Origin: an uncultured Syntrophorhabdus sp.
Lineage (GTDB): Bacteria > Desulfobacterota > Syntrophorhabdia > Syntrophorhabdales > Syntrophorhabdaceae
Reading direction: 5' to 3'
Length of the DNA: 64,000 nucleotides
Assembly: GCA_964466585.1 (NCBI GenBank)
Contig: CAYXSH010000004.1
Span: forward strand, 14,463-78,462
Shown: positions 1-64,000 of the stretch, piece after piece
Layout: every line of letters starts with the position of its first letter
Numbering within the stretch: the stretch's first letter is position 1
Program-made: the position numbers and the translations under genes
Notes under the pieces: model-generated
What the model was told of the DNA's origin: nothing
The model's database searches: none
Seen by the model: the letters and a program-made list of their open reading frames with translations, nothing else

Positions 1-1368
1 GTCCTTGACCGGGAACATCTTTCCCATTTCGCTTACGACGCCACTGAAAAACAGTATATGCCGCAGGTCGCTCTCCTGCCGGAGAACACCGAAGAGGTAT
101 CACGCATCATGCGCTGTTCCTATGAACATGATGTCCCGGTGACCCCCCAGGGAGGCAGGACGGGCCTTTCAGGCGGAGCACTGCCTGTTGAAGGCGGGGC
201 CGTGCTGTCCTTTGCCCGGCTCAACCGCATCATCGAGATCGACGAGGCCAACATGTTCGCCACGGTGGAACCCGGTGTCATATCCAACGACCTGCAGACC
301 GAGCTCGGCAGGCGCGGCCTCTTCTTCCCCCCCGACCCGTCGAGCACGGTCGACAGCACCCTCGGGGGCAACGTGGCGGAGAACGCCGGCTACACGCGCG
401 CCGTGAAATACGGGGTCACGAGGGATTACGTGAGGGGCCTCGAAGCGGTCCTTCCCGGCGGGGAGGTGATAAGCCTCGGGGGCAAGACCGTCAAGAACGT
501 TGCCGGATACGACCTTATTTCGCTCCTTGTCGGTTCCGAAGGCACCCTTGCCGTCGTCACAAAAATTATCTTCAGGCTTTTGCCCCGGCCCGGGGTGCGC
601 CGCACCATAATCGCCTACCTCGATGACCTTGTGTGCGCCGCCGATCTCATCGTGGCCGTTTTCAGGTCCGGTATAACTCCGTGCGCCATAGAGCTCATGG
701 ACAACATTGCCATAAACACCGTGGCCGACCATCTCAGCGCGCCGCTCGCGAGGGACGCTGCCGCGCTGGTGCTCATCGAGATCGACGGCCACGGAGAAGA
801 AGAGGTCCACCGCGAGGCCCTGGAGATATCATCCCTGTGCCGGGGTTCCAGGGGAGTGACAGAAACGGCCCTGGCGGCAGACGATGCCGGGGCGCAGCGC
901 TTGTGGATGTTCCGCAGGGAGGTGCTGCCGTCGCTGAAGGCATTGAAAAAAGACCACCTCGAGGCGGACGTCGTCGTGCCCCGCTACGATCTGCCGTTTC
1001 TCGTCAAGTTCATCAGGGAGCTTGAACACAGCGACGCGATCAGGATAGCGACATACGGCCATGCCGGCGACGGGAACCTTCACGTCACCATACTTCACCG
1101 GCGGAGGAACTTCGCGGAGCTCGAAGAGGCATACCGGCTGCTTGAGACCATATACAGGAAAACGGCCGATATGGGAGGAAGCCTGACAGGCGAGCACGGC
1201 GTCGGCCTCACCGTAATGGACTACCTTCACCTGCAGATCCAAACAGAGGTGATAGGGCTCATGGAACGGGTCAAGGCCGCCTTCGACCCAAAGGGTCTGT
1301 TGAACCCGGGCAAGATCTTTAAGGCAGCGGGCCGGGGATGGGACAGGCAAAAAAACGTAGTAAAATAA
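1..1368 (+). CDS. FAD-binding oxidoreductase, GlcD / D-lactate dehydrogenase family (5' end outside window)
   Basis: Frame 1 is open from base 1 (VLDREHLSHF...) into the 58..1368 ORF. Has the FAD-binding motif PQGGRTGLSGGA and C-terminal GEHGVGL and DPKGLLNPGK, typical of GlcD-like oxidases. Confidence 0.85.
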   Translation, partial: VLDREHLSHFAYDATEKQYMPQVALLPENTEEVSRIMRCSYEHDVPVTPQGGRTGLSGGALPVEGGAVLSFARLNRIIEIDEANMFATVEPGVISNDLQTELGRRGLFFPPDPSSTVDSTLGGNVAENAGYTRAVKYGVTRDYVRGLEAVLPGGEVISLGGKTVKNVAGYDLISLLVGSEGTLAVVTKIIFRLLPRPGVRRTIIAYLDDLVCAADLIVAVFRSGITPCAIELMDNIAINTVADHLSAPLARDAAALVLIEIDGHGEEEVHREALEISSLCRGSRGVTETALAADDAGAQRLWMFRREVLPSLKALKKDHLEADVVVPRYDLPFLVKFIRELEHSDAIRIATYGHAGDGNLHVTILHRRRNFAELEEAYRLLETIYRKTADMGGSLTGEHGVGLTVMDYLHLQIQTEVIGLMERVKAAFDPKGLLNPGKIFKAAGRGWDRQKNVVK

Positions 1369-1404
1369 CGCGGCAGATAGTATCATTTAATTTAATATGA
1401 TATA

Positions 1405-3234
1405 ATGGGAGACGATAAAAACAGCATGGTGAAAAAAACAGTGAAGCGCGTCTCTTTGCGCATAAGCCCTCCGAAAAAAAACGACATATACAACGCTTTC
1501 TTTAAATCATCCGGGATCGCCACCCTCATCTCCGGGGAAGACGGGGCAATACTCAACGCCAACAGGGAATTCACAAAACTTTCAGGTTACCCGCTCAGGG
1601 AGCTTAAAGGGAAAAAGAAATGGCATGAGTTCATCGTCAACAGCGATCTGACAAAGATGGGGCAATACCAGGAGCTTACAGGCAACACTCCCGGCAGCTT
1701 CATGAAAACATACGAATTCAATCTTGCCGACAAACAGGGCGCGGTCAAGGATGTCTATGTCTCAAAGGGCCACGTATCGGGCACAAAGAACGTCGCCATT
1801 TCCTTTGTGGACATCACGGACATCATCAAGGCAAAGGAACTGACAAGTGTCAGCGAGGCCAAATACCGTTCTGTCATTGAGTCGACGGACGACTTCATCT
1901 ACATGTTCGATCGCGACTGCCGGTACATTTTCGTCAATGGACGCGTCCTGACAGGGCTCGGCGTGACGGAGGAGAACATCATAGGAAAACGTTACGGGGA
2001 TTTTCACGATCTCGACGACACCCGTGAGGTCATGAATTACGTGGACAGGGTATATGAAACCTCGGCCTCCTGCCGGTACGAACACAGGAGCAGCAAGAGG
2101 GGGTTCTACTTCCTGCGGACCCTGAGCCCGATCTTTGAAGCGGGCACCCGGAAGGTCAAATACGTTGCGGTCATATCGAAAGACATATCCGACCTGAAGA
2201 AGACCGAGGAAAAACTGAAATATTTAAGCCTTCACGACCCGCTGACGAACCTGTACAACCGGGCATATTTCGAAGAGGAGATGCACCGCCTCGACAGCAC
2301 CCGCTTCGAACTCGCCGGCCTCATCATGTGCGATGTGGACGGACTGAAACTGATCAATGACACCCTTGGCCACGACAGGGGGGACGAACTCCTCATAATC
2401 GCTTCACAGATCATCAGGAGGTCTTTCCGCGAAAGCGACGTTGTCGCCCGTGTCGGAGGAGACGAGTTCGCCATCCTGCTTCCCAACAGCCCCCGCTCAA
2501 AGGTGGAGGAGATATGCAGGAGGATCAAGGACGGTACGATCGAATACAACTCAAAGAACCCGTCCCTTCCCCTGGGCATTTCCATCGGGTTCGCCATTCG
2601 CACCGTTCCCGGCCAGAGCATGGCCGAGCTTTACCGTGAGGCAGACAACCAGATGTACAAGGAAAAGCTCTTCAACAGTCAGCAGGCGCGAAGCGCCATT
2701 GTGAAGAACCTCATAAAGACCGTTAAGGAAAAGGACATAATTACACAGCGGTCCGTTGAACACCTGCAGAAACTCGTCGTTGAGCTCGGTAATGCCGCTG
2801 AACTGCCCGAAGGGCGGCTCAAAGACCTCTTTCTCCTTGCCCAATTCCACGACATCGGCAACGTCGGCATCCACGACAGGATCCTCCACAAAGAGGACGG
2901 CCTCACAGACGATGACATAGCCGAGATACTGAAGCACTGCGATGTGGGCCACCGCATCGCCCTGTCCGACCCGGACCTTGCCCACATAGCCGATTACATC
3001 CTGAAACATCACGAATGGTGGAACGGAAGCGGCTACCCGCTTGGCCTCTCCGGTGAAGACATCCCCCTGGAAAGCAGGATCATGGCCATTGCCGACGCTT
3101 ACGAATCGATGACCGGCGAGAGGCCGCACCGTAAACCTTTATCGAAGAAAGAGGCGCTGGAGGAGCTCAGAAGGAACGCCGGCAGCCAGTTCGACCCCAA
3201 CCTCGTGGAAAAGTTCATCCGGATCATATCCTAG
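1405..3234 (+). CDS. PAS sensor - GGDEF diguanylate cyclase - HD-GYP phosphodiesterase fusion
   Basis: 609-aa ORF with a literal GGDEF (RVGGDEFAILL) after DPLTNLYNR, and C-terminal HDIGNVG ... HHEWWNGSGYPLGL (HD-GYP signature). PAS-like N-terminal half. Confidence 0.9.
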   Translation: MGDDKNSMVKKTVKRVSLRISPPKKNDIYNAFFKSSGIATLISGEDGAILNANREFTKLSGYPLRELKGKKKWHEFIVNSDLTKMGQYQELTGNTPGSFMKTYEFNLADKQGAVKDVYVSKGHVSGTKNVAISFVDITDIIKAKELTSVSEAKYRSVIESTDDFIYMFDRDCRYIFVNGRVLTGLGVTEENIIGKRYGDFHDLDDTREVMNYVDRVYETSASCRYEHRSSKRGFYFLRTLSPIFEAGTRKVKYVAVISKDISDLKKTEEKLKYLSLHDPLTNLYNRAYFEEEMHRLDSTRFELAGLIMCDVDGLKLINDTLGHDRGDELLIIASQIIRRSFRESDVVARVGGDEFAILLPNSPRSKVEEICRRIKDGTIEYNSKNPSLPLGISIGFAIRTVPGQSMAELYREADNQMYKEKLFNSQQARSAIVKNLIKTVKEKDIITQRSVEHLQKLVVELGNAAELPEGRLKDLFLLAQFHDIGNVGIHDRILHKEDGLTDDDIAEILKHCDVGHRIALSDPDLAHIADYILKHHEWWNGSGYPLGLSGEDIPLESRIMAIADAYESMTGERPHRKPLSKKEALEELRRNAGSQFDPNLVEKFIRIIS

Positions 3235-3239
3235 AAGAT

Positions 3240-3267
3240 GGTTTCAGGTTTCAGGTTTCAGGTTCAA
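3240..3267. repeat. Heptamer tandem repeat GGTTTCA x3 plus one degenerate unit
   Basis: Read directly: ggtttca ggtttca ggtttca ggttcaa, in the convergent intergenic gap between the 3234 stop and the 3321 stop. Confidence 0.8.
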
Positions 3268-3320
3268 AGAAAAACACAAATTGCAAGGGTTCCTATCTTA
3301 CAGGGCATCTCCTGTTGTCC

Positions 3321-4943
3321 TTATACAAAAAGATCGGTGAAGGCGAAGCGCTCGCCGTCGAAAAGGCCCCTGTCGCTGAGCTTCAGCCTCGGAATGACAA
3401 GGAGGGCCATGAAGGAAAGGGTCATGTAGGGGGCATTCAGCTTTGTCCCCAGTTCCTTTGCGAGCGTGTCGAGGCGGCCGTATTTCTTAGCGACCTCACG
3501 GCCGTCACCGTCAGACATGATGCCCGCCACGGGAAGAGGGAGCACTGTCTTCATTTCATCCGAAACGAGGGAGATCCCGCCTTTTTTCTCGATGACAAGG
3601 TTTATCGCTTCGCAGATCATCTCGTCCGATACCCCGACAGCTATGACATTGTGCGAATCGTGGGCAACCGACGATGCTATGGCGCCTTTCTTCAGGCCGA
3701 ACCCCCTGATGAAACCCACGGCCGGGGGAGCGTCCTCATAGCGGTTCACAACGGCTATCTTCAGAATGTCCCTGGACGTGTCACAGGCCGCGGCGCCGCC
3801 CACGGCAAGAGGCGCCTCGAGGGATACCCCGGTCAGGAGCTGGTCCTCGATGACCTCGATCACGCGCATCGAGTCAGACCTCTTGCGGACATAAAGGTCG
3901 GACGGCCTTTTCGGAAGGGCATGGAAAACATTGACCGGCGATGTTCGCCTGCGGGCAATGCGCGTTTCCCCTTCTTCCGCGACCGTTTCTCCGCGTATAA
4001 TGGTCCTCAGGACCGAAAGGTCCTTCAGGTTGTCCACGATGACCATATCAGCCGCGTCGCCCTGCCTGAGGAGCCCGATCTTAAGGCCGTAATGGTTAAC
4101 GGGGTTGATGCAGGCGCATCTCAAGACCTTCATGACATCCAATCCGGAGCTTATAGCCCTTGCCGCCAGGGTGTTTATATGGCCGCGGACGAGATCGTCG
4201 GGATGCTTGTCGTCGCTGCAGAACATGCAGCGGTCGGGATACTCCTCGATCAGCGGGCAGAGCGCGTCAAAGTTGCGGGCGGCGGAACCTTCACGTATCT
4301 GGACCTTCATGCCGAGAGCGATCTTCTCCCGCGCCTCCTCTATATCGAAACACTCATGGTCCGTTGAAATACCTGCCGCAGCGTATTTTCGCAGCCCTTC
4401 ACCCCTCAGGCCGGGTGCGTGCCCGTCCACCGGCTTTCCGAACCGCCTGGCCAGTTCTATCCTGGCAAGGACTTCGGGGTCCCCGTTTATAACGCCGGGG
4501 AAGTTCATCATCTCGCTGAGATAACCGATCTTTTCGTCACCGAGAAGGATCCCGGTCTCTTTCACATCTATCGCTGCGCCCGATGTCTCAAAGGGGCTCG
4601 CGGGGACGCAGGAAGGAGCACCGAAATGGAACACGAACGGTACGCCTTCACCGTCCTCTATCATGTAGCGCACACCGTCGAGCCCAAGCACATTTGCTAT
4701 CTCGTGCGGGTCGGACACCGCGGCGACGCTGCCGTGCACCACCGCAAGGCGCGCGAACTCCGCGGGGGTGAGCATGGAGCTTTCGATGTGGATATGCGCG
4801 TCTACAAAGCCCGGGATTATATACGAATCGTGCCAGTACCGCTCACGTTCTATACCGGTGATGATGCCGCCGTCGATATGAATGGTGCCCGGAAAGACCG
4901 TCTCGGTATGAAGATCGACAATATTACCGGTAATGGTCTTCAT
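3321..4943 (-). CDS. ade: Adenine deaminase
   Basis: 540-aa ORF with amidohydrolase metal motif PGFVDAHIHIESSMLTP near the N-terminus. Length and overall pattern are typical of Ade. Confidence 0.9.
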   Translation of the reverse strand: MKTITGNIVDLHTETVFPGTIHIDGGIITGIERERYWHDSYIIPGFVDAHIHIESSMLTPAEFARLAVVHGSVAAVSDPHEIANVLGLDGVRYMIEDGEGVPFVFHFGAPSCVPASPFETSGAAIDVKETGILLGDEKIGYLSEMMNFPGVINGDPEVLARIELARRFGKPVDGHAPGLRGEGLRKYAAAGISTDHECFDIEEAREKIALGMKVQIREGSAARNFDALCPLIEEYPDRCMFCSDDKHPDDLVRGHINTLAARAISSGLDVMKVLRCACINPVNHYGLKIGLLRQGDAADMVIVDNLKDLSVLRTIIRGETVAEEGETRIARRRTSPVNVFHALPKRPSDLYVRKRSDSMRVIEVIEDQLLTGVSLEAPLAVGGAAACDTSRDILKIAVVNRYEDAPPAVGFIRGFGLKKGAIASSVAHDSHNVIAVGVSDEMICEAINLVIEKKGGISLVSDEMKTVLPLPVAGIMSDGDGREVAKKYGRLDTLAKELGTKLNAPYMTLSFMALLVIPRLKLSDRGLFDGERFAFTDLFV

Positions 4944-4988
4944 GAAAGAACCCTCCGTTCTTTTTTAACCAGGCACCGGATCAAAAAA

Positions 4989-5075
4989 ATAACCAATGAC
5001 CAATTGCCAATAACCAGCTTGGAAAACACCCCTCTCCGGGCGTTCCCCTTTTTTTGGCCATTGGTCATTGGTAAT
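4989..5075. repeat. Imperfect 20-bp inverted repeat built from ACCAAT units (possible porG-side terminator / ade promoter element)
   Basis: ataaccaatgaccaattgcc (4989-5008) versus the reverse complement of ggccattggtcattggtaat (5056-5075). The 12-bp core ccaatgaccaat/attggtcattgg is perfect. Flanked by an A7 run (4983-4989) and a T7 run (5049-5055). Confidence 0.45.
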
Positions 5076-5110
5076 CGGTTATTATCAGTTACCTTTGATC
5101 CCTGTTTTTG

Positions 5111-5665
5111 CTACTCTGCCTTTATGACCGTTGCTTCGTTATATGCGCGGGTGTAGGCATTGATGTTCTTCTGCCCTCCCGTGCTGCCAAAACGGTTGCG
5201 GACCGGCTCTTCAAGGGTGTTCAGCTCTACGACGCCGGTTGCCTTCACGAGGGCGCCGAGCATCGTGGTGTTCGTGATGGGAACGCCGAGCTCTTCCTTC
5301 GCGATCTTTGTCGCATCGACAAAAACAATGTTCTGGCCGGGGAACATGCCCTTGAGCTCATCAGCGGACTTGTTGGAGTTGATCACCACATACCCGCCCT
5401 TTTTAAGGCCGAGCGTAGGATTTGCAGATACCACAAGCGTCGGGTCCAGTATTAAAACGCTGTCAGGCTTGTAGACCTTTGACCTGAGCCTGATAGGTTT
5501 GTCCGATACACGCAGGAATGCCTGTACCGGTGCGCCGCGGCGCTCGGGACCGAAGCTCGGGAATGCCTGTGCGCTCATCCCCTGTTTGATCGCAGCCTGG
5601 GCAATGATCTCCGCCGACGTCACGGCACCCTGCCCGCCTCTTCCATGAAATCTTACCTCTAACAT
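5111..5665 (-). CDS. 2-oxoacid (pyruvate):ferredoxin oxidoreductase gamma subunit
   Basis: 184-aa ORF. N-terminus RFHGRGGQGAVTSAEIIAQAA...AFPSFGPERRGAP is the hallmark of POR/KOR gamma subunits. Confidence 0.8.
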   Translation of the reverse strand: MLEVRFHGRGGQGAVTSAEIIAQAAIKQGMSAQAFPSFGPERRGAPVQAFLRVSDKPIRLRSKVYKPDSVLILDPTLVVSANPTLGLKKGGYVVINSNKSADELKGMFPGQNIVFVDATKIAKEELGVPITNTTMLGALVKATGVVELNTLEEPVRNRFGSTGGQKNINAYTRAYNEATVIKAE

Positions 5666-5678
5666 CTATGTTCTCCTT

Positions 5679-7148
5679 TCAAGAAACTGAATGTTTGACT
5701 CGCCACTGTGTGCCTTTCGGTGTGTCGAGAAGCATTATGCCTTTTTCCGCGAGTGAATCCCTGATCTCGTCTGCCTTTTTGAAATCCTTGTTCTTCCTCG
5801 CCTCCACCCTGTCGTTGATCGCATGTTCGACAAATGTGCCGTCAAGCCCGATACGGGCCAGGTGACGGACCTTCTCCTGGGATTCCAGCGTATCGATGCT
5901 GTCCGTAAGGAGCCCCAGCGTGGCGGCAAGCGACTCGTAGACCCTCTCCGTGTACGCAATAAGCCCTGCCGCGCTTTCGTCCTTTTCGTCGGCCATACGG
6001 TTGATCTCCTTGGAAAGCTCGAAGATATACGAAAGGGCGAGCGCGGTGTTGAAATCATCATCCATGGCATCAGCGAACTTCTTGGCTATCTCGTCCGCCT
6101 CCGGGTATAGGCGGGGCTCAACAGCCTTGCCCCTCTGGGCTTCCGCGGACCGCTGACGGGTATAGTAGAGCCTGTGAAGCGCCCTGTTGATGTCCTCGAT
6201 CGACTGTTCGTTGTAATCAACGGGGCTCCGGTAATGATTGGACAGATAGAAAAGACGAAGAACCTCGGGGTGATACTCCCTGAGGAAGTCCTTTATTGCC
6301 AGAGTGTTGCCTATGGATTTGGACATCTTTTCGCGATCGATGTTCACAAACCCGTTGTGTATCCAGTAATTGACGAACTTCTCCCCGGTGGCCGCCTCGG
6401 TCTGGGCCTTCTCGTTCTCATGGTGAGGGAAGACAAGGTCCTTGCCGCCCCCGTGGATATCAAAAGGATTTCCGAGGTAGAGGGTGCTCATGGCGGAACA
6501 CTCGATGTGCCAGCCGGGCCTTCCCGCCCCGAACGGCGTGTCCCATGACGGTTCACCCTCTTTCGAGGCCTTCCAGAGCGCGAAATCAAGAGGGTTCCTT
6601 TTCCTTTCATCCACATCAACGCGGGCGCCGGAGATCATCTCTTCCAGGGGCCTCTTTGAAAGCTGGCCGTAGTTCCTGAAGCTTTCCACGGAAAAGTAGA
6701 CATCGCCGTCCACATTGTAAGCGTGGCCTTTTTCCAGGAGTGTCTCCACCAGTGCTATCATGTCACCGATATGCTGCGTGGCACGCGGTTCATGATCGGG
6801 GCGCAGAATGCTCAGCGCATCCATGTCTTCATAAAAGGAACGGATGTATTTCTCCCCCACTTCCTGCCACGGTATCTTCTCGGCCATGGATCTCTTTATT
6901 ATCTTGTCATCGATATCCGTAAAGTTCCTTACGTATGTGACCTTGTAGTTCTTTGAGAGGAGATACCGGTATATCGTGTCGAAGACGATGGCGCTCCTCG
7001 CGTGCCCGATATGACAATGGTCATACACGGTGACTCCGCAGACATAGAGCTTCACCTCCCCTTCGACGACCGGGGTGAAATCTTCTTTTTTACCGGAAAT
7101 GGTATTGTAAACCTTCAATGCCATAGCGTTGACCGTAATATTTACCAT
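5679..7148 (-). CDS. cysS: Cysteine--tRNA ligase
   Basis: HIGH motif (CHIGHARSA) and KMSKS motif (KMSKSIGN). The true start may be the ATG at 7124 (MALKVYNT...). Confidence 0.95.
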   Translation of the reverse strand: MVNITVNAMALKVYNTISGKKEDFTPVVEGEVKLYVCGVTVYDHCHIGHARSAIVFDTIYRYLLSKNYKVTYVRNFTDIDDKIIKRSMAEKIPWQEVGEKYIRSFYEDMDALSILRPDHEPRATQHIGDMIALVETLLEKGHAYNVDGDVYFSVESFRNYGQLSKRPLEEMISGARVDVDERKRNPLDFALWKASKEGEPSWDTPFGAGRPGWHIECSAMSTLYLGNPFDIHGGGKDLVFPHHENEKAQTEAATGEKFVNYWIHNGFVNIDREKMSKSIGNTLAIKDFLREYHPEVLRLFYLSNHYRSPVDYNEQSIEDINRALHRLYYTRQRSAEAQRGKAVEPRLYPEADEIAKKFADAMDDDFNTALALSYIFELSKEINRMADEKDESAAGLIAYTERVYESLAATLGLLTDSIDTLESQEKVRHLARIGLDGTFVEHAINDRVEARKNKDFKKADEIRDSLAEKGIMLLDTPKGTQWRVKHSVS

Positions 7149-7196
7149 AGAAATCGCAATATTGTCAAAGCAATTGAACGTTGCCGCCCTAACGGC

Positions 7197-8621
7197 TCAA
7201 AGGTTTCCGCCGGCCTCGGCCAGTCTCTGCGCTCCTTCGCTGCAGCTTTTTATAAGATTGGCGATGAGGCTCCCATAATAAGGGATGTCCCCTTCGGCCG
7301 CATCGGTTATCATTTCGTTCGCGTTCATGGCATTCGCCCTGTCGCGGACGGTCTTCGTGCCCGGCACTTCACCCGGGCAAAGCCCGTACTCCCTCATCCT
7401 CAGGACGCCAACCTGGCGGGGGAGCTTGCTTTCATAAAGCATCTTGAACGCATCTATCACCGCGAGGTATTTTTCCAGCGCGTCCGCTGGAAGTTTCCTT
7501 ATGATCCCCTCTTTATTGGCAACCTGCAGGTAGCTGCACGCCATATCGACAAAAACAGCGAGCCCTATCATGAAAAGATCGAGCTTATCGAGCAGGGAAA
7601 CGGGCCCCTGCGCCCTTGTAACACCCATGACAACCGATGCTATCTGCCTTACCTGGGGCATGAAAACCCATTCCCCTGCCGTCATCGCGGTATGTTCCAG
7701 GGCGTCATGCACTGCCTGGTAGACCTCATTTTCCGAAAGTGCGGCTGCATCTTCCCCGCTGGAAAAGCTCCTTATCGCGCGGTCGAGGTCGACCTGTTTT
7801 ACCAGGCCGAAAACGTCCCCAAAGTGTTTTACGAGGTCTTCCTGGCGCTCCGGCGGTATACACGTCAGGATGTTCTGAAGAAATTCCGGCACCCCGCAGC
7901 CGATGGCCGGGCCGGGTCCGGCCAGGGATCCGCAGATAACGTATTTGCCGGATGACAGGCAGGACCTCCGGCGCACGTACTTTTGGAAAACAGGTTCGAC
8001 CTTACCGGTGGCATCCATCTCCCTGACAAGGGACCCGTATCTTTGAGGGTCCCGTTTCGCCGCGGCCACGATCTCCGCCGCTTTCCTCAGGGTGTTCTGG
8101 TGAAGCCCCACCGCCCTTGCCGCAACGGCACGCGACTGCATGTTCCTTCCGCTGCCCTGCGGCCGCACGTCCGGCCCAGTCTTGTCCGCACCCGGCATCT
8201 CCGGTCTTGTGCCCGTCCGCCAATGCATCTTTTCCCCGCCGTCACCGTTCCCCCTGCCGGCCATCGCGCCGGAGACTATGTTCTTCTCTATATTTATCCT
8301 CAATTGTTCGGCCTTGATAGCTTCGAAGACGGCAACCTTTTCAGATATGGAAAGGTCTTTCCTGCATATGTTCTCGTCGTGTTCCCCGCGCACGAGGCTC
8401 TGAATATCTATAAGGATGCAGTGTTTCCCTTCGACGAGCGATGTGATGCCAAGCTGCCTCAGGGCGCACAGGCGCCGGTAACCGGCCACAAGCTCCTTCG
8501 TTCCCTTTTTCAGCACCACAGGCTGAAGCAATCCAAGCTCGGATATGGACCGCTTCAGGTCCTCAAGGTCGCCTAGGTCCTCTCTGTGCCGTTTACCCAC
8601 AACGATCTCTCCTATCTCCAT
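7197..8621 (-). CDS. ParB/Srx N-terminal-domain protein with long uncharacterised C-terminal region
   Basis: N-terminus IVVGKRHREDLGDLEDLKRSISELGLLQPVVL...LVAGYRRLCALRQLG matches the ParB-like nuclease/CTPase fold pattern. No motif recognised in the remaining ~350 aa. Confidence 0.7.
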   Translation of the reverse strand: MEIGEIVVGKRHREDLGDLEDLKRSISELGLLQPVVLKKGTKELVAGYRRLCALRQLGITSLVEGKHCILIDIQSLVRGEHDENICRKDLSISEKVAVFEAIKAEQLRINIEKNIVSGAMAGRGNGDGGEKMHWRTGTRPEMPGADKTGPDVRPQGSGRNMQSRAVAARAVGLHQNTLRKAAEIVAAAKRDPQRYGSLVREMDATGKVEPVFQKYVRRRSCLSSGKYVICGSLAGPGPAIGCGVPEFLQNILTCIPPERQEDLVKHFGDVFGLVKQVDLDRAIRSFSSGEDAAALSENEVYQAVHDALEHTAMTAGEWVFMPQVRQIASVVMGVTRAQGPVSLLDKLDLFMIGLAVFVDMACSYLQVANKEGIIRKLPADALEKYLAVIDAFKMLYESKLPRQVGVLRMREYGLCPGEVPGTKTVRDRANAMNANEMITDAAEGDIPYYGSLIANLIKSCSEGAQRLAEAGGNL

Positions 8622-8934
8622 GTGTCCCCCTCTTCAATGTCTTTAAAGAACATTCCAAACCCTTATCGGCCGCCGGTCACGGTAAGCGGAAAAAAGTATA
8701 CATCCTGCATTTTAAAACCATTCCCAATTTTCGTAACTGTTTATTATCTTTACGTTCCTGCATAATATTCAAAGAGACCCCCCGTGCATGATCTGTACGC
8801 GGGGAGACAAACGGCCCTGCCCGCGTGAGCCAAGGACATACGGCTGTTTACACTGGAACTAATGTCATGAATGGTGCATCATATGCACAGGGAGATCCTT
8901 TTTGCGGTCTGCCCGGCGGCAGCGCCGATCCCCC

Positions 8935-9321
8935 CTATGCCCGTTCGGCCCCCCGGGGCATTGCCCACCTTGTGACCGGCAGAAAATAGTAGCGGCTTTT
9001 ATATCCCCTTCCCCTTCTTTTGAACTGCACGACGATCCACTGGTCTTTAAGGGCCTTGATCGCGTCGAAGGCCTTCCTCCTCGACATTCCGCTTTTTTGG
9101 GCTATCTCATCGATAGACACATGCACGGTCTTCACGTATCCCCTGCCCGCTTTCCGCTTCTGTGCAAAACCGAACAAAAGTATGAAAAACACGCAGCTTA
9201 CGTAGGGCCCGAGCTCTGCCATGCAGCGTTCGATGTATGCCGAGAGTATCTCCGGTATCAGCGGATCATCTATATTGATCTCTTTAGCCATATTTTTCCT
9301 GGCTGCCTTGCTATCCGGCAC
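8935..9321 (-). CDS. Small winged-helix/HTH protein (plasmid/phage HTH_36-like pattern)
   Basis: 128 aa with VSIDEIAQKSGMSRRKAFDAIKALKDQWIV...SRYYF. Overlaps the upstream ORF by 11 bp. Confidence 0.5.
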   Translation of the reverse strand: MPDSKAARKNMAKEINIDDPLIPEILSAYIERCMAELGPYVSCVFFILLFGFAQKRKAGRGYVKTVHVSIDEIAQKSGMSRRKAFDAIKALKDQWIVVQFKRRGRGYKSRYYFLPVTRWAMPRGAERA

Positions 9322-9994
9322 GGCTGTTCGTCCCTCTCGGACAAAAGAGTGACGAAATGTAATCGTTGTGCCTCTGCATCACGTATGATGCCGCCCGGTT
9401 CTTTCTGCACTGCCCGGGATACGGGCCATTCTCATTCACGCCTTGCTTCGGCGCTTCGGAGCCCTCAATACCATTTGCGCCGGCACCGCGCAGCTCGGGT
9501 CCGGGACGCCTTTCGAACATGCGCGTGTCCTCCGTACCGGCGTTTTGAAAGCTTTTTTCCGGACAGTCTCCGGTATCAGAAAGGGAGGACTGCCAGCGCA
9601 GGTCTTTCTTCACCACCCTCTTTATCCTTTGCTCTATCCAAAGACATATATAGCATGCTATCTCGCCGGCAGATTTTGAAAGGTCGAATCTGCCCTGTCC
9701 CGCGATCTGCATCAGCACGACAACGGCATCATGTATGTAGTCATCGAGCCTGTCCTCTCCGAGATACGCCCTGTTGATCCGGCTTATGATCTTTTTCACT
9801 ATACCCCTGATGACCTGTTTTGCGTAAAGCCTTTCCACAAGCCATTGCTGCCCCAGGACCCTTGTATCTTCCAGTATGCCCGAAAACTCTTCCACGCTCA
9901 GGGACCTGAAAAATGTTCTCGTATATGCCGCTGTCGCCAATGCACGGTCACGGGTGTTCGATATCCCCGGTGAACCGCCCTGTCCATGAACCAT
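9311..9994 (-). CDS. Hypothetical protein, weak sigma-70 region-2-like segment
   Basis: 227-aa ORF. DDYIHDAVVVLMQIAGQGRFDLSKSAGEIACYICLWIEQRIKR loosely resembles sigma region 2. The C-terminus is low complexity, so the call is tentative. Confidence 0.35.
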   Translation of the reverse strand: MVHGQGGSPGISNTRDRALATAAYTRTFFRSLSVEEFSGILEDTRVLGQQWLVERLYAKQVIRGIVKKIISRINRAYLGEDRLDDYIHDAVVVLMQIAGQGRFDLSKSAGEIACYICLWIEQRIKRVVKKDLRWQSSLSDTGDCPEKSFQNAGTEDTRMFERRPGPELRGAGANGIEGSEAPKQGVNENGPYPGQCRKNRAASYVMQRHNDYISSLFCPRGTNSRAG

Positions 9995-10016
9995 AAACTC
10001 GTTCCTCCTTTAATGC

Positions 10017-10742
10017 CTAATGGTCTATTTTCTCCTCGTCCGGACAGGCCGCGGCGTCCTTCTCCTGCGCAAAGGTGACCTTCGTTTTCCCATAGCCAAG
10101 CAAGGCCATGCGCTCGGCGCTGCCCTTCGGGAACAACCGCCCCACGGCGCAGCATGGTATGTTAACGTGCTGCCGTGCGGTCCTGAATGCATCGCAAAGG
10201 TTCTGAGGTGTCGGCGATCCCCTGATGGCGGAAATGACATCACCGGCAATATACCTGCCCACGACACGGATGAACCCTTCAACGCCTGCGGCGCCGTATG
10301 CGTGTACGTTTTCCCGCCTGTCATGGAGCATGTCCCGGGCCCTTACCGCCGAAACGATCATGAGCGATCCTGCCGCAATAACAAGGATGACCGCAATATA
10401 ACGGGCGGTAAAGGCGGTTTTCACCGATGCCTTCCGTACGGCGCCTCTCAAGGCGCAGGTATTGATGGTGCTGTAACCGTGTCCTTTTTTCACTTCCCTG
10501 TCCATGACCGATATTATCCTTGAGATCCGGCGGTTCTCCTTTTTAAGATCATCATCGAAAAGGCACGCGCCGAATACTCTCGACTGCAAGCTGAGGATGG
10601 GAAGCTCCAGCTTATGGATGACCATTGGGCTTTTTAAAGCAAGAAATGATAACAGGCCCAGCATGGCAATGCCCGCCACGCAAAATGCCGCATGATCCCC
10701 GATCCTGTTGTCCTGCCTCTCCACGGCAATCCCCCCCATCAA
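10017..10742 (-). CDS. Hypothetical membrane protein
   Basis: 241-aa ORF with two hydrophobic helices (AAFCVAGIAMLGLLSFLAL; YIAVILVIAAGSLMIVSAV). No recognised family. Confidence 0.4.
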   Translation of the reverse strand: MMGGIAVERQDNRIGDHAAFCVAGIAMLGLLSFLALKSPMVIHKLELPILSLQSRVFGACLFDDDLKKENRRISRIISVMDREVKKGHGYSTINTCALRGAVRKASVKTAFTARYIAVILVIAAGSLMIVSAVRARDMLHDRRENVHAYGAAGVEGFIRVVGRYIAGDVISAIRGSPTPQNLCDAFRTARQHVNIPCCAVGRLFPKGSAERMALLGYGKTKVTFAQEKDAAACPDEEKIDH

Positions 10743-10980
10743 TAAACGGGAACAACAAATATGTGATTGTAAATGCTGGTTTGCGAAATAACTGTAAAAA
10801 GAAAATTATTAATATACAGTTGAGGTCCATCTTGTCAAGTCCAAATTATCTTCCTTGCCGCCTGAGAGCCTCTTCCATGTTAAAGGCGCCCGGTCCCGCC
10901 GGATGCGAAGACATCCCGCGATCGAAAGGACAGGGTCCCCTGCTATTTCTCTATTTAGACAAACATAGAAAGGGGCGGCC

Positions 10981-11403
10981 ATGCCGAAAGACAACATGGA
11001 CCATAACGTGAATTTGCCGGCGTCTCCCCCGGGGCCCTGTATTGAAAACGGGCCGGATCACGGAGCGCCTCCTGTTTCTCCTGAAGCGTTTATCGCCAGG
11101 GGATCCGGGGTTTTTGAACTGGTCCTGCCCCGTACCCTGATCGATGAGGCAGCGGGAAAACTCATGGATATCACCGGAACGCCCGACTTTCACGACGCGA
11201 TGGAACTGGTCTGGTTCAAGGCCGATCCGGAAAATGACCCCGGCGTGCGGGAGATGGTCTCCATGCTGTTGACGCTTTACAGGTGCTCGCGCGATGGGAA
11301 CGTCAGGCCGCCCGTGGACCTCGAGGCCCTCTATGCAGAAAAATACCGGGGAATGGCGTCGGGGAACCGCCATTCTCCCGGCATGGGGGCACCCGGAGAA
11401 TAA
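10981..11403 (+). CDS. Hypothetical protein
   Basis: 140-aa ORF preceded by a GAAAGGGG RBS-like sequence. Heads a plus-strand gene string divergent from 10742. Confidence 0.4.
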   Translation: MPKDNMDHNVNLPASPPGPCIENGPDHGAPPVSPEAFIARGSGVFELVLPRTLIDEAAGKLMDITGTPDFHDAMELVWFKADPENDPGVREMVSMLLTLYRCSRDGNVRPPVDLEALYAEKYRGMASGNRHSPGMGAPGE

Positions 11404-11505
11404 GGCACGCGGGTACAAGCCGTTAGCCCCCCTCGGCAAAAGAGCTTCGCCGCCGAGGGACCGACGGGGGCATCACGCTGCTATTGTTTTTTTGGAGGGC
11501 AAACA

Positions 11506-12159
11506 TTGCAGATAAAAAAGATCTTCGCCATGCTGGCTGTTGTTGCCGTCTGCCTTGGATCTTCCCCGGAAGACGGGAACTGCCGGCGGCGCGAAGACGG
11601 GGCGGGCATTGAGCGATGCCCGTCAACGGGCATCGAGGCGATGAAGCGCGATAACCCGGGCAAGTTCAGGAATTTCATGCGTATCCTGCGGCACATACAA
11701 AAGGTCAATAAAAAGCAGGATGTACGGTTGTCATGCGCCGTGGCAAAGGCCCTGGCCGATCATATACACCGGGAAAGATACCGCTTCAGGTCGGAGGAGC
11801 ACCGGCTCAATTTCCTGTCTGTCCTGATGGGCATCATACGCGTTGAAAGCGCCTTCAACCCGGAGGCGGTCAGCCACAGGAACGCCCGCGGCCTTATGCA
11901 GGTGCACTGGCCCACATGGAAGCGATATTTCTCCTCCCCTGGCGAGGCGCACGACCTCGACAGGAACCTGTACGTGGGAACGGGGATCCTGCGGTTATAC
12001 ATGCGGCAGTCGGACAACGACCTGCGCCGGGCCCTTTATAAATACCTGGGCGCAAAGGATGACCACTACGCCGACATGGTCATGGAAGGCGCCGCGGCAT
12101 TCAAAAAAAGCGCGCTTACGGATCTGATCGAAGTAAAGAACGAGGAGGGATCGAGATGA
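11506..12159 (+). CDS. Lytic transglycosylase (SLT domain), secreted
   Basis: SLT catalytic block ESAFNPEAVSHRNARGLMQV and an N-terminal hydrophobic signal-like segment. Confidence 0.8.
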   Translation: MQIKKIFAMLAVVAVCLGSSPEDGNCRRREDGAGIERCPSTGIEAMKRDNPGKFRNFMRILRHIQKVNKKQDVRLSCAVAKALADHIHRERYRFRSEEHRLNFLSVLMGIIRVESAFNPEAVSHRNARGLMQVHWPTWKRYFSSPGEAHDLDRNLYVGTGILRLYMRQSDNDLRRALYKYLGAKDDHYADMVMEGAAAFKKSALTDLIEVKNEEGSR

Positions 12160-12788
12160 GATGTATGAAGAATTCACTGTTAATGGCCGTTGCCGGGGGC
12201 ATCCTGTTCATTTGTTCAGGGAACGCATATGCCGCCGACTCCACCGGGCTGACAGGCGTAAAAGACCTCAAGGAAATGACGGCTGATACCAACTCGGGGA
12301 AGATCGAGTATGTTCAGCCGGGAACATACGCGTTCACTGTCCCCGACGGGATCGGCAGGGTCTGGATAACCCTCTCTGCCGGCGGCGCGGGGGGCGGCGG
12401 CAACTGCCTGTGTTCGAACTGCACCTGTGAAACAGGAAGCGTGGTCGACCATGGCACGGCCGGCGGTGTCGGCGGATACGTGAACCGCCAGCGCGTCAAC
12501 GTTACACCGGGGTCCAGGGTGACCGTGACCGTAGGTGCGGGTGGGGCCGGGGGGCAAACGAACTACTACTGTTACCAGTGGTGCCAACCCGGCCAGGGTG
12601 GAAATACATGCTTCGGCAGCATCTGCGCCACGGGGGGACGCGGCGGCTGGGCAAGCGCCTCAAACAGTAAAGACACGAGTTGCGGCCGTCCATGGAAGGA
12701 AGACGGGGGGCCTGTCCCAGCGGGCGGCGCGGGGGGCAGTGCGCCGGGCGGCGCGGGCGGCAACGGGTGGGCACGTGTTGAGTGGTAA
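12156..12788 (+). CDS. Secreted glycine-rich-domain protein with Cys-rich inserts
   Basis: ATGA overlap with the SLT gene; signal peptide (AGGILFICSGNAYA). PGTYAFTVPDGIGRVWITLSAGGAGGGG ... VTVGAGGAGG pattern as in glycine-rich-domain (phage-fibre-like) proteins. Confidence 0.6.
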   Translation: MRCMKNSLLMAVAGGILFICSGNAYAADSTGLTGVKDLKEMTADTNSGKIEYVQPGTYAFTVPDGIGRVWITLSAGGAGGGGNCLCSNCTCETGSVVDHGTAGGVGGYVNRQRVNVTPGSRVTVTVGAGGAGGQTNYYCYQWCQPGQGGNTCFGSICATGGRGGWASASNSKDTSCGRPWKEDGGPVPAGGAGGSAPGGAGGNGWARVEW

Positions 12789-12819
12789 GGCCGGATATGT
12801 GAAATTGTCAGCAAATAAA

Positions 12820-13230
12820 ATGTTTCGGCCTATCCTTTTCCTCCTGGTCTTTGCCTGTACCTTCACGACGGCTTCGCGCGTTCTTGCAGAGGCCGTTTAC
12901 ATCGTATCGCCCCCTGCCGGGTCCGGCAGGGCCGCCCTCATGTACAAGAGCATCATGTACTGCAACGATATTATCAAAAAGCCTGCGTGCGATGCCCCGA
13001 TGACCCCCAGGATATTCGTGACGCCGGTGCGCATGCTCGGCGGCACCGACGGCATCGAAAGCCCTCTCGTCCCCATCGCGGGCGTAAGCGCCTACGCCGT
13101 CGACAACGGTGACGGGACATGGACGGTCAAGGGGCAGGTAAAGACAGCCGGCGACGCCACGATAGAAGACCGCAAGGGGGTCGCCATGATCGTCGAAACA
13201 TACTGCTGCGCAAATGACCTTTGCGACTGA
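12820..13230 (+). CDS. Small secreted protein
   Basis: The ORF-track start 12535 lies inside the upstream gene. The ATG at 12820 gives a signal peptide MFRPILFLLVFACTFTTASRVLAEA. Confidence 0.5.
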   Translation: MFRPILFLLVFACTFTTASRVLAEAVYIVSPPAGSGRAALMYKSIMYCNDIIKKPACDAPMTPRIFVTPVRMLGGTDGIESPLVPIAGVSAYAVDNGDGTWTVKGQVKTAGDATIEDRKGVAMIVETYCCANDLCD

Positions 13231-13334
13231 TATCCCGGGCCGGAACAACGCAACAGTTGCCTTTTCCCCGGCCCGGGAGTAGGATGTCCGAAAGGGCACC
13301 GGGCTTGCCGGGCAGGCAAAGGGAGGCAAACGTC

Positions 13335-13679
13335 ATGAACAAAAGATCGTATGTATATCTACTGGTATCTTTCCTGGCACCGCTCCTTTTTTACGGATGC
13401 GGCATCCAGGTGCCGGCGGACAAGGCGCAATATGTCGGCGAATGGCAGTCGCCCGGGATGTACCTGCTCATCACGCAGGACGGTTCCGTGAAATACAAAC
13501 GTATTCATGGCGGCGTGACAAGGTCAGTCACGGGGCCGCTCCGCGAATTCAGGGGAAATGATTTTACCGTCGGGCTCCCGCTGATCTCCACGACATTCGT
13601 CGTCTCCAGGCCGCCCTACGAAGACAACGGTCAATGGAAGATGGTCGTGGACGGCGTGACGCTGACCCGGAACTGGTAA
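13335..13679 (+). CDS. Putative lipoprotein
   Basis: ATG at 13335 is preceded by GGGAGG. Signal peptide plus Cys (LAPLLFYGCG), lipobox-like. Confidence 0.55.
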   Translation: MNKRSYVYLLVSFLAPLLFYGCGIQVPADKAQYVGEWQSPGMYLLITQDGSVKYKRIHGGVTRSVTGPLREFRGNDFTVGLPLISTTFVVSRPPYEDNGQWKMVVDGVTLTRNW

Positions 13680-13689
13680 AAAAAAGCAT

Positions 13690-13724
13690 GGGGACACCCT
13701 GTAATCCTTCCCAGGGGTGTCCCC
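13690..13724 (+). terminator. 10-bp stem hairpin (ggggacaccc / gggtgtcccc); first arm plus loop belongs to the GGGACAYCCTGTAGTCCTCC motif family
   Basis: Read directly 11 nt after the 13679 stop. There is no T-tract after it, so terminator function is uncertain. Confidence 0.4.
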
Positions 13725-13833
13725 ATGTTTCACCAGAGGATCTCTTATTGAGACTCTCCTCTAGCCAGGAAGTTTTTCATCCAGCGTGAGGATGAGCGAA
13801 GGCACATTTGGCGATAAAGAGGCTTCATTATTA

Positions 13834-13882
13834 TATCATATGATAAAAATATACTTGCTAATATATCATAACGTGATATAAT
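13834..13882 (+). promoter_or_regulatory. Sigma-70-like promoter with two TATCA/TGATA palindromic operators
   Basis: TTGCTA (13855-13860), 16-nt spacer, TATAAT (13877-13882). Perfect 12-bp palindrome tatcatatgata (13834-13845). Palindrome tatatca-N5-tgatata (13862-13880) overlaps the spacer and -10. Confidence 0.5.
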
Positions 13883-13917
13883 TGGTTCATGGCAAGGATC
13901 CTTTTGAGGAGCAAACA

Positions 13918-14127
13918 GTGCCTGAAGAAACGCAGGAGGCGGTCAGGAAATTCCTGAGGGCATTTAAGAAGATTGCAAAGGAGCACGGCATTTACTTTGT
14001 ACCGCGTGAGGGTTTCATCGAAACCTTGGGGTGGCTGGGTTATACGAAAGCCAATTGCTGCGAAGAGATCCTGGGTCTCACCGTTCCACCCGTCAAAGCA
14101 TCCCCTGCGTTTCCCTTTCAGAGATGA
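13918..14127 (+). CDS. Small protein, candidate toxin partner (MqsR-N-terminal-like, possibly truncated)
   Basis: The ORF-track TTG start (13882) overlaps the -10 box; GTG at 13918 follows GAGGAG. ETLGWLGYTKANCCEEILGLTV resembles the MqsR-family N-terminal region, but the catalytic C-terminal half is absent. Confidence 0.35.
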   Translation: MPEETQEAVRKFLRAFKKIAKEHGIYFVPREGFIETLGWLGYTKANCCEEILGLTVPPVKASPAFPFQR

Positions 14128-14145
14128 AAAGGAAGGAGAGAAGAA

Positions 14146-15144
14146 ATGAAAACCATATGCCCATACTGCGAAGATGTTAAAGACGTGGAGGAGGTCAGCA
14201 CCACCGAGGATATCAAGGTAAAGGGCGAGCTTATTAAGGTTCCTGTCATCTATTACAGGTGTTCAACCTGCGGCAAAACCTTCGACGACCCGAAAACCGG
14301 CGAAGATCCCCTGGAAAAGGCCTATATGGAATATCGCTCACGGCACGGGATGCTCCAGCCTTCGGAGTTTAAGGAGTTTAGAAAGAGACATGACCTGACA
14401 CAGAGCGAACTTAACGCACTGCTCGGTTGGGGCAAGGTGACCCTTAATCGGTACGAGAACGGGGCATTGCAGGACGAGGCCCACGACAAGGAAGCTCGGC
14501 TTGCGATGGACCCGCGGAATCTGATTAACCTGATAAAGGGAACTCCGTCTGCGCTCAATGACAGGAAAAGGGCAAGGCTCCTTGAGAACCTCAGGAGGGA
14601 GGAGGAAGAAACCTTTTCCTTGGAGAGGATCTTCGAGGAGCGTTTCGGGAAATACGAGGCGAGCGAACTGAGCGGTTACAGGCATCTCAACGTGTCGAGG
14701 GTGCTGAAAGCGATACTTTTTTTCTGCAAAGGGGGTGATTTCAAGACAAAGGTGAACAAGCTTCTCTTCTATGCCGATTTCAGCCATTTCAAGAAAAACA
14801 CCGCATCAATAACTGGGGCATGCTATGCGCACGCCACACATGGTCCCGTTCCCGACAACTATGAACTCTACTTTGCGCACCTCATCGGAAACGGTTCACT
14901 GAAAGTCGAAGAGGTGTCTTGCGGAACTGACCATATAGCCGAGAAACTCATAACTGTCAACATGCCTGATCTCTTTTCGTTGTTTTCCGAAAGTGAGGTC
15001 AAAACGCTGATCTCCGTTAAGGAATTCTTTCAGGATTACACCGCAACGGCGATAAGGGACTTCTCGCACAAGGAAAAGGGATACCGGGAAACCGCGGACG
15101 GCCAGTGTATCTCGTATGAGTATGCTGATACTTTGCAGATCTAA
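14146..15144 (+). CDS. Zinc-ribbon (YgiT/MqsA-type) - XRE HTH - Panacea (DUF4065/SocA-like) antitoxin-like protein
   Basis: CPYCED...YYRCSTCGKTF zinc ribbon. HTH segment FRKRHDLTQSELNALLGWGKVTLNRYENG. C-terminal KVNKLLFYADFSHFKKNTASITGACYAHATHGPVPDNY fits the DUF4065 pattern. Confidence 0.7.
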   Translation: MKTICPYCEDVKDVEEVSTTEDIKVKGELIKVPVIYYRCSTCGKTFDDPKTGEDPLEKAYMEYRSRHGMLQPSEFKEFRKRHDLTQSELNALLGWGKVTLNRYENGALQDEAHDKEARLAMDPRNLINLIKGTPSALNDRKRARLLENLRREEEETFSLERIFEERFGKYEASELSGYRHLNVSRVLKAILFFCKGGDFKTKVNKLLFYADFSHFKKNTASITGACYAHATHGPVPDNYELYFAHLIGNGSLKVEEVSCGTDHIAEKLITVNMPDLFSLFSESEVKTLISVKEFFQDYTATAIRDFSHKEKGYRETADGQCISYEYADTLQI

Positions 15145-15145
15145 A

Positions 15146-15203
15146 GACATCCTGTAGTCCTCCTGTAATCGAAGTACCCGCCGGGACATCCTGTAGTCCT
15201 CCC
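15146..15203 (+). repeat. Two copies of the motif GGGACATCCTGTAGTCCTCC
   Basis: gacatcctgtagtcctcc at 15146-15163 and gggacatcctgtagtcctccc at 15183-15203, in the convergent gap between the 15144 and 15224 stops. Confidence 0.8.
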
Positions 15204-15223
15204 TTTCAAGGGCATCCACTCCT

Positions 15224-15817
15224 TCAGTTTTTCAGGTATTGAATTTCTCGCTCCAGCCATTCTTTGTGGAGTTGCAGAATGCTGTCAAAATTGTTTTGTG
15301 TATAGTACTCTTTGGGTTTTATCGCATTACCTTTTCCTTGAAAAATGTGTGGTGAATCATCGGGGAAATCAAACATTGCCCAAGCATCCCCAATGTCTAA
15401 TAAACCTTGGACGTAGTCTGTTGATAGATTACTCAGAACGCTTAAAATATAAATCACTCGCCACTTCCTAAACTCCTTCTTTCGATCAACATTTTCTTCC
15501 TCAGATAATTTTCGGAGCAGTTGTTTTATTTCCTCTATATCGGATTTATTTGCACCTGCTAGCAGAACTATGTTTCTAGACGCTTCGATATTCTCTAATA
15601 ACTTCTGTGTTGCATATTCTATAATATCTTCCGGCCTTAACTGTGGTGTAAATTGCCTTTCTCCGTTTAGTCCAATTTCAAGCAGACACCACGTAATTTC
15701 AAGGCCTATTCTGTTAAATTCCTTGATTTCAATAATGGTTATAGGGTGTCTACTTCTTTCCAATCTTTGCTTGGCCTCTATTACCTTGGATTTCAGCTGC
15801 TCTTCCGTAAAGTACAC
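15224..15817 (-). CDS. Hypothetical protein, last cassette of the orphan array (putative immunity-type protein)
   Basis: 197-aa AT-rich ORF with a GTG start. The frame stays open upstream to the element end at 15880 (..SLSDFVSGRFTKYEEDLEEYPG). No recognised family; the call rests on context. Confidence 0.4.
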   Translation of the reverse strand: MYFTEEQLKSKVIEAKQRLERSRHPITIIEIKEFNRIGLEITWCLLEIGLNGERQFTPQLRPEDIIEYATQKLLENIEASRNIVLLAGANKSDIEEIKQLLRKLSEEENVDRKKEFRKWRVIYILSVLSNLSTDYVQGLLDIGDAWAMFDFPDDSPHIFQGKGNAIKPKEYYTQNNFDSILQLHKEWLEREIQYLKN

Positions 15818-15879
15818 TCCTGGGTATTCTTCAAGGTCTTCCTCATACTTAGTAAACCGTCCTGATACAAAATCAGAGA

Positions 15880-16201
15880 GGGAGGGACGTCCTTAAATAT
15901 TTCAGTATCATTCTAACCGGAAGTTCTTCTCCTCCGCTATCTTCCGTCCCCTGGCCACCGCATAGCTGATCGCAGAGGGGGTCATGCCCGTCAGCCTTGC
16001 AAGGCCCGTAACGGATGTCCCGAGTTCCTAGAAGGAATCGGTACGATAGCGGCATTTCTAAGGCATCTGCTTCTTTCCCTATACCGCGGATCATTACGTG
16101 GTTGAGAACACCGGCTGCATCTATGCGGGGCTGGCGGGGCATGGGATCAGGGATTATGACAGGGAGTGCCAATTGAAATGTTTAAGGACGTCCCTATCCT
16201 A
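15880..16201 (-). mobile_element. MITE-like internally deleted derivative (copy A, 322 bp) of the 1080-bp Y1-transposase element
   Basis: Shares both ends with 18499..19578, including the 22-bp terminal inverted repeat AGGGACGTCCTTAAATATTTCA, and lacks ~760 bp of the interior. The 99-aa ORF 15873..16172 is a chimeric remnant. Confidence 0.85.
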
Positions 16202-16337
16202 GGTCAGTTTCTCGACCGACTCGACACGCTTATCCTTGCCATCAAGATAGTCCTCGATGATATCCCTGAAAACTGCCAGCACCTTCTCTCTCTTGGTCTC
16301 CAATAGCACGTGCCTATTTCTTGTTTAGGAAGGGAGA

Positions 16338-16361
16338 GGGAGGGACATCCTGTAGTCCTCC
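16338..16361 (+). repeat. Motif copy GGGAGGGACATCCTGTAGTCCTCC (resembles the low-coordinate element end GGGAGGGACGTCC)
   Basis: Read directly in the 360-bp non-coding spacer between copy A and the 16562 stop. Confidence 0.75.
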
Positions 16362-16561
16362 TCCACTCCCCTAGCGTGTCTCCATATTCATTTGCGCTGT
16401 CTCAAGGTCCATTTCTGTTCATTCTCCTCGGGTCGAGTGTCTCTGTCAAACCGGGATCAATATACGTTAAGGCAAATGCTATTGCGGTTTCATATCGATC
16501 TTCATTCCCTAGCGAGGTTGCTGTTGAATCATCCCGCAAAACAATGCAGGAAATATCCAAT

Positions 16562-16816
16562 TCATTTACTTTTATTATATTTCCATATCTTCTTTGCTAC
16601 GTCAAAACATTCACTGTAATTCCTAGTAAATACGTCATCCCCGAATTGATGAGTGAATATCTTCTTGATGCCCTCGGCCAAGTGTTCTACGTTAGGTGAT
16701 CTGTCTACCAGTCTCGTTATCGAATCAATCTCGACTTCGTATTCATCCTTTGGAGCACCAGGAAACAAGCCTATTGGATCCCATTGATTAACGATTGCTT
16801 CAATTGTGTTCTTCAT
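16562..16816 (-). CDS. Putative orphan immunity protein (DUF1871/YugE-like WDP motif, from memory)
   Basis: 84 aa, starts 12 nt after the stop of orphan toxin ORF 16829..17338. IVNQWDPIGL... pattern. AT-rich. Confidence 0.5.
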   Translation of the reverse strand: MKNTIEAIVNQWDPIGLFPGAPKDEYEVEIDSITRLVDRSPNVEHLAEGIKKIFTHQFGDDVFTRNYSECFDVAKKIWKYNKSK

Positions 16817-16828
16817 AACGCTTCCACC

Positions 16829-17338
16829 CTACTTCCCGTAAAGTCTATTCACCATGTCCACCATATTATGGTCAAACGTTTTTTTGGTATAAGCAGTTAT
16901 TAATTTGCCGTTCTGACTTACAACTGCCACGCCATCCTTTGATACAAAAAGATATTGGCCTCCTGATTGTTGTAGTGCTTTACCGCTGGCAACCCAGGCG
17001 TTGACCATTTCCTGAGTTATACCCCTTTCAGCCATTTTTTCCAACCCATGGACTGAGTTCATATTCCAATTCACATTTATCAAGGGATTCTGTACCAGTG
17101 TACCTAATTTCCCGAACGAAGTGCCTATTTTGACTTCTGCACCGGACAATCCCTTCTTGAAAAGACCTTTTAACCATTCCAGGCCTTTGCCGAATGTTTT
17201 GCTGATGATCTTTGGACTTCCTGCTCCCCCTCCCACAGAACCTATTACTACGTCCCTGATGAGTCTGTCGATCTGCCTGTCACTTTCTGCGTAGACGAAC
17301 AGAGGCGCGCCATATTCATCCCTTTGTGCCAGGAGGAG
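16829..17338 (-). CDS. Orphan CdiA-CT toxin module (no upstream start; DUF4258/BrnT-like HG..KMAERGI motif)
   Basis: Open frame runs from the element junction. Its first 21 codons LLLAQRDEYGAPLFVYAESDR match CdiA LLLSQKDDFGSPLFVYAASDR (14/21). The C-terminal part has SVHGLEKMAERGITQEMV. The ORF track begins at an internal GTG (17236). Confidence 0.7.
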   Translation of the reverse strand, partial: LLLAQRDEYGAPLFVYAESDRQIDRLIRDVVIGSVGGGAGSPKIISKTFGKGLEWLKGLFKKGLSGAEVKIGTSFGKLGTLVQNPLINVNWNMNSVHGLEKMAERGITQEMVNAWVASGKALQQSGGQYLFVSKDGVAVVSQNGKLITAYTKKTFDHNMVDMVNRLYGK

Positions 17339-17659
17339 GGAGGGACGTCCTTAAATATTTCAGTATCATTCTAACCGGAAGTTCTTCTCCTCCGCTATCT
17401 TCCGTCCCCTGGCCACCGCATAGCTGATCGCAGAGGGGGTCATGCCCGTCAGCCTTGCAAGGTCAGTCACGGATATCCCGAGTTCCCGGAAGGAATCGGG
17501 ATGATAGCGGCATTTCTAAGGCATCTGCTGCTTTCCCTATACCGCGGATCATGACTTGGTTGAGAACACCGGCTGCATCTATGCGGGGCTGGAGTGGCAT
17601 GGGATCAGGATTTATGACAGGGAGTGCCAATTGGAATATTTAAGGACGTCCCTATCCTA
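17338..17659 (-). mobile_element. MITE-like deletion derivative (copy B, 322 bp)
   Basis: Same ends and architecture as copy A. Belongs to the B/F sequence subtype (..tcagtcacggatatcccgagttcccggaagg..). Confidence 0.85.
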
Positions 17660-17693
17660 ATAAATAATAAAGGTATTTATAATTATGTTGACA

Positions 17694-17714
17694 GGAGGAC
17701 TACAGGGTGTCCCC
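17694..17714 (-). repeat. Motif copy (minus orientation) GGGGACACCCTGTAGTCCTCC
   Basis: ggaggactacagggtgtcccc read directly. It supplies the last codons and stop (GDTL*) of ORF 17700..18335. Confidence 0.75.
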
Positions 17715-18335
17715 TTCTTTCCACCTTTTTTCCCACAGATGATGTTGAAGTAATTTCACTTGTTCTTTCTTGAGGCCGGAGAAAATCACCCCTACGAGAA
17801 AATCATCCCGCATAACAAAAAAAGTATTATCAAATTGAATCATCCCGGTGATCAGGTTTTCGCTAGACCAATCAACTACAAATCGGTCCTTTTCCAAACA
17901 CAGCTTAAAATTGCACTCAATATCTCTGATAACAAAACCCATAGTAGGTTGTTGAGATACATCGTAGTCTATGATTGGTAAACCTTTTTTTACTGGCAAA
18001 GATGACCTATCAATAACCTCCAATAAATTGCTTTTTTCATATTCACCCACAGAAATTAAACCTATATACCTTATTTCTAATGAAAATGAATCGATCTTAA
18101 TCTCAATCAAAGAATACCGGGAATCACCCAAGCGATAATAGAAGAGACCAGCTGCTGGACTTGCCTCAATTTCGAAGATCAAAGGAACGTAATCATCTAT
18201 CTCAACTCTATATGGATAATATCGATTACTGGTACCTATCACTTTCACGGTTAGCCCTGCTAATATTTTGGTAATGCGTGAATCAATGCTGGGAACTGGC
18301 GCGGACCTCTCGGGGCAGAAAAAACTAATTCCCAA
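17700..18335 (-). CDS. Putative orphan immunity protein
   Basis: 211-aa AT-rich ORF. The ATG start overlaps the upstream 75-aa ORF by 76 bp. An in-frame GTG at 18248, just after that ORF's stop, would give a conventional toxin-immunity spacing. Confidence 0.45.
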   Translation of the reverse strand: MGISFFCPERSAPVPSIDSRITKILAGLTVKVIGTSNRYYPYRVEIDDYVPLIFEIEASPAAGLFYYRLGDSRYSLIEIKIDSFSLEIRYIGLISVGEYEKSNLLEVIDRSSLPVKKGLPIIDYDVSQQPTMGFVIRDIECNFKLCLEKDRFVVDWSSENLITGMIQFDNTFFVMRDDFLVGVIFSGLKKEQVKLLQHHLWEKRWKEGDTL

Positions 18336-18487
18336 CCGTTTACTGTATACAACTTACCATAGACTACGCCTCCCGAAATTGCTTTGTCAACGGCCGTTTC
18401 TAAACTTTTGAGTTGCATCTGAGAACCCAGATTAACTATTTCTTTACTGATACCACTTTTCAAACTTTGGCCAGCATATTCCTCCAT
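18260..18487 (-). CDS. Short orphan ORF, possible toxin C-terminal fragment
   Basis: 75 aa, directly abutting the 18499 end of the full element; the frame is open back to the element end. No recognised motif; the call rests on position only. Confidence 0.3.
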   Translation of the reverse strand: MEEYAGQSLKSGISKEIVNLGSQMQLKSLETAVDKAISGGVVYGKLYTVNGWELVFSAPRGPRQFPALIHALPKY

Positions 18488-18498
18488 ATGTTTTGGGA

Positions 18499-19578
18499 GG
18501 GAGGGACGTCCTTAAATATTTCAGTATCATTCTAACCGGAAGTTCTTCTCCTCCGCTATCTTCCGTCCCCTGGCCACCGCATAGCTGATCGCAGAGGGGG
18601 TCATGCCCGTCAGCCTTGCAAGGTCAGTCACGGATGTCCCGAGTTCTTGCGACGCGATGTAGCAGAAGAGGCTGCGCGCCTCGGCCTTCGGTGAATGGCG
18701 GCCCCTGGAGAGAATGTCGTCCTTTTTGATGCCGTAGAACACGGCGGCGATGCCGGCTATCCTGTCGACGGTATATCCCCTGTTCTTCAAGGTGAACCTG
18801 CGTTCGCAGATGTCTTCGGCCTCCCTGAGGACCTTCATCACGAAATCGCTCCCGCCGAGTATGCGCTGGTCACCCTTCAGCCTTTCCTTTGCGTTTTTGA
18901 TCTCCGTCCATCCCCCTATGCTCCTCACGAGGCCCCCGCCCGAAAGATCATCCCGTCTTCCCTGGCCGAGGGCGGACCCCACATATGCGCGGTAGGCTTT
19001 CTGCGCCCTTCGCCTATCATGCGAGAACATCCTGAGGACATACTGTGTGTCCTGCCATGGCCTCTCCCTGACACCCATAAGGGCGCTGTGTCCCGAATAG
19101 GGGAAAGTGCCGAGTTCGTCCATGGTGGAGACGATGCCGGCACGCACCGGGTTGAGGTGGATGTACCGGACGAGTTCCCTGAAATAGACCTCTTCGTCGC
19201 ATATGATCGATTTGTAGCGGTTCTGGAAGAGCTGGCCCGTTCTTTTGTGCCTCCTGTTGAATGATACCGCATAGCCCGTGAGGAGCTTTCTCATGAGATG
19301 GGCAATACCCATTGGGCCGCTCCTGAGGAGGAAGTGTGCGTGGTTCGACATGAACGCCCATGCGTAACAGGCCGTCTGAGTTTCTGGCAGGAGAGAGGAG
19401 AGCCTGCCGATGAGATCGTTCCTGTCCCTCATATCCCTGAATATGTTCCTTCTCTCTATACCACGGATCATTACGTGGTTGAGAACACCGGCTGCATCTA
19501 TGCGGGGCTGACGGGGCATGGGATCAGGGATTATGACAGGGAGTGCCAATTGAAATATTTAAGGACGTCCCTATCCTA
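18499..19578 (-). mobile_element. Full-length 1080-bp element with 22-bp terminal inverted repeats encoding a Y1 (HUH) transposase
   Basis: Ends: gggAGGGACGTCCTTAAATATTTCAgt... and ...TGAAATATTTAAGGACGTCCCTatccta. Carries the only intact transposase ORF of the family in this window. Confidence 0.85.
18527..19519 (-). CDS. IS200/RAYT-like Y1 transposase fused to a DnaA-domain-IV-like HTH
   Basis: N-terminus MPRQPRIDAAGVLNHVMIRG. HUH motif SNHAHFLL and Tyr motif RYIHLNPVRAG. C-terminus ILSRGRHSPKAEARSLFCYIASQELGTSVTDLARLTGMTPSAISYAVARG resembles DnaA C-terminal DNA-binding domains. The ORF-track TTG start (19549) lies in the TIR, so the ATG at 19519 is preferred. Confidence 0.85.
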   Translation of the reverse strand: MPRQPRIDAAGVLNHVMIRGIERRNIFRDMRDRNDLIGRLSSLLPETQTACYAWAFMSNHAHFLLRSGPMGIAHLMRKLLTGYAVSFNRRHKRTGQLFQNRYKSIICDEEVYFRELVRYIHLNPVRAGIVSTMDELGTFPYSGHSALMGVRERPWQDTQYVLRMFSHDRRRAQKAYRAYVGSALGQGRRDDLSGGGLVRSIGGWTEIKNAKERLKGDQRILGGSDFVMKVLREAEDICERRFTLKNRGYTVDRIAGIAAVFYGIKKDDILSRGRHSPKAEARSLFCYIASQELGTSVTDLARLTGMTPSAISYAVARGRKIAEEKNFRLE

Positions 19579-19779
19579 AGTACTCTCCTCCGGCTCGAAA
19601 CTCGGGTTTAAGGGGAAACCCTTTATGATGTGTGTTCTTAGACATTTGCGATGTGCGAATATGTATTGGATTTCTCTATCGTCATTTGCTGACCAGAGTG
19701 ATAAGTAGAGCATTTGGTCAGGGCTAATAGACTCGCCACAAAAACAACACACCGTCATCTCATTATTCATGCCAACCAT
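19576..19779 (-). CDS. Small Cys-rich protein (orphan cassette, immunity-like by position)
   Basis: 67 aa from the ATG at 19779 (MVGMNNEMTVCCFCGES...HRKC). The 172-aa ORF 19576..20094 in the track is a read-through chimera with copy D. Confidence 0.3.
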   Translation of the reverse strand: MVGMNNEMTVCCFCGESISPDQMLYLSLWSANDDREIQYIFAHRKCLRTHIIKGFPLNPSFEPEEST

Positions 19780-19801
19780 ACCTCGCTGCAAGTTTGTGGA
19801 G

Positions 19802-20123
19802 GGGAGGGACGTCCTTAAATATTTCATTATCATTCTAACCGGAAGTTCTTCTCCTCCGCTATCTTCCGTCCCCTGGCCACCGCATAGCTGATCGCAGAGG
19901 GGGTCATGCCCGTCAGCCTTGCAAGGCCCGTAACGGATGTCCCGAGTTCCTAGAAGGAATCGGTACGATAGCGGCATTTCTAAGGCATCTGCTTCTTTCC
20001 CTATACCGCGGATCATTACGTGGTTGAGAACACCGGCTGCATCTATGCGGGGCTGGCGTGGCATGGAATCAGGAATTATGACAGGGAGTGCCAATTGAAA
20101 TATTTAAGGACGTCCCTATCCTA
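19802..20123 (-). mobile_element. MITE-like deletion derivative (copy D, 322 bp; A/D subtype)
   Basis: Same ends as copies A-C. Its interior matches copy A almost base for base. Confidence 0.85.
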
Positions 20124-20128
20124 GGTCT

Positions 20129-20214
20129 TGCATCTATGCGGGGCTGGCGTGGCATGGAATCAGGAATTATGACAGGGAGTGCCAATTGAAATATTTAAGG
20201 ACGTCCCTATCCTA
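20129..20214 (-). mobile_element. 86-bp element fragment (copy E), exact duplicate of the high-coordinate end of copy D
   Basis: 20129-20214 is identical to 20038-20123, separated from it by ggtct. Confidence 0.8.
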
Positions 20215-20455
20215 CATAGCTGATCGCAGAGGAGGTCATGCCCGTCAGCCTTGCAAGGTCAGTCACAGATGTCCCGAGTTCCCGGAAGGAATCGGGATGA
20301 TAGCGGCATTTCTAAGGCATCTGCTTCTTTCCCTATACCACGGATCATTACGTGGTTGAGAACACCGGCTGCATCTATGCGGGGCTGGCGGGGCATGGGA
20401 TCAGGGATTATGACAGGGACTGCCAATTGAAATATTTAAGGACGTCCCTATCCTA
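20215..20455 (-). mobile_element. Truncated MITE-like copy (copy F, 241 bp; lacks the low-coordinate TIR; B/F subtype)
   Basis: Starts at catagctgatcgcagagg (an internal position of the element) and ends with the standard ...aaggacgtccctatccta. Confidence 0.8.
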
Positions 20456-20474
20456 CTCTAGGTCCCTTCTTTCC

Positions 20475-20948
20475 CTAGGTTTCGCAGTTTAGATCATACT
20501 TGATTGTTATATCTCTCCCCCAACATCTGATAATCAATTCATTGTCATTGTATTCAATGTCCTCAAATAAATCCGGCAGATCGTATTCATCCAGTATCTC
20601 GAGAGATGTCATGTCAATGATCACGATCTCCAATTGGGTAATAACAAGAAGTCTGTTTCTATAAAGCTTTTGCGTTAGAAAATAGGAAGAGAGATAAAGA
20701 TTTATGGGTATGGTCGCATCGTTAAGGTTTGCTATTGCATAATTCTGATCAATTCCAATGGAAATTATGCCGGGGTAGACCTCAAGTACATCGGGTTTAA
20801 TTAGTTCACTTCTCCATGCCAGACGGAAACAGTTCCTCTTATTTGTTAATATTCCAAACATTCTATTATATGGAGCATTATCGAAGAGAATGGGGCAATC
20901 TGTTTTTTCAAATTCATCCTCAGATACTTCTTTTAATACAAGATTCAT
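20475..20948 (-). CDS. cdiI: CDI immunity protein (cognate to the resident CdiA-CT)
   Basis: 157-aa AT-rich ORF starting 15 nt after the cdiA stop. No recognised family; called on canonical position. Confidence 0.6.
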   Translation of the reverse strand: MNLVLKEVSEDEFEKTDCPILFDNAPYNRMFGILTNKRNCFRLAWRSELIKPDVLEVYPGIISIGIDQNYAIANLNDATIPINLYLSSYFLTQKLYRNRLLVITQLEIVIIDMTSLEILDEYDLPDLFEDIEYNDNELIIRCWGRDITIKYDLNCET

Positions 20949-20963
20949 TGTTAGTTGGTAGCC

Positions 20964-23900
20964 CTATTTATATATTATTGGAATTATGGTTGTAACAGAG
21001 GGAGCAACATTCATATTACCCCCAGCGTAGAAGAATCCTACATCTATTTTCCCAACATTCCCAACGTTAACACTCTTAGTCACGGTAACTCCATAGTTGC
21101 TCGTTGTTGTCCTGATAATATTTCCACCATTAAAGGCTTCATTAAGTGTGTTTATTAACTGATTTTCGCTTTTGATGCCCAAGGTTGTCAAGTCTCTCAA
21201 GTTTTGGGCCGATCTTGCAATATTATGCTCAGATCCTTGGGTGACTCTGCCGAAGAAATAGTCGAACTTACCAGAATTAACATTAAAACCTTTCGTAACG
21301 GCTGTCGTTACCGTTTCTGCTTTTCCTACCCCTGCCGATCTAAGAAGCGCCCTAAGCCCCGCCTTGAAGCCGTTCCAACTTAGAGAGGCTCCTGTCTCGA
21401 CCAGTCCGCCGGCGATACCCGCGACCAAAATTGCATTTCCCACAGGGGTTTCTTTGTTCACGGCGTCATTGATTCTGTCGCTTGCAGCATATACAAACAG
21501 GGGGCTGCCAAAATCATCTTTCTGGGACAGCAACAGTTTCCGTTCTTCCGAATACTCTTCTGTATTCCCAATATTCTGGTTCACCTTCAAGATCCTGTAC
21601 CCAAGATCCGTTTCCGATATTCCATCCGCACAGTGAACCAATGCACATGATGCCAGGCTCAGGCGTTCTTCCGCCTGCTCTTCGCTAGCGTATCCGAGTT
21701 CCTTCCATTTCTTCTTGAGCCGGTCGAGAACCTGCCGTTCAGTCTCATGCAGCCGTCTGTTGTACCTCTCCCCGTCCAGTGCCGTTGCCGCCCCTGTCAT
21801 GGCGCCGGATGTGTTGCCCGATGCTATGGACCCTGCGGCGGCACCCACAACGACCGATGCCCACTGCTGGAGGTCCTTCGGGAGGTTCTCGGTGAGGTTC
21901 CGGGATATCTCCGCCGCCCCTGCCCCCAGGGCGCCGGACAGGACGTCCCCGCCGCCTAAGCTTGCCTGGAGCCCCCCGGTGAATGCGTGGAGGGCGGCCT
22001 TCATGGCCCCTGTGTCCTTCCACAGGTCGTAGCGGTCCTGGTATTCATTCTGGGCGGCAAGGGCCTGCGCTATGTCCTCACGTGCCCTCGTCTCGGTAAA
22101 GCCTTCCTTCTCGCAGGCGGCAAGGAACTCCTGTTCCGATCCGGTGAGGCCGTCCCTTCCCTTGAGGTCGAGGTAGGTGCGGGCCGCGGACTCCTTGAGC
22201 TTCGCGTCCTCGTAGGGTTTCGTCATCGCCTTCCCTATGTCGCCCACGGCCTCGAAGGCAAGCTCCCCGAAGAGCCTCGCCGTCTCTCTTTGCTCTTCAA
22301 CCGTCTTCTGGTCGAAGATCTTGCCCAGGGTCTCGTGGGCGTTCTTCGTGTCGCGGCTCAGGGAGCCTATGTCCTGGCCCGGGTTCGAGCGTATCTCTAT
22401 AGTCCCCGGGGCTATGGCGGCGAGGGTCATCGTCGATGAGCTCCCCGTCTGGGAGACGCCCACCCGGGGGGCCATGCTGACGCTGCCGCTGCCGAATCCC
22501 GCGCTTATGCCGCGGCTCGAGCTGTCGTAGTCCGCGGTGTTCTCGATGTTGCTGTAGGTGAGGGTGTTCGTCGAGAGACGGTTGCTGCTCGTCCCCGACG
22601 CCATGACGGAGCCCTTCAGGTCGGTGTTGCCGCCGACGGTGATGTCGAACCCTCCCGTCCCGGCATGGATGCCTGACTGTTCCGTTACGGAGCGGTAGTT
22701 AGAGTCCGTCGAGTCCTCCGTATAATTGAAGTACCCCGATGGTGCCCCGAAGCCGAACACGGGGATGGTGATCCCCGCCTGCATGGAGCTCGACTCGGAG
22801 GTATAGGTGTCTATGTCCTGCCTGCTTACGATGCTGAGGTTCCGGCCTATGTTCGCCTTCACGGTATCGCCGCTCACGACGGCGCCCATGAGGGTCGTGT
22901 CCCTGCCGCTGTCTATGGCAAGGACGTCCCTCGCCCTGATATGCGTGTTCTTGTTGGTGAGGGTGAAGCCCTCGGCGCTGCCTTCCGACATGGCTATATT
23001 GGCGGAGATGGAGAAGCCCGTGTTGGCACCCACGGAGAAGCTCACGCCGACGTCCCCCGATATGCTCTCCGAGCTGGACGTGAGTTTGCTCGTGTCCTCC
23101 GCAGAGAGGAGCTTTATGTCGTTGTTGGCCTTGAGGGAGACGTTCGTCCCCTCGATGGCGGAGCCGATGACGTTCAGGTCGCCGGTGCCGGCCTTTGCGT
23201 TCCCGCCCGCGTCTTTTCGGCCCCGCGCCTCCACAAAGACATCGCCGGCCGAGGAGATGCTGCTCCCCTTTGCCTGCCTTGATTCGATGGCCGTCTCCGA
23301 CTCGCTCCTGCTCTCCCCGTACTTTAAGGTAATGCCTATGCTCGCCGCGGCCGTGGGGTTTGAGGCGATGCCGGCGAGCTTGCTTGCGCCCTTGTAGATC
23401 TCCTTGGCCGCTTTCAATGTGCTCAAAGCGGCAAGGCGGCTGTCGGATGCACCCGACGCCCGGTCAAGTGAGGTCTTTGCGGCGTCGTAGGTGTTCATGA
23501 CGGCATCGAGAATGGGGTTGGAGAGGGACAGCGTGAGGCCGGAGCTCGAAGACTCCGTTGTCTCCCTGTATTCCCGCGTGTTGTATGCCGCATCTATCGT
23601 GATGTTCTCGCCGCTTATGCTCGTCCCTGCCGCCGAGAGGATGTCGCTGCCCGTTATCTTTGTGTCCTTGCCGGAGTAAATGTCGACCCAACCGGTGACG
23701 GAGCCGACGGTGCTGCCCAGGTGGTTCGTGCCTTTATCCTCTATCGTGCTCTTGTTGGACACGCTGCCCCAGGTGATCCCCACACCCGCGCCCATGAGGC
23801 CCGAGGTCTCCTCGGAGACCATATGTTCCTCCACGAACGTCTCCCGGGCGGTGGTGATGTCGATGTTGTCCTTCGCCGCGAGGGACACGTCTTTAGTCCC

Positions 23901-26900
23901 GACGACGTTGCTTCCCCGTACTGCCAGGTCCCTGCCGGAATCGATGACGACGTCCTCGCCGGAGACCGTGCTGCCTCTCGCCAGGACCTTGAGCGAATAG
24001 TCACGGGTCTTTGTCGTCGTGCTGGATAGGGACCCGCCGCTCTCCTTTTCCTGTTCGAGGAGGCTTTCATGGCGCTCGCTCTCTTCCCTGATATTTATGT
24101 CGTTGTCCGCGACGATGCCGACCATGCCGGACTTGCTCGTCACGGTGCTCCCGACGATCTCCACGTTGCCCTTGCCGTCCGCGCGCGGGCCGTCTGTCTC
24201 TTTCGTGGCGGCGATGAGGGCGTTTCCCCCGGCCGTAACCTCGCTGCCGATGACCTTTTCGTGATCTTCCTTTTGAACGAATCTGTCGCCGGAGACCCCG
24301 CGGTAGTCACTGTCCTTCACGGCGGCCATCTTGACGTCCCCTCCCGCCTGCAGTGTGAGGTCCCCTCCCGCCTCCATTTTGGTCCCCGTGAACGACGCGT
24401 CGCTGCCTGCCGACATGGCCAGATTCCCGCCGGCCCCGATACTGCTCGTCACGTGGCGCGTCGTGCTCTCGCTGTAAAAAACGGTGTTCAGGCCCTGATC
24501 GTGCTGCACGGTCTCCGACCTGATGTCCCGTCCGGCAGTTACCGCGGTGTCCCCCGCGGACGATATGCTCCCGCCCCGCATCACAACGTCGCGGCCCGCC
24601 TCCATCGCGAGGTCCCCACGGGATACTATACGGGCCGTGTCATGGATAAGCGTCGTGTTGCGCGGGCCGTTGGTCCTGCTTTCCGCAAGCGTGACGTTCT
24701 GTATGTCCCTGCCGGCGGACAGGACGGTCGTTTCACCCGAGATCTTGCCGCTCTGGTTCAGGATGTCCCCGGAGGCCCTGAGGCTCGTCAGGCCGCCCGA
24801 GTCGACCGTTCCCCCGCGGTTGAGAATCGTGGACGCTTCAAGGGAGGTGACCGCGTCCCCCCTGATCGTGCCGGAGTTTGTTATGTTCCCGCTTACCGTG
24901 AGCTCGACGTGCTTCGCAGCGATCACTGCGCCCGCGGGAACGTCACCCGTAGCCGCCGATGCGAGGTAGACGACCGGTACCAGGACCTTCTGGCCTTCGA
25001 CGATGCGTTCTTCGAGCCATACCATGTCGGAGGTGAGCGCCGCCATCTGCCCGGCAGAAAGTGACACGCCAACGGCCACTTTGAATTCCTCCGCATAATC
25101 CACGGCGTTTTCCATGAGGGCCCTGAACTGGTCCTCGTTATTCGTAAAATTGGAGAGGAACCTGCGGCCGGTGAGCTGCAATACCTGGTTCTCAACAAGC
25201 TTCTGCTCGTAGAAGCCGTCGCCGAGGCGCTTCATGACGTAATGCGGGTCGCAGGACATGCGGCTGAGCATGTAATCGGACGAGAGAAAGGACGCATAGC
25301 TGGTGAAGCGCGGATCGGTCTCGACGAGGTATTTCCGGCCGGGGTCCGTGTAGATGTGGTATAGGCCGCTTGACGGCAGGGTGATATCATTCAGTCCCGT
25401 CGTGCTGCTGCCGGGTGCCGCGCCGCCCGCAGAGGCCCCGCTGCCCGGGGGAAGCGTGGAGGAGAAAGAACCTGTGACCGAACCGGACGGGTTCACCGTC
25501 TCATTGTTGATCGTTGCCGCGGTCCCCTTGATGGCCAAATTGGCGGATATGACGGACGGCCAGCCGGGAAGGGCCTCGTACGTCACTTCATTGTACGGTG
25601 TTATTCTCCACTCCTCGAAGTCCATGTCGTCGATATACACCACGTGTGTCCCGTCACGGGTGGTCACTCTCGACGCGCCGACGTCCTTGTTGTCCTTGGC
25701 CGTGACTTCGAAGAAAAGGTTGGCGCCCGCGGCAATGGTAGAAACACGGTTGGTCAGCGTCTCTACCCGTATGTTCATGTTCCTGCCTGAAAGGATCATG
25801 CCGGGGGCGCTGTCCTCGAGCACCCGGGTCTCGGTTATGGTCTCCTCGTACGAGAGGTAATTATAAATAGTCGCCTCGCCGGGACGACGAAGGTCCACAT
25901 GGTGATGCGTGGGCTCGCCTATCTGCACCTGCCCGGTGGTGAACACCTTCCTGCGGTTCGTGATGTCCCGGGCGAATATGGTGAGATCGTTATCCGCTTC
26001 TATCACCGAGGACTCGTTATATAACGTCCCCGCCGCGTCGAGATAATTGCCGGGGACGTCCCTGCGGGAGCTTCCCGCGATGTTGATATCGCCCAGGCTG
26101 TAGATCGTCGCTTCGTCCTTGTTCGTTAAGGAATTCACGGGATAAAGGTTGATCGTGTCCGTCGCGCCGAGGATGGCGGACGGTCCCTGGTTCAGTATGT
26201 CCTGCGCCGATATGCTCAAGGTGCCGGCGAAAACGGAGCCGTAGTTCGTTAAATTGCCCGTATTGATGTTCACCGCTCCGTACCCGGCGATGGTGCCGCT
26301 GTTCGTTATGCCCGTGCCGATGTTCAGGTCAACGTTGCCGCCCTCTATCGTCCCGTCGTTCGCGAGGGAAGAACCGTCGAGGGTCGCCGTCTCCACGGCG
26401 CTCATTAGGCCGTAGTTTGCGATCGGGCCGGAAGCGGTAAGCGTCAGGTTGCGGTTGGCCTTCAGGCTTTTCCCGGATTCATTGGTGAAATCGCCCGACA
26501 GGCTCACCGTCAGGTCGCGCCCGGACAGTATCTCATCGATGCCGGTGACCGACTGCGCTGTTATGGCCATGTCCCCGTCGGAGACTATTCTCCCGCCGGG
26601 ACCGCTGACGGCTCCGGCGGTAAGGTCCAGATTGCCGCCCGCACCTATCCCTCCGTTGGTGTTCGCCAGGGAAGATGACAACAGGCCGACGGTCAGGTTG
26701 CCGGAGGAAAAGATCGTCCCGTCCGTATTGTCGATGCCCGCAGCGATGACGGACATATCGCCTCCGGACAGGACCATGCCGCCGGTGTTGTCGATACCAC
26801 CGGCGGCGGTAAGTGAGGCATTTCCCCCGGCCCGTGTGCTGCTGTCCGCTATGTCGATCGCGGCGGCGTTGACACGCAGATCGCCTGCGGCGGCCGTCTG

Positions 26901-28079
26901 GTTCTTCAGGACGGCATCCCCCGACACGTCGATCACCATGTCACCGGCGTCCTTTAACCGGCCGTTTTGGTCTATCCCCGAACCCAGGACGCCTGTCGAT
27001 GAGATCGACGCCCCGCGAAGAGTCATGTTCCCGCCCGCGGTTAACGTTCCGGTGTTCAGCAGCGAACCGCTGCTCTCGAAAGAGGCATTCTGCCGGCTGT
27101 AGAGCGTGCCGGTATTGGCAATCCCCCCGGCTGCCTTCATCGCGATATTGGCGGAGGCGGATGTATCCCCTGTCAGCATCACCATGCCTTCGATCGTAAC
27201 GGTCAGATCGCCGTTCATGGCGGCAAGGGTGCCGGCGCTGTTAACGCCGACCCCCCGCTCGGTGCCTATGAGCATGATCCTGTCCGCGTACATGCCGCCC
27301 AAGGCCGCGACGTCTATCGCCACCGCCGGCCTGTCCCCCTCGCCCTCGATCACCTTTATCCCGGGGCCCGTGTAATCCACGCTGTTGGACCCGGTGACCA
27401 CGCTGAGGTTCTTCGCCCAGATCTCGCTGTTGACCCTGAGTGAGCGGGCGATGAGGTCCACCCGGTCGGCCGCCGTGTCGATGAGCCCCCCGCCTTCGAC
27501 GGCGATGTCGCCGCGCGTGACACGGAAGCCGTCAAGGCTGCCCGCCGGGCTGATAACGGGCACGCCGGTCGTTAAGACCCCGCGCGAGGCATTGATAAAG
27601 CCGCAGCCGGAGCAGGTGATGCCGTTGGGGTTGGCGACGACAAGGTCGGCGCGCTGGCCGGCTATCTCCATAAAACCGTTCAGATGGCTGCGGTTGGCGC
27701 TCGTCACTTCGTTCAGGATGAGCCTGGCGGGTCCGTTCACGAGAAAGGGATTGGAGGCGACCCAGCCGCCGAGCTGGGTCTGGGCATTTGCCTGGCTGTT
27801 GTTGAGGATGAGCCCCCCGGGGCCGACGTTGAATTGAGTGTACCTGTTGTGGGACACACCCGACGCATTGGGGGTCGTTACCTGGACTATCTCCCTCCCG
27901 TTGCTTGTCGTCTCGACCTGCGGGCGGCGCGTCCCTGCGCCGGGGTCGGCCACGACCTGCCCGATGGCGGACAACGGCTGCAGGATGAATGACAGCACGA
28001 TCAGCCAGATCAAACGGCGTCTGGATCGAGATGATAGTAAAACGCGATGTTTTGTCGGTTCCTGTACGTTATAGTGCAA
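20964..28079 (-). CDS. cdiA: Contact-dependent inhibition toxin / filamentous-haemagglutinin-family TpsA exoprotein
   Basis: 2371 aa with signal sequence. TPS-domain motifs NASGVSHNRYTQFNV and ANPNGITCSGCGF. Long G/S/T/N-rich FHA repeats and a conserved mid-block GDGFYEQKLVENQVLQLTGRRFL...VLVPVVYL. Variable AT-rich C-terminal ~170 aa. Confidence 0.95.
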   Translation of the reverse strand: MHYNVQEPTKHRVLLSSRSRRRLIWLIVLSFILQPLSAIGQVVADPGAGTRRPQVETTSNGREIVQVTTPNASGVSHNRYTQFNVGPGGLILNNSQANAQTQLGGWVASNPFLVNGPARLILNEVTSANRSHLNGFMEIAGQRADLVVANPNGITCSGCGFINASRGVLTTGVPVISPAGSLDGFRVTRGDIAVEGGGLIDTAADRVDLIARSLRVNSEIWAKNLSVVTGSNSVDYTGPGIKVIEGEGDRPAVAIDVAALGGMYADRIMLIGTERGVGVNSAGTLAAMNGDLTVTIEGMVMLTGDTSASANIAMKAAGGIANTGTLYSRQNASFESSGSLLNTGTLTAGGNMTLRGASISSTGVLGSGIDQNGRLKDAGDMVIDVSGDAVLKNQTAAAGDLRVNAAAIDIADSSTRAGGNASLTAAGGIDNTGGMVLSGGDMSVIAAGIDNTDGTIFSSGNLTVGLLSSSLANTNGGIGAGGNLDLTAGAVSGPGGRIVSDGDMAITAQSVTGIDEILSGRDLTVSLSGDFTNESGKSLKANRNLTLTASGPIANYGLMSAVETATLDGSSLANDGTIEGGNVDLNIGTGITNSGTIAGYGAVNINTGNLTNYGSVFAGTLSISAQDILNQGPSAILGATDTINLYPVNSLTNKDEATIYSLGDINIAGSSRRDVPGNYLDAAGTLYNESSVIEADNDLTIFARDITNRRKVFTTGQVQIGEPTHHHVDLRRPGEATIYNYLSYEETITETRVLEDSAPGMILSGRNMNIRVETLTNRVSTIAAGANLFFEVTAKDNKDVGASRVTTRDGTHVVYIDDMDFEEWRITPYNEVTYEALPGWPSVISANLAIKGTAATINNETVNPSGSVTGSFSSTLPPGSGASAGGAAPGSSTTGLNDITLPSSGLYHIYTDPGRKYLVETDPRFTSYASFLSSDYMLSRMSCDPHYVMKRLGDGFYEQKLVENQVLQLTGRRFLSNFTNNEDQFRALMENAVDYAEEFKVAVGVSLSAGQMAALTSDMVWLEERIVEGQKVLVPVVYLASAATGDVPAGAVIAAKHVELTVSGNITNSGTIRGDAVTSLEASTILNRGGTVDSGGLTSLRASGDILNQSGKISGETTVLSAGRDIQNVTLAESRTNGPRNTTLIHDTARIVSRGDLAMEAGRDVVMRGGSISSAGDTAVTAGRDIRSETVQHDQGLNTVFYSESTTRHVTSSIGAGGNLAMSAGSDASFTGTKMEAGGDLTLQAGGDVKMAAVKDSDYRGVSGDRFVQKEDHEKVIGSEVTAGGNALIAATKETDGPRADGKGNVEIVGSTVTSKSGMVGIVADNDINIREESERHESLLEQEKESGGSLSSTTTKTRDYSLKVLARGSTVSGEDVVIDSGRDLAVRGSNVVGTKDVSLAAKDNIDITTARETFVEEHMVSEETSGLMGAGVGITWGSVSNKSTIEDKGTNHLGSTVGSVTGWVDIYSGKDTKITGSDILSAAGTSISGENITIDAAYNTREYRETTESSSSGLTLSLSNPILDAVMNTYDAAKTSLDRASGASDSRLAALSTLKAAKEIYKGASKLAGIASNPTAAASIGITLKYGESRSESETAIESRQAKGSSISSAGDVFVEARGRKDAGGNAKAGTGDLNVIGSAIEGTNVSLKANNDIKLLSAEDTSKLTSSSESISGDVGVSFSVGANTGFSISANIAMSEGSAEGFTLTNKNTHIRARDVLAIDSGRDTTLMGAVVSGDTVKANIGRNLSIVSRQDIDTYTSESSSMQAGITIPVFGFGAPSGYFNYTEDSTDSNYRSVTEQSGIHAGTGGFDITVGGNTDLKGSVMASGTSSNRLSTNTLTYSNIENTADYDSSSRGISAGFGSGSVSMAPRVGVSQTGSSSTMTLAAIAPGTIEIRSNPGQDIGSLSRDTKNAHETLGKIFDQKTVEEQRETARLFGELAFEAVGDIGKAMTKPYEDAKLKESAARTYLDLKGRDGLTGSEQEFLAACEKEGFTETRAREDIAQALAAQNEYQDRYDLWKDTGAMKAALHAFTGGLQASLGGGDVLSGALGAGAAEISRNLTENLPKDLQQWASVVVGAAAGSIASGNTSGAMTGAATALDGERYNRRLHETERQVLDRLKKKWKELGYASEEQAEERLSLASCALVHCADGISETDLGYRILKVNQNIGNTEEYSEERKLLLSQKDDFGSPLFVYAASDRINDAVNKETPVGNAILVAGIAGGLVETGASLSWNGFKAGLRALLRSAGVGKAETVTTAVTKGFNVNSGKFDYFFGRVTQGSEHNIARSAQNLRDLTTLGIKSENQLINTLNEAFNGGNIIRTTTSNYGVTVTKSVNVGNVGKIDVGFFYAGGNMNVAPSVTTIIPIIYK

Positions 28080-28164
28080 GGCCGCCCCCTTTTTTGTTTT
28101 TTTATGAAAGCTTTACAATTTCAATGACTGGCAAATATCCCGGCCGGACTTCCAGGCGCATCTT

Positions 28165-29868
28165 TCAGAACTGATAAACGAACTGGACCGTCGTCGTAAG
28201 ATCGGCGGTTTGAAATCCCTCCGGCTTATAGAGCGGGCACCCCGCGGAGACGTCATAGCCGAACCCTTTCCACGCGCCGCGCATGCCGACGACGCCCCCG
28301 AGAAGGTGCCTGCCGAGCATGTCTGCGACACCGGGACCGTCAACGTACCCGTAATCTATCCCTGCATAGACCCTCTGCCCCGACTGTGCAACAGGGGCCT
28401 CGAGCTCGCTGCGCACAAAGAAACCATTCTCGGCCGCCAGCGTCTGCTCCCCGTCGAAGCCGCGCACGGTCCAGCGGTTGCCGATAGAAAAGCTGTCTAT
28501 GTAATAAAGCCTGTCCTGCGTGAATTGCCCCCGGAGCGACCCGAGGCAGCGCATGGGGATCCCCGCCTGGAATGGAACCGAGATGCCGGCATCGATCGTC
28601 CCCATCCGGTACATGTGGGTAGGGCGATCCTCGCCATCGATGTCCCCGGTCGCGTTGAACCAGGGCATGCCCTGCCGGAATCCGATAGAAAGGTCGATCT
28701 GCGCAGGGCCCGCGTAACGGCGATGCAGGAGGACCAGTTCGGCATACGTCGAATCGAGCTGCTGCGCCTCGATCTCGATGTACTCGATGAAGTTCTTTCC
28801 CTTGTACGTGCGGACCCTGAACTGCAGGGAGGTCTTGCTGGACTGGCCCCGGTAAAGCACGCGCTCGGCATGCATCTCAAGGCTGTCCGAAGCGCCGCTG
28901 TAATTATAGGTCTGGAATATGCCTTCGACGTCCTGATTGTAGCGGTAGGTGGACCCCGATATGCCGAACGTCCAGTACCCCCAGGGCACGGAATAGTAGA
29001 AGTTATAAGTCTCCGTACCCCGAAGGCCGCTGTAGCCGGTGTCGTGGCCGAGTCCGACGACAAGGAGGTCGTTGAGCCCGAGCGGGTTGTCGAGCGATGC
29101 GTTGAACGAATACTGCCACTTGCCGGTCGCTTTCGAGCCGGAATCGCTCAAGGACGCGGAGACCCTCCACGGCTTGCCGCGCTTCACCTCAATAACAACG
29201 TCCGATTCACCCGGACGCTCCCCCGGGACGAGCCGGATATCGACGTCCTGGTACGGCAGGCGCTTCATCTGGTCCAATCCCTGTTCGAGGTCGCGGATAT
29301 TGAGCAGGTCACCGGCACGGCAGGGAAAGGCCGAACGCCATGTCCCCCGGGCACCGGGGTCGGAAAAACGGATGTTCCCGATGATCCCCCTGATGAGGGT
29401 GAACCTCAAGGTCCCGGCCGACAAGTCCTGCGGGGGAACGACGACACGCGTCGTTATGTAGCCTTTTTCGATAAATATGCCTGTAAGCCGTTTGACGATG
29501 AGGTTGATGCCCTCTTTCCCGATGCACCTGCCGGAATACCGGTCGAGGTATTCCTGTGCCCAGGGGAAATCTTCGGCGCCCTCGCCCTCAAGCTTCAGGG
29601 AGCTGACGGCAAAGCACGGTTTCTCGTCGGGCAGGCCGAGGGCGTCTGCGTCCTGCTTCGGGACCGGCAGGCGGACATCGGGAGCCTCCTGGATGCGCCG
29701 CTGCCGTTCGGCGTCCTCCTGCGTGCGGCGGCGCAATTCTTCCGCTCCGGGCGTCTGTGCAAGGCCAGGCGAAGTCCCGGACAGGAAGAGGAGTCCGGAC
29801 GCGAGAAAGGCGCAGAGGAAGAAAAGGTGCCGGGAGGTCCGGCGTATGTCGCGAAAGGGTGATCTCAT
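28165..29868 (-). CDS. cdiB: TpsB / ShlB-FhaC-HecB family outer-membrane transporter
   Basis: 567 aa with signal peptide and the Omp85-type loop-6 motif VRGF (NRWTVRGFDG). Lies directly upstream of cdiA. Confidence 0.9.
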   Translation of the reverse strand: MRSPFRDIRRTSRHLFFLCAFLASGLLFLSGTSPGLAQTPGAEELRRRTQEDAERQRRIQEAPDVRLPVPKQDADALGLPDEKPCFAVSSLKLEGEGAEDFPWAQEYLDRYSGRCIGKEGINLIVKRLTGIFIEKGYITTRVVVPPQDLSAGTLRFTLIRGIIGNIRFSDPGARGTWRSAFPCRAGDLLNIRDLEQGLDQMKRLPYQDVDIRLVPGERPGESDVVIEVKRGKPWRVSASLSDSGSKATGKWQYSFNASLDNPLGLNDLLVVGLGHDTGYSGLRGTETYNFYYSVPWGYWTFGISGSTYRYNQDVEGIFQTYNYSGASDSLEMHAERVLYRGQSSKTSLQFRVRTYKGKNFIEYIEIEAQQLDSTYAELVLLHRRYAGPAQIDLSIGFRQGMPWFNATGDIDGEDRPTHMYRMGTIDAGISVPFQAGIPMRCLGSLRGQFTQDRLYYIDSFSIGNRWTVRGFDGEQTLAAENGFFVRSELEAPVAQSGQRVYAGIDYGYVDGPGVADMLGRHLLGGVVGMRGAWKGFGYDVSAGCPLYKPEGFQTADLTTTVQFVYQF

Positions 29869-29887
29869 TGGAAAAAATGGAAATTCT

Positions 29888-30355
29888 CTAATAACGGATC
29901 ACATCGCCTGGGGTAAATGCCCTGGGCTCATCGGGAGGTTTCGCGCCCTTGCGCATCGTTATCCGCGCGTGGCAGGCCGGCTCCATCCTGGTGTCGGTAT
30001 GGCCGGGCACGTATGCATATGTCGTCGGGCCGGATTTGTGGTCGAATGCCTGGTAGTGTCCCGGAACTTCCTTTTCCAGTTTCCTGATGTGGCTTATATG
30101 CTCGTCCACGATAAAATAATCGTAGCCGGCATCGCGGGTGAGTTCCGCGCAGCGCCTGTAGAGATACCCGTCGCAGACGGACAGCGGGGTCTTTTCGCTG
30201 CATATGTAATCCACCCTGTATATGCTGCCCCCTATCCTCGATTCACTGTAGCCGTAGTTGAACAGAAAGCTCCGGGGCTGGTACCCGGTGACTGTTACGC
30301 AGGACAAGGACCCTGAAAGGAGCAGGACGGATATGATGAGGCGAAGCGTTTTCAT
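29888..30355 (-). CDS. Lipoprotein encoded at the head of the CDI operon
   Basis: ATG at 30355 gives MKTLRLIISVLLLSGSLSCVTV (lipobox-like LSGSLSC). Its stop is 19 nt before the cdiB start. The ORF-track start 30502 is unlikely. Confidence 0.6.
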   Translation of the reverse strand: MKTLRLIISVLLLSGSLSCVTVTGYQPRSFLFNYGYSESRIGGSIYRVDYICSEKTPLSVCDGYLYRRCAELTRDAGYDYFIVDEHISHIRKLEKEVPGHYQAFDHKSGPTTYAYVPGHTDTRMEPACHARITMRKGAKPPDEPRAFTPGDVIRY

Positions 30356-30812
30356 CGTACTAAGAACCCCCTGACTGACAAGAATGTAAGCTACCGCCAT
30401 CGGCTGTTTGTTGCAATCCCTTCCCTCCCCGCGAAACCTTAATCTCTGCAGCGATGCCCTTAAACTCGACTGTGTCTTGAGGCTATTGGTACTGCAATTC
30501 ACTGCCCTGTTTTTTCTTTTCGATTATATTGTTGGAATTTTATACTTGCGGGAATCGCACGGGAAACAATTGAGGGACCATACTGTCGCCTGGTGACACC
30601 AATCGGCCAGACAGCGGCTGAGGCAGCAACCGGCAACCCTCGAGAAACCCCCTTTTCAGTTGATATTTGAAGTTACATACCGGCATCTCCCTTTATCAGG
30701 CCGTGAACAATGTGCTTGTAAATTTTCTCCGGTTGGACAAGAATATAACGATCATGCGAGTTTTTTTCCGGCCCGCGTGCACTTGACGCGAAAGTCGTGG
30801 AGGTGTTGCCGC

Positions 30813-33800
30813 ATGTCACCGACAAGAAGACCCGGGCGTTCCGGCGCCGGACAGACCGGTAAAGGCAGGGGGCCGTCGGCAGAGGCCGGTGCCGGGTTCC
30901 GGGATATCGCCGAATTCCTCCCTCAACCCTACTTTGAAACAAACGAAAATGGGACCATCACATTTGCCAACAGCGAGGCATTCGCCACGTTCGGCTACAC
31001 CCGGGAAGACCTTGACCGCGGCCTGTCCGTCGCCGGGATCATCGCGCCCGAAGACAGGCAGCGGGCCCTGGAGAACATCGGGAAGATCGCCGAAGGGCAG
31101 CAATTAAAGGGGATAGAATACAAGGCCCTCAAGAAGGATGGGTCCACGTTGCCGGTGATCGTATATTCCATACCCATAACGCGCGGCGGCACGTTCATGG
31201 GGCTTAAGGGGCTCGTAACGGACATCACGGAGAATAAAAGGGTGGAGGACCTGCTGCGGATCAGCGAAGAACGCCTGAAAACCCTCATCGGGTCGATCGT
31301 CGACTACATTTACATAGTAGAGGTTGAAGAGGGTGTTCCCGTCTCCACCGTCCACGGGCAGGGCTGTCTCAACGTCACCGGATACGCATCCGAAGAATAT
31401 GCCGCCGATCCGGAACTGTGGTACAGCATGATAGTCGAGGAAGACCGGGAAGCGGTCATAGAACAGGCATCCAGGGTACTGTCAAGGGAAACGGCAGAGC
31501 CCATCGAGCATCGGATAGTTCACAAGGACGGCTCCGTTCGGTGGGTCAGGAACGCCCCGGTGCCGCGCATCGACAGTGAGGGCCGCCTTGTAGCCATCGA
31601 CGGCATGATCACCGACATCACCGGGCGGAAACTCGCGGAAAAGGCGCTGCAGGAAAGCGAGACCATGTTCCGCGCCCTTTCCGAGGACAGCAGCTCTGCA
31701 ATCTTTCTCATCCAGGGTGAAAAATACCGGTACATCAATCCCGCGTTCACGGCGATAACCGGGTATACGATGGATGACCTCGCGGGAATGAACTTCTGGG
31801 ACCTCATCCACCCTGACATGCGAGATATGGTAAAGGAGAGGGGCATCAGGCGACAGAAACAGGAGACGGTGCCGTCACGCTACGACCTCAAGTTCATAAC
31901 AAAGACCGGCGAGGTGAGGTTCGGCAGCTTCGGCGCGACGCTCATCGAGTTCCACGACAAACCCGCCATACTGGGTTCTGTGGTGGATATTACAGAACGC
32001 AAACAGGCGGAGGAAGAGCTCAAGAAGCTCGCCCTTGTGGTCCGGCACAGCAGCGAGCTTGTTAATCTGTCGAGGCCCGACGGCTCGATGATCTTCCTGA
32101 ACGAGGCAGGCTCAAAAATGCTGGGGATAAGGCCCGACGAGGTCGGGCAGACAAACGTCATGCAGGTCATACCGGGACACCTGAAGGAAAAGGTCGAGAA
32201 AGAGGTCCTGCCGGAACTGCTAAGCAGCGGTTCGTGGAAAGGGGACCTCCAGTATCTCAACCTCGCCACCGGCAAACTCGTCGATGTTGCCACGACAACG
32301 TTCACCATCGCAGACCCCAACGACGGGAAGCTCCTTTACCTGGCCAACGTCTCGCGGGACATCACCGGGCAAAAAATGGCCGGGAAAGCCCTGCTGGAAT
32401 CAGAGGAAAAATACCGCGGCATCGCGGAAGAATCGCTAGTGGGCGTCTATATCATCCAGGACAACCTCTTCCGGTATGTGAATACGAGGTTCTGCGAGAT
32501 CAGCGGCTACAGCTATGACGAGATCGTCGACAGGATGTCTCCCCTTGAGCTCACCTGTGAAGAAGACCGGCAAACCGTGGAGGACAACCTCAATAAACGC
32601 TTTTCAGGCGAGCTCAAGAACATCCAGTATAAATTCCGCATAAAACGCAAGGACGGCCGCATCGCCATCGTGGAGGTCATAGGCGGCACCTTCAATTACC
32701 AGGGCCGGCCGGCCGCGATAGGCACCCTCCTCGATACCACCAGGGAGACCATACTAGAGGAACAGCTCCAGCAGGCCCAAAAAATGGAGGCCATAGGCCA
32801 GCTTGCCGGAGGTATCGCCCATGATTTCAACAATATACTTACCACACTCGCCGGCTATGCCAGCCTGCTCCAGATGACGCTCGACGAGACCGACCCCCTG
32901 CAGATGTATATAGAGCAGATCCTGTCGGCATCCCAGAAGGCCGCCAACCTTACCAGGAGCCTTCTTGTATTCAGCAGGCAGCAGCAGGTCAATCTCCTGC
33001 CGCTGGATATAAACAATGTCATCAGCGGGACGCAGAAGCTCCTCAAAAGGCTCCTCACGGAAGATATCTCGCTGGATGTGGTCCTTGCCGCCGATAAAGC
33101 GACCGTAATGGCCGATGCCGTCCAGATAGACCAGATCCTGTTCAATCTCGTCACCAACGCCCGTGACGCGATGCCGAAAGGAGGGAAGCTCATCATAGAG
33201 ACCTCCACCGTAATCGTGGATGACGAGTTCATGATGTACCACGGCCTGGACAGGCCCGGGAAGTACCACGTGCTGTGTGTCTCCGACACGGGCTGCGGCA
33301 TGGACGAGACGGCCCGGAAAAAGATCTTCGACCCCTTTTTCACCACAAAGGAGGTCGGGAAGGGAACCGGCCTCGGCCTGGCAACGGTCTACGGCATCGT
33401 CATGCAGCACGGCGGCCACATAACCGTGTACAGCGAACCTGGCAAGGGCACCACGTTCCGCGTCTATTTCCCGGCCATACAGGCGGAAACCAGGGAGGAA
33501 CAGGTGCTGCCGCCGGACATCCGGCCGGGCAGCGAAACGGTCCTGGTGGCGGAAGACAATGAAGAGGTCCGGGCGCTTATGAAGAACATGCTGACAAAAC
33601 ACGGGTACAATGTCATTGAAGCGGTTGACGGACAGGACGCGATAGACATATTCAGGATCCATGGCGGCGGCATCAAGCTCATGATCATGGATGCCGTCAT
33701 GCCGAGGAAGAACGGAAGGGAATCCTACGAAGAGATCCACGCGATAGACCCGGGAGTAAAGGTCATCTTCATCAGCGGGTACACCAGGGACATTGTCCTC

Positions 33801-33908
33801 GACAAGGGTATAGAGGAAGGCGATTTCCACTTTATTCCCAAACCCATCTACCCGAGCGCACTCCTTAACAAGGTCCGTGAAGTGCTGGACGGAAGCGGAA
33901 AAACCTGA
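30813..33908 (+). CDS. Multi-PAS hybrid sensor histidine kinase with C-terminal receiver
   Basis: ATG at 30813 follows GGAGGTG. Several PAS/PAC repeats. H-box [13 protein letters not shown]-box [10 protein letters not shown]-boxes DTGCGM and GKGTGLGL. Receiver segment [10 protein letters not shown]...[10 protein letters not shown]. Confidence 0.9.
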
Positions 33909-33919
33909 CAAAAACGATA

Positions 33920-33948
33920 TTGACAAAAGGGTTCTCTGGAAATATGAT
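33920..33948 (+). promoter_or_regulatory. Near-consensus sigma-70 promoter upstream of the biosynthetic cluster
   Basis: TTGACA (33920-33925), 17-nt spacer, TATGAT (33943-33948). Followed by a ~105-nt leader containing the hairpin ggacacc-tgc-ggtgtcc just before the 34058 start. Confidence 0.5.
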
Positions 33949-34057
33949 ATCCATGCCGGGGGAAGAGGCATTCGATACGTCTGATATCTTTGCAATATAT
34001 CTGACTTTGGAAATGAAAAAGGACACCTGCGGTGTCCCTTCGGTGAGGCTGTTTTAA

Positions 34058-34459
34058 ATGGACAAAAAGAACGTGCCCCAGGACAGGGGTGTTGTCGAAA
34101 AACTTAGCCTGGTCTTTTATGCCGTCGACGAATCGGGAAAATACGTGAAAGAACAGTCGGCGGGATGGGAACCGGTGACCATCGCGCACGAACAGGCGTT
34201 CGAAGCAATGGAGGAGAGGCTTGCCCTGGTCGGGGAAAGGGTGAAAAAGGGCGAGCTCAGCCCGATCGCGTACTACATGGAAAAGAACCTCATGGACGCG
34301 AAGATGCTCTCGGATTATATCGGCATATCCCGATGGAGGGTGAAAAGGCACCTCGATCCCAGGGTGTTCCGGCGTCTTTCTTCCCCCTTGCTGGAGCGCT
34401 ACGCGAAGGTCTTCGGCATAACGGCCCGGCAGCTCAAGCAAGGTGAAGAAAATGGCTGA
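34058..34459 (+). CDS. Conserved 133-aa protein, C-terminal half HTH-like (copy 1)
   Basis: YIGISRWRVKRHLDPRVFRRL...LERYAKVFGI resembles an XRE-type HTH. A paralog lies at 37919..38320. Its end overlaps the next gene by 8 nt. Confidence 0.5.
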   Translation: MDKKNVPQDRGVVEKLSLVFYAVDESGKYVKEQSAGWEPVTIAHEQAFEAMEERLALVGERVKKGELSPIAYYMEKNLMDAKMLSDYIGISRWRVKRHLDPRVFRRLSSPLLERYAKVFGITARQLKQGEENG

Positions 34460-35465
34460 CACGGCAAGCGTGGACTTTGTCCACCGCAACTCCGCCCACT
34501 GCGAGACCGGTACCACCTCCAATCTTCTTTTTCACTACGGCATCAACGCCTCGGAAGCGCTTGTCTTCGGCATGGGATCGGGCTTCTTCTTCGGATATTT
34601 CCCCTTTATCAAGGTCAACGGCCTGCCGCTCATCACCTTCCGCAGCCTCCCGAGAAGGATCATGAAGAACGTCACGAAACGCCTCGGCCTGGGTGTCAGG
34701 ATAAACACATTCAAAGATCCCGAAAAAAGCATGGAGGCCCTTGACGACATGCTCAGCAAGGGCATACCCGTCGGCCTCCAGACGAGCGTCTACTGGCTTC
34801 CCTACTTCCCCCCTCCGATGAGAGAGCATTTCAACTCCCATTTCATCGTCGCTTACGGCATGAACGGGGACAACTATTTTATAAGCGATCCCATCTTCGA
34901 CAAACCCGTCACATGCTCCAGGGAAGGCCTCATGAAGGCGCGTTTCGCGAAGGGCGCCTTCGCCCCCGGCGGCAGGATGTTCCATTTCACGGGCGCCCCC
35001 GAGCGCGTCGACCTCGCCCCGGCGATACTGAAAGGCATAAAGGAGACCAGGTTCATGATGCTCAAGGTGCCGGTCCCGATCATGGGTGTCAGGGGGATCA
35101 GGTTCTTCGCGAAAAATGTAAGGAACTGGCCCGAAAAGCACGGTGACCGCAAAACGCAGCTCTTTCTCGGCAATGCCGTGAGGCTGCAGGAAGAGATCGG
35201 AACGGGGGGCGGGGGCTTTCGCTTCATGTACGCCGCCTTTCTGCAGGAAGCCGCGGGCATACTGAAGGACGACCGCCTGCTCGGCCTCTCGGAGAGGATG
35301 ACGATGATCGGCGACAGGTGGAGGGACTTTGCCGTTTCCTGCGCCAGGATATACAAGAACAGGGCCTCGGAAAAAGACAGTTTCCACCTTTTAAGTGAAA
35401 CCCTTCTTGAGTGCGCGGACAGAGAGGAGCAACTTTTCCGCGACCTTTCGGAAATCGTCCTATGA
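34452..35465 (+). CDS. BtrH-N-like (papain-fold) ACP-dependent acyltransferase family protein (copy 1)
   Basis: N-terminal HRNSAHCETGTTSNLLFHYG with a Cys nucleophile context as in the BtrH_N/DUF4872 architecture. ATG at 34452 (ATGGCTGA overlap with the upstream stop). Confidence 0.65.
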   Translation: MADTASVDFVHRNSAHCETGTTSNLLFHYGINASEALVFGMGSGFFFGYFPFIKVNGLPLITFRSLPRRIMKNVTKRLGLGVRINTFKDPEKSMEALDDMLSKGIPVGLQTSVYWLPYFPPPMREHFNSHFIVAYGMNGDNYFISDPIFDKPVTCSREGLMKARFAKGAFAPGGRMFHFTGAPERVDLAPAILKGIKETRFMMLKVPVPIMGVRGIRFFAKNVRNWPEKHGDRKTQLFLGNAVRLQEEIGTGGGGFRFMYAAFLQEAAGILKDDRLLGLSERMTMIGDRWRDFAVSCARIYKNRASEKDSFHLLSETLLECADREEQLFRDLSEIVL

Positions 35466-36226
35466 ACACTGCGGCGCCGTCACGGGAAGCGGTCCTGTCG
35501 GTAAAGGACCTGGTCAAATTCTACCCCGGGGCGGATGAACCAGCCCTGAACGGACTGACGATGTCCATCGGCGAAGGCGAGGTTTTCGGCCTGCTCGGCC
35601 CAAACGGAGCCGGCAAGACGACGGCCATTTCCATCATGAACACCCTTCTTTCGGCCACGAGCGGCAGCGTCACCATCTACGGCATGGACGCGGCGAAGCA
35701 CCCGGGAGAGGTTAAAAGGCTCATCGGCTATGTCCCCCAGGACATCGCCCTCTACCCGGACCTTTCCACGCGGGAGAACCTCCGGTTCTTCGGGCGGATA
35801 CACGGCCTTAAAGGCGCGGAACTCAAAAAGAGGATAGACGAGGCGGCAGAGTTCGTAGGCCTTGAAGGCAGCCTCGGCCAGCGGATCCACACGTTTTCAG
35901 GCGGAATGAAGAGGCGCGCCAATCTCGCCGCGGGCCTTCTCCACCGGCCGAAGATGCTCTTCCTCGACGAACCGACGGTCGGGATCGACCCGCAATCGCG
36001 CAACCTCATCCTCGAAAGGCTCTCTTCCCTCAAGGACAGGACCGCCATGGTCTACACTACGCATTACATGAGGGAGGCGGAGATCCTTTGTTCCTCTGTC
36101 GCCATCATGGACCTGGGCCGCATCATAGCGGAAGGGGCACCCGACGACCTGATCAGGCAAAACTCCGCGTGCGCGAACCTGGAAGAGCTTTTCATCGCCC
36201 TTACCGGTAAAGATCTGAGGGATTGA
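35462..36226 (+). CDS. ABC transporter ATP-binding protein (ABC-2/DrrA type)
   Basis: Walker A GPNGAGKTT, signature FSGGMKRR, Walker B MLFLDEPT. ATGA overlap with the upstream gene. Confidence 0.9.
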   Translation: MNTAAPSREAVLSVKDLVKFYPGADEPALNGLTMSIGEGEVFGLLGPNGAGKTTAISIMNTLLSATSGSVTIYGMDAAKHPGEVKRLIGYVPQDIALYPDLSTRENLRFFGRIHGLKGAELKKRIDEAAEFVGLEGSLGQRIHTFSGGMKRRANLAAGLLHRPKMLFLDEPTVGIDPQSRNLILERLSSLKDRTAMVYTTHYMREAEILCSSVAIMDLGRIIAEGAPDDLIRQNSACANLEELFIALTGKDLRD

Positions 36227-36235
36227 ACTGTTGCC

Positions 36236-37591
36236 ATGATGAAACTCTGGTCCTGCATACGTAAAGAACTTCTCCTTTTGTTCAGGGACCTGACCGGCCT
36301 TCTCGTCATATTTTTTATGCCCGTCGCCCTTGTCATCGTCGTTACCCTCGTTCAGGAGAACGCGATGAGGCACATGGGGGAAACAAGGACAAAAGCGCTC
36401 TTTATCGATATGGACGGAGGGGACGTGGGCCGGCAGATCGGCCGGACGCTCAAGGGATCCCCATGGCTGGAGGTGACAGACCGGACGGCGAAGAAGGGCT
36501 CCGGCATCGAAACAGCCAGGAGGACCGTCGCGGAAGGCAACATCCAGTTCGCCGTCATCGTCCCTGCCGCGACCACGAATACCTTCATAAAAAAGGCCCG
36601 CCGGTCGGTTGAAAATTCCATTGTGACCGATCTGTCGAAGAAAAGGACGCGGGGGGAAACTGCCGGGGCCGATGCCCCGGCGCTGCTCGTCTTCCTGGAC
36701 CCGGCCCTCACGGAGAGCGTACGGGCAAACATTGTCAACCTGCTTGAAAAGGCCATCCTGGGCATAGAGATCAAGGAAAAGATGAAGATATTCTCCGGGA
36801 TGCTCCCCGTGGAAATGGAGAAGGTCGCCAAAAAGGCAATGGGGGGCTTCTGGTCTGAAGAGACCAAAAAGCTGATCCCCAGGGCCCGCGTCGAGTGGGA
36901 CGACAGGATGATCATGACCGTCCGCGAGGAGGTGGCGCAGTACGAAAGGTCCTTCAGGGTGCCCAACGCGGTGCAGCAGAACGTCCCTGCATGGACGCTC
37001 TTCGGCATGTTCTTCATCGTCGTTCCCCTTGCGGGCTCTCTCATACGCGAGCGCCAGTCGGGCATGACGCTGCGGCTCCTCACCATGCCCGTGTCGCATC
37101 TCACGATAATGTCGGGCAAGATCATCTCCTACGTGATCATCTGCATATGCCAGCTCTTGCTGATCATGGCCACAGGCATGTTCCTGCTCCCCCTCATGGG
37201 CACAGAGGTTCTCAACATCGGGTCGTCGCCGGCCGCGGTCCTGATCATCGCCGTCAGCGCGGCACTGGCGGCATCTGGTTACGGCATCCTCCTCGGCACC
37301 GTGGCCCGCACCTATGAACAGGCCTCCATGTTCGGCGCCGTGTCCGTGGTCATATGCGCCGCACTGGGAGGTTTCATGGTGCCCGTGTATATAATGCCGA
37401 AGATCATGCAGAAAATAAGCGTCTTTTCCCCCCTCTCATGGGGGCTTCGCGCTTTCCTCGAGGTCTTCGTCAGGGGCGGCGGCATACGCTCCGTTCTTCC
37501 TTACGTGGCGCTGCTTTTGCTTTTTTTTCTGGTCACAACGCTCGGTGCGTGGTTTTATATATACCGGAAAGGATTGACAAGGACCAATTAA
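36236..37591 (+). CDS. ABC-2 type transporter permease with large N-terminal extracytoplasmic loop
   Basis: 451 aa: one N-terminal TM segment, a ~200-aa soluble loop, then a C-terminal block of hydrophobic helices. Follows the ATPase gene. Confidence 0.8.
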   Translation: MMKLWSCIRKELLLLFRDLTGLLVIFFMPVALVIVVTLVQENAMRHMGETRTKALFIDMDGGDVGRQIGRTLKGSPWLEVTDRTAKKGSGIETARRTVAEGNIQFAVIVPAATTNTFIKKARRSVENSIVTDLSKKRTRGETAGADAPALLVFLDPALTESVRANIVNLLEKAILGIEIKEKMKIFSGMLPVEMEKVAKKAMGGFWSEETKKLIPRARVEWDDRMIMTVREEVAQYERSFRVPNAVQQNVPAWTLFGMFFIVVPLAGSLIRERQSGMTLRLLTMPVSHLTIMSGKIISYVIICICQLLLIMATGMFLLPLMGTEVLNIGSSPAAVLIIAVSAALAASGYGILLGTVARTYEQASMFGAVSVVICAALGGFMVPVYIMPKIMQKISVFSPLSWGLRAFLEVFVRGGGIRSVLPYVALLLLFFLVTTLGAWFYIYRKGLTRTN

Positions 37592-37612
37592 CAGCATGAA
37601 GGTGGATAGGTA

Positions 37613-37897
37613 ATGAAACTGTTCGAACAACCGGGATTGGAATTTGAAAAACAGCTGCTGGAGATGATCGTCGACGTATGCAAGATACCCGATCCTGTGC
37701 CTGACGATTTCTCCCCCGATGACCCTCTCATAGGGCGCGATTCTCCCCTCGGGCTGGACTCGCTGGACGCCGTGGAGATCGTCGTGTCCGTGGAGAAGAG
37801 ATACAGCGTCAGGATAAACGTTGAGGAAACGAGCCGCGAGGTGTTCAGGTCCGTAAGGACACTTGCGGACTACATAAGGAAGCAGATAAAGGCTTGA
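37613..37897 (+). CDS. Acyl carrier protein (type a, copy 1)
   Basis: Phosphopantetheine attachment motif LGLDSLDAVEIVV; 94 aa. Confidence 0.85.
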   Translation: MKLFEQPGLEFEKQLLEMIVDVCKIPDPVPDDFSPDDPLIGRDSPLGLDSLDAVEIVVSVEKRYSVRINVEETSREVFRSVRTLADYIRKQIKA

Positions 37898-37918
37898 GCT
37901 GCGGCGAGGTTGCCCTGA

Positions 37919-38320
37919 ATGGACAGGAAAAGCGTTCCCCAGGACGAAGGTGTTTTCGGCGAATGGCGCGGCATCAACTACGCCGTCGATGAATCCGGTC
38001 AATATGTGCTGGAAAAGTCATCGGGGTGGGAACCGGTGAACATCGTCGACAGGCAGGCATGGGACGCGGTGGCGGAGAATATCGCATTCGTCAGGGAAAA
38101 AATGGAAAAGGGCGAGGTCAGCCCGATCGCTTATTACATGGCAAAGAACCTCATGGACGTCAAGATGCTCTCGCGTTACATCGGTATCTCTCGCTGGAGG
38201 GTGAAAAGGCACGTCGACCCCGGGGTGTTCCGGCGACTGCCCCCTTCACTGCTTGAGCGATACGCTAAGGTCTTCGGCATAACCGTGGAACAACTCATTT
38301 CGGGCGGGAAAAATGGATGA
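37919..38320 (+). CDS. Conserved 133-aa HTH-like protein (copy 2)
   Basis: Collinear paralog of 34058..34459 with the same length and the same 8-nt overlap with the following gene. Confidence 0.5.
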   Translation: MDRKSVPQDEGVFGEWRGINYAVDESGQYVLEKSSGWEPVNIVDRQAWDAVAENIAFVREKMEKGEVSPIAYYMAKNLMDVKMLSRYIGISRWRVKRHVDPGVFRRLPPSLLERYAKVFGITVEQLISGGKNG

Positions 38321-39326
38321 CCTGGCAATGGTAGATTTCGCGCACCGCATCTCCGCCCACTGCGAGAGCGGTTCCACTTCCAGCCTGCTCTTCCATTACG
38401 GTGTCAAGGCCTCGGAGGCGCTCACCTTCGGGATCGGTTCAGGTGTGTTCTTCGGTTATTTCCCCTTTCTCAAGATGAACGGCTCCCCGCTTGTCACGTA
38501 CCGCACCTTCCCGGGCAGGCTCATGAAGAACGTCGCCGGCCGCCTCGGGGTCGGGGTGAAGTGCGTCAAGTTCAAAGACCCCGAAAAAGGCATGGAGGCG
38601 CTCGACGATATGCTGCAAAAGGGCATCCCCGTCTGTCTGCAGACGGCCGTGTACTGGCTCCCCTATTTCCCTCCCGCCTTCAGGGTCCACTTCGATGCCC
38701 ATTTCGTCATCGCCTACGGCAAGAACGGCAGCGGCTACCTCATAAGCGATCCCGTCATGGACGGCCCCGTCACGTGCCTGAGGGAAGACCTCATAAAGGC
38801 GCGTTTCTCAAAAGGCGCGTTCTCGCCCAAAGGGAAGATGTTCCGTTTTATGGGGGCACCCGAGCGTATCGACCTCCCGGCGGCGGTCGTAAAGGGTATA
38901 AAGGAGGCCTGTTTCGTAATGCTCAAACTGCCGATCCCGATAGTCGGCGCGAGGGGGATCAGGTTCTTTGCGGAAAGGATAAGGAACTGGCCCGGAAAGC
39001 ACGGGAACCGCAAGGCGCTGCTTAATCTCGGCAATGTCGTAAGGCTGCAGGAAGAGTTCGGGACAGGGGGCGGGGGCTTTCGCTTCATGTACGCCGCCTT
39101 TCTGCAGGAAGCCGCGGGCATACTGAAGGACGACCGCCTGCTCGGCCTCTCGGAGAGGATGACGATGATCGGCGACAGGTGGAGGGAATTTGCCGCCTCA
39201 AGCGCGAGGATATGCAAGGACAGGGCATCGGAGAAAGACAATTTCAGCCTTTTGAGCGAGATCCTCCTTGACTGCGCAGAAAAGGAACACGGGCTTTTCC
39301 GCGACCTTTCAGAAATAGTCCGGTGA
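38313..39326 (+). CDS. BtrH-N-like acyltransferase family protein (copy 2)
   Basis: Collinear paralog of 34452..35465 (HRISAHCESGSTSSLLFHYG). Contains a 122-bp tract identical to copy 1. Confidence 0.65.
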   Translation: MDDLAMVDFAHRISAHCESGSTSSLLFHYGVKASEALTFGIGSGVFFGYFPFLKMNGSPLVTYRTFPGRLMKNVAGRLGVGVKCVKFKDPEKGMEALDDMLQKGIPVCLQTAVYWLPYFPPAFRVHFDAHFVIAYGKNGSGYLISDPVMDGPVTCLREDLIKARFSKGAFSPKGKMFRFMGAPERIDLPAAVVKGIKEACFVMLKLPIPIVGARGIRFFAERIRNWPGKHGNRKALLNLGNVVRLQEEFGTGGGGFRFMYAAFLQEAAGILKDDRLLGLSERMTMIGDRWREFAASSARICKDRASEKDNFSLLSEILLDCAEKEHGLFRDLSEIVR

Positions 39327-39350
39327 AGACCGCCGCGGCACAGGCCCCAT

Positions 39351-39468
39351 GCTCCTTCACGCGGCGCTGCTTTTGCTTTTTTTTCTGGTCACAACGCCCG
39401 GTGCGTGGTTTTATATATATCTAAAATGACCGGCAAGGACCAATTAACAGGATGAAGGCGGATATTTA
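39351..39468 (+). pseudogene. Remnant of the 3' end of an ABC-2 permease gene plus ACP leader (duplicate of ~37493..37612)
   Basis: ctccttcacgcggcgctgcttttgcttttttttctggtcacaacgcccggtgcgtggttttatatata aligns with the last ~30 codons of 36236..37591. No upstream ORF remains. Confidence 0.65.
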
Positions 39469-39753
39469 ATGAAACTGTTCGAACAACCGGGATTGGAATT
39501 TGAAAAGCAGCTGCTGGAGATGATCGTCGACGTATGCAAGATACCCGATCCCGTGCCTGACGATTTCTCCCCCGATGACCCTCTCATAGGGCGCGATTCT
39601 CCCCTCGGGCTGGACTCGCTGGACGCCGTGGAGATCGTCGTGTCCGTGGAGAAGAGATACAGCGTCAGGATAAACGTTGAGGAAACGAGCCGCGAGGTGT
39701 TCAGGTCCGTAAGGACACTTGCGGACTACATAAGGAAGCAGATAGGGGCATGA
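39469..39753 (+). CDS. Acyl carrier protein (type a, copy 2)
   Basis: Protein identical to 37613..37897 except for the penultimate residue (K to G). Confidence 0.85.
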   Translation: MKLFEQPGLEFEKQLLEMIVDVCKIPDPVPDDFSPDDPLIGRDSPLGLDSLDAVEIVVSVEKRYSVRINVEETSREVFRSVRTLADYIRKQIGA

Positions 39754-39971
39754 ACCGTTGCGGGCAGGTGGAAAATATCCACGGGCCCGGTATATAGAGG
39801 CTGAACCGATGCTGCACCGGCAGCCCATTTAAGACCGTATCAGCACCCTGGAGACTCTGGTAGTTTTGATCGGGATGGCGACAACGGGAAAAACTTTGAA
39901 GTATCACTGTCATGCAGGCCAAAACAGCCCGGCAAACGGCGGTAGCCTGCCTTTTTAAGGGTGATGACGAA

Positions 39972-40703
39972 ATGGAAGAAAAACGAGAGATAGCACTGGT
40001 AACCGGTGGGAGCAAGGGTATCGGGGCGGCCGTAGCCGCCGCACTTGCCCGTGACGGCTTCGATATATGGCTGAACTACCGCAGCGACCACGGGTCGGCA
40101 TCCAGGGTGGCCGCGGAGGTCGAAAAAGAGGGGGCCTCATGCCTGCTCCTTCCCTTCGATGTGGCAGACGGCGATGCCGCAAAGGCCTCCCTTGCGCCGC
40201 TTCTCGAAAATGACACGCCATATGCCGTCGTGAACAACGCGGGGTATGCAAAAGACACGATAATGGCCATGATGAGCGACCAGGAATGGAAAGGCGTCAT
40301 TTCCGTGGCCCTCGACGGGTTCTTCTTCGTCACCAGGCTTGTTCTGGTCAACATGCTCCGCAAGCGCCGCGGACGGATAGTGAACATAGTCTCCACATCG
40401 GGGCAAAGCGGCATGCCCGGCCAGACCAATTATTCCGCGGCGAAGGCGGGCCTCATCGGCGCTACCAAGGCGCTCGCGGCAGAGGTCGCAAAGAGGAACA
40501 TCCTGGTGAACGCCGTCTCCCCCGGTTTCATTGAGACGGACATGACACAGGACCTGCCGAAGGACAGGATCCTGCCCATGGTCCCTCTCGGGCGGCTCGG
40601 GAAACCGGCAGACGTTGCCGGGGCCGTGAGTTTCCTCTTATCGGACAAGGCCGCCTACATCACCGGGCAGATCATAGCCGTCAACGGCGGCACGTACATG
40701 TAG
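39972..40703 (+). CDS. fabG: 3-oxoacyl-ACP reductase (SDR)
   Basis: TGGSKGIG cofactor motif and catalytic NYSAAKAG (YxxxK). ATG at 39972 is preferred over the track start 39912. Confidence 0.9.
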   Translation: MEEKREIALVTGGSKGIGAAVAAALARDGFDIWLNYRSDHGSASRVAAEVEKEGASCLLLPFDVADGDAAKASLAPLLENDTPYAVVNNAGYAKDTIMAMMSDQEWKGVISVALDGFFFVTRLVLVNMLRKRRGRIVNIVSTSGQSGMPGQTNYSAAKAGLIGATKALAAEVAKRNILVNAVSPGFIETDMTQDLPKDRILPMVPLGRLGKPADVAGAVSFLLSDKAAYITGQIIAVNGGTYM

Positions 40704-40704
40704 G

Positions 40705-41628
40705 ATGTCAGCGGGACCGATCACCATGGCAGCCAGCACACAGACAACACCTTGCATCACGAACGCGCTCTGTTTCGATATCGACGACCTCGCCTACAGC
40801 CTGGACATGAAGAACGGGGCAAGCCACTCGTCGGAATACCTCGTCGAAAAAGAGACTTACAGCCTTATCGGGTTCCTCGACGGACTCGGCCTGAAAGCCA
40901 CCATGTTCATACCCGGATACGTGGCTGAGCATTTCCCCGGGCTTGTGGGCTCAATAGCCGACGCGGGCCACGAGGTGGGATCACACGGGTACCGGCACAT
41001 CATCGCCGAGCGCCTCCAGCGGAAAAGGTTCCGCAGCGACGTGGCCAGGAGCAAGAAAAAGCTGGAGGATATCATATCGAAAGAGGTCTGCACGTACAGG
41101 TCTCCCAGCTGGGGCATCACTGCCCGCACCCCCTGGGCATACGACGAGCTCATAGAGGCGGGCTACAGGATCGACAACACGGCGCAGCCGGCCCTGCTGA
41201 AATACCTGGGGCGCTCCCCCACGGACATGACACCGTTCCTTTACAAGGACATCCTGACCGTCATACCCGTCACTTCCTTCAGGCTCTTCAAAGACAACGC
41301 CGTGCCTTTCAACGGGGGCCTCTTCTGCGCCTACGTACCGATAAACGCACAGATAGGGTATTTTAAAAGCCTTAACAAAAAGGGGCTGCCCTTCAATTAT
41401 TTCTGCCACCCCTATGAAGCAAACCCTGAAGGCGTCAACAGGAACATCTGGAAATGCCATTCCCTAAACGCCACGCTCTACGGCATGTACTTCGGCAAGT
41501 ACCGAGGTTACATCACGCGCCTTGCAGGCTGCTTCAGGCTGGGCCCGCTGAAAGAAGCCTACGCGGGCTTCACGGGGTCCGCGGGTAAAACCGTGTACAG
41601 CAAGGAACAGACCCTGTCGACGGGCTGA
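40705..41628 (+). CDS. Polysaccharide deacetylase (NodB-fold) family protein
   Basis: CFDIDD and HEVGSHGYRH motifs, with GLKATMFIPG between them. Confidence 0.75.
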   Translation: MSAGPITMAASTQTTPCITNALCFDIDDLAYSLDMKNGASHSSEYLVEKETYSLIGFLDGLGLKATMFIPGYVAEHFPGLVGSIADAGHEVGSHGYRHIIAERLQRKRFRSDVARSKKKLEDIISKEVCTYRSPSWGITARTPWAYDELIEAGYRIDNTAQPALLKYLGRSPTDMTPFLYKDILTVIPVTSFRLFKDNAVPFNGGLFCAYVPINAQIGYFKSLNKKGLPFNYFCHPYEANPEGVNRNIWKCHSLNATLYGMYFGKYRGYITRLAGCFRLGPLKEAYAGFTGSAGKTVYSKEQTLSTG

Positions 41629-41699
41629 TAAATGTTGGAAATGCGTTCTTTTAATGATAGATTAACCATAAAAACAAACACCATGATCGAAAGGACGTT

Positions 41700-42920
41700 A
41701 TGAACAGGGTAGTCATCACCGGCATAGGGATAGTGTCCTGCCTTGGAACGGGCACCATGGCCGCGGGGGAATCGCTGCGCCGGGGCAGATCGGGCGTTAT
41801 ATACGACACGAAACGCGCCGAACTGGGGTTCCGCAGTCCGCTGACCGGAACTATCGGGGATTTCGATCCCGGAAAGGTCCTCTCGAAAAAGCAGCGCAAG
41901 ACGATGCCTGACTTTGCCATCCAGGCCTATGCGGCCGCGATGGAGGCCCTCGGGATGTCGGGCCTTGCCCCCGGGGACATTCAGAACGAGGAAACGGGGC
42001 TCATATTCGGATGCGATTCAAGCTGCATAGCCGCGGTGGAACAGGTAAACCTCCTTAAGGAACACGGCGAATCACGTTCTATCGGTAGCGGTTATGTCTT
42101 CCGTTCAATGACCTCCACCGTCACGATGAACCTCAACACCCTGCTGAAGACCAGGGGGGCGTGCTGGACCATCAGCTCCGCCTGTTCAAGCGGCGGGCAC
42201 GCCGTGGGACAGGCTGCCGACCTCATCTCCCTCGGGAAACAGGAAAGGGTCATATGCGGCGGCGCGCAGGAGATAAACTGGGAATCCATGTGCAGCTTCG
42301 ACGCCCTCGGCGCCTTTTCGACCAATTTCGACAACCCCGGGGCGGCCAGCCGCCCCTTCGACAAGGACCGTGACGGCCTCGTCCCGGGCGGCGGCGCTGC
42401 CGCCCTGGTACTGGAAAGCCTGGAGGGAGCACGGAAAAGGAACGCGGTCATCCTCGGGGAGGTCCGTTCCTACGGCTTTTCCTCAGACGGCATGCACCTG
42501 TCGGTCCCAAGGCTGGAAGGCATCCAGAGCGCCATGGAAAAGGCCTTGAAGTTAGCCGGCATGGGGCCCGGCGACATCGACTATGTCTGTGCCCACGCCA
42601 CATCGACACCACTTGGCGACGCGGCGGAAGCACAGGCCATCTCCAAGGTCTTCGGGGCAAGAACGCCTTACGTCTCGTCGCTCAAGTCCATGACAGGGCA
42701 TGAGCTCTGGATGTCCGGAGCGTCGCAGGTGGTGTACTCGGTCATAATGGCCCGGCAGGGCTTCATCGCGCCGAATATAAACTTCGAGGAACCCGATGAG
42801 CACTCCCGGGGGCTCAATATCGTGAAAGAAACCGTTGAAAGGCCTCCCCGTGCCGTCATGTGCAACGCGGCCGGGTTCGGCGGCACGAATTCCTGCGTGG
42901 TCCTCACCTTCAACGAATGA
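41700..42920 (+). CDS. Beta-ketoacyl-ACP synthase (KAS I/II type)
   Basis: Active-site Cys SSACSSGGHA and His motifs CAHATSTPLGD and MTGHELWMSG. Confidence 0.9.
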   Translation: MNRVVITGIGIVSCLGTGTMAAGESLRRGRSGVIYDTKRAELGFRSPLTGTIGDFDPGKVLSKKQRKTMPDFAIQAYAAAMEALGMSGLAPGDIQNEETGLIFGCDSSCIAAVEQVNLLKEHGESRSIGSGYVFRSMTSTVTMNLNTLLKTRGACWTISSACSSGGHAVGQAADLISLGKQERVICGGAQEINWESMCSFDALGAFSTNFDNPGAASRPFDKDRDGLVPGGGAAALVLESLEGARKRNAVILGEVRSYGFSSDGMHLSVPRLEGIQSAMEKALKLAGMGPGDIDYVCAHATSTPLGDAAEAQAISKVFGARTPYVSSLKSMTGHELWMSGASQVVYSVIMARQGFIAPNINFEEPDEHSRGLNIVKETVERPPRAVMCNAAGFGGTNSCVVLTFNE

Positions 42921-44413
42921 AATACGATCATGTCGTAATAGGCGGCGGGGTGTCGGGTATGACAGCCGCCCTGATACTGGCGAAACACGGCTGCCGCACG
43001 GCCCTCGTGGAGCGTTCGCGGCACCTGGCGCCGACGGTCAGGGGCTTCACGAGAAACGGGGTCTTTTTCGATACCGGCTTCCATTATACCGGCGCCCTCG
43101 GGGCGGGGGAACCTCTGGACACCTTCTTCAGGTACCTGGGGGTCCTGGGAGGCATCGAGGCCTTTCCTTTCAATAAGGACGGTTTCGATATCATGTGCTG
43201 CCTCGACCCCGCATTCGAGTTCCATCAGCCCTGCGGTTACGAAAACCTGGCCGGGGCCCTGAGCGGCGCCTTCCCCGGCGACAGGGAGGCCATAGACGAA
43301 TACCTGGGGACCGTCCGGAAGATATACTCCTCGCTCCCTTACGTGGACCTTGACAGGCAGATCGGGCCGGAGGAGACGTTCTCGAGCGTGCACGGGCCAA
43401 GCCTCGAGGAATTCCTGGACAGGCTCACCGGCAACAGTCTCCTTAAATGCATACTCTCCATGCACTGTTTCCTTTACGGGGTGTCACCCGGGGAAACCCT
43501 TTTCGTGAACCATGCCTGCATAGCGGGTTCATACTATGAATCGGCAAGCGGCATCAAGGGCGGCGGGCAAAGCCTCGTTAATGCCTTTGAAGCCGCGCTC
43601 GATAAAGCGGGGGTAAGCATATACCGCGGACAGGGGGCAAAACAGATCCTCTTCGCCCCGGGCGGGGCGGTCAGCGGCGTGGCCCTCCGGGACGGCACCA
43701 TTCTTGAGTGCGGGGGCTGCGTGTCCACCGTCCACCCGCACATACTGCTCACGATGGTCCCGGACAAGCTCCTGCGCCCCGCATACGTGAAGCGCCTCCA
43801 GGACCTGGAAGACACATCTTCCGCCTGCATACTTTTCGCTGAATGCAAAAGGCCCGTCGAGCGCCTCCAGGGGTCCAATCTCTTCATATTCCCGCGGCCG
43901 GATTTCTCTTTTTTCCATAACGACCTGCCGGTGGAGAAAAGGCCCCTCTATATGACCGCCGCACACGGAAGCGGCGGGTCAGGGAAACACGGGTTCATCG
44001 CCATCTGTCCCATGTCGAGCGCAAAGACGCAGCGCTGGTCGGACTCCGTAACGGGAAAGCGCCCCGAGGAGTACGGGGCCTTCAAAAAAGAACTGACCGA
44101 AAAGATCCGCCGCCATATAGAGGAATCGTGCCCCGGGATAGAGGGCACGGTCACAGCCGTTGAATGTGCGACGCCGCTCACTCTGAGGGATTACACGGGC
44201 AGCCCTTACGGCAGTATTTACGGGGTAAAGCACAGGACGGGGCAGTATAACCCGATGCCCGTCACCAGGCTGAAAGGGCTCTACCTCGCCGGCCAGGCCG
44301 TGACCGCTCCCGGCATCATGGGCGCCGTCATGTCCGGGTTCATCGTTTGCGAGAACATATTCGGGCGGGAGCATCTCAGGGAGGAACTGAAGGAATGCAG
44401 GCTGCAAGGGTAG
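42917..44413 (+). CDS. NAD(P)/FAD-dependent oxidoreductase, phytoene-desaturase (CrtI) family
   Basis: ATGA overlap with the KS gene. Dinucleotide fold MKYDHVVIGGGVSGMTAALILAKHG. ~498 aa. Confidence 0.8.
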   Translation: MKYDHVVIGGGVSGMTAALILAKHGCRTALVERSRHLAPTVRGFTRNGVFFDTGFHYTGALGAGEPLDTFFRYLGVLGGIEAFPFNKDGFDIMCCLDPAFEFHQPCGYENLAGALSGAFPGDREAIDEYLGTVRKIYSSLPYVDLDRQIGPEETFSSVHGPSLEEFLDRLTGNSLLKCILSMHCFLYGVSPGETLFVNHACIAGSYYESASGIKGGGQSLVNAFEAALDKAGVSIYRGQGAKQILFAPGGAVSGVALRDGTILECGGCVSTVHPHILLTMVPDKLLRPAYVKRLQDLEDTSSACILFAECKRPVERLQGSNLFIFPRPDFSFFHNDLPVEKRPLYMTAAHGSGGSGKHGFIAICPMSSAKTQRWSDSVTGKRPEEYGAFKKELTEKIRRHIEESCPGIEGTVTAVECATPLTLRDYTGSPYGSIYGVKHRTGQYNPMPVTRLKGLYLAGQAVTAPGIMGAVMSGFIVCENIFGREHLREELKECRLQG

Positions 44414-45630
44414 TAATAACCGGAATGGGTTCCATATCGCCCTTCGGGCGGGGCGTGGATACCCTCGTGGATTCCCTTTTGAACATGAAAAGCGCCGTGG
44501 CCAACGTCCCGGCGCTGGCAGACCTGGGCGGGCTCAGGACCAGGGTGGCAGCCCTTGTCCCCGACATTGACCCGAAGGAGATACCCAGGAAGCACAGAAG
44601 GTCCATGTCGATGATGTCGGTATACGCCGTGCTCGCGTGCAGGGAAGCGCTGGGCCGAAGCGCTCCCGGGGAGGAACGCCTCTCCGGCGGAAGGATGGGG
44701 GTCATCATAGGTTCGACCGTGGGGAGCCCCATAGTAACGGAAGAGTTCTTTGCCGGCTACCTTGCCGGGCACAGCATTGAAAATATGAGGGCCACCACCT
44801 TCTTCCAGATCATGAACCACTCCTGCGCGTCAAACGCGGCCCAGATCCTGGGCATCAACGGCCGGATCCTGGCCCCTTCCTCGGCTTGTTCCACATCCTG
44901 CCAGGCGATCGGGTACGGCTACGAGATGATAGCATTCGGCAAGCAGGACATGATGCTCTGCGGGGGCGCGGACGAGTTCCATCCTTTGAGCCCGGCAACA
45001 TTCGACATCATGAACGCCGCCTCTGTCGTATACAACGACACCCCGGACCGCACACCCCGGCCGTTCGACCGCGACAGGGACGGGGTGGTCTGTTCCGAAG
45101 GCAGCGGCATACTGCTTTTGGAATCGCTGGATTCGGCAAAAGAACGGGGCGCTCCCATCCTTGCCGAGATAGCCGGTTTTGCCACCCGGTGCGACACGTC
45201 CAACATCGCCGATCCCAACAGCGATTCCATGGAGGCCTGCATGAAACAGGCGCTGGAGGATGCCGGCATGACCGCCGGGGACATCGGCCACGTGAACGCC
45301 CACGCCACGGGCACAATACAGGGCGATAACGCGGAGGCCGAGGCGATCGGAAGGGTCTTCGGGGACAGCGTACCGGTCAGCAGCCTGAAGGGGCACCTGG
45401 GCCACACAATGGCCGCATGCGGCGCCCTTGAAATGATCGCGTCCATCGCCATGATCCGGGGCGGATACGTTATCCCGACGCTGAACCTGGAGAACGTAGA
45501 CCCGTCCTGCGCGGGGATCAGGCATGTCCGGAAGGCCGAGAACCTGGACATCGGGGCCGTCATGAAAAACAATTTTGCCCTGGGCGGCGTAAACACATCT
45601 ATTGTCATAAGGAGGTACGAGCATGACTGA
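44395..45630 (+). CDS. Beta-ketoacyl-ACP synthase II-like
   Basis: SSACSTSCQAIG, NAHATGTIQGD and KGHLGHTMAACG (Cys-His-His triad). Confidence 0.9.
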   Translation: MQAARVVITGMGSISPFGRGVDTLVDSLLNMKSAVANVPALADLGGLRTRVAALVPDIDPKEIPRKHRRSMSMMSVYAVLACREALGRSAPGEERLSGGRMGVIIGSTVGSPIVTEEFFAGYLAGHSIENMRATTFFQIMNHSCASNAAQILGINGRILAPSSACSTSCQAIGYGYEMIAFGKQDMMLCGGADEFHPLSPATFDIMNAASVVYNDTPDRTPRPFDRDRDGVVCSEGSGILLLESLDSAKERGAPILAEIAGFATRCDTSNIADPNSDSMEACMKQALEDAGMTAGDIGHVNAHATGTIQGDNAEAEAIGRVFGDSVPVSSLKGHLGHTMAACGALEMIASIAMIRGGYVIPTLNLENVDPSCAGIRHVRKAENLDIGAVMKNNFALGGVNTSIVIRRYEHD

Positions 45631-45877
45631 CCAGGAAATTATCGAGCTCATCGATACCACGCTCGCCAACGAATTTGAACTCAACATCGATGATATGGTC
45701 CCCGGCGCCGTTCTAAAGGACGACCTCGGCCTTGACAGCCTTGACAGGGTCGACATGGTGATCGTGCTCGAAAAGGCCTTCAGCTTCAAGATGAGCGAGG
45801 AAGAAGCCATCCGGGCCATCCGCACGCTGGGCGATATCCACAATTTCGTTATAAACAAAAAACATGAAATGCAGTAA
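45623..45877 (+). CDS. Acyl carrier protein (type b)
   Basis: LGLDSLDRVDMVIVLE; 84 aa; overlaps the KS stop. Confidence 0.85.
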   Translation: MTDQEIIELIDTTLANEFELNIDDMVPGAVLKDDLGLDSLDRVDMVIVLEKAFSFKMSEEEAIRAIRTLGDIHNFVINKKHEMQ

Positions 45878-45883
45878 AACCTG

Positions 45884-46648
45884 ATGCCCTTACCCGTCAT
45901 TGTCCTGATGAACCTGGTAATGTACCCCGTCATTGTCCTGATGACGGTCCTGGGGATCGTCCTGTTCCCTCTTTGTTTCGCGGCGGGGAAACTGGCCACA
46001 CACTGGGACAACGGCAGGGTCATGCGTTTCCTCGTATGGGTCTACGGCAGGGCCTGGATGGTGGTCATGGCCCCCTTTGTGAGGTTCAAAAGGGACGGCC
46101 TTGAAAAGGGAAGCGTCGGTCTGCCCTGTATCATTGTTGTCAACCATTTCTCTTTTTTCGACACCTACTGCATGGCATTGCTCCCCGTCAGCGACGTCAC
46201 CTTCGCGGTTCGCTCATGGCCTTTCAAGGTGCTGTTCTGGTACAGGCCTTTCATGCGCCTCGCGGGTTACATCGACGTGGAGGCCATGGGATGGGAAGGG
46301 ACGCTGGGAGAATGCAACAGGCTCTTCTCCGGAAAAGGTGCCGTGCTTTTCTTCCCCGAAGGCCACCGCAGCGCAGACGGACAGGTCAAGCGCTTTTACA
46401 CTGGGCCCTTCAAACTGGCTGTCGAAACGGGCATCCCCGTACTGCCTCTCTGCATCACAGGCACGGACGCCCTGCTGCCCCCGGGGCGCTGGTGGATGAA
46501 GCCCGCCACCGTCCGCCTCAGCGCCCTCGACCCCGTATTCCCCGGCGACTTCGCCATGGACGGGGACACGGCGCATATCAGCATGCGCAAGCATGTAAGG
46601 GGCATGATAATAAAACATCTAGACGAAATGAGGGAGGTCCGGGCATAG
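45884..46648 (+). CDS. 1-acyl-sn-glycerol-3-phosphate (lysophospholipid) acyltransferase family protein
   Basis: HX4D motif NHFSFFD and FPEGHRS block, with an N-terminal hydrophobic anchor. Confidence 0.8.
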   Translation: MPLPVIVLMNLVMYPVIVLMTVLGIVLFPLCFAAGKLATHWDNGRVMRFLVWVYGRAWMVVMAPFVRFKRDGLEKGSVGLPCIIVVNHFSFFDTYCMALLPVSDVTFAVRSWPFKVLFWYRPFMRLAGYIDVEAMGWEGTLGECNRLFSGKGAVLFFPEGHRSADGQVKRFYTGPFKLAVETGIPVLPLCITGTDALLPPGRWWMKPATVRLSALDPVFPGDFAMDGDTAHISMRKHVRGMIIKHLDEMREVRA

Positions 46649-46673
46649 CGAAAAGCGCCGCGGCCCGGTATTC

Positions 46674-47117
46674 ATGGGCAATAAACTGACAAAAGAAGAC
46701 CTCGTGCTCCCCGTGCCGGTCGAGATACTTCTGCCCCACCGCCGGCCCATGTGCCTTGTCGACCGCCTTGTCGAGTTCAGCGACAACTCCGGTGTCGTGG
46801 AGGCTGCGGTCGAGCACGGCGGCCTCCTGGTCGGCGAGGACGGGGTGCTTGACAGGGTCACATTCATAGAGCTGATAGCGCAGTCCTACGCGGCAGTGAG
46901 GGGCTACTCCGACCTGCTTGGCGGGAAAGACATAAAAAAGGGCTTCCTCGTCGCCGCAAAACTGATAGAGATAAAAGGGGAGGCCGCGGCGGGGGACCTG
47001 CTCAGGATCAAGGTGGCGACCACGGCGGAGGTGGGCGATTTCAACATCGCTGACGGGACCGTAATGAAGGGCGGCGAGGTCCTCGCCGCGGGGAACATAA
47101 CGGTATGGATCTCGTAG
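46674..47117 (+). CDS. Hot-dog fold 3-hydroxyacyl-ACP dehydratase-like protein
   Basis: ILLPHRRPMCLVDRLVEF N-terminal pattern typical of FabZ/ApeP-like dehydratases. Confidence 0.7.
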   Translation: MGNKLTKEDLVLPVPVEILLPHRRPMCLVDRLVEFSDNSGVVEAAVEHGGLLVGEDGVLDRVTFIELIAQSYAAVRGYSDLLGGKDIKKGFLVAAKLIEIKGEAAAGDLLRIKVATTAEVGDFNIADGTVMKGGEVLAAGNITVWIS

Positions 47118-47131
47118 GAACAACAAATACG

Positions 47132-47289
47132 CACACGGGTGAACGGGTATACGAGTGGACGGGGAAAAGCAAAAAAAATCCTTTACCCGTAAGCCCGTAA
47201 GCCCGTAAGCCCGTTCACCCGTATGCCCGTATGCCCGTATGCCCGTAAGCCCGTTCACCCGTAAGCCCGTTCACCCGTAAGCCCGTACA
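47132..47289. repeat. 8-bp-period tandem array CCCGTNNN (13 units), preceded by 4 inverted units and an A-rich spacer
   Basis: 47186-47289 reads cccgtaag x3, cccgttca, cccgtatg x3, cccgtaag, cccgttca, cccgtaag, cccgttca, cccgtaag, cccgtaca. 47132-47163 is the reverse-complement type (cacacggg tgaacggg tatacgag tggacggg). Confidence 0.85.
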
Positions 47290-47304
47290 ATGGGAAAGGT
47301 ATAA

Positions 47305-47958
47305 ATGAAAAAGATCATCGTTATTTCGGTGCTGCTGTCCGCGCTGATATTTTCCTACACAATGTTCGCCCAGGAGCCGCCCGGCGAGGCAAGGCCCGGC
47401 AAAGGGCGCAAGGCCCTGGTATTTGAGCGGATATCGAAGACGGTCCTGGGCATCAGGACCATCTCCGGCTCCTTCCGGCAGGAAAGGCGCCTTTCCATGC
47501 TCAAGGAGCCTGTTGTCTCGACGGGCCGTTTCTACTGCGAAAAACCTGACAAGCTGCGCTGGGAGGTCACGAACCCCGATCCTTCGGGATTCCTGGTCAA
47601 CGGCGCCGCGGCGAAACAGTGGAAAGGCAATGAAGGCGCTTCCGACACCTTCGACGCCAGGGAGAACCCGGTTATCAGGCTCATAGTTGACCAGATCTTT
47701 GCCTGGACCACGGCAGACCTCAAGTGGATCGAGCAGCGCTACGATGTCTCCGTCCTCAGGGACAGTCCCATAGCTCTCAGGCTCGTGCCGCGCGACGAGA
47801 ATGAAAGGCGCTATGTAGACCAAATCCGCATCATCTTCGAGGCGGGAACGAACTATGTCCGGTCAGTGGACATCGCGGAAAAAAGCGGCGATTCCACAAG
47901 GATCACCTTTTCCGGCATGGTCATGAACAGTCAATTGCAAAAAGGCCTTTTCGACTGA
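47305..47958 (+). CDS. LolA-like outer-membrane lipoprotein carrier family protein
   Basis: Signal peptide, then ISGSFRQERRLSMLKEPVVSTGRFYCEKPDKLRWEV, a LolA-fold pattern as found in aryl-polyene-type clusters. Confidence 0.7.
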   Translation: MKKIIVISVLLSALIFSYTMFAQEPPGEARPGKGRKALVFERISKTVLGIRTISGSFRQERRLSMLKEPVVSTGRFYCEKPDKLRWEVTNPDPSGFLVNGAAAKQWKGNEGASDTFDARENPVIRLIVDQIFAWTTADLKWIEQRYDVSVLRDSPIALRLVPRDENERRYVDQIRIIFEAGTNYVRSVDIAEKSGDSTRITFSGMVMNSQLQKGLFD

Positions 47959-47960
47959 TC

Positions 47961-50339
47961 ATGAGGAATTTTTTCTCTGTTTTTTCCTTCATCTACGATC
48001 ACCTCGCACGGCGAAGGCCCTGGCTCTACCTGGCCGCCTTTGCCGTCATCATCATTGCAGCCTTCATCTTAAGGAACATCAGGATGAACGAGGACATAAG
48101 ACCGCTCCTTCCCGACGACCGCAGCGAGGCCGCGAAAGATTTCGCGCTGCTCCAGAAGGCACCCTTTTCAGACAAGGTCCTGGTCAGCCTGAAGGGGGGT
48201 CCCGGGACGGGTAAGAAAGAGCTCACCGACGCGGCGGACATGCTGAGCCGTGCCATGAAACCGCCGTATTTCACCAGGGCCGTGACCGGGCCGGCCATGG
48301 CATTCGATGAAAGGTTCCCGCGGTGGATAACGAACGCCCTTCCCAATACATTCACTGCAGGAGACATGGAAAAGGCCGAAAAAGCGCTTACGACCGGGGA
48401 GGTCCGCTCCCGCCTGCAGAATGTCTATAAACAGCTGACCTCGCCGGAGGGATGGTTCATGAAACCTCTTCTGCAGACAGATCCGCTCGATCTTCGAAGC
48501 GGTGTCCTGGAAAAGCTCCGCCACGTGAACGTAATTCCCGGGATAGCCCTTTACAACAACCACTTCATAAGCGCCGACGGCGCCAATGCGCTGGTCATCG
48601 CGAAGACCCCTGTCAGGATAACCGATTCAAAGGGTTCCGACGAGCTGGCGGCACATCTCAAGGACCTCATAAAAAAGGTGGTCCCGCCAAAGATCGAGGC
48701 ATCGTTCGTAAGCGGCCACGCCTACACCGCCGCCAACGCCGGGACGATCAAGAAAGACCTTTACATCATCCTCACCTGCGCGTCCGTGACGATCTTCCTC
48801 CTGATCATGATCTTCTTAAGGAGCTGGAAGGGCATACTTGTCTTTCTCGTCCCCTCCTGCGTGCTTTGCCTGGCAACGGCCGGGACACTCTTGATCTATG
48901 ACAGCGTATCGGCCGTGACAATGGCCTTCGGCGCGGTGCTCCTGGGTATATCCGATGATTACCCCATACTCGTGTACTTCGCCCTGTGCAGCAAGGAGCG
49001 TGATCCTGCCGCTGTGACGCGGGAGGTTGCCCACCCCGTGATGTTCGGGGGGCTCACCACCATCGCCACATTCTGCGTCATGCTTCTTTCCACTCTGCCG
49101 GGGCAGCGTCAGCTCGCCGTCTTCTCCATGATCGGCGTCGCCGTGTCCCTTGTTTTTTCACTGATAGTGCTTCCCCACCTCATCCATTCGCTGCCGGGCA
49201 GAAAACGCTACATCGGCACAGGCTCCTCACGCACGCTGAACCTGCCCCGGAAGACGGTGACCGTGTGCTGGCTCATGGTCGTGGCCCTTTGCCTGTGGCA
49301 GTCGGGCCGTCTTAATTTCAACGGTGACCTCAAGGCAATGAACTTCGTGCCCGATGAACTGCAAAGGACCGAACAGCATATGTCGGGAACGTGGGGGAAC
49401 TTCAGGGACGGGGCGGTCCTTTTCGCGGAGGGCAAAGACATGGAGGCATCCCTCGCGGTCAACGATTCACTCTTTGCCTACCTGTCGAGCAGGCTCCCTC
49501 CGGGGCAGATAATCAGCCTGTCCCCCGTATTGCCCTCGGCGGCATCCCAACGGGCGAACGCGGAGCGCTGGGAAAGGTTCTGGTCGGGGGGCAACGACAG
49601 GCTGGCGCGAAGGCTTCTTTCAGAAGAAGGGGGGAAGCTCGGTTTTTCCGCGAATGCCTTCACGCCGTTCTTCGACATGATCGAAAAAAGGCCCGGGCCT
49701 GTTACGCTCGCGGAGATGAACGGGGCCGGCCTCTCGGACCTTACGGGTTCGTTGATCGTGAAAGGCAATGAAGGCGTCAAAACGCTGACCATCGTCCCCG
49801 ATACGCAGGCGGTGGTCGATCTCTTCAACAACGACCCGAAGAGGCCGCAGGGTGTCCGGCTCGTGTCCCAGGGCCGTTTCAAGGACATCATCAGCAAGGC
49901 GCTCGTCGGCAACTTCATACGCTATATAATCTTCGCCCTGCTGGTCATTATCGTGTCGGTGGGCCTCCTTTTCCGCAACCTTCAGAAGGCGGTCCTCGCG
50001 CTTATACCCGTGGCAACGGGGCTCGTATTCATGCTCGGCGCCATGGGGGCCCTCGGTGTGGAATTCAACCTGTTCAACATCGTCGCCACCATACTGGTCA
50101 TAGGGCTCGGCGTCGACCTTGGGATATTCATGGTCTGCAACATCACCGAAGGCTACGAGCACACCGCCAACCTGGGCATCCTCCTCGGCGGCCTGACAAG
50201 TTTTGTGGGCATAGGCGCGCTGGCCCTTGCGCATCACCCCGCCTTAAGTTCGATAGGGATAACGGTCCTCCTGGGCCTGTGCGGCGTGATCCCCTCGGCC
50301 CTGCTGGTGGTCCCGGCGCTATACGGCAAAAAGGCGTGA
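47961..50339 (+). CDS. MMPL/RND-superfamily predicted exporter
   Basis: 792 aa. Two blocks of multiple hydrophobic helices separated by large soluble loops. Lies next to the LolA-like gene. Confidence 0.8.
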   Translation: MRNFFSVFSFIYDHLARRRPWLYLAAFAVIIIAAFILRNIRMNEDIRPLLPDDRSEAAKDFALLQKAPFSDKVLVSLKGGPGTGKKELTDAADMLSRAMKPPYFTRAVTGPAMAFDERFPRWITNALPNTFTAGDMEKAEKALTTGEVRSRLQNVYKQLTSPEGWFMKPLLQTDPLDLRSGVLEKLRHVNVIPGIALYNNHFISADGANALVIAKTPVRITDSKGSDELAAHLKDLIKKVVPPKIEASFVSGHAYTAANAGTIKKDLYIILTCASVTIFLLIMIFLRSWKGILVFLVPSCVLCLATAGTLLIYDSVSAVTMAFGAVLLGISDDYPILVYFALCSKERDPAAVTREVAHPVMFGGLTTIATFCVMLLSTLPGQRQLAVFSMIGVAVSLVFSLIVLPHLIHSLPGRKRYIGTGSSRTLNLPRKTVTVCWLMVVALCLWQSGRLNFNGDLKAMNFVPDELQRTEQHMSGTWGNFRDGAVLFAEGKDMEASLAVNDSLFAYLSSRLPPGQIISLSPVLPSAASQRANAERWERFWSGGNDRLARRLLSEEGGKLGFSANAFTPFFDMIEKRPGPVTLAEMNGAGLSDLTGSLIVKGNEGVKTLTIVPDTQAVVDLFNNDPKRPQGVRLVSQGRFKDIISKALVGNFIRYIIFALLVIIVSVGLLFRNLQKAVLALIPVATGLVFMLGAMGALGVEFNLFNIVATILVIGLGVDLGIFMVCNITEGYEHTANLGILLGGLTSFVGIGALALAHHPALSSIGITVLLGLCGVIPSALLVVPALYGKKA

Positions 50340-50352
50340 CCAGGGAACGGCA

Positions 50353-50787
50353 ATGAACAGGCTCAGGGAAGAGATAAAAAAATGCGCCGTCGGGCCCGTC
50401 GAGAAGGCGGAGCCGGCGAAGGCCTCCGGGCGTTACCTTTTCCCTGCCGATTTTATCGGTTTTTCCGGCCATTTCCCCGGCCACCCCATCCTGCCCGCCT
50501 TTATACAGGTGATGACGGCGCTGGCGGTCGCGGATGAATGGAAGGGCCGCCCGCACTGCCTGTCATCGATGGAGAGGGCAAAATTTCGCATGGAGATACA
50601 TCCGGACCAGGAGGTTTCGGTCCAGTTGAAACAGCCCGGGCCGGGGGACACCGGCGGCTTCGAGGTCAGGATCATAACAGCGGAAGGGCTTGCGACATCT
50701 TTATTTTCTAAAAACCGTCTGAAAGGGATCGAAAAAATATGCAAAGACCATATTTCAGCAGGAAGGCGACGGACCCTGAACCCTTAA
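50353..50787 (+). CDS. Hot-dog fold dehydratase-like protein (FabZ/ApeI-like)
   Basis: FSGHFPGHPILPAFIQVMTAL matches the GHFPxxPxxPG dehydratase motif. Confidence 0.6.
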   Translation: MNRLREEIKKCAVGPVEKAEPAKASGRYLFPADFIGFSGHFPGHPILPAFIQVMTALAVADEWKGRPHCLSSMERAKFRMEIHPDQEVSVQLKQPGPGDTGGFEVRIITAEGLATSLFSKNRLKGIEKICKDHISAGRRRTLNP

Positions 50788-51200
50788 GGGCAAAGGTTTC
50801 GAGGCGGGTGAGGTTCGAAGAGACGGACCCCCTGGGGATCGTCTGGCACGGACGCTACCCGGGCTATTTCGAGGACGCAAGGGTGGCACTCGGCGAAAGG
50901 TGCGGCATAGGGTACCTTGACTTCTATAATAACGGCGTATCCGCGCCCATCAAGAAGATGCACCTCGATTATTACCGCCCGCTGAGACTCATGGAGAACT
51001 TCACCATAGAGGCCATTTTGCACTGGTCCGACGCAATGAGGGTCAATTACGAGTTCATCATAAAGGACAGCGAGGACATTGTGGCGACCACGGGTTATAC
51101 CGTCCAGGTGCTCCTGAACAGGAACAATGACCTCCTGCTGGTCCCGCCGCCCTTTTTCAGGGAGTTTCGAGAAAAATGGAGATCAGGGGAACTGAAATAA
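50739..51200 (+). CDS. Acyl-CoA/acyl-ACP thioesterase (4HBT/YbgC family)
   Basis: VRFEETDPLGIVWHGRYPGYFEDARV, typical of 4HBT hot-dog thioesterases. The start is uncertain (49-nt overlap with the upstream ORF). Confidence 0.75.
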   Translation: MQRPYFSRKATDPEPLRAKVSRRVRFEETDPLGIVWHGRYPGYFEDARVALGERCGIGYLDFYNNGVSAPIKKMHLDYYRPLRLMENFTIEAILHWSDAMRVNYEFIIKDSEDIVATTGYTVQVLLNRNNDLLLVPPPFFREFREKWRSGELK

Positions 51201-52330
51201 AAAAGGTCTGGATAGTAGACGCCAACGCGGTCACCGCGCTCGGGCAAAACCTCGGGGACACCTGGGAACGCCTGGCGAAAGGGGCAAGCGGCATCAGCGA
51301 GATCGACCGCTTTTCAACGCAGGATTACTATTCCCGCCTGGCGGCCTGCGTCGAAGGCCTCAAGGCCCCGGGTGACAGGTCCCTAGTCCATTCGCTGATC
51401 GAGATACTCTTCAACGGGACCGGCCCGGTGCCGTCCGACGCGGTTCTTGTCACGGCAACGACAAAGATGGGGATCGACAACCTGGAGAAGCTCCGCCGGA
51501 AAGAGGCTGCCAGCGCCGGGGACGTGCTCCTTTCCTCCCTGCCGGAGACGGTCTCGCGGAAACTGGGCCTCACGGGCGAAGGGACCAACGTGAGCTCCTC
51601 CTGCGCTTCGTCGACCATTGCCATCATCCAGGGGGCCGGCCTTATTGCCTCCGGCATGGCCGACGCGGTGCTTGTCTGCTGCGCCGACGTGGTCACGGAA
51701 TTCACATTCTCGGGCTTCTGTGCCCTGAAGGTCGTCTCTGCAAGCCCCGCCCGTCCTTTTGACAGGTCAAGGAACGGGCTTTCCCTGGGTGACGGGGCGG
51801 CCGCGCTGCTGATGATGAGCGAAGAGCGCGCCCTGAGGGAAGCACGGCCCTGTGTTGCCGTCGTACGCGGCTGGGGCGCATCCAACGACGCGTTTCACAT
51901 TACCTCCCCCGCCGAGGACGGCGAGGGCCTGGTCCTTGCGATAAGGCAGGCGCTTGCCCGTGCAGGCCTCGGGCAGGAAGATATCTGCGCCGTAAGCGCC
52001 CACGGCACGGGGACCATATACAACGATCTCATGGAGCTCAAGGCCTTAAGGCGCGTGTTCGGCGGACGGGACATCCCCGTATATTCCGTTAAGGGAAGCA
52101 TAGGGCACACGACGGGGGCAGCCGGGGGCATCGAGGTGGCCCTGGCGTCAAAGGCCCTTTCCGCCCGCGCCGTCCCCCCCACGGCAGGGTTCAAAGACCC
52201 TGAAGAAGGCGCCGAAGGCCTTGTGAGCGCGCATCCGGTCCCTATCGCAGGCGACATATGCCTTACCTCCAATTCCGGTTTCGGAGGGATCAACGCGGCC
52301 GTTGTCCTGGAAAGGGGTGATAGCGCATGA
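51176..52330 (+). CDS. Beta-ketoacyl synthase (KS of a KS/CLF-like pair)
   Basis: SSSCASSTIAI, SAHGTGTIYND and KGSIGHTTGAAG (Cys-His-His triad). Confidence 0.85.
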   Translation: MEIRGTEIKKVWIVDANAVTALGQNLGDTWERLAKGASGISEIDRFSTQDYYSRLAACVEGLKAPGDRSLVHSLIEILFNGTGPVPSDAVLVTATTKMGIDNLEKLRRKEAASAGDVLLSSLPETVSRKLGLTGEGTNVSSSCASSTIAIIQGAGLIASGMADAVLVCCADVVTEFTFSGFCALKVVSASPARPFDRSRNGLSLGDGAAALLMMSEERALREARPCVAVVRGWGASNDAFHITSPAEDGEGLVLAIRQALARAGLGQEDICAVSAHGTGTIYNDLMELKALRRVFGGRDIPVYSVKGSIGHTTGAAGGIEVALASKALSARAVPPTAGFKDPEEGAEGLVSAHPVPIAGDICLTSNSGFGGINAAVVLERGDSA

Positions 52331-53040
52331 TCGCTTCCGTGACAGGCATCGGCTGGGTAAACAGTGAAAGTATGGGGCAGGGCCGGGACCATCAAAAGCT
52401 CCAATCAAAGGACGGGGCGCTGCCGAAGCTCACCAGCAGGATGGTCTTCGGCAAGGTCTCTCCACATTTCGGCAGGCTCGACGAATATTCGAAGCTCGGC
52501 CTTGCCGCCGCCGCCTTTGCCCTGAAGGACGCCATGCAGGACAAATGGGTAAACAAGCGCCCCATCGGCATCATCGTCTCCACGGTCCATGGCTGTCTCG
52601 CCACGGACATGGATTATTTTGAGACGGTGATGACATTCGGGGGCAATCTCGCGAGCCCCAACCTCTTTGCCTGCACGCTCCCCAACATATTCCTCGGCGA
52701 GGCGGCGATACGCTTCGGGCTCACGGGGCCGGGCTTCGCCATAAACGAAACCAGGCTGACGGGGCTCGGCGGGCTCGGCATGGCCCTTGGCAGCATGCTG
52801 ATAGACGACAGCCGCACGATGCTCGTAGGCATCGCCGACCCGGGGCGCCCCGATGCGTTCCCTCATCACACGGACGTCACGCCGGGTGCGCTGTTCCTGT
52901 TCATCGAAAAAGCTCCCGCCGACGGTTCCCTGTCATACGGCGGCCTCGACATGACGGCCCCCGGCGATATCACCTTCGACGGGGCCCGGGTCCGCGGCCT
53001 TGAAGATATCTCCAGAAGGATCCTTGAAGGTCTGACATAA
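52327..53040 (+). CDS. KS-N-terminal-like protein lacking the catalytic Cys (chain-length-factor-like partner)
   Basis: ATGA overlap with the KS gene. 237 aa with a thiolase-like N-terminal pattern (KLGLAAAAFALKDA) but no Cys-His-His triad. Confidence 0.6.
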   Translation: MIASVTGIGWVNSESMGQGRDHQKLQSKDGALPKLTSRMVFGKVSPHFGRLDEYSKLGLAAAAFALKDAMQDKWVNKRPIGIIVSTVHGCLATDMDYFETVMTFGGNLASPNLFACTLPNIFLGEAAIRFGLTGPGFAINETRLTGLGGLGMALGSMLIDDSRTMLVGIADPGRPDAFPHHTDVTPGALFLFIEKAPADGSLSYGGLDMTAPGDITFDGARVRGLEDISRRILEGLT

Positions 53041-53061
53041 TAAAAAATAAGTCCAAGAAAG

Positions 53062-54336
53062 GTGCTGAAAAACATGAAAATGACATTGATCTACCCCAGA
53101 TGGCCCAAGCTTCAAAGACAGACTGAATTCCACCTCCCTCCGCACGGTCCAGTGGTCTTTGCCGCGACCGTTCCGGAAGAGGTCGATATAACATTCGTTG
53201 ACGAGAATGTTGAAGACTACCCCCTAACCGACTCTCCTGACATACTGGCCCTGTCGGTGATGCTCACAAGCCAGCTCCCGAGGGCATACGAGATATCGGA
53301 ACAATACCGCTCGCGGGGTATACCCGTCGTGATGGGAGGCATTGCTGCCACGCTCCACACCGAAGAAGCGGCCGGCCATGCCGATGCCCTGTTCATCGGA
53401 GAGGCCGAAGGGCGTTTCCCGCAGGTCATAGAGGACCTGAAAAATGGCCGCCTCAAACCCGTCTACGACCATTTCGACGACCGGCCCGACACAGGCCTCA
53501 TCGGCACGGCACGGCGCGACCTTCTTAAGAGGGAGCTTTACAACTACCGCGGCGTACAGATGGTGGACCTCATCCACGCATCCCGCGGCTGCAAGTTCAA
53601 CTGTTTCCCGTGCTGCGTCGGCTACCTCGGCGGCAGGCAGTTCAGGCCGCGCCCCATTGACAGGGTGATGGAAGAGATGGCGTCGATACCGAACAACCGC
53701 CTTTTCGTCGTCGACAATTCCCTCGCGCAGGAACGCCAATGGCTGATCGACCTCTTCACCGCCATGGCCCCCCTCAAGAAAAAGTTTGTCTGCCATCCCA
53801 TACTCGACGATGACGAGGTCCTGTCGCTTGCCGCCGATGCCGGGTGCTGGTATGTCTACCAGGCGATATATGACACCTCCGATACGATCCGCAGAAGGGT
53901 TGAGAGGCTCAAGGACCACGGGATAGGCGTGGAAGGCACCATATTGCTCGGCACCGACGACCACGACGAGGACTACATAAAACGCCTTGTCGATTTCATC
54001 CAGGAGATCGGGGTAAACATGGCGGAGTTCACCATACTGACGCCTTTCCTGCATTCACCCATCAGGCAGCGCCTCGAGAGGGAGGGCAGGATAATCGACA
54101 ACAACTGGCTGCATTACACCGCTGACAGGGTGGTCTTCCGGCCGAAACGCATGACGCCCGAAAAGCTCCAGGAGCTCTACTATTACGCGTGGGACACCTT
54201 CTACGGTGATAACGGCCTCCAGATCAAGATGGGAGAGCTCTTCATGAACGTGATCCGCAAAGAGATGAAAGACGGCACATACCGCGGGTACAATCCGAAA
54301 GAAAAACGTGCTTTCAAAAAAATGAGCGCGAACTGA
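53062..54336 (+). CDS. B12-binding-domain radical SAM protein (1 of 3)
   Basis: CX3CX2C motif ASRGCKFNCFPCC after an N-terminal Rossmann-like B12-binding region. Alternative ATG start at 53074. Confidence 0.85.
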   Translation: MLKNMKMTLIYPRWPKLQRQTEFHLPPHGPVVFAATVPEEVDITFVDENVEDYPLTDSPDILALSVMLTSQLPRAYEISEQYRSRGIPVVMGGIAATLHTEEAAGHADALFIGEAEGRFPQVIEDLKNGRLKPVYDHFDDRPDTGLIGTARRDLLKRELYNYRGVQMVDLIHASRGCKFNCFPCCVGYLGGRQFRPRPIDRVMEEMASIPNNRLFVVDNSLAQERQWLIDLFTAMAPLKKKFVCHPILDDDEVLSLAADAGCWYVYQAIYDTSDTIRRRVERLKDHGIGVEGTILLGTDDHDEDYIKRLVDFIQEIGVNMAEFTILTPFLHSPIRQRLEREGRIIDNNWLHYTADRVVFRPKRMTPEKLQELYYYAWDTFYGDNGLQIKMGELFMNVIRKEMKDGTYRGYNPKEKRAFKKMSAN

Positions 54337-55688
54337 TGAGCAGGGTCCTTATCATCTCCCCCAATACGGTCTCCGACCCCTATCCGGTCTACCCCATAGG
54401 CATGGCCATCGTCAGCGCCGCGCTGGAGGCGGGCGGTCACGAGGTCCGCCAGTACGACCTTCTCGTGGAAGGCCAGTCCGAAGACCGTCTGAAGGAGGCC
54501 ATATCAGGCTTCGGCCCAAATTACGTGGGCGTGTCGCTGCGCAACATAGATACCGTCGATTCATGCGACCCCGAGAACAGCTGGTTCCTCTCATCCAACC
54601 TGGATCTCATAAGAACGATCAGGAAGGCGACGGCCGCGCCGGTTATCATCGGGGGGCCGGCCTTTTCCATCATGCCCGACGAGATACTAGGCTACCTGGG
54701 CGCGGACTATGGCGTGGTCGGCGAAGGAGAGCACACCGTATGCGGCCTCATCGAAGGACTTGATGGGAAAAGACCGATGCCGCGCATTACCGGAAGCGTT
54801 GTGCGGAACGGGAACACCCGGACGGCGGCCGTATACAGCCCCTGCTGGGAAAGCAAAATGGTGGATTTCTACAGGCAGGAAAGCGGCATGATGAATATAC
54901 TGACAAAGCGCGGCTGCCCGTACGGGTGCGCCTACTGCACCTATCCCGCCATCGAAGGCCACACCATACGTCACAGGCCGCCCGATGATGTCGCAGATGA
55001 AATGGAAAGGCTGAAGACCGACTACGGAGTGGACACCTTTTATTTCACCGACTCCGTCTTTAACGACGAGGAAGGCGGCTACCTGAAGGTCGCCGAAACC
55101 ATTGTGCGCAGGAAGATGAACATCAGGTGGACGGCGTTCTTCCGTCCCGCCAGGATGAGCGGCGAGGAATGGTCACTGCTCAAACGCTCGGGGCTATACG
55201 CCATAGAACTGGGCAGCGACGCGTCGAACGATGCCGCACTGCAGGGACTGAACAAGCAGTTCGGCTTTGGCGACATATACGATTTCAACGAGGCCGCCAT
55301 GAAGTACCGCATGCCGTGCGCCCATTACATCATTTTCGGCGGCCCCGATGAGACGGACGCGTCCCTCGACGAGGGGCTGCGCAACCTGGAACGCCTCAGG
55401 AACTGCATGGTCCTCGCCTTCTCCGGCATCAGGGTCCTTCCATCCACCCCGCTGCTTTCAAGGGCGGTCAGGGAGGGCATTGTCGCCGAGGGGGCGTCTC
55501 TCCTGGAACCGGTCTATTATTTCTCCCCGGGCATGGATGCCGGAAAGATGAACGACACCATCGTGAACTCGTTCCATGGGCGCATGAACAGGATCTTCCC
55601 GCCTTTTGAAGGGCTCTCGCGCATGAGAAAATTGCATGAGGTCGGCTACCGCGGCCTCATGTGGGACCGGCTGGTGCGCTTTGGCTGA
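54336..55688 (+). CDS. B12-binding-domain radical SAM protein (2 of 3)
   Basis: TKRGCPYGCAYCTYP motif; N-terminal region VLIISPNTVSDPYPVYPIGMAIV. Its start overlaps the previous stop (TGATG). Confidence 0.85.
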   Translation: MSRVLIISPNTVSDPYPVYPIGMAIVSAALEAGGHEVRQYDLLVEGQSEDRLKEAISGFGPNYVGVSLRNIDTVDSCDPENSWFLSSNLDLIRTIRKATAAPVIIGGPAFSIMPDEILGYLGADYGVVGEGEHTVCGLIEGLDGKRPMPRITGSVVRNGNTRTAAVYSPCWESKMVDFYRQESGMMNILTKRGCPYGCAYCTYPAIEGHTIRHRPPDDVADEMERLKTDYGVDTFYFTDSVFNDEEGGYLKVAETIVRRKMNIRWTAFFRPARMSGEEWSLLKRSGLYAIELGSDASNDAALQGLNKQFGFGDIYDFNEAAMKYRMPCAHYIIFGGPDETDASLDEGLRNLERLRNCMVLAFSGIRVLPSTPLLSRAVREGIVAEGASLLEPVYYFSPGMDAGKMNDTIVNSFHGRMNRIFPPFEGLSRMRKLHEVGYRGLMWDRLVRFG

Positions 55689-55706
55689 GAGCGCGCTAAA
55701 AAGGAC

Positions 55707-57176
55707 ATGGCGATGCTGAACGAAAAAAGGGTCCTCCTTGTCCATCCCCTGGGCTACAGCCCGGAGAACGCCGGGCATGACATATCGAGAAAGGCCAACA
55801 TCATGCCGCCGCTCGGGCTTGCAAGCCTCGCGGCCTACCTGGGCCGGGCCGGCATAGAGGCCGACATCGTCGACTATTACGCCAACCCCATGTCCGACCC
55901 CCTGGTCAGGGACCACGTGGCAAGGTACCGGCCGGCATTTATCGGCCTGAGCTGTACCACGTCGAGCTTCCTCGACGGGGTCCGCGTAGCCGGCCTGGCG
56001 AAGTCCATTGAACCCGGCATAAAGACCATCTTCGGCGGGCCCCATGTGTCGGCCCTGAAGACAAGGATACTGGAAGACTTCCCCCTGGTCGACCTGACCG
56101 TGGTCGGTGAAGGCGAAGAGACCCTGGAAGAGCTCATCGCGTGCGGCGCTGAGGCCGGGCAGCTGCACCGCGTGCCGGGCGTCGTCTACCGTGACGGAAA
56201 GGAAGGCGTCGTTTTTACGGGTTACCGGAAAAAAGGCGTCGACCTCGACAGCCTCCCCTTCCCCGCCTACGAGAAGCTCCCCGGGTACCCGCTTGCCTAC
56301 AGGCTTCCCATATTCAACTACCCCGGCACCCCCAATTCCAGCTGTATATCGAGCAGGGGCTGCCCTTATTCCTGCAGCTACTGCGACCGGTCCGTCTTCC
56401 GCAACAGCTTCAGGTACAACTCCGCCGGATATCTCTATGAACACCTCAAATACCTGAACGAGAGGTTCCGCATCCGCCATGTGAACTTCTACGACGACCA
56501 GTTCACCTTCAACCGCCAGAGGGTAGCGGATTTCACCCGCATGATGATCGACAGGCCCCTTAAGATGACATTCAACTGCGCCGTTCGCGCTGAACACATA
56601 GATCCTGAGCTGGCAGGCATGATGAGGCAGGCAGGGTGCTGGATGGTAAGCCTCGGCATAGAAACGGGCGATGAAGAGCTCCTCGCACGCCACAGGAAGA
56701 ACGCCGATCTTGGAATGCTTGCGGAAAAGATAAGGATGATCAAGAAGGCCGGCATCCGCGTGAAGGGGCTCATGATGATCGGGCTCCCCGGGGAGACGAG
56801 GGCAAGCATAGAAAAGAGCATGGAATATGTCTTTTCCCTGCCCGTCGATGACATAAACGTCTCCAAGTTCACGCCCTTCCCCGGTACGCCCCTCTACGAG
56901 AACGCGCACGAACTGGGCACCTTCGAGGAGGACTGGCCGAAAATGGACTGCATGAGCTTCCTTTTCATTCCCAGGGGCATGACGAAAAAACTGCTCGAAA
57001 AGCTCTTCACGAGGTTCTACCGCAGGCACATCATGCGGCCGAAAACGCTCATCGATTACGTCACCATGATCTGGCGCTCACCCGACAGCTGGAAAAGGTT
57101 CATATCCAACATAGGCCCCTTCCTGCGCTTCGCCCTGACCGACAGGAGAATAGCGGGGGATAAGAAAACAGTTTGA
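55707..57176 (+). CDS. B12-binding-domain radical SAM protein (3 of 3)
   Basis: SSRGCPYSCSYCDRS motif; N-terminal region VLLVHPLGYSPEN...PPLGLASLAAYL. Confidence 0.85.
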   Translation: MAMLNEKRVLLVHPLGYSPENAGHDISRKANIMPPLGLASLAAYLGRAGIEADIVDYYANPMSDPLVRDHVARYRPAFIGLSCTTSSFLDGVRVAGLAKSIEPGIKTIFGGPHVSALKTRILEDFPLVDLTVVGEGEETLEELIACGAEAGQLHRVPGVVYRDGKEGVVFTGYRKKGVDLDSLPFPAYEKLPGYPLAYRLPIFNYPGTPNSSCISSRGCPYSCSYCDRSVFRNSFRYNSAGYLYEHLKYLNERFRIRHVNFYDDQFTFNRQRVADFTRMMIDRPLKMTFNCAVRAEHIDPELAGMMRQAGCWMVSLGIETGDEELLARHRKNADLGMLAEKIRMIKKAGIRVKGLMMIGLPGETRASIEKSMEYVFSLPVDDINVSKFTPFPGTPLYENAHELGTFEEDWPKMDCMSFLFIPRGMTKKLLEKLFTRFYRRHIMRPKTLIDYVTMIWRSPDSWKRFISNIGPFLRFALTDRRIAGDKKTV

Positions 57177-57368
57177 AAGTTTGTGAGGCGTTTGAGAGTT
57201 TGTGAAGCGTTAAAAAAAGAGAAAATCTTTATAAACCGAAGAAACAGAACAAACCAAAAAAACAGTTTGAAAGTTTGTGAGGCGTTTGAGAGTTTGTGAA
57301 GCGATCTAAAAGAACAAGGGATTCTTCCTTTCAACTTTCAAACGTTCAAACACTGAAACTTTCAAACC
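57171..57368 (+). repeat. ~200-bp intergenic repeat (copy 1) with GTTTGAAAGTTT-type termini and an internal 41-bp direct repeat
   Basis: gtttgaaagtttgtgaggcgtttgagagtttgtgaagcg occurs twice. The element ends ...caactttcaaacgttcaaacactgaaactttcaaacc. The rSAM stop codon lies in its first unit. Confidence 0.85.
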
Positions 57369-57377
57369 ATCTTTATT

Positions 57378-58583
57378 ATGATCGATCCATCACCCATTGC
57401 CATGGAGCCTGAAGCAAGCCCCGTGAGGCCGCTTATCGTCATCCCCGTGTACAACCATTCGGGGACGCTGCGGGACGTCGTCACCGGAGCTCTCAACGCC
57501 TGCGATGACGTGCTGGTCATCGATGACGGCAGCAGCGACGGGAACGTCGGGCAGGCCCTCCATAACCTCCCCGTCCTTTTCATTCGCCATGAAAAGAATG
57601 AGGGGAAGGGCGCGGCCATCCTGACCGCGGCAAGGGAGGCCAAAAGACTCGGCATGACCCACATCATCACCATCGACGCCGACGGGCAGCATGACCCCGC
57701 GGACTTTTACCGGTTCGACCGCATGATCCGGGAAGAACCGCTTGCCATCGTGGTGGGGAAAAGGGCCTTCGACGAAAAGACCGTCCCTTTCTCGTCGCGC
57801 TTCGGCAGGGCCTTCTCCAACTTCTGGCTGAAGGTCCAGACGGGCCGCTCCCTCAAGGACACGCAGAGCGGCTTTCGCGCATATCCCGTCGCCGTGCTCG
57901 AATGGCTGAAACTCCATGACAGGCGCTTTTCATTCGAGGTGGAGGTGCTGGTGAAGGCGGCATGGGCGGGTATCCCCCTGAAAGAGGTCGACATATCCGT
58001 CCACTATCCGGAACAGGGGAAGCGAATCTCGCACTTTAACCCTTTCAGGGATAACCTCGCCCTCACCATCCTCAACACCCGTCTCACCATGCGGGCACTC
58101 CTGCCCATACCCCAGAGGAACTACGCGGAGGAAAAGGACGGATCGGAAAAGATAACTATCCTCCATCCCATAAATTCCATGAAGACACTTCTCAGGAGGA
58201 ACGTCTCGCCCAGGCAGCTCGCCCTGTCGGCCGGCCTCGGGGTCTTTCTCGGCAGCCTTCCCCTGATCGCGTGCCAGACCCTGACCATCCTGGTGACGGC
58301 AAGCTATTTCCGCCTGAGCAAGTTCGCCGCGCTGAGCACCAGCCAGCTGTGCATCCCCCCTGTCGTTCCGGCGCTGTGCATTGAACTTGGCTACTTTATC
58401 CGCCACGGCAGGTTCCTTACGGAGATCTCCCTGGAAACCATCGGTTACCAGGGGCTCGAAAGGATCTTTGAATGGATCATAGGCGCCTTTATCCTGGGTC
58501 CCGTCCTGGGGGCCCTGGTCGGTGCCGTCGTCTACGTGATGACCTTGCTCCTCGGAAAGGAAAAGATCAGAAAGAATGCATAG
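57378..58583 (+). CDS. Family-2 glycosyltransferase fused to a C-terminal membrane (DUF2062-like) domain
   Basis: VIPVYNH, VIDDGSSDG and DxD-type ITIDADGQHDP motifs. The C-terminal third is hydrophobic. Confidence 0.8.
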   Translation: MIDPSPIAMEPEASPVRPLIVIPVYNHSGTLRDVVTGALNACDDVLVIDDGSSDGNVGQALHNLPVLFIRHEKNEGKGAAILTAAREAKRLGMTHIITIDADGQHDPADFYRFDRMIREEPLAIVVGKRAFDEKTVPFSSRFGRAFSNFWLKVQTGRSLKDTQSGFRAYPVAVLEWLKLHDRRFSFEVEVLVKAAWAGIPLKEVDISVHYPEQGKRISHFNPFRDNLALTILNTRLTMRALLPIPQRNYAEEKDGSEKITILHPINSMKTLLRRNVSPRQLALSAGLGVFLGSLPLIACQTLTILVTASYFRLSKFAALSTSQLCIPPVVPALCIELGYFIRHGRFLTEISLETIGYQGLERIFEWIIGAFILGPVLGALVGAVVYVMTLLLGKEKIRKNA

Positions 58584-59502
58584 GGGAAAGGATAAAGCGG
58601 GAGACAAAACAGGATGGACCAGCCGCAGCGTCGGCTCGCGTCTCCAGCACAACACGTTCTATGCGCTCATCAGGCTTGGAGGGCGAAGGGCGGCGTACGC
58701 GGTCCTCAGTCTTGTCGCCCTCTACTACACCCTGTTCAGGCCTGACATCCGGAAAAAAACAGATCCTTACCTCAGGCGGCGGTTCAAGACGGGGAGGGGC
58801 CTGAAAAAGCTCCTCAACTGTTACCGTATCTACGAGAACCTCGGCAAGGCGCTCATCGACAGGGCCATAATAGGCATCAGGGGCCCCGGGCACATGCGCA
58901 TTGTGTGCAGCGACCATAACCTGCTGCTGGGCCTGGTCCGTGAAGGGCGCGGACTGGTGCTCCTGACCGCCCACGTGGGGTGCTGGCAGGCAGCCATGTC
59001 GGCGCTTAGCGTCCTCAACACACCGGTAAGCCTCTTGCTCCACCGCGAAGAAGGCGACGTCGATCTCCACTATTTCGAACATTCAGGCGGCCGGGCACCG
59101 TTTCGGGTCATCGACCCCTTGAGCTACCTGGGGGGAGTGCTGGAAATGATGGATGTCCTCAAAAAAGGCGAGGTGCTTTCAATAATGGGTGACAGGGTTT
59201 TCGGAGATGCCAGGAGCACGATCCGGACGGACTTCCTGGGACATCCCGTCCGGTTCCCCTCCAGCGCCTATAAGCTCGCTTCCGCAACGGGGGCACCCAT
59301 CGCGGTCCTGCTGTCGCACAAGAGCGGCCCAGACAGCTACGAACTGACCGTTGACGACGTTATAAGGATCCCCCACGAGACCGGGCGGCCGGAGAATGTT
59401 TTCCACCCCTATGCGGAACGCTTCGCCGGGGCTCTTGAATCCTACGTGCAGCGCTACCCGTACCAGTTCTTTAATTTTTACGACATGTGGGAAGAGGCCT
59501 GA
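58576..59502 (+). CDS. LpxL/HtrB-like (LABLAT) lipid acyltransferase family protein
   Basis: 308 aa with an N-terminal TM segment. LLTAHVGCWQ sits in the position of the HX4(D/E) motif. Overlaps the GT2 gene by 8 nt. Confidence 0.65.
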   Translation: MHRGKDKAGDKTGWTSRSVGSRLQHNTFYALIRLGGRRAAYAVLSLVALYYTLFRPDIRKKTDPYLRRRFKTGRGLKKLLNCYRIYENLGKALIDRAIIGIRGPGHMRIVCSDHNLLLGLVREGRGLVLLTAHVGCWQAAMSALSVLNTPVSLLLHREEGDVDLHYFEHSGGRAPFRVIDPLSYLGGVLEMMDVLKKGEVLSIMGDRVFGDARSTIRTDFLGHPVRFPSSAYKLASATGAPIAVLLSHKSGPDSYELTVDDVIRIPHETGRPENVFHPYAERFAGALESYVQRYPYQFFNFYDMWEEA

Positions 59503-59566
59503 CAACAGGGGCTTCTTTTTCACTGCAGCTTAAACGCAATTATCTTAATGGAGGAAGGTCTGCAAT

Positions 59567-59821
59567 ATGACGTTGAAGGAGAAACTCAAAAAGATCATTA
59601 TCGAAGAATTGAACCTGGAGGAGATCGGCCCCGAAGACATCGAGGATGACGCGCCCCTTTTCGGGGAAGGCCTGGGCCTGGACTCGCTGGATGCCGTCGA
59701 GATCGTGGTCCTTCTGGAGAGACATTTCGGGGTCGAGGTGAAAAGTCTCGAGGAAGGGAAGGCGGCTTTTCAGTCCATAAACGCACTGGCCGCATACGTG
59801 GAAGAAAGGATCGCCAGATGA
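59567..59821 (+). CDS. Acyl carrier protein (type c)
   Basis: LGLDSLDAVEIVVLLE; 84 aa; ATGA overlap with the next KS. Confidence 0.85.
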   Translation: MTLKEKLKKIIIEELNLEEIGPEDIEDDAPLFGEGLGLDSLDAVEIVVLLERHFGVEVKSLEEGKAAFQSINALAAYVEERIAR

Positions 59822-61026
59822 ACAACACCCGTGCCCCTGTGGCCATAACAGGCGTGGGGTGCATATGCGCCCCGGGAAACAACCTGGCTGAATGCATGGA
59901 GTCCCTCTTCAGGGGTGAAAGAAAGCCGGGCCCGCCCCTGAGGTTTACCACGGGCCATCCCGTCACCTATCCCGTCTTCAACGTACAGGATGATCTCGGA
60001 TCATTGGAAACGATCAAAGAACCTGACATAACACGCACGGGCAGGCTCGGCCTCAAGGCCGCCCTCGAGGCCGTCGAATGCGCCGGGCTCGACAGGCAGC
60101 AGCTCAGATCGAAACGGGTCGGGGTCTGCATGGGCACCACGCTGGGCTGCGTCATGAACAACGTGGACTTCTACCGGACATACCTGAAAGACCGGGACCC
60201 CGATCTGGATGCCATCTCCGTGTACCTCAGGAGCAACCCTTCATCCGTGATCGCGAGGGAGTTCGAACTTGCCGGCCCCTGCCAGACAGTGACCAACGCC
60301 TGTTCTTCGAGCACCGACGCGATAGGCATAGGCGCCATGTGGATCAGGTCGGGCCTGTGCGACATCGTCCTGGCCGGCGGCGCCGACGAATTGAGCCATG
60401 TTGCCTGCAACGGCTTCATATCGCTCATGATCGCCGACAGCGAACCATGCAAGCCCTTCGACAGGGACCGCAGGGGGCTCAACCTCGGCGAAGGGGCGGC
60501 AATACTGGTGCTTGAATCGGAATCTTCAAAGAAGGAAAGAGGGGCAAAGGGCCGCGCCTTCGTCCTCGGCTACGGGGCATCCTGCGACGCATATCACCTG
60601 ACCGCGCCCCACCCTGACGGAAAGGGGCTAAAGCGCGCCGTCGGGGAAGCGCTGGCCTCGAGCGGACTTGCCGCGCCGGACGTGGCGTTCATCAACGCAC
60701 ACGGCACGGGTACCCTGGACAACGACCGCGTGGAATCGCGCGTCCTTTTCGACATGCTGCCGGGTATACCCTTTCTCTCAACCAAAGGTTACACGGGGCA
60801 TACCCTTGGGGCCGCGGGCGCCATCGAGGCCGCCTTCACCGTTGCCTGCCTGGAAAAGGGGGAGATACCCGCAAGCATCGGGTTCACAACGCCTGACCCG
60901 GAACTGCTCGTAACCCCCGTAGTTAACAGGATGTCCATCCCCGGCAATGTGGCCATCTCTGAGTCCCTTGCCTTCGGCGGCCACAACGGGGTCCTGGTAT
61001 TCGGAAAGGAAGAGGTTCTGCCATGA
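59818..61026 (+). CDS. Beta-ketoacyl synthase (KS of the second KS/CLF-like pair)
   Basis: TNACSSSTDAIG, NAHGTGTLDND and KGYTGHTLGAAG. Confidence 0.9.
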   Translation: MNNTRAPVAITGVGCICAPGNNLAECMESLFRGERKPGPPLRFTTGHPVTYPVFNVQDDLGSLETIKEPDITRTGRLGLKAALEAVECAGLDRQQLRSKRVGVCMGTTLGCVMNNVDFYRTYLKDRDPDLDAISVYLRSNPSSVIAREFELAGPCQTVTNACSSSTDAIGIGAMWIRSGLCDIVLAGGADELSHVACNGFISLMIADSEPCKPFDRDRRGLNLGEGAAILVLESESSKKERGAKGRAFVLGYGASCDAYHLTAPHPDGKGLKRAVGEALASSGLAAPDVAFINAHGTGTLDNDRVESRVLFDMLPGIPFLSTKGYTGHTLGAAGAIEAAFTVACLEKGEIPASIGFTTPDPELLVTPVVNRMSIPGNVAISESLAFGGHNGVLVFGKEEVLP

Positions 61027-62099
61027 AGCTTGCCATCAATGGAATAGGCGTGGTGGGCGGTTTCGGCTGCGGAACGGGTGCCCTGGCCTCGGCGCTGCAG
61101 CGCGGCCGGTGCGAACCCGCGAAAACCACCATCAAGACGACCGGCGGGCCCGTTGAAATGTCCGCCTATCTCGCGGACACGTCGAGGCTTGAAGATTTCG
61201 TCAACAAAAGGGCCCTGAGGCGCGTCGACCATTTCTCGAAAATGGCCCTCCTGGGGTCGCATCTCGCGCTCGAAGAGGCGGGCATGCTGGAAAAAGACCG
61301 AAGCAGGACGGGCATCATCATCGCGACAGGATACGGCGCGGCCCTGACCACCTACGATTTTCTCGATTCCTTCATACTGCAGAGTGACAGCCTTTCCTCG
61401 CCGACCTACTTCTCCAATTCCGTCCACAACGCGGCCGCCGCAAGCATCTCCATGCTCCTTGACATAACAGGTCCGGGCCTGACGGTAAGCCAGTTCGAGA
61501 TGTCCGTCGCCTCGGCACTTCTTTCCGCGCGATGCTGGCTTGAAGAGGGGAGGGTCGATTCCGTACTGTTCGGCTCCATCGATGAATACTGCGATGTGCT
61601 GGGCTACTGCTGGCACCGTTTCTACGGGGGGAAAGCAACCGCCCCGCACGAAATGACGCCCCTGGACCTCGACATTCAGAGCGCAATACCGGGAGAAGGA
61701 GCGGCATTCTTCCTGCTGACTGCCGCGGAGAAGGAAACAGCCTCACCATATGGATATATCGAGGACATCTTCGTGGGCAGGTGCGCCGCGGGAAAGATCG
61801 CCCTGCCCCGGGACTCAAGGCTTTTCATCGGCGCCGACGGGAACACGATGTTCGGCAGGTACTACAGTGACCACCTTCCCGACAACGGGCGGACAACCTG
61901 CTACACCCCCCTGTACGGGAGCTTCCCCACGGGCCATGCGTTCGATATCGCCGTAGCCGCGATATCCAGAAAGGAAGGAAAGGTCTTCCCTTCACCGTGT
62001 GGGAGCGAGGACATGCAGGAGATACCGCTGGGCAGCGACAGCGTCAACAGCATCGTGATAGGCAGGGAGGGAGAGCTCGCCTCGGTGATCCTGCATTAA
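61023..62099 (+). CDS. KS-like protein without catalytic Cys (chain-length-factor-like)
   Basis: ATGA overlap with the KS gene. 358 aa, thiolase-fold-like, with no Cys-His-His triad. Confidence 0.7.
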   Translation: MKLAINGIGVVGGFGCGTGALASALQRGRCEPAKTTIKTTGGPVEMSAYLADTSRLEDFVNKRALRRVDHFSKMALLGSHLALEEAGMLEKDRSRTGIIIATGYGAALTTYDFLDSFILQSDSLSSPTYFSNSVHNAAAASISMLLDITGPGLTVSQFEMSVASALLSARCWLEEGRVDSVLFGSIDEYCDVLGYCWHRFYGGKATAPHEMTPLDLDIQSAIPGEGAAFFLLTAAEKETASPYGYIEDIFVGRCAAGKIALPRDSRLFIGADGNTMFGRYYSDHLPDNGRTTCYTPLYGSFPTGHAFDIAVAAISRKEGKVFPSPCGSEDMQEIPLGSDSVNSIVIGREGELASVILH

Positions 62100-62103
62100 A
62101 AAA

Positions 62104-62318
62104 AGTTTAAAAGTTTCAATGTTTGAACGTTTGAAAGTTGAAAGGAATTCCTCATTCTTTCAGAACGCCTCACAAACTCTCAAACGCTTCATAAATTTTC
62201 AAACTGTTTTTTTGGTTTGTTCAGTTTATATGGTTTGTTCTGTTTCTTCGGTTTATAAAGATTTTCTCTTTTTTTAACGCCTCACAAACTCTCAAACGCT
62301 TCATAAATTTTCAAACTG
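62104..62318 (-). repeat. ~215-bp intergenic repeat (copy 2), inverted relative to 57171..57368
   Basis: The reverse complement of copy 1 aligns along its whole length, apart from scattered substitutions and a ~15-bp insertion (cagtttatatggttt) in copy 2. Confidence 0.85.
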
Positions 62319-62322
62319 TCTT

Positions 62323-63099
62323 TTAAGTTGGATATCCTATCAGGTACGTTAGTGGGACGGGACAGTGTGGAGGTTTTATCTCCCCGGCGTCCCACGTGTA
62401 ATCCCCCGCGCCTATACCCTCCGCCATTTCCTTCATTTCAGCCACGGAATAACTTCTCAGGCAGGACACGAGCGAATCAAAGAAGATTACAGGCGTTGCG
62501 ACCGGCAGCATGTAGGTCCATACCAGCCTCGACCACCGGAAAGGCCTCAATAAAGGGATGCAAAAGGGAACAAGCAAAGCGGTGGCCGCGAAATTGAACA
62601 TTGACCATGCCGTTCGCTGCGTTATCTCGAATATCGCGATCCCCTTTCGGCATTTTGCCGCGTCACTGAGGATATCGCGGGCCTGGCCGGGCCGGAAATG
62701 GTGGAACCCGGAAAAGATCGTCCTGAAACCGTCAAGGCCCTCGGGGACCCTTGCGGCATCCACCGGCTCAGGGCAGAAATCAAATCTGCCGTTGAATGCC
62801 CGCCTTGCATGCATGAATGCCGGCGCATTGGGATACTTGTCGGTGAGGCACACCTTGACGGGCAGCCCCTCGTCTTCGAATATCTGCTGCAGCTGGAACC
62901 ACGGCCCGCCGCTGCCGGAACACAGGTCTATGACCCGCCTCACGCCTATATTTTCAAAGACCCGGCGCAGTACCGAGGCCATCTCGACATCCATTTTCCA
63001 TTTCATCACACCGAATTGTATGTAATCGGTAACAGCAGCGCGCAGGGACGGCGGGCACAGCTTTGAGTCACTCATCTCGAACAGGTGCAATCTTCGCAT
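62323..63099 (-). CDS. Class I SAM-dependent methyltransferase-like protein with hydrophobic C-terminal segments
   Basis: Motif I VIDLCSGSGGP. 258 aa. The only minus-strand gene in the cluster. Confidence 0.6.
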   Translation of the reverse strand: MRRLHLFEMSDSKLCPPSLRAAVTDYIQFGVMKWKMDVEMASVLRRVFENIGVRRVIDLCSGSGGPWFQLQQIFEDEGLPVKVCLTDKYPNAPAFMHARRAFNGRFDFCPEPVDAARVPEGLDGFRTIFSGFHHFRPGQARDILSDAAKCRKGIAIFEITQRTAWSMFNFAATALLVPFCIPLLRPFRWSRLVWTYMLPVATPVIFFDSLVSCLRSYSVAEMKEMAEGIGAGDYTWDAGEIKPPHCPVPLTYLIGYPT

Positions 63100-63220
63100 C
63101 GGTGCAACACCTTAAGCAAAGGATCCGGGCTTATTGCCCGGCTGGCACTCCCGATAATGCAGGGCTTCCTGGAATTCAGGTATTTCTTAGCACTTCGATG
63201 ATGAGAAGTCAACTGAAGAG

Positions 63221-63410
63221 GGTTTATATGGTTTATATGGTTTGTATGGTTTGTATGGTTAAAACAACCAAAGAAACTAGATAAACTGAAGAAACCGTAG
63301 AAACCGATAAAAAGGTTTGTACGGTTTATACGGTTTATATGGTTTGTATGGTTTTTTAACTTACCAAATAAACCGTAGAAACTGAAGAAACCGTATAAAC
63401 CGTATAAACC
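63221..63410. repeat. 9-bp-period GGTTTRTAY arrays arranged as two tandem forward-array / inverted-array units
   Basis: ggtttatat ggtttatat ggtttgtat ggtttgtat ... aaaccgtag aaaccgata ... ggtttgtac ggtttatac ggtttatat ggtttgtat ... aaaccgtataaaccgtataaacc. Confidence 0.85.
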
Positions 63411-63424
63411 TAAAAAGGAGCGGT

Positions 63425-64000
63425 ATGTTTGATGCGGATACTATAGTTATAGGTTCCGGCGCGGGGGGGCTGGCGGCGGCGCTGGCCCTGGCGCGGGCGG
63501 GTGAACGCGTGCTTGTCCTGGAGAGGCACACGGTGCCCGGCGGCCTGTGCCACAGTTTCCGGCGCGCCGGCCTGCGCTTCAGCCCCGGGGTCCATTATAT
63601 CGGCCAGCTAGGTCCGGGCGGTTCGCTTCGCAGGATCTATGAAGGTCTCGGTGTCGCTAACGACATGGCCTTCCACGAGATGAACCCCCTGGGATATGAG
63701 CACATCCGCATCGGGGACGAGACCTTTGACCTGCCCGCGGGCAGGGACGCCGTGCTGGAACGCTTCAGCAGGCGGTTTCCCCGCCAGGCCGGGGGGATAA
63801 GCGGTTATTTCAAACTTCTTGACCTCGTATGCAGGGAGATGGAACTGATACCCGAAACAAGGGGCTTTTTTGAATTTCTTACCATCCCGTACAGGACCCG
63901 GCACATGGGCCTCTTCGGGCTGCTCAGTCTCAGGGCCATCCTGCGCCACTACATATCCGACCCCCTGCTGCGGACATTCCTCTCCATACAGTGCGGCGAC
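63425..64000 (+). CDS. NAD(P)/FAD-dependent oxidoreductase, phytoene-desaturase (CrtI) family (3' end outside window)
   Basis: Not in the ORF track because it has no stop in the window. I translated it by hand: ATG at 63425 after AAGGAG, then 192 open codons to the window end, starting MFDADTIVIGSGAGGLAAALALARAGERVLVLERHTVPGG. Confidence 0.75.
   Translation, partial: MFDADTIVIGSGAGGLAAALALARAGERVLVLERHTVPGGLCHSFRRAGLRFSPGVHYIGQLGPGGSLRRIYEGLGVANDMAFHEMNPLGYEHIRIGDETFDLPAGRDAVLERFSRRFPRQAGGISGYFKLLDLVCREMELIPETRGFFEFLTIPYRTRHMGLFGLLSLRAILRHYISDPLLRTFLSIQCGD

What the first reader, a model, noticed from the sequence alone, without database searches (positions are those of the whole stretch)
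15224..20455. Orphan toxin/immunity cassettes separated at every boundary by same-orientation copies of one Y1-transposase element family
Seen: downstream of cdiI (minus strand) lie four short AT-rich cassettes. They are 19576-19779 (67-aa Cys-rich ORF), 17700-18487 (75-aa ORF plus 211-aa ORF), 16562-17338 (CdiA-CT-like ORF plus 84-aa ORF) and 15224-15880 (197-aa ORF). Every boundary carries an element copy in the same orientation: F+E+D (20455-19802), C (19578-18499, full length), B (17659-17338) and A (16201-15880). In A, B and C the frame leaving the element end (TAA GGA CGT CCC TCC CTC) runs straight into the next ORF. Established: orphan cdiA-CT/cdiI arrays, sometimes with IS elements nearby, are known (Poole 2011). 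Inference: the strict repeat-cassette-repeat layout resembles an integron-like array. The 322-bp direct repeats are substrates for cassette deletion, duplication or excision as circles. An HUH transposase acting on ssDNA could also mobilise cassette-plus-repeat units.
Basis: partly seen in the sequence, partly recalled or inferred. Interest (0 to 1): 0.75.

Follow-up and report, generated by a model that had tools for sequence, protein, structure and literature searches.

The report
Transposon remnants interleaved with orphan toxin cassettes
Downstream of a bacterial contact-dependent toxin operon, spare toxin/immunity gene modules are separated by one intact copy and five shortened copies of a known type of tyrosine-transposase mobile element; the layout is real, but it looks like ordinary transposon spread and recombination rather than a new integron-like gene-capture system.

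Summary
A cdiB-cdiA-cdiI operon (minus strand, 29868-20475) is followed by four AT-rich modules. Every boundary carries a same-orientation copy of one element.

The element is a known kind, a TIRtron: an HUH/Y1 "TIRYT" transposase with a DnaA-domain-IV-like HTH, flanked by about 25-bp terminal inverted repeats (Di Nocera 2013; Quentin 2018, subclass 2.1.2). Copy C is intact. A, B, D and F come from a single 322-bp internal-deletion derivative (MITE-like), and E is an 86-nt left-end stub.

Independent short-read assemblies from at least 12 samples reproduce four junction sets at 99.9-100% identity with copy-specific SNPs. Assembly artefact is therefore excluded for those junctions.

All 10 matches to the repeat core in the 64-kb window lie within this 4.6-kb stretch. 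In other genomes the same core is scattered as single copies or hairpin doublets and is not linked to CDI. Homologous toxin arrays elsewhere have no such elements between their cassettes.

No integrase or attC-like site was found, and no alternative junction or circle. Copies show a mosaic SNP pattern, which points to recombination between them.

Best reading: local proliferation of a non-autonomous element, followed by repeat-mediated rearrangement and erosion. This is an instance of the already reported "orphan arrays with intervening transposase genes". Interest is modest.

The parts
28165..29868 (-). cdiB (TpsB-type outer-membrane transporter, 567 aa)
   Evidence: ORF. The identical gene on Logan contig L023 carries POTRA_2, POTRA_3 and ShlB.
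20964..28079 (-). cdiA (filamentous haemagglutinin-type effector, about 2350-2371 aa). The pre-toxin motif ALDGERYN lies near aa 2100. The variable C-terminal region follows it.
   Evidence: TPS and Fil_haemagg_2 domains on the identical Logan gene. Homologues diverge after ALDGE(R/K)YN. GC falls after about aa 2105. No PT-VENN domain was detected.
20475..20948 (-). cdiI-like ORF (157 aa), starting 16 nt after the cdiA stop codon
   Evidence: No family hit. GC 0.36. The immunity role is inferred from position.
20215..20455 (-). Copy F: short (MITE-type) element truncated at its 3' end after ...CAGCTATG. It follows a GGAAAGAAGGGACC remnant that resembles the second TIR family.
   Evidence: The cdiI-to-F junction is reproduced at 100% identity in 6 Logan contigs.
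20129..20214 (-). Copy E: 86-nt left-end stub of the D subtype, followed by a 5-nt AGACC
19798..20123 (-). Copy D: complete short element (about 323-326 bp)
   Evidence: It is 98.4% identical to copy A.
19576..19779 (-). Cassette 1: 67-aa CCxC...C ORF of unknown function. Its stop codon is the TAG at the start of copy C's left end, so the ORF may be truncated at its 3' end.
   Evidence: Only a sub-threshold VATC treble-clef hit, E = 0.0013.
18497..19578 (-). Copy C: autonomous TIRtron. The TIRYT gene occupies 19519-18527 (330 aa counted from MPRQ), flanked by about 25-nt terminal inverted repeats.
   Evidence: Y1_Tnp E = 6e-10 and Bac_DnaA_C E = 4e-7. REP_Tyr_transpos 61 bits, below the cutoff of 80. 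The HUH motif (H60-A-H62) and Y119 are invariant in 30 homologues. The C-terminus matches DnaA domain IV, 2z4r, E = 9e-5. It is 80.6% identical over 1084 nt to an element in MAG Ja1-D5_bin-237.
18260..18487 (-). Cassette 2, first ORF (75 aa). It is possibly a 5'-truncated toxin fragment and abuts the right end of C.
   Evidence: No family hit. Logan contig L117 (12 samples) spans C right end, cassette 2 and B left end at 99.9% identity.
17700..18335 (-). Cassette 2, second ORF (211 aa in the mechanical ORF list; called as 182 aa in Logan). Presumed immunity gene.
   Evidence: No family hit.
17693..17722 (+). Second TIR family (GGGGACACCCTGTAGTCCTCC). It overlaps the stop codon of the 211-aa ORF and forms an inverted pair with 16333-16362.
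   Evidence: (I2). It fits the TIRYT TIR consensus GGGGWSAS of Di Nocera 2013.
17336..17659 (-). Copy B: complete short element (322 bp)
16829..17335 (-). Cassette 3 orphan cdiA-CT. It has no start codon of its own upstream of GTG 17236. Its sequence LLLAQRDEYGAPLFVYAESDR is homologous to cdiA aa 2183-2203. The toxin domain is DUF4258-like (BECR/RelE superfamily).
   Evidence: Logan contigs L029-L032 reproduce B, cassette 3 and A at 100% identity.
16562..16816 (-). Cassette 3 immunity candidate (84 aa, DUF1871)
   Evidence: DUF1871 E = 6.5e-7. The same toxin/DUF1871 adjacency occurs in the unrelated locus L114.
16202..16561 (-). Eroded spacer. It holds a remnant homologous to part of the 211-aa gene (16527-16562), a second-family TIR (16333-16362), and a gene 3' fragment that ends at the TAG of copy A.
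   Evidence: (D3, I2)
15878..16201 (-). Copy A: complete short element (322 bp)
   Evidence: As ssDNA the TIRs pair into a panhandle, -61.5 kcal/mol, z = -4.6.
15224..15817 (-). Cassette 4: DUF2247/Imm38 immunity-family ORF (197 aa) with no toxin fragment
   Evidence: DUF2247 E = 2e-33. Described as Imm38 in PMC11566119. At least 10 Logan contigs span A right end, cassette 4 and the downstream region at 100% identity.
15145..15202 (-). Two direct copies of the second-family TIR, marking the distal end of the array

Best explanation
This is a cdiBAI contact-dependent inhibition locus whose orphan toxin/immunity tail has been colonised by a TIRtron. A TIRtron is a mobile element that encodes a TIRYT: an HUH/Y1 transposase of the RAYT-like clade with a C-terminal DnaA-domain-IV-type HTH, bounded by about 25-bp terminal inverted repeats.

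Shown:
- Copy C is intact.
- The short copies all carry one and the same internal deletion (129 nt of left part, 48 nt of filler, 146 nt of right part). They therefore descend from one non-autonomous derivative.
- Copies cluster in 4.6 kb, in one orientation, without target-site duplications.
- Their SNPs are mosaic.

Inferred:
- The derivative was mobilised in trans by C's transposase and hopped locally into the dispensable, AT-rich orphan region.
- The uniform orientation comes from strand-specific single-strand insertion, as known for IS608/ISDra2-type Y1 enzymes.
- Homologous recombination, gene conversion and adjacent deletions between the same-orientation copies then trimmed the array. 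Each surviving module now abuts one copy. This would account for the 5'-truncated CT fragments at right ends, the ORFs ending in the TAG of left ends, the immunity-only modules and the F/E stubs.

On this reading the elements are passengers and agents of rearrangement, not a dedicated cassette-capture device.
For: - **Element identity:**, plus the literature read.
- **Single origin of the short copies:** all share one deletion junction and one filler.
- **Clustering:** 10 of 10 core matches lie within 4.6 kb of a 64-kb window. For 5 independent uniform insertions P is about 1e-4.
- **No target-site duplication and no shared left-flank tetranucleotide**.
- **Recombination between copies:** a four-gamete pattern among A, B, D and F.
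- **Truncated stubs F and E**.
- **Internal deletions recur in this family elsewhere:** L013, L003, L037, L055, L081 and L108.
- **Elsewhere the family is dispersed in unrelated contexts,** often next to TA modules.
- **Homologous toxin arrays lack the element**.
- **Precedent:** intervening transposase genes in orphan arrays are already reported.
- **The structure is real:** independent contigs reproduce the junctions.
Against: - The whole genome of the source organism is not available, so true genome-wide copy number and enrichment are unknown.
- Transposition by a TIRYT has never been demonstrated, so trans-mobilisation and strand bias are borrowed from IS200/IS605.
- Same orientation of 5 copies has only P of about 0.06 under random orientation.
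- The right ends of B and (weakly) C abut CT fragments at nearly the same codon of the cdiA-CT frame. Random insertion does not predict this.
- Exactly one boundary element per cassette is tidier than simple neutral accumulation would give.
Confidence: 0.6

Rival explanations
1. Cassette shuttle. The TIRYT uses the left end of one copy and the right end of a downstream copy to excise element-cassette-element units as single-stranded circles and reinsert them. The array would then behave like an integron or composite transposon for toxin/immunity modules.
For: - Strict repeat-cassette-repeat layout in one orientation, with an intact transposase inside the array.
- As ssDNA the TIRs pair.
- Bin-237 locus L003 also has two same-orientation copies flanking one small gene.
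Against: - None of the recovered contigs shows a cassette in another context or order.
- No second example at any toxin locus among about 115 loci that carry the TIR.
- Homologous modules elsewhere sit in arrays without the element.
- F and E are dead-end stubs, not units.
Confidence: 0.08
2. Portable homology. The 322-bp copies serve mainly as anchors for RecA-dependent recombination. Modules are gained, lost or swapped between genomes and arrays that share the element, so the array was assembled by homologous recombination rather than by transposition into a pre-existing array.
For: - Mosaic SNP pattern among the copies.
- Copies are 94-98% identical and long enough for RecA, whereas the CT homology to cdiA is only about 63 nt.
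- Elements have host-like GC while the cassettes are AT-rich and unrelated to each other.
Against: - No polymorphic arrangement was seen in at least 12 samples.
- The closest element outside this organism is only 80% identical, so donor arrays with a matching element are not in evidence.
Confidence: 0.15
3. REP-like regulatory role. The TIR-bearing copies were retained between modules because they act as transcript-end or stabiliser structures, or as insulators, for the orphan genes, as proposed for REP/BIME elements.
For: - Both TIR families sit at or just after stop codons.
- The TIR core contains the palindrome GGGACGTCCC and pairs strongly.
- In other MAGs solo TIRs lie between small TA modules.
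Against: - No terminator-like or promoter-like signal above chance.
- No Rfam match.
- A 322-bp unit carrying transposase-gene debris is not needed for such a role.
- No expression data are available.
Confidence: 0.07
4. Assembly artefact. The repeats were mis-joined, so the order or the very existence of the interleaving is spurious.
For: Short-read assemblies break at every copy, so a repeat-rich region like this is error-prone. The D-cassette 1-C junctions and the F/E/D nest were not independently confirmed.
Against: Four junction sets (cdiI-F; C-cassette 2-B; B-cassette 3-A; A-cassette 4-flank) are reproduced at 99.9-100% identity. They extend 27-129 nt into the copies and match the copy-specific SNPs. 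They come from several projects' samples.
Confidence: 0.03

Closest known systems
CDI orphan cdiA-CT/cdiI arrays with intervening mobile-element genes (Poole 2011; Ruhe 2016, PMC4927057)
   Same: - A cdiBAI operon followed, in the same orientation, by AT-rich displaced modules.
- One CT fragment keeps homology to the upstream cdiA.
- Immunity-family ORFs are present (DUF1871, DUF2247/Imm38).
- A transposase gene lies inside the array.
   Different: - The intervening element is a TIRYT/TIRtron plus its MITE-like derivatives.
- One copy sits at every boundary.
- The CT homology is short and lies about 80 residues downstream of the pre-toxin motif, which here is ALDGERYN rather than VENN.
- The organism is an uncultured anaerobe, not a proteobacterial pathogen.
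TIRtrons / TIRYT (Di Nocera 2013, PMC3733652) = TnpA(REP)-like subclass 2.1.2 (Quentin 2018, PMC6006769)
   Same: - An HUH/Y1 transposase related to RAYTs, with a C-terminal Bac_DnaA_C-type HTH.
- The gene is flanked by terminal inverted repeats instead of REP hairpins.
- TIR copies occur as singles, dimers or clusters in genomes.
   Different: - The TIR core here (GGGACGTCCTTAAATATTTCAAT) departs from the published GGGGWSAS motif. A second TIR family in the same region fits that motif.
- Here the element has spawned a 322-bp internal-deletion derivative that still carries gene debris, clustered at one locus.
REPIN/RAYT systems (Bertels & Rainey 2011)
   Same: - A single full-length Y1 gene plus multiple non-autonomous inverted-repeat derivatives.
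- In a Syntrophales MAG the same core forms tight inverted doublets resembling REPINs.
   Different: - REPINs are about 100-bp doublets of REP hairpins dispersed genome-wide and inherited vertically.
- Here the units are 322 bp, local, and the family's TIR is identical across phyla, which suggests horizontal spread.
- The NCBIfam RAYT model scores below its cutoff.
IS200/IS605 family (IS608, ISDra2)
   Same: - Y1 HUH catalytic core.
- No target-site duplication.
- Orientation uniformity is expected from strand-specific ssDNA transposition.
   Different: - IS200/IS605 elements have subterminal hairpins, no TIRs, and a fixed target tetra- or pentanucleotide at the left flank. Here TIRs are present and the left flanks differ.
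- No tnpB is present.
Integron cassette arrays
   Same: A co-oriented series of short, mostly promoterless modules, each bounded by a structured repeat.
   Different: - No IntI, attI or attC.
- The repeat is a transposon deletion derivative.
- Modules hold one or two genes or fragments.
- There is no evidence of cassette excision.

Membership tests
CDI (cdiBAI) locus with orphan modules | TpsB-type transporter with POTRA and ShlB domains | tested here: met
   The identical gene on L023 carries PF08479, PF17287 and PF03865.
CDI (cdiBAI) locus with orphan modules | Large CdiA with a TPS secretion domain and haemagglutinin repeats | tested here: met
   PF05860 and PF13332 on the identical 2349-aa gene.
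CDI (cdiBAI) locus with orphan modules | Pre-toxin demarcation motif (VENN, or ELYN-type) followed by a variable CT | tested here: inconclusive
   No PT-VENN hit in the last 511 aa. Homologues share ...AATALDGE(R/K)YN... and diverge afterwards, and GC drops there. This is consistent with a non-VENN motif but is not proven.
CDI (cdiBAI) locus with orphan modules | Orphan CT fragment lacking a start codon, homologous to the upstream cdiA, followed by a small immunity ORF | tested here: met
   Cassette 3 has 15/21 identical residues to cdiA 2183-2203 and is open up to the element's stop codon. A DUF1871 ORF follows. The same pair is adjacent in L114. Cassettes 1, 2 and 4 meet this feature only by position, or, for cassette 4, by the Imm38 family hit.
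CDI (cdiBAI) locus with orphan modules | Toxin activity and specific neutralisation by the cognate immunity protein | not testable with these tools
   Needs expression and competition assays.
TIRtron / TIRYT (subclass 2.1.2) | Y1 HUH transposase fold with the HUH motif and the catalytic Tyr | tested here: met
   PF01797 E = 6e-10. H60-A61-H62 and Y119 are invariant in 30 homologues.
TIRtron / TIRYT (subclass 2.1.2) | C-terminal HTH of Bac_DnaA_C / HTH_23 / HTH_28 type | tested here: met
   PF08299 scores 30.3 bits, just under the gathering score of 31.5. A profile of homologues hits DnaA domain IV, 2z4r, E = 9e-5. PF08299 is precomputed on most homologues.
TIRtron / TIRYT (subclass 2.1.2) | Gene flanked by terminal inverted repeats rather than REP hairpins | tested here: met
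   A 21-nt perfect inverted core at both ends of C and of relatives L014, L111, L075 and L084.
TIRtron / TIRYT (subclass 2.1.2) | TIR carries the GGGGWSAS motif (the majority type in Di Nocera 2013) | tested here: not met
   The core reads AGGGACGT. The second TIR family in the window (GGGGACAC...) does fit. The motif holds for 'some' TIRs only, so it is not strictly defining.
RAYT (REP-associated tyrosine transposase) equivalog | Scores above the NCBIfam NF047646 cutoff and is flanked by REP hairpins | tested here: not met
   61.4 bits against a cutoff of 80. The flanks are TIRs, not REPs.
MITE-type non-autonomous derivative | Short, non-coding, has both ends of an autonomous element with an internal deletion, and is present in several copies | tested here: met
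   322 bp = 129 nt of 5' part + 48 nt of filler + 146 nt of 3' part of C. The junction is identical in A, B, D and F. The frame is broken.
IS200/IS605 | Subterminal hairpins without TIRs, and a conserved target tetra- or pentanucleotide at the left flank | tested here: not met
   TIRs are present. The left flanks are ACC, ACC, ACC, ACT, TAT and ATG.
Integron | intI tyrosine recombinase with attI next to the array | tested here: not met
   No Phage_integrase hit among the array ORFs or the 10 flanking ORFs scanned. The rest of the window was not scanned.
Integron | attC site at each cassette boundary, and cassette excision as circles | not tested
   No attC model was run. The boundary repeat is fully accounted for as a derivative of element C. 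Detecting circles needs reads.

The most novel reading that the evidence does not exclude
The TIRYT and its 322-bp derivatives form a working cassette system for polymorphic toxins. Pairing of a left end with a downstream right end on single-stranded DNA lets the HUH transposase excise and reinsert toxin/immunity modules. Alternatively, the copies are selected as portable recombination sites. Either way the result would be an integron-like repertoire exchanger driven by a Y1 enzyme instead of a tyrosine recombinase.
Probability: 0.07. Interest if true: 0.75.

Novelty: new member of a known kind. Interest (0 to 1): 0.3.

Why it matters
As it stands, this is a clean, independently reproduced example of how a little-studied transposon class (TIRYT/TIRtron) generates non-autonomous derivatives and remodels a polymorphic-toxin locus in an uncultured anaerobe.

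It offers three practical things:
- A defined TIR core, identical over 21 nt in elements whose transposases are only 48-84% identical.
- An apparently intact enzyme for biochemical tests of TIRYT function.
- A CdiA lineage that uses an ALDGE(R/K)YN boundary instead of VENN.

It would become important only if repeat-bounded modules were shown to move or be exchanged as units. That would add a new mechanism for diversifying toxin/immunity repertoires.

Tried and rejected
- **Source genome:** I looked for it in the GTDB representative genomes using the TIR core. It is not there. The closest element is 80% identical, in MAG Ja1-D5_bin-237. Genome-wide copy number therefore could not be counted.
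- **Metagenome scan with the core:** 78 loci, none from the same organism and none with a comparable array.
- **Exact look-up of the transposase ORF and of its NCBI-called 261-aa form:** no contig was returned. The cluster look-up shows one NCBI contig of 80,842 bp, with no name.
- **Close relatives of cdiA, for comparing CDI tails:** the best hit is only 46-54% identical, so no sister-strain comparison was possible.
- **Alternative junctions in Logan contigs for cdiI and cassettes 2, 3 and 4:** every one is identical to the window.
- **Same-strand TIR pairs in L051, L093, L045, L060, L110, L064 and L109, examined for toxin cassettes:** none was found. L045 has TA modules separated by solo TIRs. 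L089 has three same-strand second-family TIRs, but these lie between ordinary genes.
- **Rfam, promoter/terminator scan, viral contigs and the plasmid collection:** nothing informative.
- **Pfam at lenient thresholds for the 67-, 75-, 157- and 211-aa ORFs and the cdiA tail:** no hit that could be believed.
- **phmmer of the transposase against the PDB:** no hit. Only the profile search found the DnaA-like C-terminus.
- **Homology of the cassette 2 N-terminus (KHMEEYAGQSL) to the cdiA 'DDFGSPLF' stub:** rejected as significant. Only about 4 residues match.
- **The 'stop codon supplied by the element' idea:** rejected as meaningful. The left end TAGGATAG has stop codons in two of three frames.

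Full report
**1. What is in the sequence**

The minus strand carries a canonical two-partner-secretion CDI operon.
- cdiB: 29868-28165.
- cdiA: 28079-20964.
- A 157-aa ORF (20948-20475) starting 16 nt after the cdiA stop codon.
- On independent Logan contigs the identical genes carry POTRA/ShlB and TPS/Fil_haemagg_2 domains.

Downstream, GC falls from about 0.6 to 0.36-0.45 in four short modules. The blocks between them have GC 0.52-0.56, like the window average of 0.57.

**2. The repeats**

- A 21-nt core, GGGACGTCCTTAAATATTTCA, occurs 10 times in the 64-kb window (up to 3 mismatches). All matches lie between 15884 and 20448, against 0 expected.
- Matches on opposite strands pair up as terminal inverted repeats.
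- Copy C (19578-18497, about 1.08 kb) is full length.
- A, B and D are 322-326 bp. F is a copy truncated at its 3' end. E is an 86-nt left-end stub.
- All lie in the same orientation, co-directional with the operon.
- Each short copy is built from 129 nt of C's left part, a 48-nt filler and 146 nt of C's right part. The junctions are identical in every copy. They therefore descend from one internal-deletion derivative.
- There are no target-site duplications. The nucleotides left of the shared TAGGATAGGG end differ between copies.

**3. What the element is**

- C encodes a 330-aa protein (counted from MPRQ) with a Y1_Tnp domain (E = 6e-10) and a Bac_DnaA_C-type HTH.
- The NCBIfam RAYT model hits at 61 bits, below its cutoff of 80.
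- In 30 homologues the HUH motif (H60-A-H62) and Tyr119 are invariant. The C-terminus aligns to DnaA domain IV (2z4r, E = 9e-5).
- The family is very large: at least 7,974 proteins at E <= 1e-20.
- This architecture has been described. Quentin et al. 2018 place Y1 proteins with Bac_DnaA_C/HTH extensions in TnpA(REP)-like subclass 2.1.2. They equate the subclass with the "TIRYT" of Di Nocera et al. 2013, whose genes are flanked by TIRs ("TIRtrons") and whose TIRs occur as singles, dimers or clusters.

A second repeat, GGGGACACCCTGTAGTCCTCC, has five copies between 13.7 and 17.7 kb. It fits the published TIRYT motif GGGGWSAS. Two TIR families therefore populate this tail.

**4. The element family elsewhere**

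- The exact core occurs in 22 loci of representative genomes. These are Syntrophales, other Desulfobacterota-type ("delta"), Acidobacteriota, Aminicenantes and Bacteroidales MAGs.
- It also occurs in 78 metagenome loci.
- It appears as solo copies or as tight inverted doublets. In about 22 of 100 loci it lies immediately upstream of a TIRYT gene or an N-terminal fragment of one.
- Transposases that share the identical core are only 48-84% identical.
- No locus approaches the window's density. At three or fewer mismatches, the setting used for the window's ten, the most found in one locus is six, in L067 and L109, spread over about 5 kb. At exact match the most is four, against eight in the window. 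The nearly complete Syntrophales MAG has 14 exact hits spread over five large contigs.
- Contexts are varied: housekeeping neighbours, defence genes and, quite often, TA modules.
- None of these loci is a CDI or polymorphic-toxin locus.
- Independent internal deletions of the element recur, for example in L013 and L003.

**5. The cassettes**

- Cassette 3 is a bona fide orphan.
  - Its ORF is open from the element's TAA.
  - It reads LLLAQRDEYGAPLFVYAESDR, against LLLSQKDDFGSPLFVYAASDR at cdiA residues 2183-2203.
  - It ends in a DUF4258-like domain. DUF4258 is a BECR/RelE-superfamily family. Homologues of this domain sit in other organisms' orphan arrays.
  - Its 84-aa neighbour is DUF1871. 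The same toxin/DUF1871 adjacency occurs in L114.
- Cassette 4 is a lone DUF2247/Imm38 gene.
- Cassettes 1 and 2 have no family support.
- In this CdiA lineage the variable region begins after ALDGE(R/K)YN, near residue 2105. Homologues diverge there and GC drops there. The cassette 3 fragment is therefore truncated by about 80 residues at its 5' end, exactly where copy B ends.
- ORFs running into left ends stop at the element's TAG. This is expected, because TAGGATAG has stop codons in two of three frames.
- The spacer before copy A holds gene debris.

**6. Is it an artefact?**

Logan short-read contigs from at least 12 samples, drawn from several projects, break inside every copy. They nevertheless reproduce these junction sets at 99.9-100% identity:
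- cdiI to F;
- C right end, cassette 2, B left end;
- B right end, cassette 3, A left end;
- A right end, cassette 4, downstream flank.

The contigs reach 27-129 nt into the copies and match the copy-specific SNPs. Identity to the other copies over the same stretch is only 94-98%.

Assembly artefact is excluded for those junctions. The F/E/D nest and the D-cassette 1-C junction remain unconfirmed. No alternative arrangement was seen.

**7. Mechanism**

Shown:
- Single origin of the short copies.
- Clustering: P is about 1e-4 for five uniform insertions.
- Uniform orientation: P is about 0.06.
- A four-gamete SNP mosaic: F is C-A, D is T-G, A is C-G and B is T-A at alignment columns 50 and 158. 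This indicates recombination or gene conversion among the copies.
- As ssDNA the TIRs pair into a panhandle (-61.5 kcal/mol, z = -4.6).

Inferred:
- C's transposase mobilised the derivative locally into a dispensable region.
- Strand-specific ssDNA insertion gave the uniform orientation.
- Repeat-mediated deletions and adjacent deletions then compacted the array, leaving one copy at each junction.

This reading explains the truncated CT fragments, the immunity-only modules and the stubs F and E. It does not explain why the boundaries are so tidy. It also does not explain why the right ends of B and (weakly) C meet CT fragments at nearly the same codon.

**8. The integron-like idea**

- No integrase lies among the ORFs I scanned.
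- No attC-like unit is needed. The repeat is a transposon remnant.
- No circle or variant junction was found.
- Homologous modules elsewhere sit in arrays with only 30-40-nt gaps and no TIR (L115).
- Ruhe et al. [quoted passage not shown]

The cassette-shuttle and portable-homology readings are not excluded, but they have no positive evidence.

**9. Verdict**

- The element is a member of a known but little-studied class.
- The locus is a new example of a known situation.
- The novel functional interpretation is unsupported so far.
- Interest is 0.3. The exciting reading has a probability of about 0.07.

Noticed in passing
window 13690-13710, 15145-15163, 15184-15202, 16333-16362, 17693-17722: A second repeat family, GGGGACA(C/T)CCTGTAGTCCTCC, occurs only in and just beyond the orphan tail. 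It fits the published TIRYT TIR motif GGGGWSAS and contains GTAG. One inverted pair (17722/16333) brackets copy B plus cassette 3. The same motif occurs three times on one strand in L089 and once in L085, at the 3' ends of ordinary genes.
   Followed up: partly
window 14082-14085 (compare L118 1834-1975): A Logan contig from a different project (DRR490230) has 142 bp more here, bounded by a 4-nt AACG repeat. The window therefore carries a deletion that shortens the small ORF from 125 aa to 69 aa. That ORF lies upstream of, and is co-oriented with, the MqsA-HTH/SocA-Panacea antitoxin gene (14146-15144, + strand). It is probably the partner toxin, inactivated.
   Followed up: partly
L004, L011, L012, L020, L033, L054, L067, L074, L104, L109 and others: In a Syntrophales MAG and many metagenome contigs the same 21-27-nt core forms perfect inverted doublets with 4-25-nt spacers. 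These are REPIN-like mini-elements made of TIRs only. The core is identical in elements whose transposases are only 48-84% identical and in MAGs assigned to different phyla.
   Followed up: partly
L003, L008, L018, L045, L111: Solo TIRs or TIRtrons of this family repeatedly lie next to or between small toxin-antitoxin modules: RelE/RHH, HigBA, MazEF/PIN, HepT-MNT and ParE. No background rate was computed, so enrichment is unproven.
   Followed up: no
window 21750-21790 (cdiA aa about 2095-2110): This CdiA lineage lacks a PT-VENN domain. It shares the motif AATALDGE(R/K)YN(R/Q)LH with distant homologues, and both sequence similarity and GC content fall away after it. This is a candidate pre-toxin boundary motif resembling the Burkholderia (E/Q)LYN type.
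   Followed up: partly
window 16527-16562 versus 17801-17836: A 36-nt stretch just after the DUF1871 gene is 78% identical to an internal part of the 211-aa cassette 2 gene. It looks like a remnant of a lost paralogous immunity gene in the eroded spacer.
   Followed up: no
window 19576-20094: In copy D a frame through the short element stays open across the right TIR and fuses with the 67-aa cassette 1 ORF, giving a 172-aa mechanical ORF. This is probably fortuitous.
   Followed up: no
L112/L113 3214-4287: A 72%-identical TIRtron sits between ORFs annotated SPM and Beta-barrel_AprE. These look like the two halves of one HlyD-type gene, which would be a possible gene-disrupting insertion, next to xerC-hslVU.
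   Followed up: no

Follow-up and report, generated by a model that had tools for sequence, protein, structure and literature searches.

Three consecutive genes coding for radical SAM proteins (rSAM1, rSAM2 and rSAM3) are found on the + strand of the window, the stretch of 64,000 nucleotides that was analysed, within a cluster of lipid-type genes organized as follows.

34058..39732, + strand: probable left arm of the cluster, with a duplicated orf145 plus BtrH_N/DUF4872 module, an ABC transporter and two further ACP genes
39912..51200, + strand: upstream part of the same APE-like cluster, with a FabG/FlxB-like SDR, polysaccharide deacetylase, KS_a, CrtI/CrtD-family oxidoreductase, KS_b, ACP, LPLAT, ApeP-like DH, LolA2, MMPL/RND exporter, ApeI-like DH and 4HBT thioesterase
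51176-52330, + strand: KS_c, catalytic Cys and His retained
52327-53040, + strand: CLF_c, a truncated, Cys-less CLF-like partner of KS_c
53074..54336, + strand: rSAM1 from its most likely start, 420 aa (mechanical ORF 53062-54336, 424 aa, GTG start)
54336..55688, + strand: rSAM2, 450 aa, TIGR04072 member
55707..57176, + strand: rSAM3, 489 aa, B12-type radical SAM protein, optional third member of the block
57378-58583, + strand: GT2
58576-59502, + strand: LPLAT acyltransferase
59567-59821, + strand: ACP
59818-61026, + strand: KS_d
61023-62099, + strand: CLF_d

The three + strand ORFs of 424, 450 and 489 aa with CX3CX2C motifs described in an earlier note are all present. Their cysteine motifs are CKFNCFPC in rSAM1, CPYGCAYC in rSAM2 and CPYSCSYC in rSAM3, with the first cysteine at residue 173 (420-aa numbering), 194 and 219, respectively. 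Genes rSAM1 and rSAM2 overlap by one base, as had been claimed (TGATG; stop 54334-54336, start 54336-54338), while 18 nt separate rSAM2 from rSAM3; there is no terminator among the three genes. The first ORF exists at the 424 aa given before, but translation most likely starts at ATG 53074, to yield a predicted protein of 420 aa, rather than at GTG 53062, because an AAAGG Shine-Dalgarno-like sequence lies just 5' of this ATG and the database gene call is a 420-aa protein (P0014) with 100% identity. Pairwise identity of 20-28% in partial alignments identifies rSAM1, rSAM2 and rSAM3 as deep paralogs and not recent duplicates, in agreement with the earlier note.

The flanking genes are also those announced, KS_c and its CLF-like partner upstream and GT2 and LPLAT downstream, and the setting is indeed of ACP/KS/CLF lipid type. 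The operon is an aryl-polyene-like (APE-like) type II PKS/FAS cluster of the antiSMASH 'ladderane' type. Besides four KS and two CLF-like proteins it codes for at least four ACPs, one SDR, DHs of ApeI- and ApeP-like type, a thioesterase, two LPLATs, GT2, LolA2 and the MMPL exporter. The cluster has in common with APE and flexirubin type II PKS clusters the KS/CLF heterodimer genes, ACPs, FlxB-like KR, ApeI-/ApeP-like DHs, 4HBT thioesterase, LPLAT, GT2, LolA2 and MMPL exporter. The CrtI-like oxidoreductase, deacetylase, BtrH_N/DUF4872 proteins and ABC transporter are additional to the APE complement and, to our knowledge, characterised APE clusters have no radical SAM enzymes. In contrast, the window lacks an aryl-starter enzyme, and neither DUF3261 nor an ApeB-type methyltransferase is found in its operon. 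The Geoalkalibacter relative additionally carries an aromatic ammonia-lyase and DUF3261, and there the genes of the left arm (34058..39732) sit downstream of the cluster. The GT2-LPLAT-ACP-KS_d-CLF_d stretch (57378..62099) is collinear with related loci, and synteny extends to the upstream part at 39912..51200.

The locus is not of a new kind, contrary to the novelty implied in the earlier note, but belongs to a known cluster type that is widely distributed among anaerobic bacteria. This type was published in 2009 for Kuenenia, Desulfotalea, Geobacter and Pelobacter (Rattray et al. 2009, PMC2649909), its radical SAM family TIGR04072 is curated, and clusters of this kind from many phyla receive the label 'ladderane' in antiSMASH (PMC9902471). 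The cluster is syntenic with Kuenenia stuttgartiensis kuste3352-3335, compared by its published description, with Desulfotalea psychrophila DP1853/DP1855 and with clusters of the Geobacter group. The Kuenenia and Desulfotalea clusters share with it several FabF-like KS, ACPs, radical SAM proteins, a phytoene-desaturase-like enzyme, a polysaccharide deacetylase and a GT (PMC2649909). The published operons were described with two such radical SAM genes (PMC2649909), whereas the window has three and a second KS/CLF pair. The host here is a Desulfobacterota MAG, in contrast to the anammox bacterium Kuenenia, and a contig from anammox Brocadiaceae displays the order ApeI-like-TE-KS_c-rSAM1-rSAM2.

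The gene order KS/CLF-rSAM1-rSAM2-(rSAM3)-GT-LPLAT-ACP-KS-CLF is kept in more than 100 loci of many phyla and each of the three proteins has thousands of close homologs, so that the observation lies far beyond chance. This synteny strongly disfavours a fortuitous position of the three genes beside lipid genes, with a role for instance in maturing a peptide or a cofactor. The genes overlap or lie almost end to end, no terminator separates them, and precursor-peptide or cofactor genes were not seen near rSAM1-3. Although the biochemical link to the lipid genes is an inferred one and rSAM3 resembles the RiPP enzyme ApyD at a score under threshold, such a chance association is very improbable.

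The complete rSAM1-2-3 block is found also in many Desulfobacterota MAGs and in the cultured Geoalkalibacter halelectricus. Among genome loci seeded with rSAM2, this gene stands alone in eight Maridesulfovibrio-type and three Bacteroidales loci, is paired with rSAM1 in Kiritimatiellales, Verrucomicrobiota and Brocadiaceae, and is accompanied by both other genes in Syntrophorhabdaceae-like MAGs, Syntrophus, Geoalkalibacter, Sumerlaeota and Nitrospiraceae; the combination of rSAM1 and rSAM3 exists as well. Metagenome loci seeded with rSAM1 have rSAM2 after it in 57/60, the KS_c/CLF_c pair directly upstream in 46/50 and rSAM3 in 21 of the 36 informative cases. The rSAM genes are thus separable modules, in which rSAM1 co-travels with the upstream KS/CLF pair and rSAM3 is optional, an organization that lends no support to the three successive radical steps proposed earlier.

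The three proteins are anciently diverged radical SAM proteins of class-B type with a two-domain architecture. All of them exceed the Pfam cutoff for the B12-binding domain, and in the orthologs of each protein the CX3CX2C triad and the cobalamin-pocket motifs G/A-x-S-x-X, GG and GE (defined as in PMC9204698) are invariant. The AF2 models of rSAM1 (pLDDT 79, pTM 0.80) and rSAM3 (pLDDT 72), which are of moderate confidence only and weakest in the Fe-S loops, match the folds of AprD4, TsrM, MgmA, OxsB, TokK and CysS. The class-B assignment and its structural check are therefore upheld, bearing in mind that a B12-type fold is no proof of cobalamin use. Profile searches against the characterised families HpnR, HpnJ, BchE, TsrM, AprD4, PhpK and BzaD gave scores far under the curated cutoffs. 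Since no characterised clade of unrelated function fits and the B12-type fold is supported, the earlier class-B proposal stands on both counts.

The protein rSAM2 matches NCBIfam TIGR04072 (rSAM_ladder_B12, 'lipid biosynthesis B12-binding/radical SAM protein'), a family defined by genome context alone, from end to end (619.5 bits, cutoff 360), as do above cutoff its orthologs from anammox Brocadiaceae (587 bits), Maridesulfovibrio (686 bits) and Bacteroidales (403 bits). Its nearest characterised families, BzaD and TsrM, are both annotated as B12-dependent methylases, though their scores are far under the equivalog cutoffs (185 bits versus 450 and 165 versus 500, respectively). TsrM (6wte), which methylates C2 of Trp, is also the closest solved structure by sequence (E = 1e-32). 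The two proteins have in common GG, GE and the Gly-X-Ser/Thr-X-Arg motif that puts an arginine under the cobalt, seen in rSAM2 as G65-x-S67-x-R69-N70 and invariant in 31/31 orthologs. They differ at the iron-ligating Glu273 of TsrM, whose position is V/I/L in each of the 31 orthologs of rSAM2, so that a non-radical mechanism like that of TsrM is not implied. From its sequence, rSAM2 is most plausibly a C-methylase.

The protein rSAM1, better conserved than rSAM2 and rSAM3, exceeds no NCBIfam family cutoff in the profile search. It is not a TIGR04072 member (44.6 bits, cutoff 360) and combines a B12-binding score of 40.5 bits (cutoff 32.1) with a Radical_SAM score of 25.4 bits, under the 29.5 cutoff. 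Its cysteine motif is atypical, CX3CX2CC with a proline replacing the aromatic residue before the third cysteine. AprD4, a radical SAM 1,2-diol dehydratase (PDB 6fd2), is its top match by sequence and, in the AF2 model, by fold (TMq 0.74), and is likewise the best match of rSAM3 by both. These features of rSAM1 and the proximity of both folds to AprD4 speak against a cobalamin role. It might thus be that rSAM1, and possibly rSAM3, is a radical enzyme of AprD4-like type whose B12-type domain is vestigial, and that without cobalamin it dehydrates, desaturates, oxidises or reduces a hydroxy-acyl or sugar intermediate; AprD4 itself is presumably a cobalamin-independent dehydratase, and the cluster codes for a GT, a deacetylase and hydroxyacyl-handling enzymes. 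However, identity of rSAM1 and rSAM3 to AprD4, TokK and CysS, whose substrates and pathways are unrelated, is 15-20%, and their scores against the AprD4 family NF033070 are 30.6 and 92.4, respectively (cutoff 500). The AprD4 segment CPYPCRFYC that aligns to the CX3CX2C motif of rSAM1 reads CX3CX3C. Furthermore, C173/C177/C180, S61/M63, G88-G89 and G109-E110 of rSAM1 are invariant in 20 orthologs from at least six phyla, and this conservation of the x-S-x-M, GG and GE residues is hard to reconcile with a vestigial pocket. A cobalamin-independent function is unlikely.

The protein rSAM3 scores 85.7 bits for the B12-binding and 81.5 bits for the Radical_SAM domain, and has motifs invariant in 12 orthologs and sequence matches in the PDB to AprD4 (4e-23) and TokK (1e-13); it is no TIGR04072 member (95.7 bits, cutoff 360). 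Its nearest curated families include the non-methylating ring-formers BchE (177 bits) and HpnJ (173 bits), an observation that speaks against methylation. At least one of the enzymes, especially rSAM3, could close rings or form cross-links in a polyunsaturated chain that is bound to ACP and produced with the aid of the CrtI-like desaturase, leading to a cyclic or rearranged lipid and, in the extreme version, acting as ladderane-type cyclobutane synthase. Known non-methylating cobalamin radical SAM enzymes all form rings or catalyse rearrangements (PMC13598231). Both rSAM1 and rSAM2 have orthologs in an anammox MAG of the Brocadiaceae as well as in the Kuenenia kuste3343/3342 operon (PMC2649909), and a CrtI/CrtD-family oxidoreductase is found within the cluster. 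Nevertheless, every BchE and HpnJ score is far under cutoff, the same genes are frequent in phyla without reported ladderanes (PMC9902471), and Desulfotalea carries homologs yet only acyclic lipids were detected (PMC2649909). The current ladderane candidate, the anammox-specific Cluster I (KustE3603-3608), is a different cluster. Ring formation or C-C coupling in place of methylation is rather unlikely.

The preferred explanation, with a probability of about 0.6 for the whole of it, is that rSAM1-3 are co-transcribed inside the APE-like cluster of a Syntrophorhabdaceae-like Desulfobacterota MAG and, as class-B-type enzymes, tailor an ACP-bound chain to a product that is not a ladderane. Cobalamin-dependent tailoring of an acyl or polyene chain is their most likely role; substrate and reaction type are inferred, since none of the three orthologous groups has a characterised member (PMC13459092; PMC13598231). 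There is precedent for pantetheine-tethered substrates in TokK and CysS, iterative cobalamin-dependent methylases that both match rSAM3 and whose solved structures are described with pantetheinylated substrates. The KS/CLF pairs, KR and DHs would assemble the acyl or polyene chain on ACP, and rSAM1-3 would modify this chain while it is still tethered. The core enzyme would be rSAM2, a putative methylcobalamin-dependent C-methylase with a TsrM-like pocket and the invariant arginine beneath cobalt; as it does not have the glutamate that blocks the unique iron in TsrM, SAM could bind the cluster, making 5'-deoxyadenosyl radical chemistry possible. rSAM1 would cooperate with the second KS/CLF pair, its companion, and rSAM3, where present, may add one more modification. 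The product would then be transferred onto a (glyco)lipid anchor by the LPLAT, GT, deacetylase and BtrH-like enzymes, and LolA2 and the MMPL exporter would deliver it to the outer membrane.

The genes between ~34.0 and 62.1 kb of the window form one aryl-polyene (APE)-like type II PKS/FAS cluster, of the type labelled "ladderane" by antiSMASH. It begins with a duplicated orf145-BtrH_N/DUF4872 module, an ABC transporter and two ACPs, followed by a FlxB/FabG-like SDR, a polysaccharide deacetylase, the ketosynthase KS_a, a CrtI/CrtD-family oxidoreductase, a second ketosynthase (KS_b), an ACP, an LPLAT acyltransferase and an ApeP-like DH. LolA2, an MMPL/RND exporter, an ApeI-like DH and a thioesterase come next. 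The last part holds the ketosynthase KS_c and its chain-length-factor-like partner CLF_c, three consecutive B12-type radical SAM genes (rSAM1, rSAM2 and rSAM3), a GT2, an LPLAT, an ACP and another such pair, KS_d/CLF_d.

Cluster features with coordinates in the window
34058-34435 and 37919-38296: orf145-like copies
34443-35465 and 38313-39326: BtrH_N/DUF4872 copies
35411-37591: ABC transporter, between the duplicate modules
~37646-37876 and ~39502-39732: two small ACP genes
42860-44413: CrtI/CrtD-family oxidoreductase, mechanical ORF
45623-45877 and 59567-59821: ACPs of the cluster
51176-52330: KS_c, catalytic Cys and His residues kept
52327-53040: CLF_c, 237 aa, without Cys as in chain-length factors
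53062-54336, + strand: rSAM1 ORF
54336-55688, + strand: rSAM2 ORF
55707-57176, + strand: rSAM3 ORF
61023-62099: CLF_d, without Cys as in chain-length factors

The three rSAM reading frames lie where the earlier note had placed them, between KS/CLF genes upstream and GT2 and LPLAT acyltransferase genes downstream, and their translations carry the cysteine motifs it had read (CKFNCFPC in rSAM1, CPYGCAYC in rSAM2, CPYSCSYC in rSAM3). The one-base overlap between rSAM1 and rSAM2 (TGATG) is present, and a gap of 18 nt separates rSAM2 from rSAM3. The genes had been described as no recent duplicates; with pairwise identities of 20-28% over partial alignments they are, on sequence grounds, ancient paralogs. 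No terminator-like sites were found between them, such sites being rarer in this region than in shuffles, and a split of the block by internal terminators or promoters was rejected, as nothing convincing lies between the genes. Their spacing and the absence of terminator-like sites are consistent with a single operon. The rSAM1 reading frame does open at 53062, but the GTG found there is probably not the start codon; translation probably begins at ATG 53074, directly preceded by AAAGG. The public gene call for rSAM1 is a 420-aa protein (P0014, 100% identical).

The cluster shares with APE clusters a KS/CLF pair, ACPs, a KR, a thioesterase, an LPLAT, a GT and LolA/MMPL export genes. The APE dehydratase families ApeI/ApeP are matched below cutoff (PF22818, 22.5 bits against 28.5; PF22817, 21.3 against 27), and Geoalkalibacter proteins at the matching cluster positions are listed with PF22818 and PF22817. 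In contrast to APE clusters, neither an aryl-starter activation gene (ApeH-type AMP-ligase or aromatic ammonia-lyase) nor DUF3261 was found in the window: a tblastn search with the Geoalkalibacter Lyase_aromatic and DUF3261 proteins gave no match there, and no aryl-starter enzyme was seen among the other large ORFs of the window that were checked.

Within the first cluster part, the DNA of the two orf145-like copies is 78% identical over 300 nt, and that flanking the two small ACP genes is 92% identical over 300 nt. The BtrH-like fold of this module (34058-39732) suggests acyl transfer from ACP to an amine. The orf145/BtrH/ABC genes stand upstream of the cluster in the window and downstream of it in Geoalkalibacter. 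The true start of the CrtI/CrtD-family gene is probably later than that of the mechanical ORF, because the latter overlaps the end of KS_a (42920) by ~60 nt. In the loci most closely related (L001-L004, L006, L029 and L030), a second, more distant CrtI-like gene (27-28% identity) is located downstream of CLF_d; it is absent from the window.

Directly upstream of the left arm of the cluster is a hybrid histidine kinase (30660-33908) that has several PAS domains plus a receiver domain and is a possible cluster regulator. Further upstream, a 2371-aa ORF (20964-28079, - strand) adjoins a ShlB/FhaC-type POTRA transporter (28165-29868, - strand) in DNA of raised GC content (0.60-0.63); the pair looks like a two-partner secretion system. 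The segment at ~14000-22000 is a low-GC islet (0.45-0.50 versus ~0.57 elsewhere) that codes for an MqsA/HTH-SocA-Panacea antitoxin-like protein (14146-15144) and for a fusion of an IS200-type Y1 transposase domain with a DnaA_C-like HTH (18527-19549); the islet is probably mobile or horizontally acquired. Four ORFs of 227-474 aa, all on the - strand (7197-8621, 9311-9994, 10017-10742 and 62323-63099), were without a Pfam match at E <= 1e-5; for 62323-63099 there is only a weak NCBIfam match, to the hypothetical protein family PRK06202.

All three rSAM proteins pass the cutoff of the B12-binding domain PF02310 (40.5, 63.0 and 85.7 bits for rSAM1, rSAM2 and rSAM3; cutoff 32.1). The Radical_SAM domain PF04055 is above cutoff in rSAM2 and rSAM3, while rSAM1 falls just short (25.4 versus 29.5). 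AF2 models of rSAM1 (pLDDT 79, pTM 0.80) and rSAM3 (pLDDT 72, pTM 0.68) display a five-stranded beta/alpha Rossmann domain at the N-terminus and a radical SAM barrel after it, the fold of rSAM1 matching such barrels despite its sub-cutoff score. Their best Foldseek matches are AprD4, TsrM, MgmA, OxsB, TokK and CysS. By sequence, the closest solved structure is TsrM for rSAM2 (E = 1e-32, with an alignment to the TsrM Cbl domain, residues 3-162), AprD4 and TokK for rSAM3 and, weakly, AprD4 for rSAM1.

By its sequence, rSAM2 belongs without ambiguity to TIGR04072 ("lipid biosynthesis B12-binding/radical SAM protein"): it scores 619.5 bits across the full profile (positions 1-443 of 443), where membership calls for 360 bits or more for the whole protein. 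This cutoff is missed by rSAM1 (44.6 bits) and rSAM3 (95.7 bits), and neither protein reaches any curated NCBIfam cutoff. No family score of rSAM1 exceeds 53 bits, its best match being TIGR04013 at that value. The scores of rSAM3 are 177 for BchE (cutoff 481), 173 for HpnJ (578), 147 for PhpK (600) and 92 for AprD4 (500), and rSAM2 has sub-cutoff scores of 185 for BzaD (450) and 62 for HpnR (650). Membership in HpnR, HpnJ, BchE, TsrM, BzaD, PhpK, AprD4, the MCR Gln methylase or KedN5 was rejected, all scores lying far below the curated cutoffs. The assignment of the three genes to B12-type (class B) radical SAM proteins thus holds, since the predicted fold is of the cobalamin type and none of them belongs to a characterised family of unrelated function. 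Homologs at E <= 1e-10 number at least 6340 for rSAM1 and at least 5381 for rSAM3, the best 120 of each (P0014-P0133; P0005 and P0134-P0252) being 66-100% identical to the query. These two groups have no curated NCBIfam model, and their source names vary; "YgiQ family" and "anaerobic Mg-protoporphyrin IX monomethyl ester cyclase" are probably mis-annotations.

The cobalamin pocket of such enzymes is marked by a downstream Gly/Ala-X-Ser-X-X motif, Gly-Gly on beta4 and Gly-Glu at alpha5 (Bridwell-Rabb/Drennan review, PMC9204698). By these definitions, and in ortholog sets drawn from several phyla (20 for rSAM1, 31 for rSAM2, 12 for rSAM3), the key residues are invariant: A-L-S61-V-M63 (A/F-x-S61-x-M63 among orthologs), G88-G89 and G109-E110 in rSAM1; G65-V-S67-L-R69, G106-G107 and G129-E130 in rSAM2; G80-L-S82-C-T84, G110-G111 and G134-E135 in rSAM3. 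The CX3CX2C triad of the [4Fe-4S] cluster is invariant in the same 20, 31 and 12 orthologs. rSAM1 is atypical: Pro takes the place of the aromatic residue ahead of its third Cys, and 19 of 20 orthologs have a fourth, adjacent Cys. Its low Radical_SAM score had raised the prospect of a degenerate pseudo-enzyme, which was rejected because its Cys triad and cofactor motifs do not vary between phyla, rSAM2 and rSAM3 are both less conserved, and its fold is that of a radical SAM barrel.

AprD4, the best fold match of both rSAM1 and rSAM3, is not known to depend on cobalamin, and the fold by itself is no proof of cobalamin use. AprD4-like chemistry without cobalamin, the second by weight of three rival explanations, is improbable; the motif conservation argues for cobalamin binding by all three proteins, though it does not prove it. 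An Rfam search of the window for independent support of B12 use found neither a cobalamin riboswitch nor any other element.

The Arg under the cobalt of TsrM (Gly-X-Thr-X-Arg69) is kept in rSAM2 (G65-V-S-L-R69) and in 31/31 orthologs. In contrast, Glu273 of the TsrM Asp-Ser-Glu motif, which ligates the unique iron in place of SAM, has no counterpart: rSAM2 reads D239-S240-V241, with V/I/L at this position in 31/31 orthologs, and its TsrM-family score (TIGR04428) is 165 bits versus a cutoff of 500. A TsrM-like non-radical mechanism was rejected on account of this replacement. With the Arg kept and Glu273 replaced, rSAM2 is thus predicted to have a cobalamin pocket like that of TsrM while its Fe-S cluster stays open to SAM.

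Close relatives of the source, an 80.8-kb MAG contig, carry the label Syntrophorhabdaceae. A genome scan seeded with rSAM2 yielded 30 loci that were analysed for synteny. Eight 'Deltaproteobacteria'/Syntrophus MAGs carry the full collinear cluster with rSAM1-3, while Maridesulfovibrio, Bacteroidales and Victivallales loci have rSAM2 alone. The order KS_c-(CLF_c)-rSAM1-rSAM2 is found in Kiritimatiellales, Verrucomicrobiota and one anammox Brocadiaceae MAG, and rSAM3 is additionally present in Sumerlaeota and Nitrospiraceae loci. The rSAM2 copies of Brocadiaceae, Maridesulfovibrio and Bacteroidales all score above the TIGR04072 cutoff. Cross-phylum identity is 60-65% for rSAM1, the most conserved of the three, versus 37-43% for rSAM2; the module of rSAM1 and KS_c/CLF_c keeps 60-65% from Desulfobacterota to Brocadiaceae. 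The cultured Geoalkalibacter halelectricus (CP092109.1) has the order rSAM1-2-3-GT2-LPLAT-ACP-KS-CLF-PagL-orf145-BtrH-ABC, and in one Geoalkalibacter genome the upstream genes code for an aromatic ammonia-lyase, ApeP, LolA, MMPL, DUF3261, ApeI, a TE and KS/CLF.

An independent metagenome scan seeded with rSAM1 gave at least 589 matching stretches. Among the best 80, 57/60 have rSAM2 behind rSAM1, 46/50 have KS_c/CLF_c ahead of it and 21/36 contain rSAM3. A chance clustering of the rSAM genes with lipid genes, the last of the rivals by weight and the only one close to being excluded, is very improbable beside these counts. The rSAM2-seeded loci suggested a strict nesting (rSAM3 only with rSAM1, rSAM1 only with rSAM2), which is rejected by L069 and L090. 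In these two loci of the rSAM1-seeded scan rSAM3 directly follows rSAM1, with no rSAM2; L095 likewise has rSAM1 followed by rSAM3 and lacks rSAM2. The earlier note had proposed three successive radical steps. This is not supported: the three genes are separable modules rather than an obligatory three-step unit, because loci carry rSAM2 alone, rSAM1 with rSAM2, rSAM1 with rSAM3, or all three. Other variants have a TE followed by rSAM1 without KS_c/CLF_c (L038-L040, L058) or KS_c with rSAM2 but no rSAM1 (L026). Together with L069, L090 and L095, these loci could act as natural 'deletions' for defining the chemical increment of each enzyme.

Protein architecture, the family membership of rSAM2, a conserved operon and a modular distribution are established, and a pathway is proposed. 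The rSAM enzymes would tailor an ACP-tethered acyl or polyene chain which, by analogy with aryl-polyene clusters, would later be joined to a (glyco)lipid anchor, with export through LolA/MMPL. For rSAM2 the most plausible role is methylcobalamin-dependent C-methylation, since TsrM and BzaD, the characterised proteins nearest to it, are annotated methylases and the Arg under the cobalt is kept; unlike in TsrM, SAM could bind at the cluster. rSAM1 would be functionally tied to the KS/CLF pair that accompanies it (KS_c/CLF_c), and rSAM3 would add an optional step. The affinities of rSAM3 are split between iterative methylases acting on pantetheinylated substrates (TokK, CysS) and the ring-forming BchE and HpnJ. 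Ring-forming chemistry instead of methylation is the weightiest of the rivals, though still unlikely. It is a more doubtful idea still that rSAM1 and KS_c/CLF_c, with rSAM2 and rSAM3, form C-C bonds by radical chemistry coupled to chain elongation, for instance by closing rings stepwise or introducing branches while the polyketide grows; nothing characterised in fatty-acid or PKS biology sets a precedent. If this were true, the early steps of ladderane-type lipid biosynthesis would gain, in these tractable non-anammox bacteria, the experimental model that has been missing.

Rattray et al. reported in 2009 (PMC2649909) on FASII-like clusters that contain both radical SAM and phytoene-desaturase-like genes. 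The Kuenenia operon kuste3352-3335, with the rSAMs Kuste3343/3342 and the deacetylase Kuste3351, has striking synteny with Desulfotalea DP1855/DP1853, and similar clusters occur in Geobacter and Pelobacter; Desulfotalea makes no ladderanes (PMC2649909). antiSMASH 'ladderane' clusters of unassigned function are found in Desulfobacterota, Verrucomicrobiota, Myxococcota and other phyla (PMC9902471). The cluster now regarded as the ladderane candidate is another one, the anammox-specific Cluster I (KustE3603-3608); the cluster in the window instead resembles the shared kuste3352-3335 type. Ladderane biosynthesis is unsolved because anammox bacteria are genetically intractable and their rSAM enzymes resist heterologous expression (PMC10139942). 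In the literature as of 2026 none of the rSAM enzymes of these clusters has been isolated. Searches for TIGR04072 or "lipid biosynthesis B12-binding", and for radical SAM and B12/cobalamin with flexirubin or aryl polyene, found nothing, and PMC12758564 holds nothing on ladderane genes.

The feature is real and conserved, one more member of a cluster family recognised since 2009 that has a curated protein family and an antiSMASH rule. The window leaves specialist knowledge unchanged; what is added is the modular picture (rSAM2 as core, rSAM1 with a KS/CLF pair, rSAM3 optional) and two observations on the rSAM2 active site. The family is very abundant in anaerobic sediments and reactors, with at least 589 metagenome stretches and thousands of homologs per rSAM. 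It has two rSAM enzymes in common with anammox bacteria and occurs also in the cultured Geoalkalibacter halelectricus and Maridesulfovibrio, and its chemistry is testable in cultured carriers. Once solved, this chemistry would define a new class of lipid/polyketide tailoring and could inform both the ladderane problem and the reading of anaerobe lipid biomarkers.
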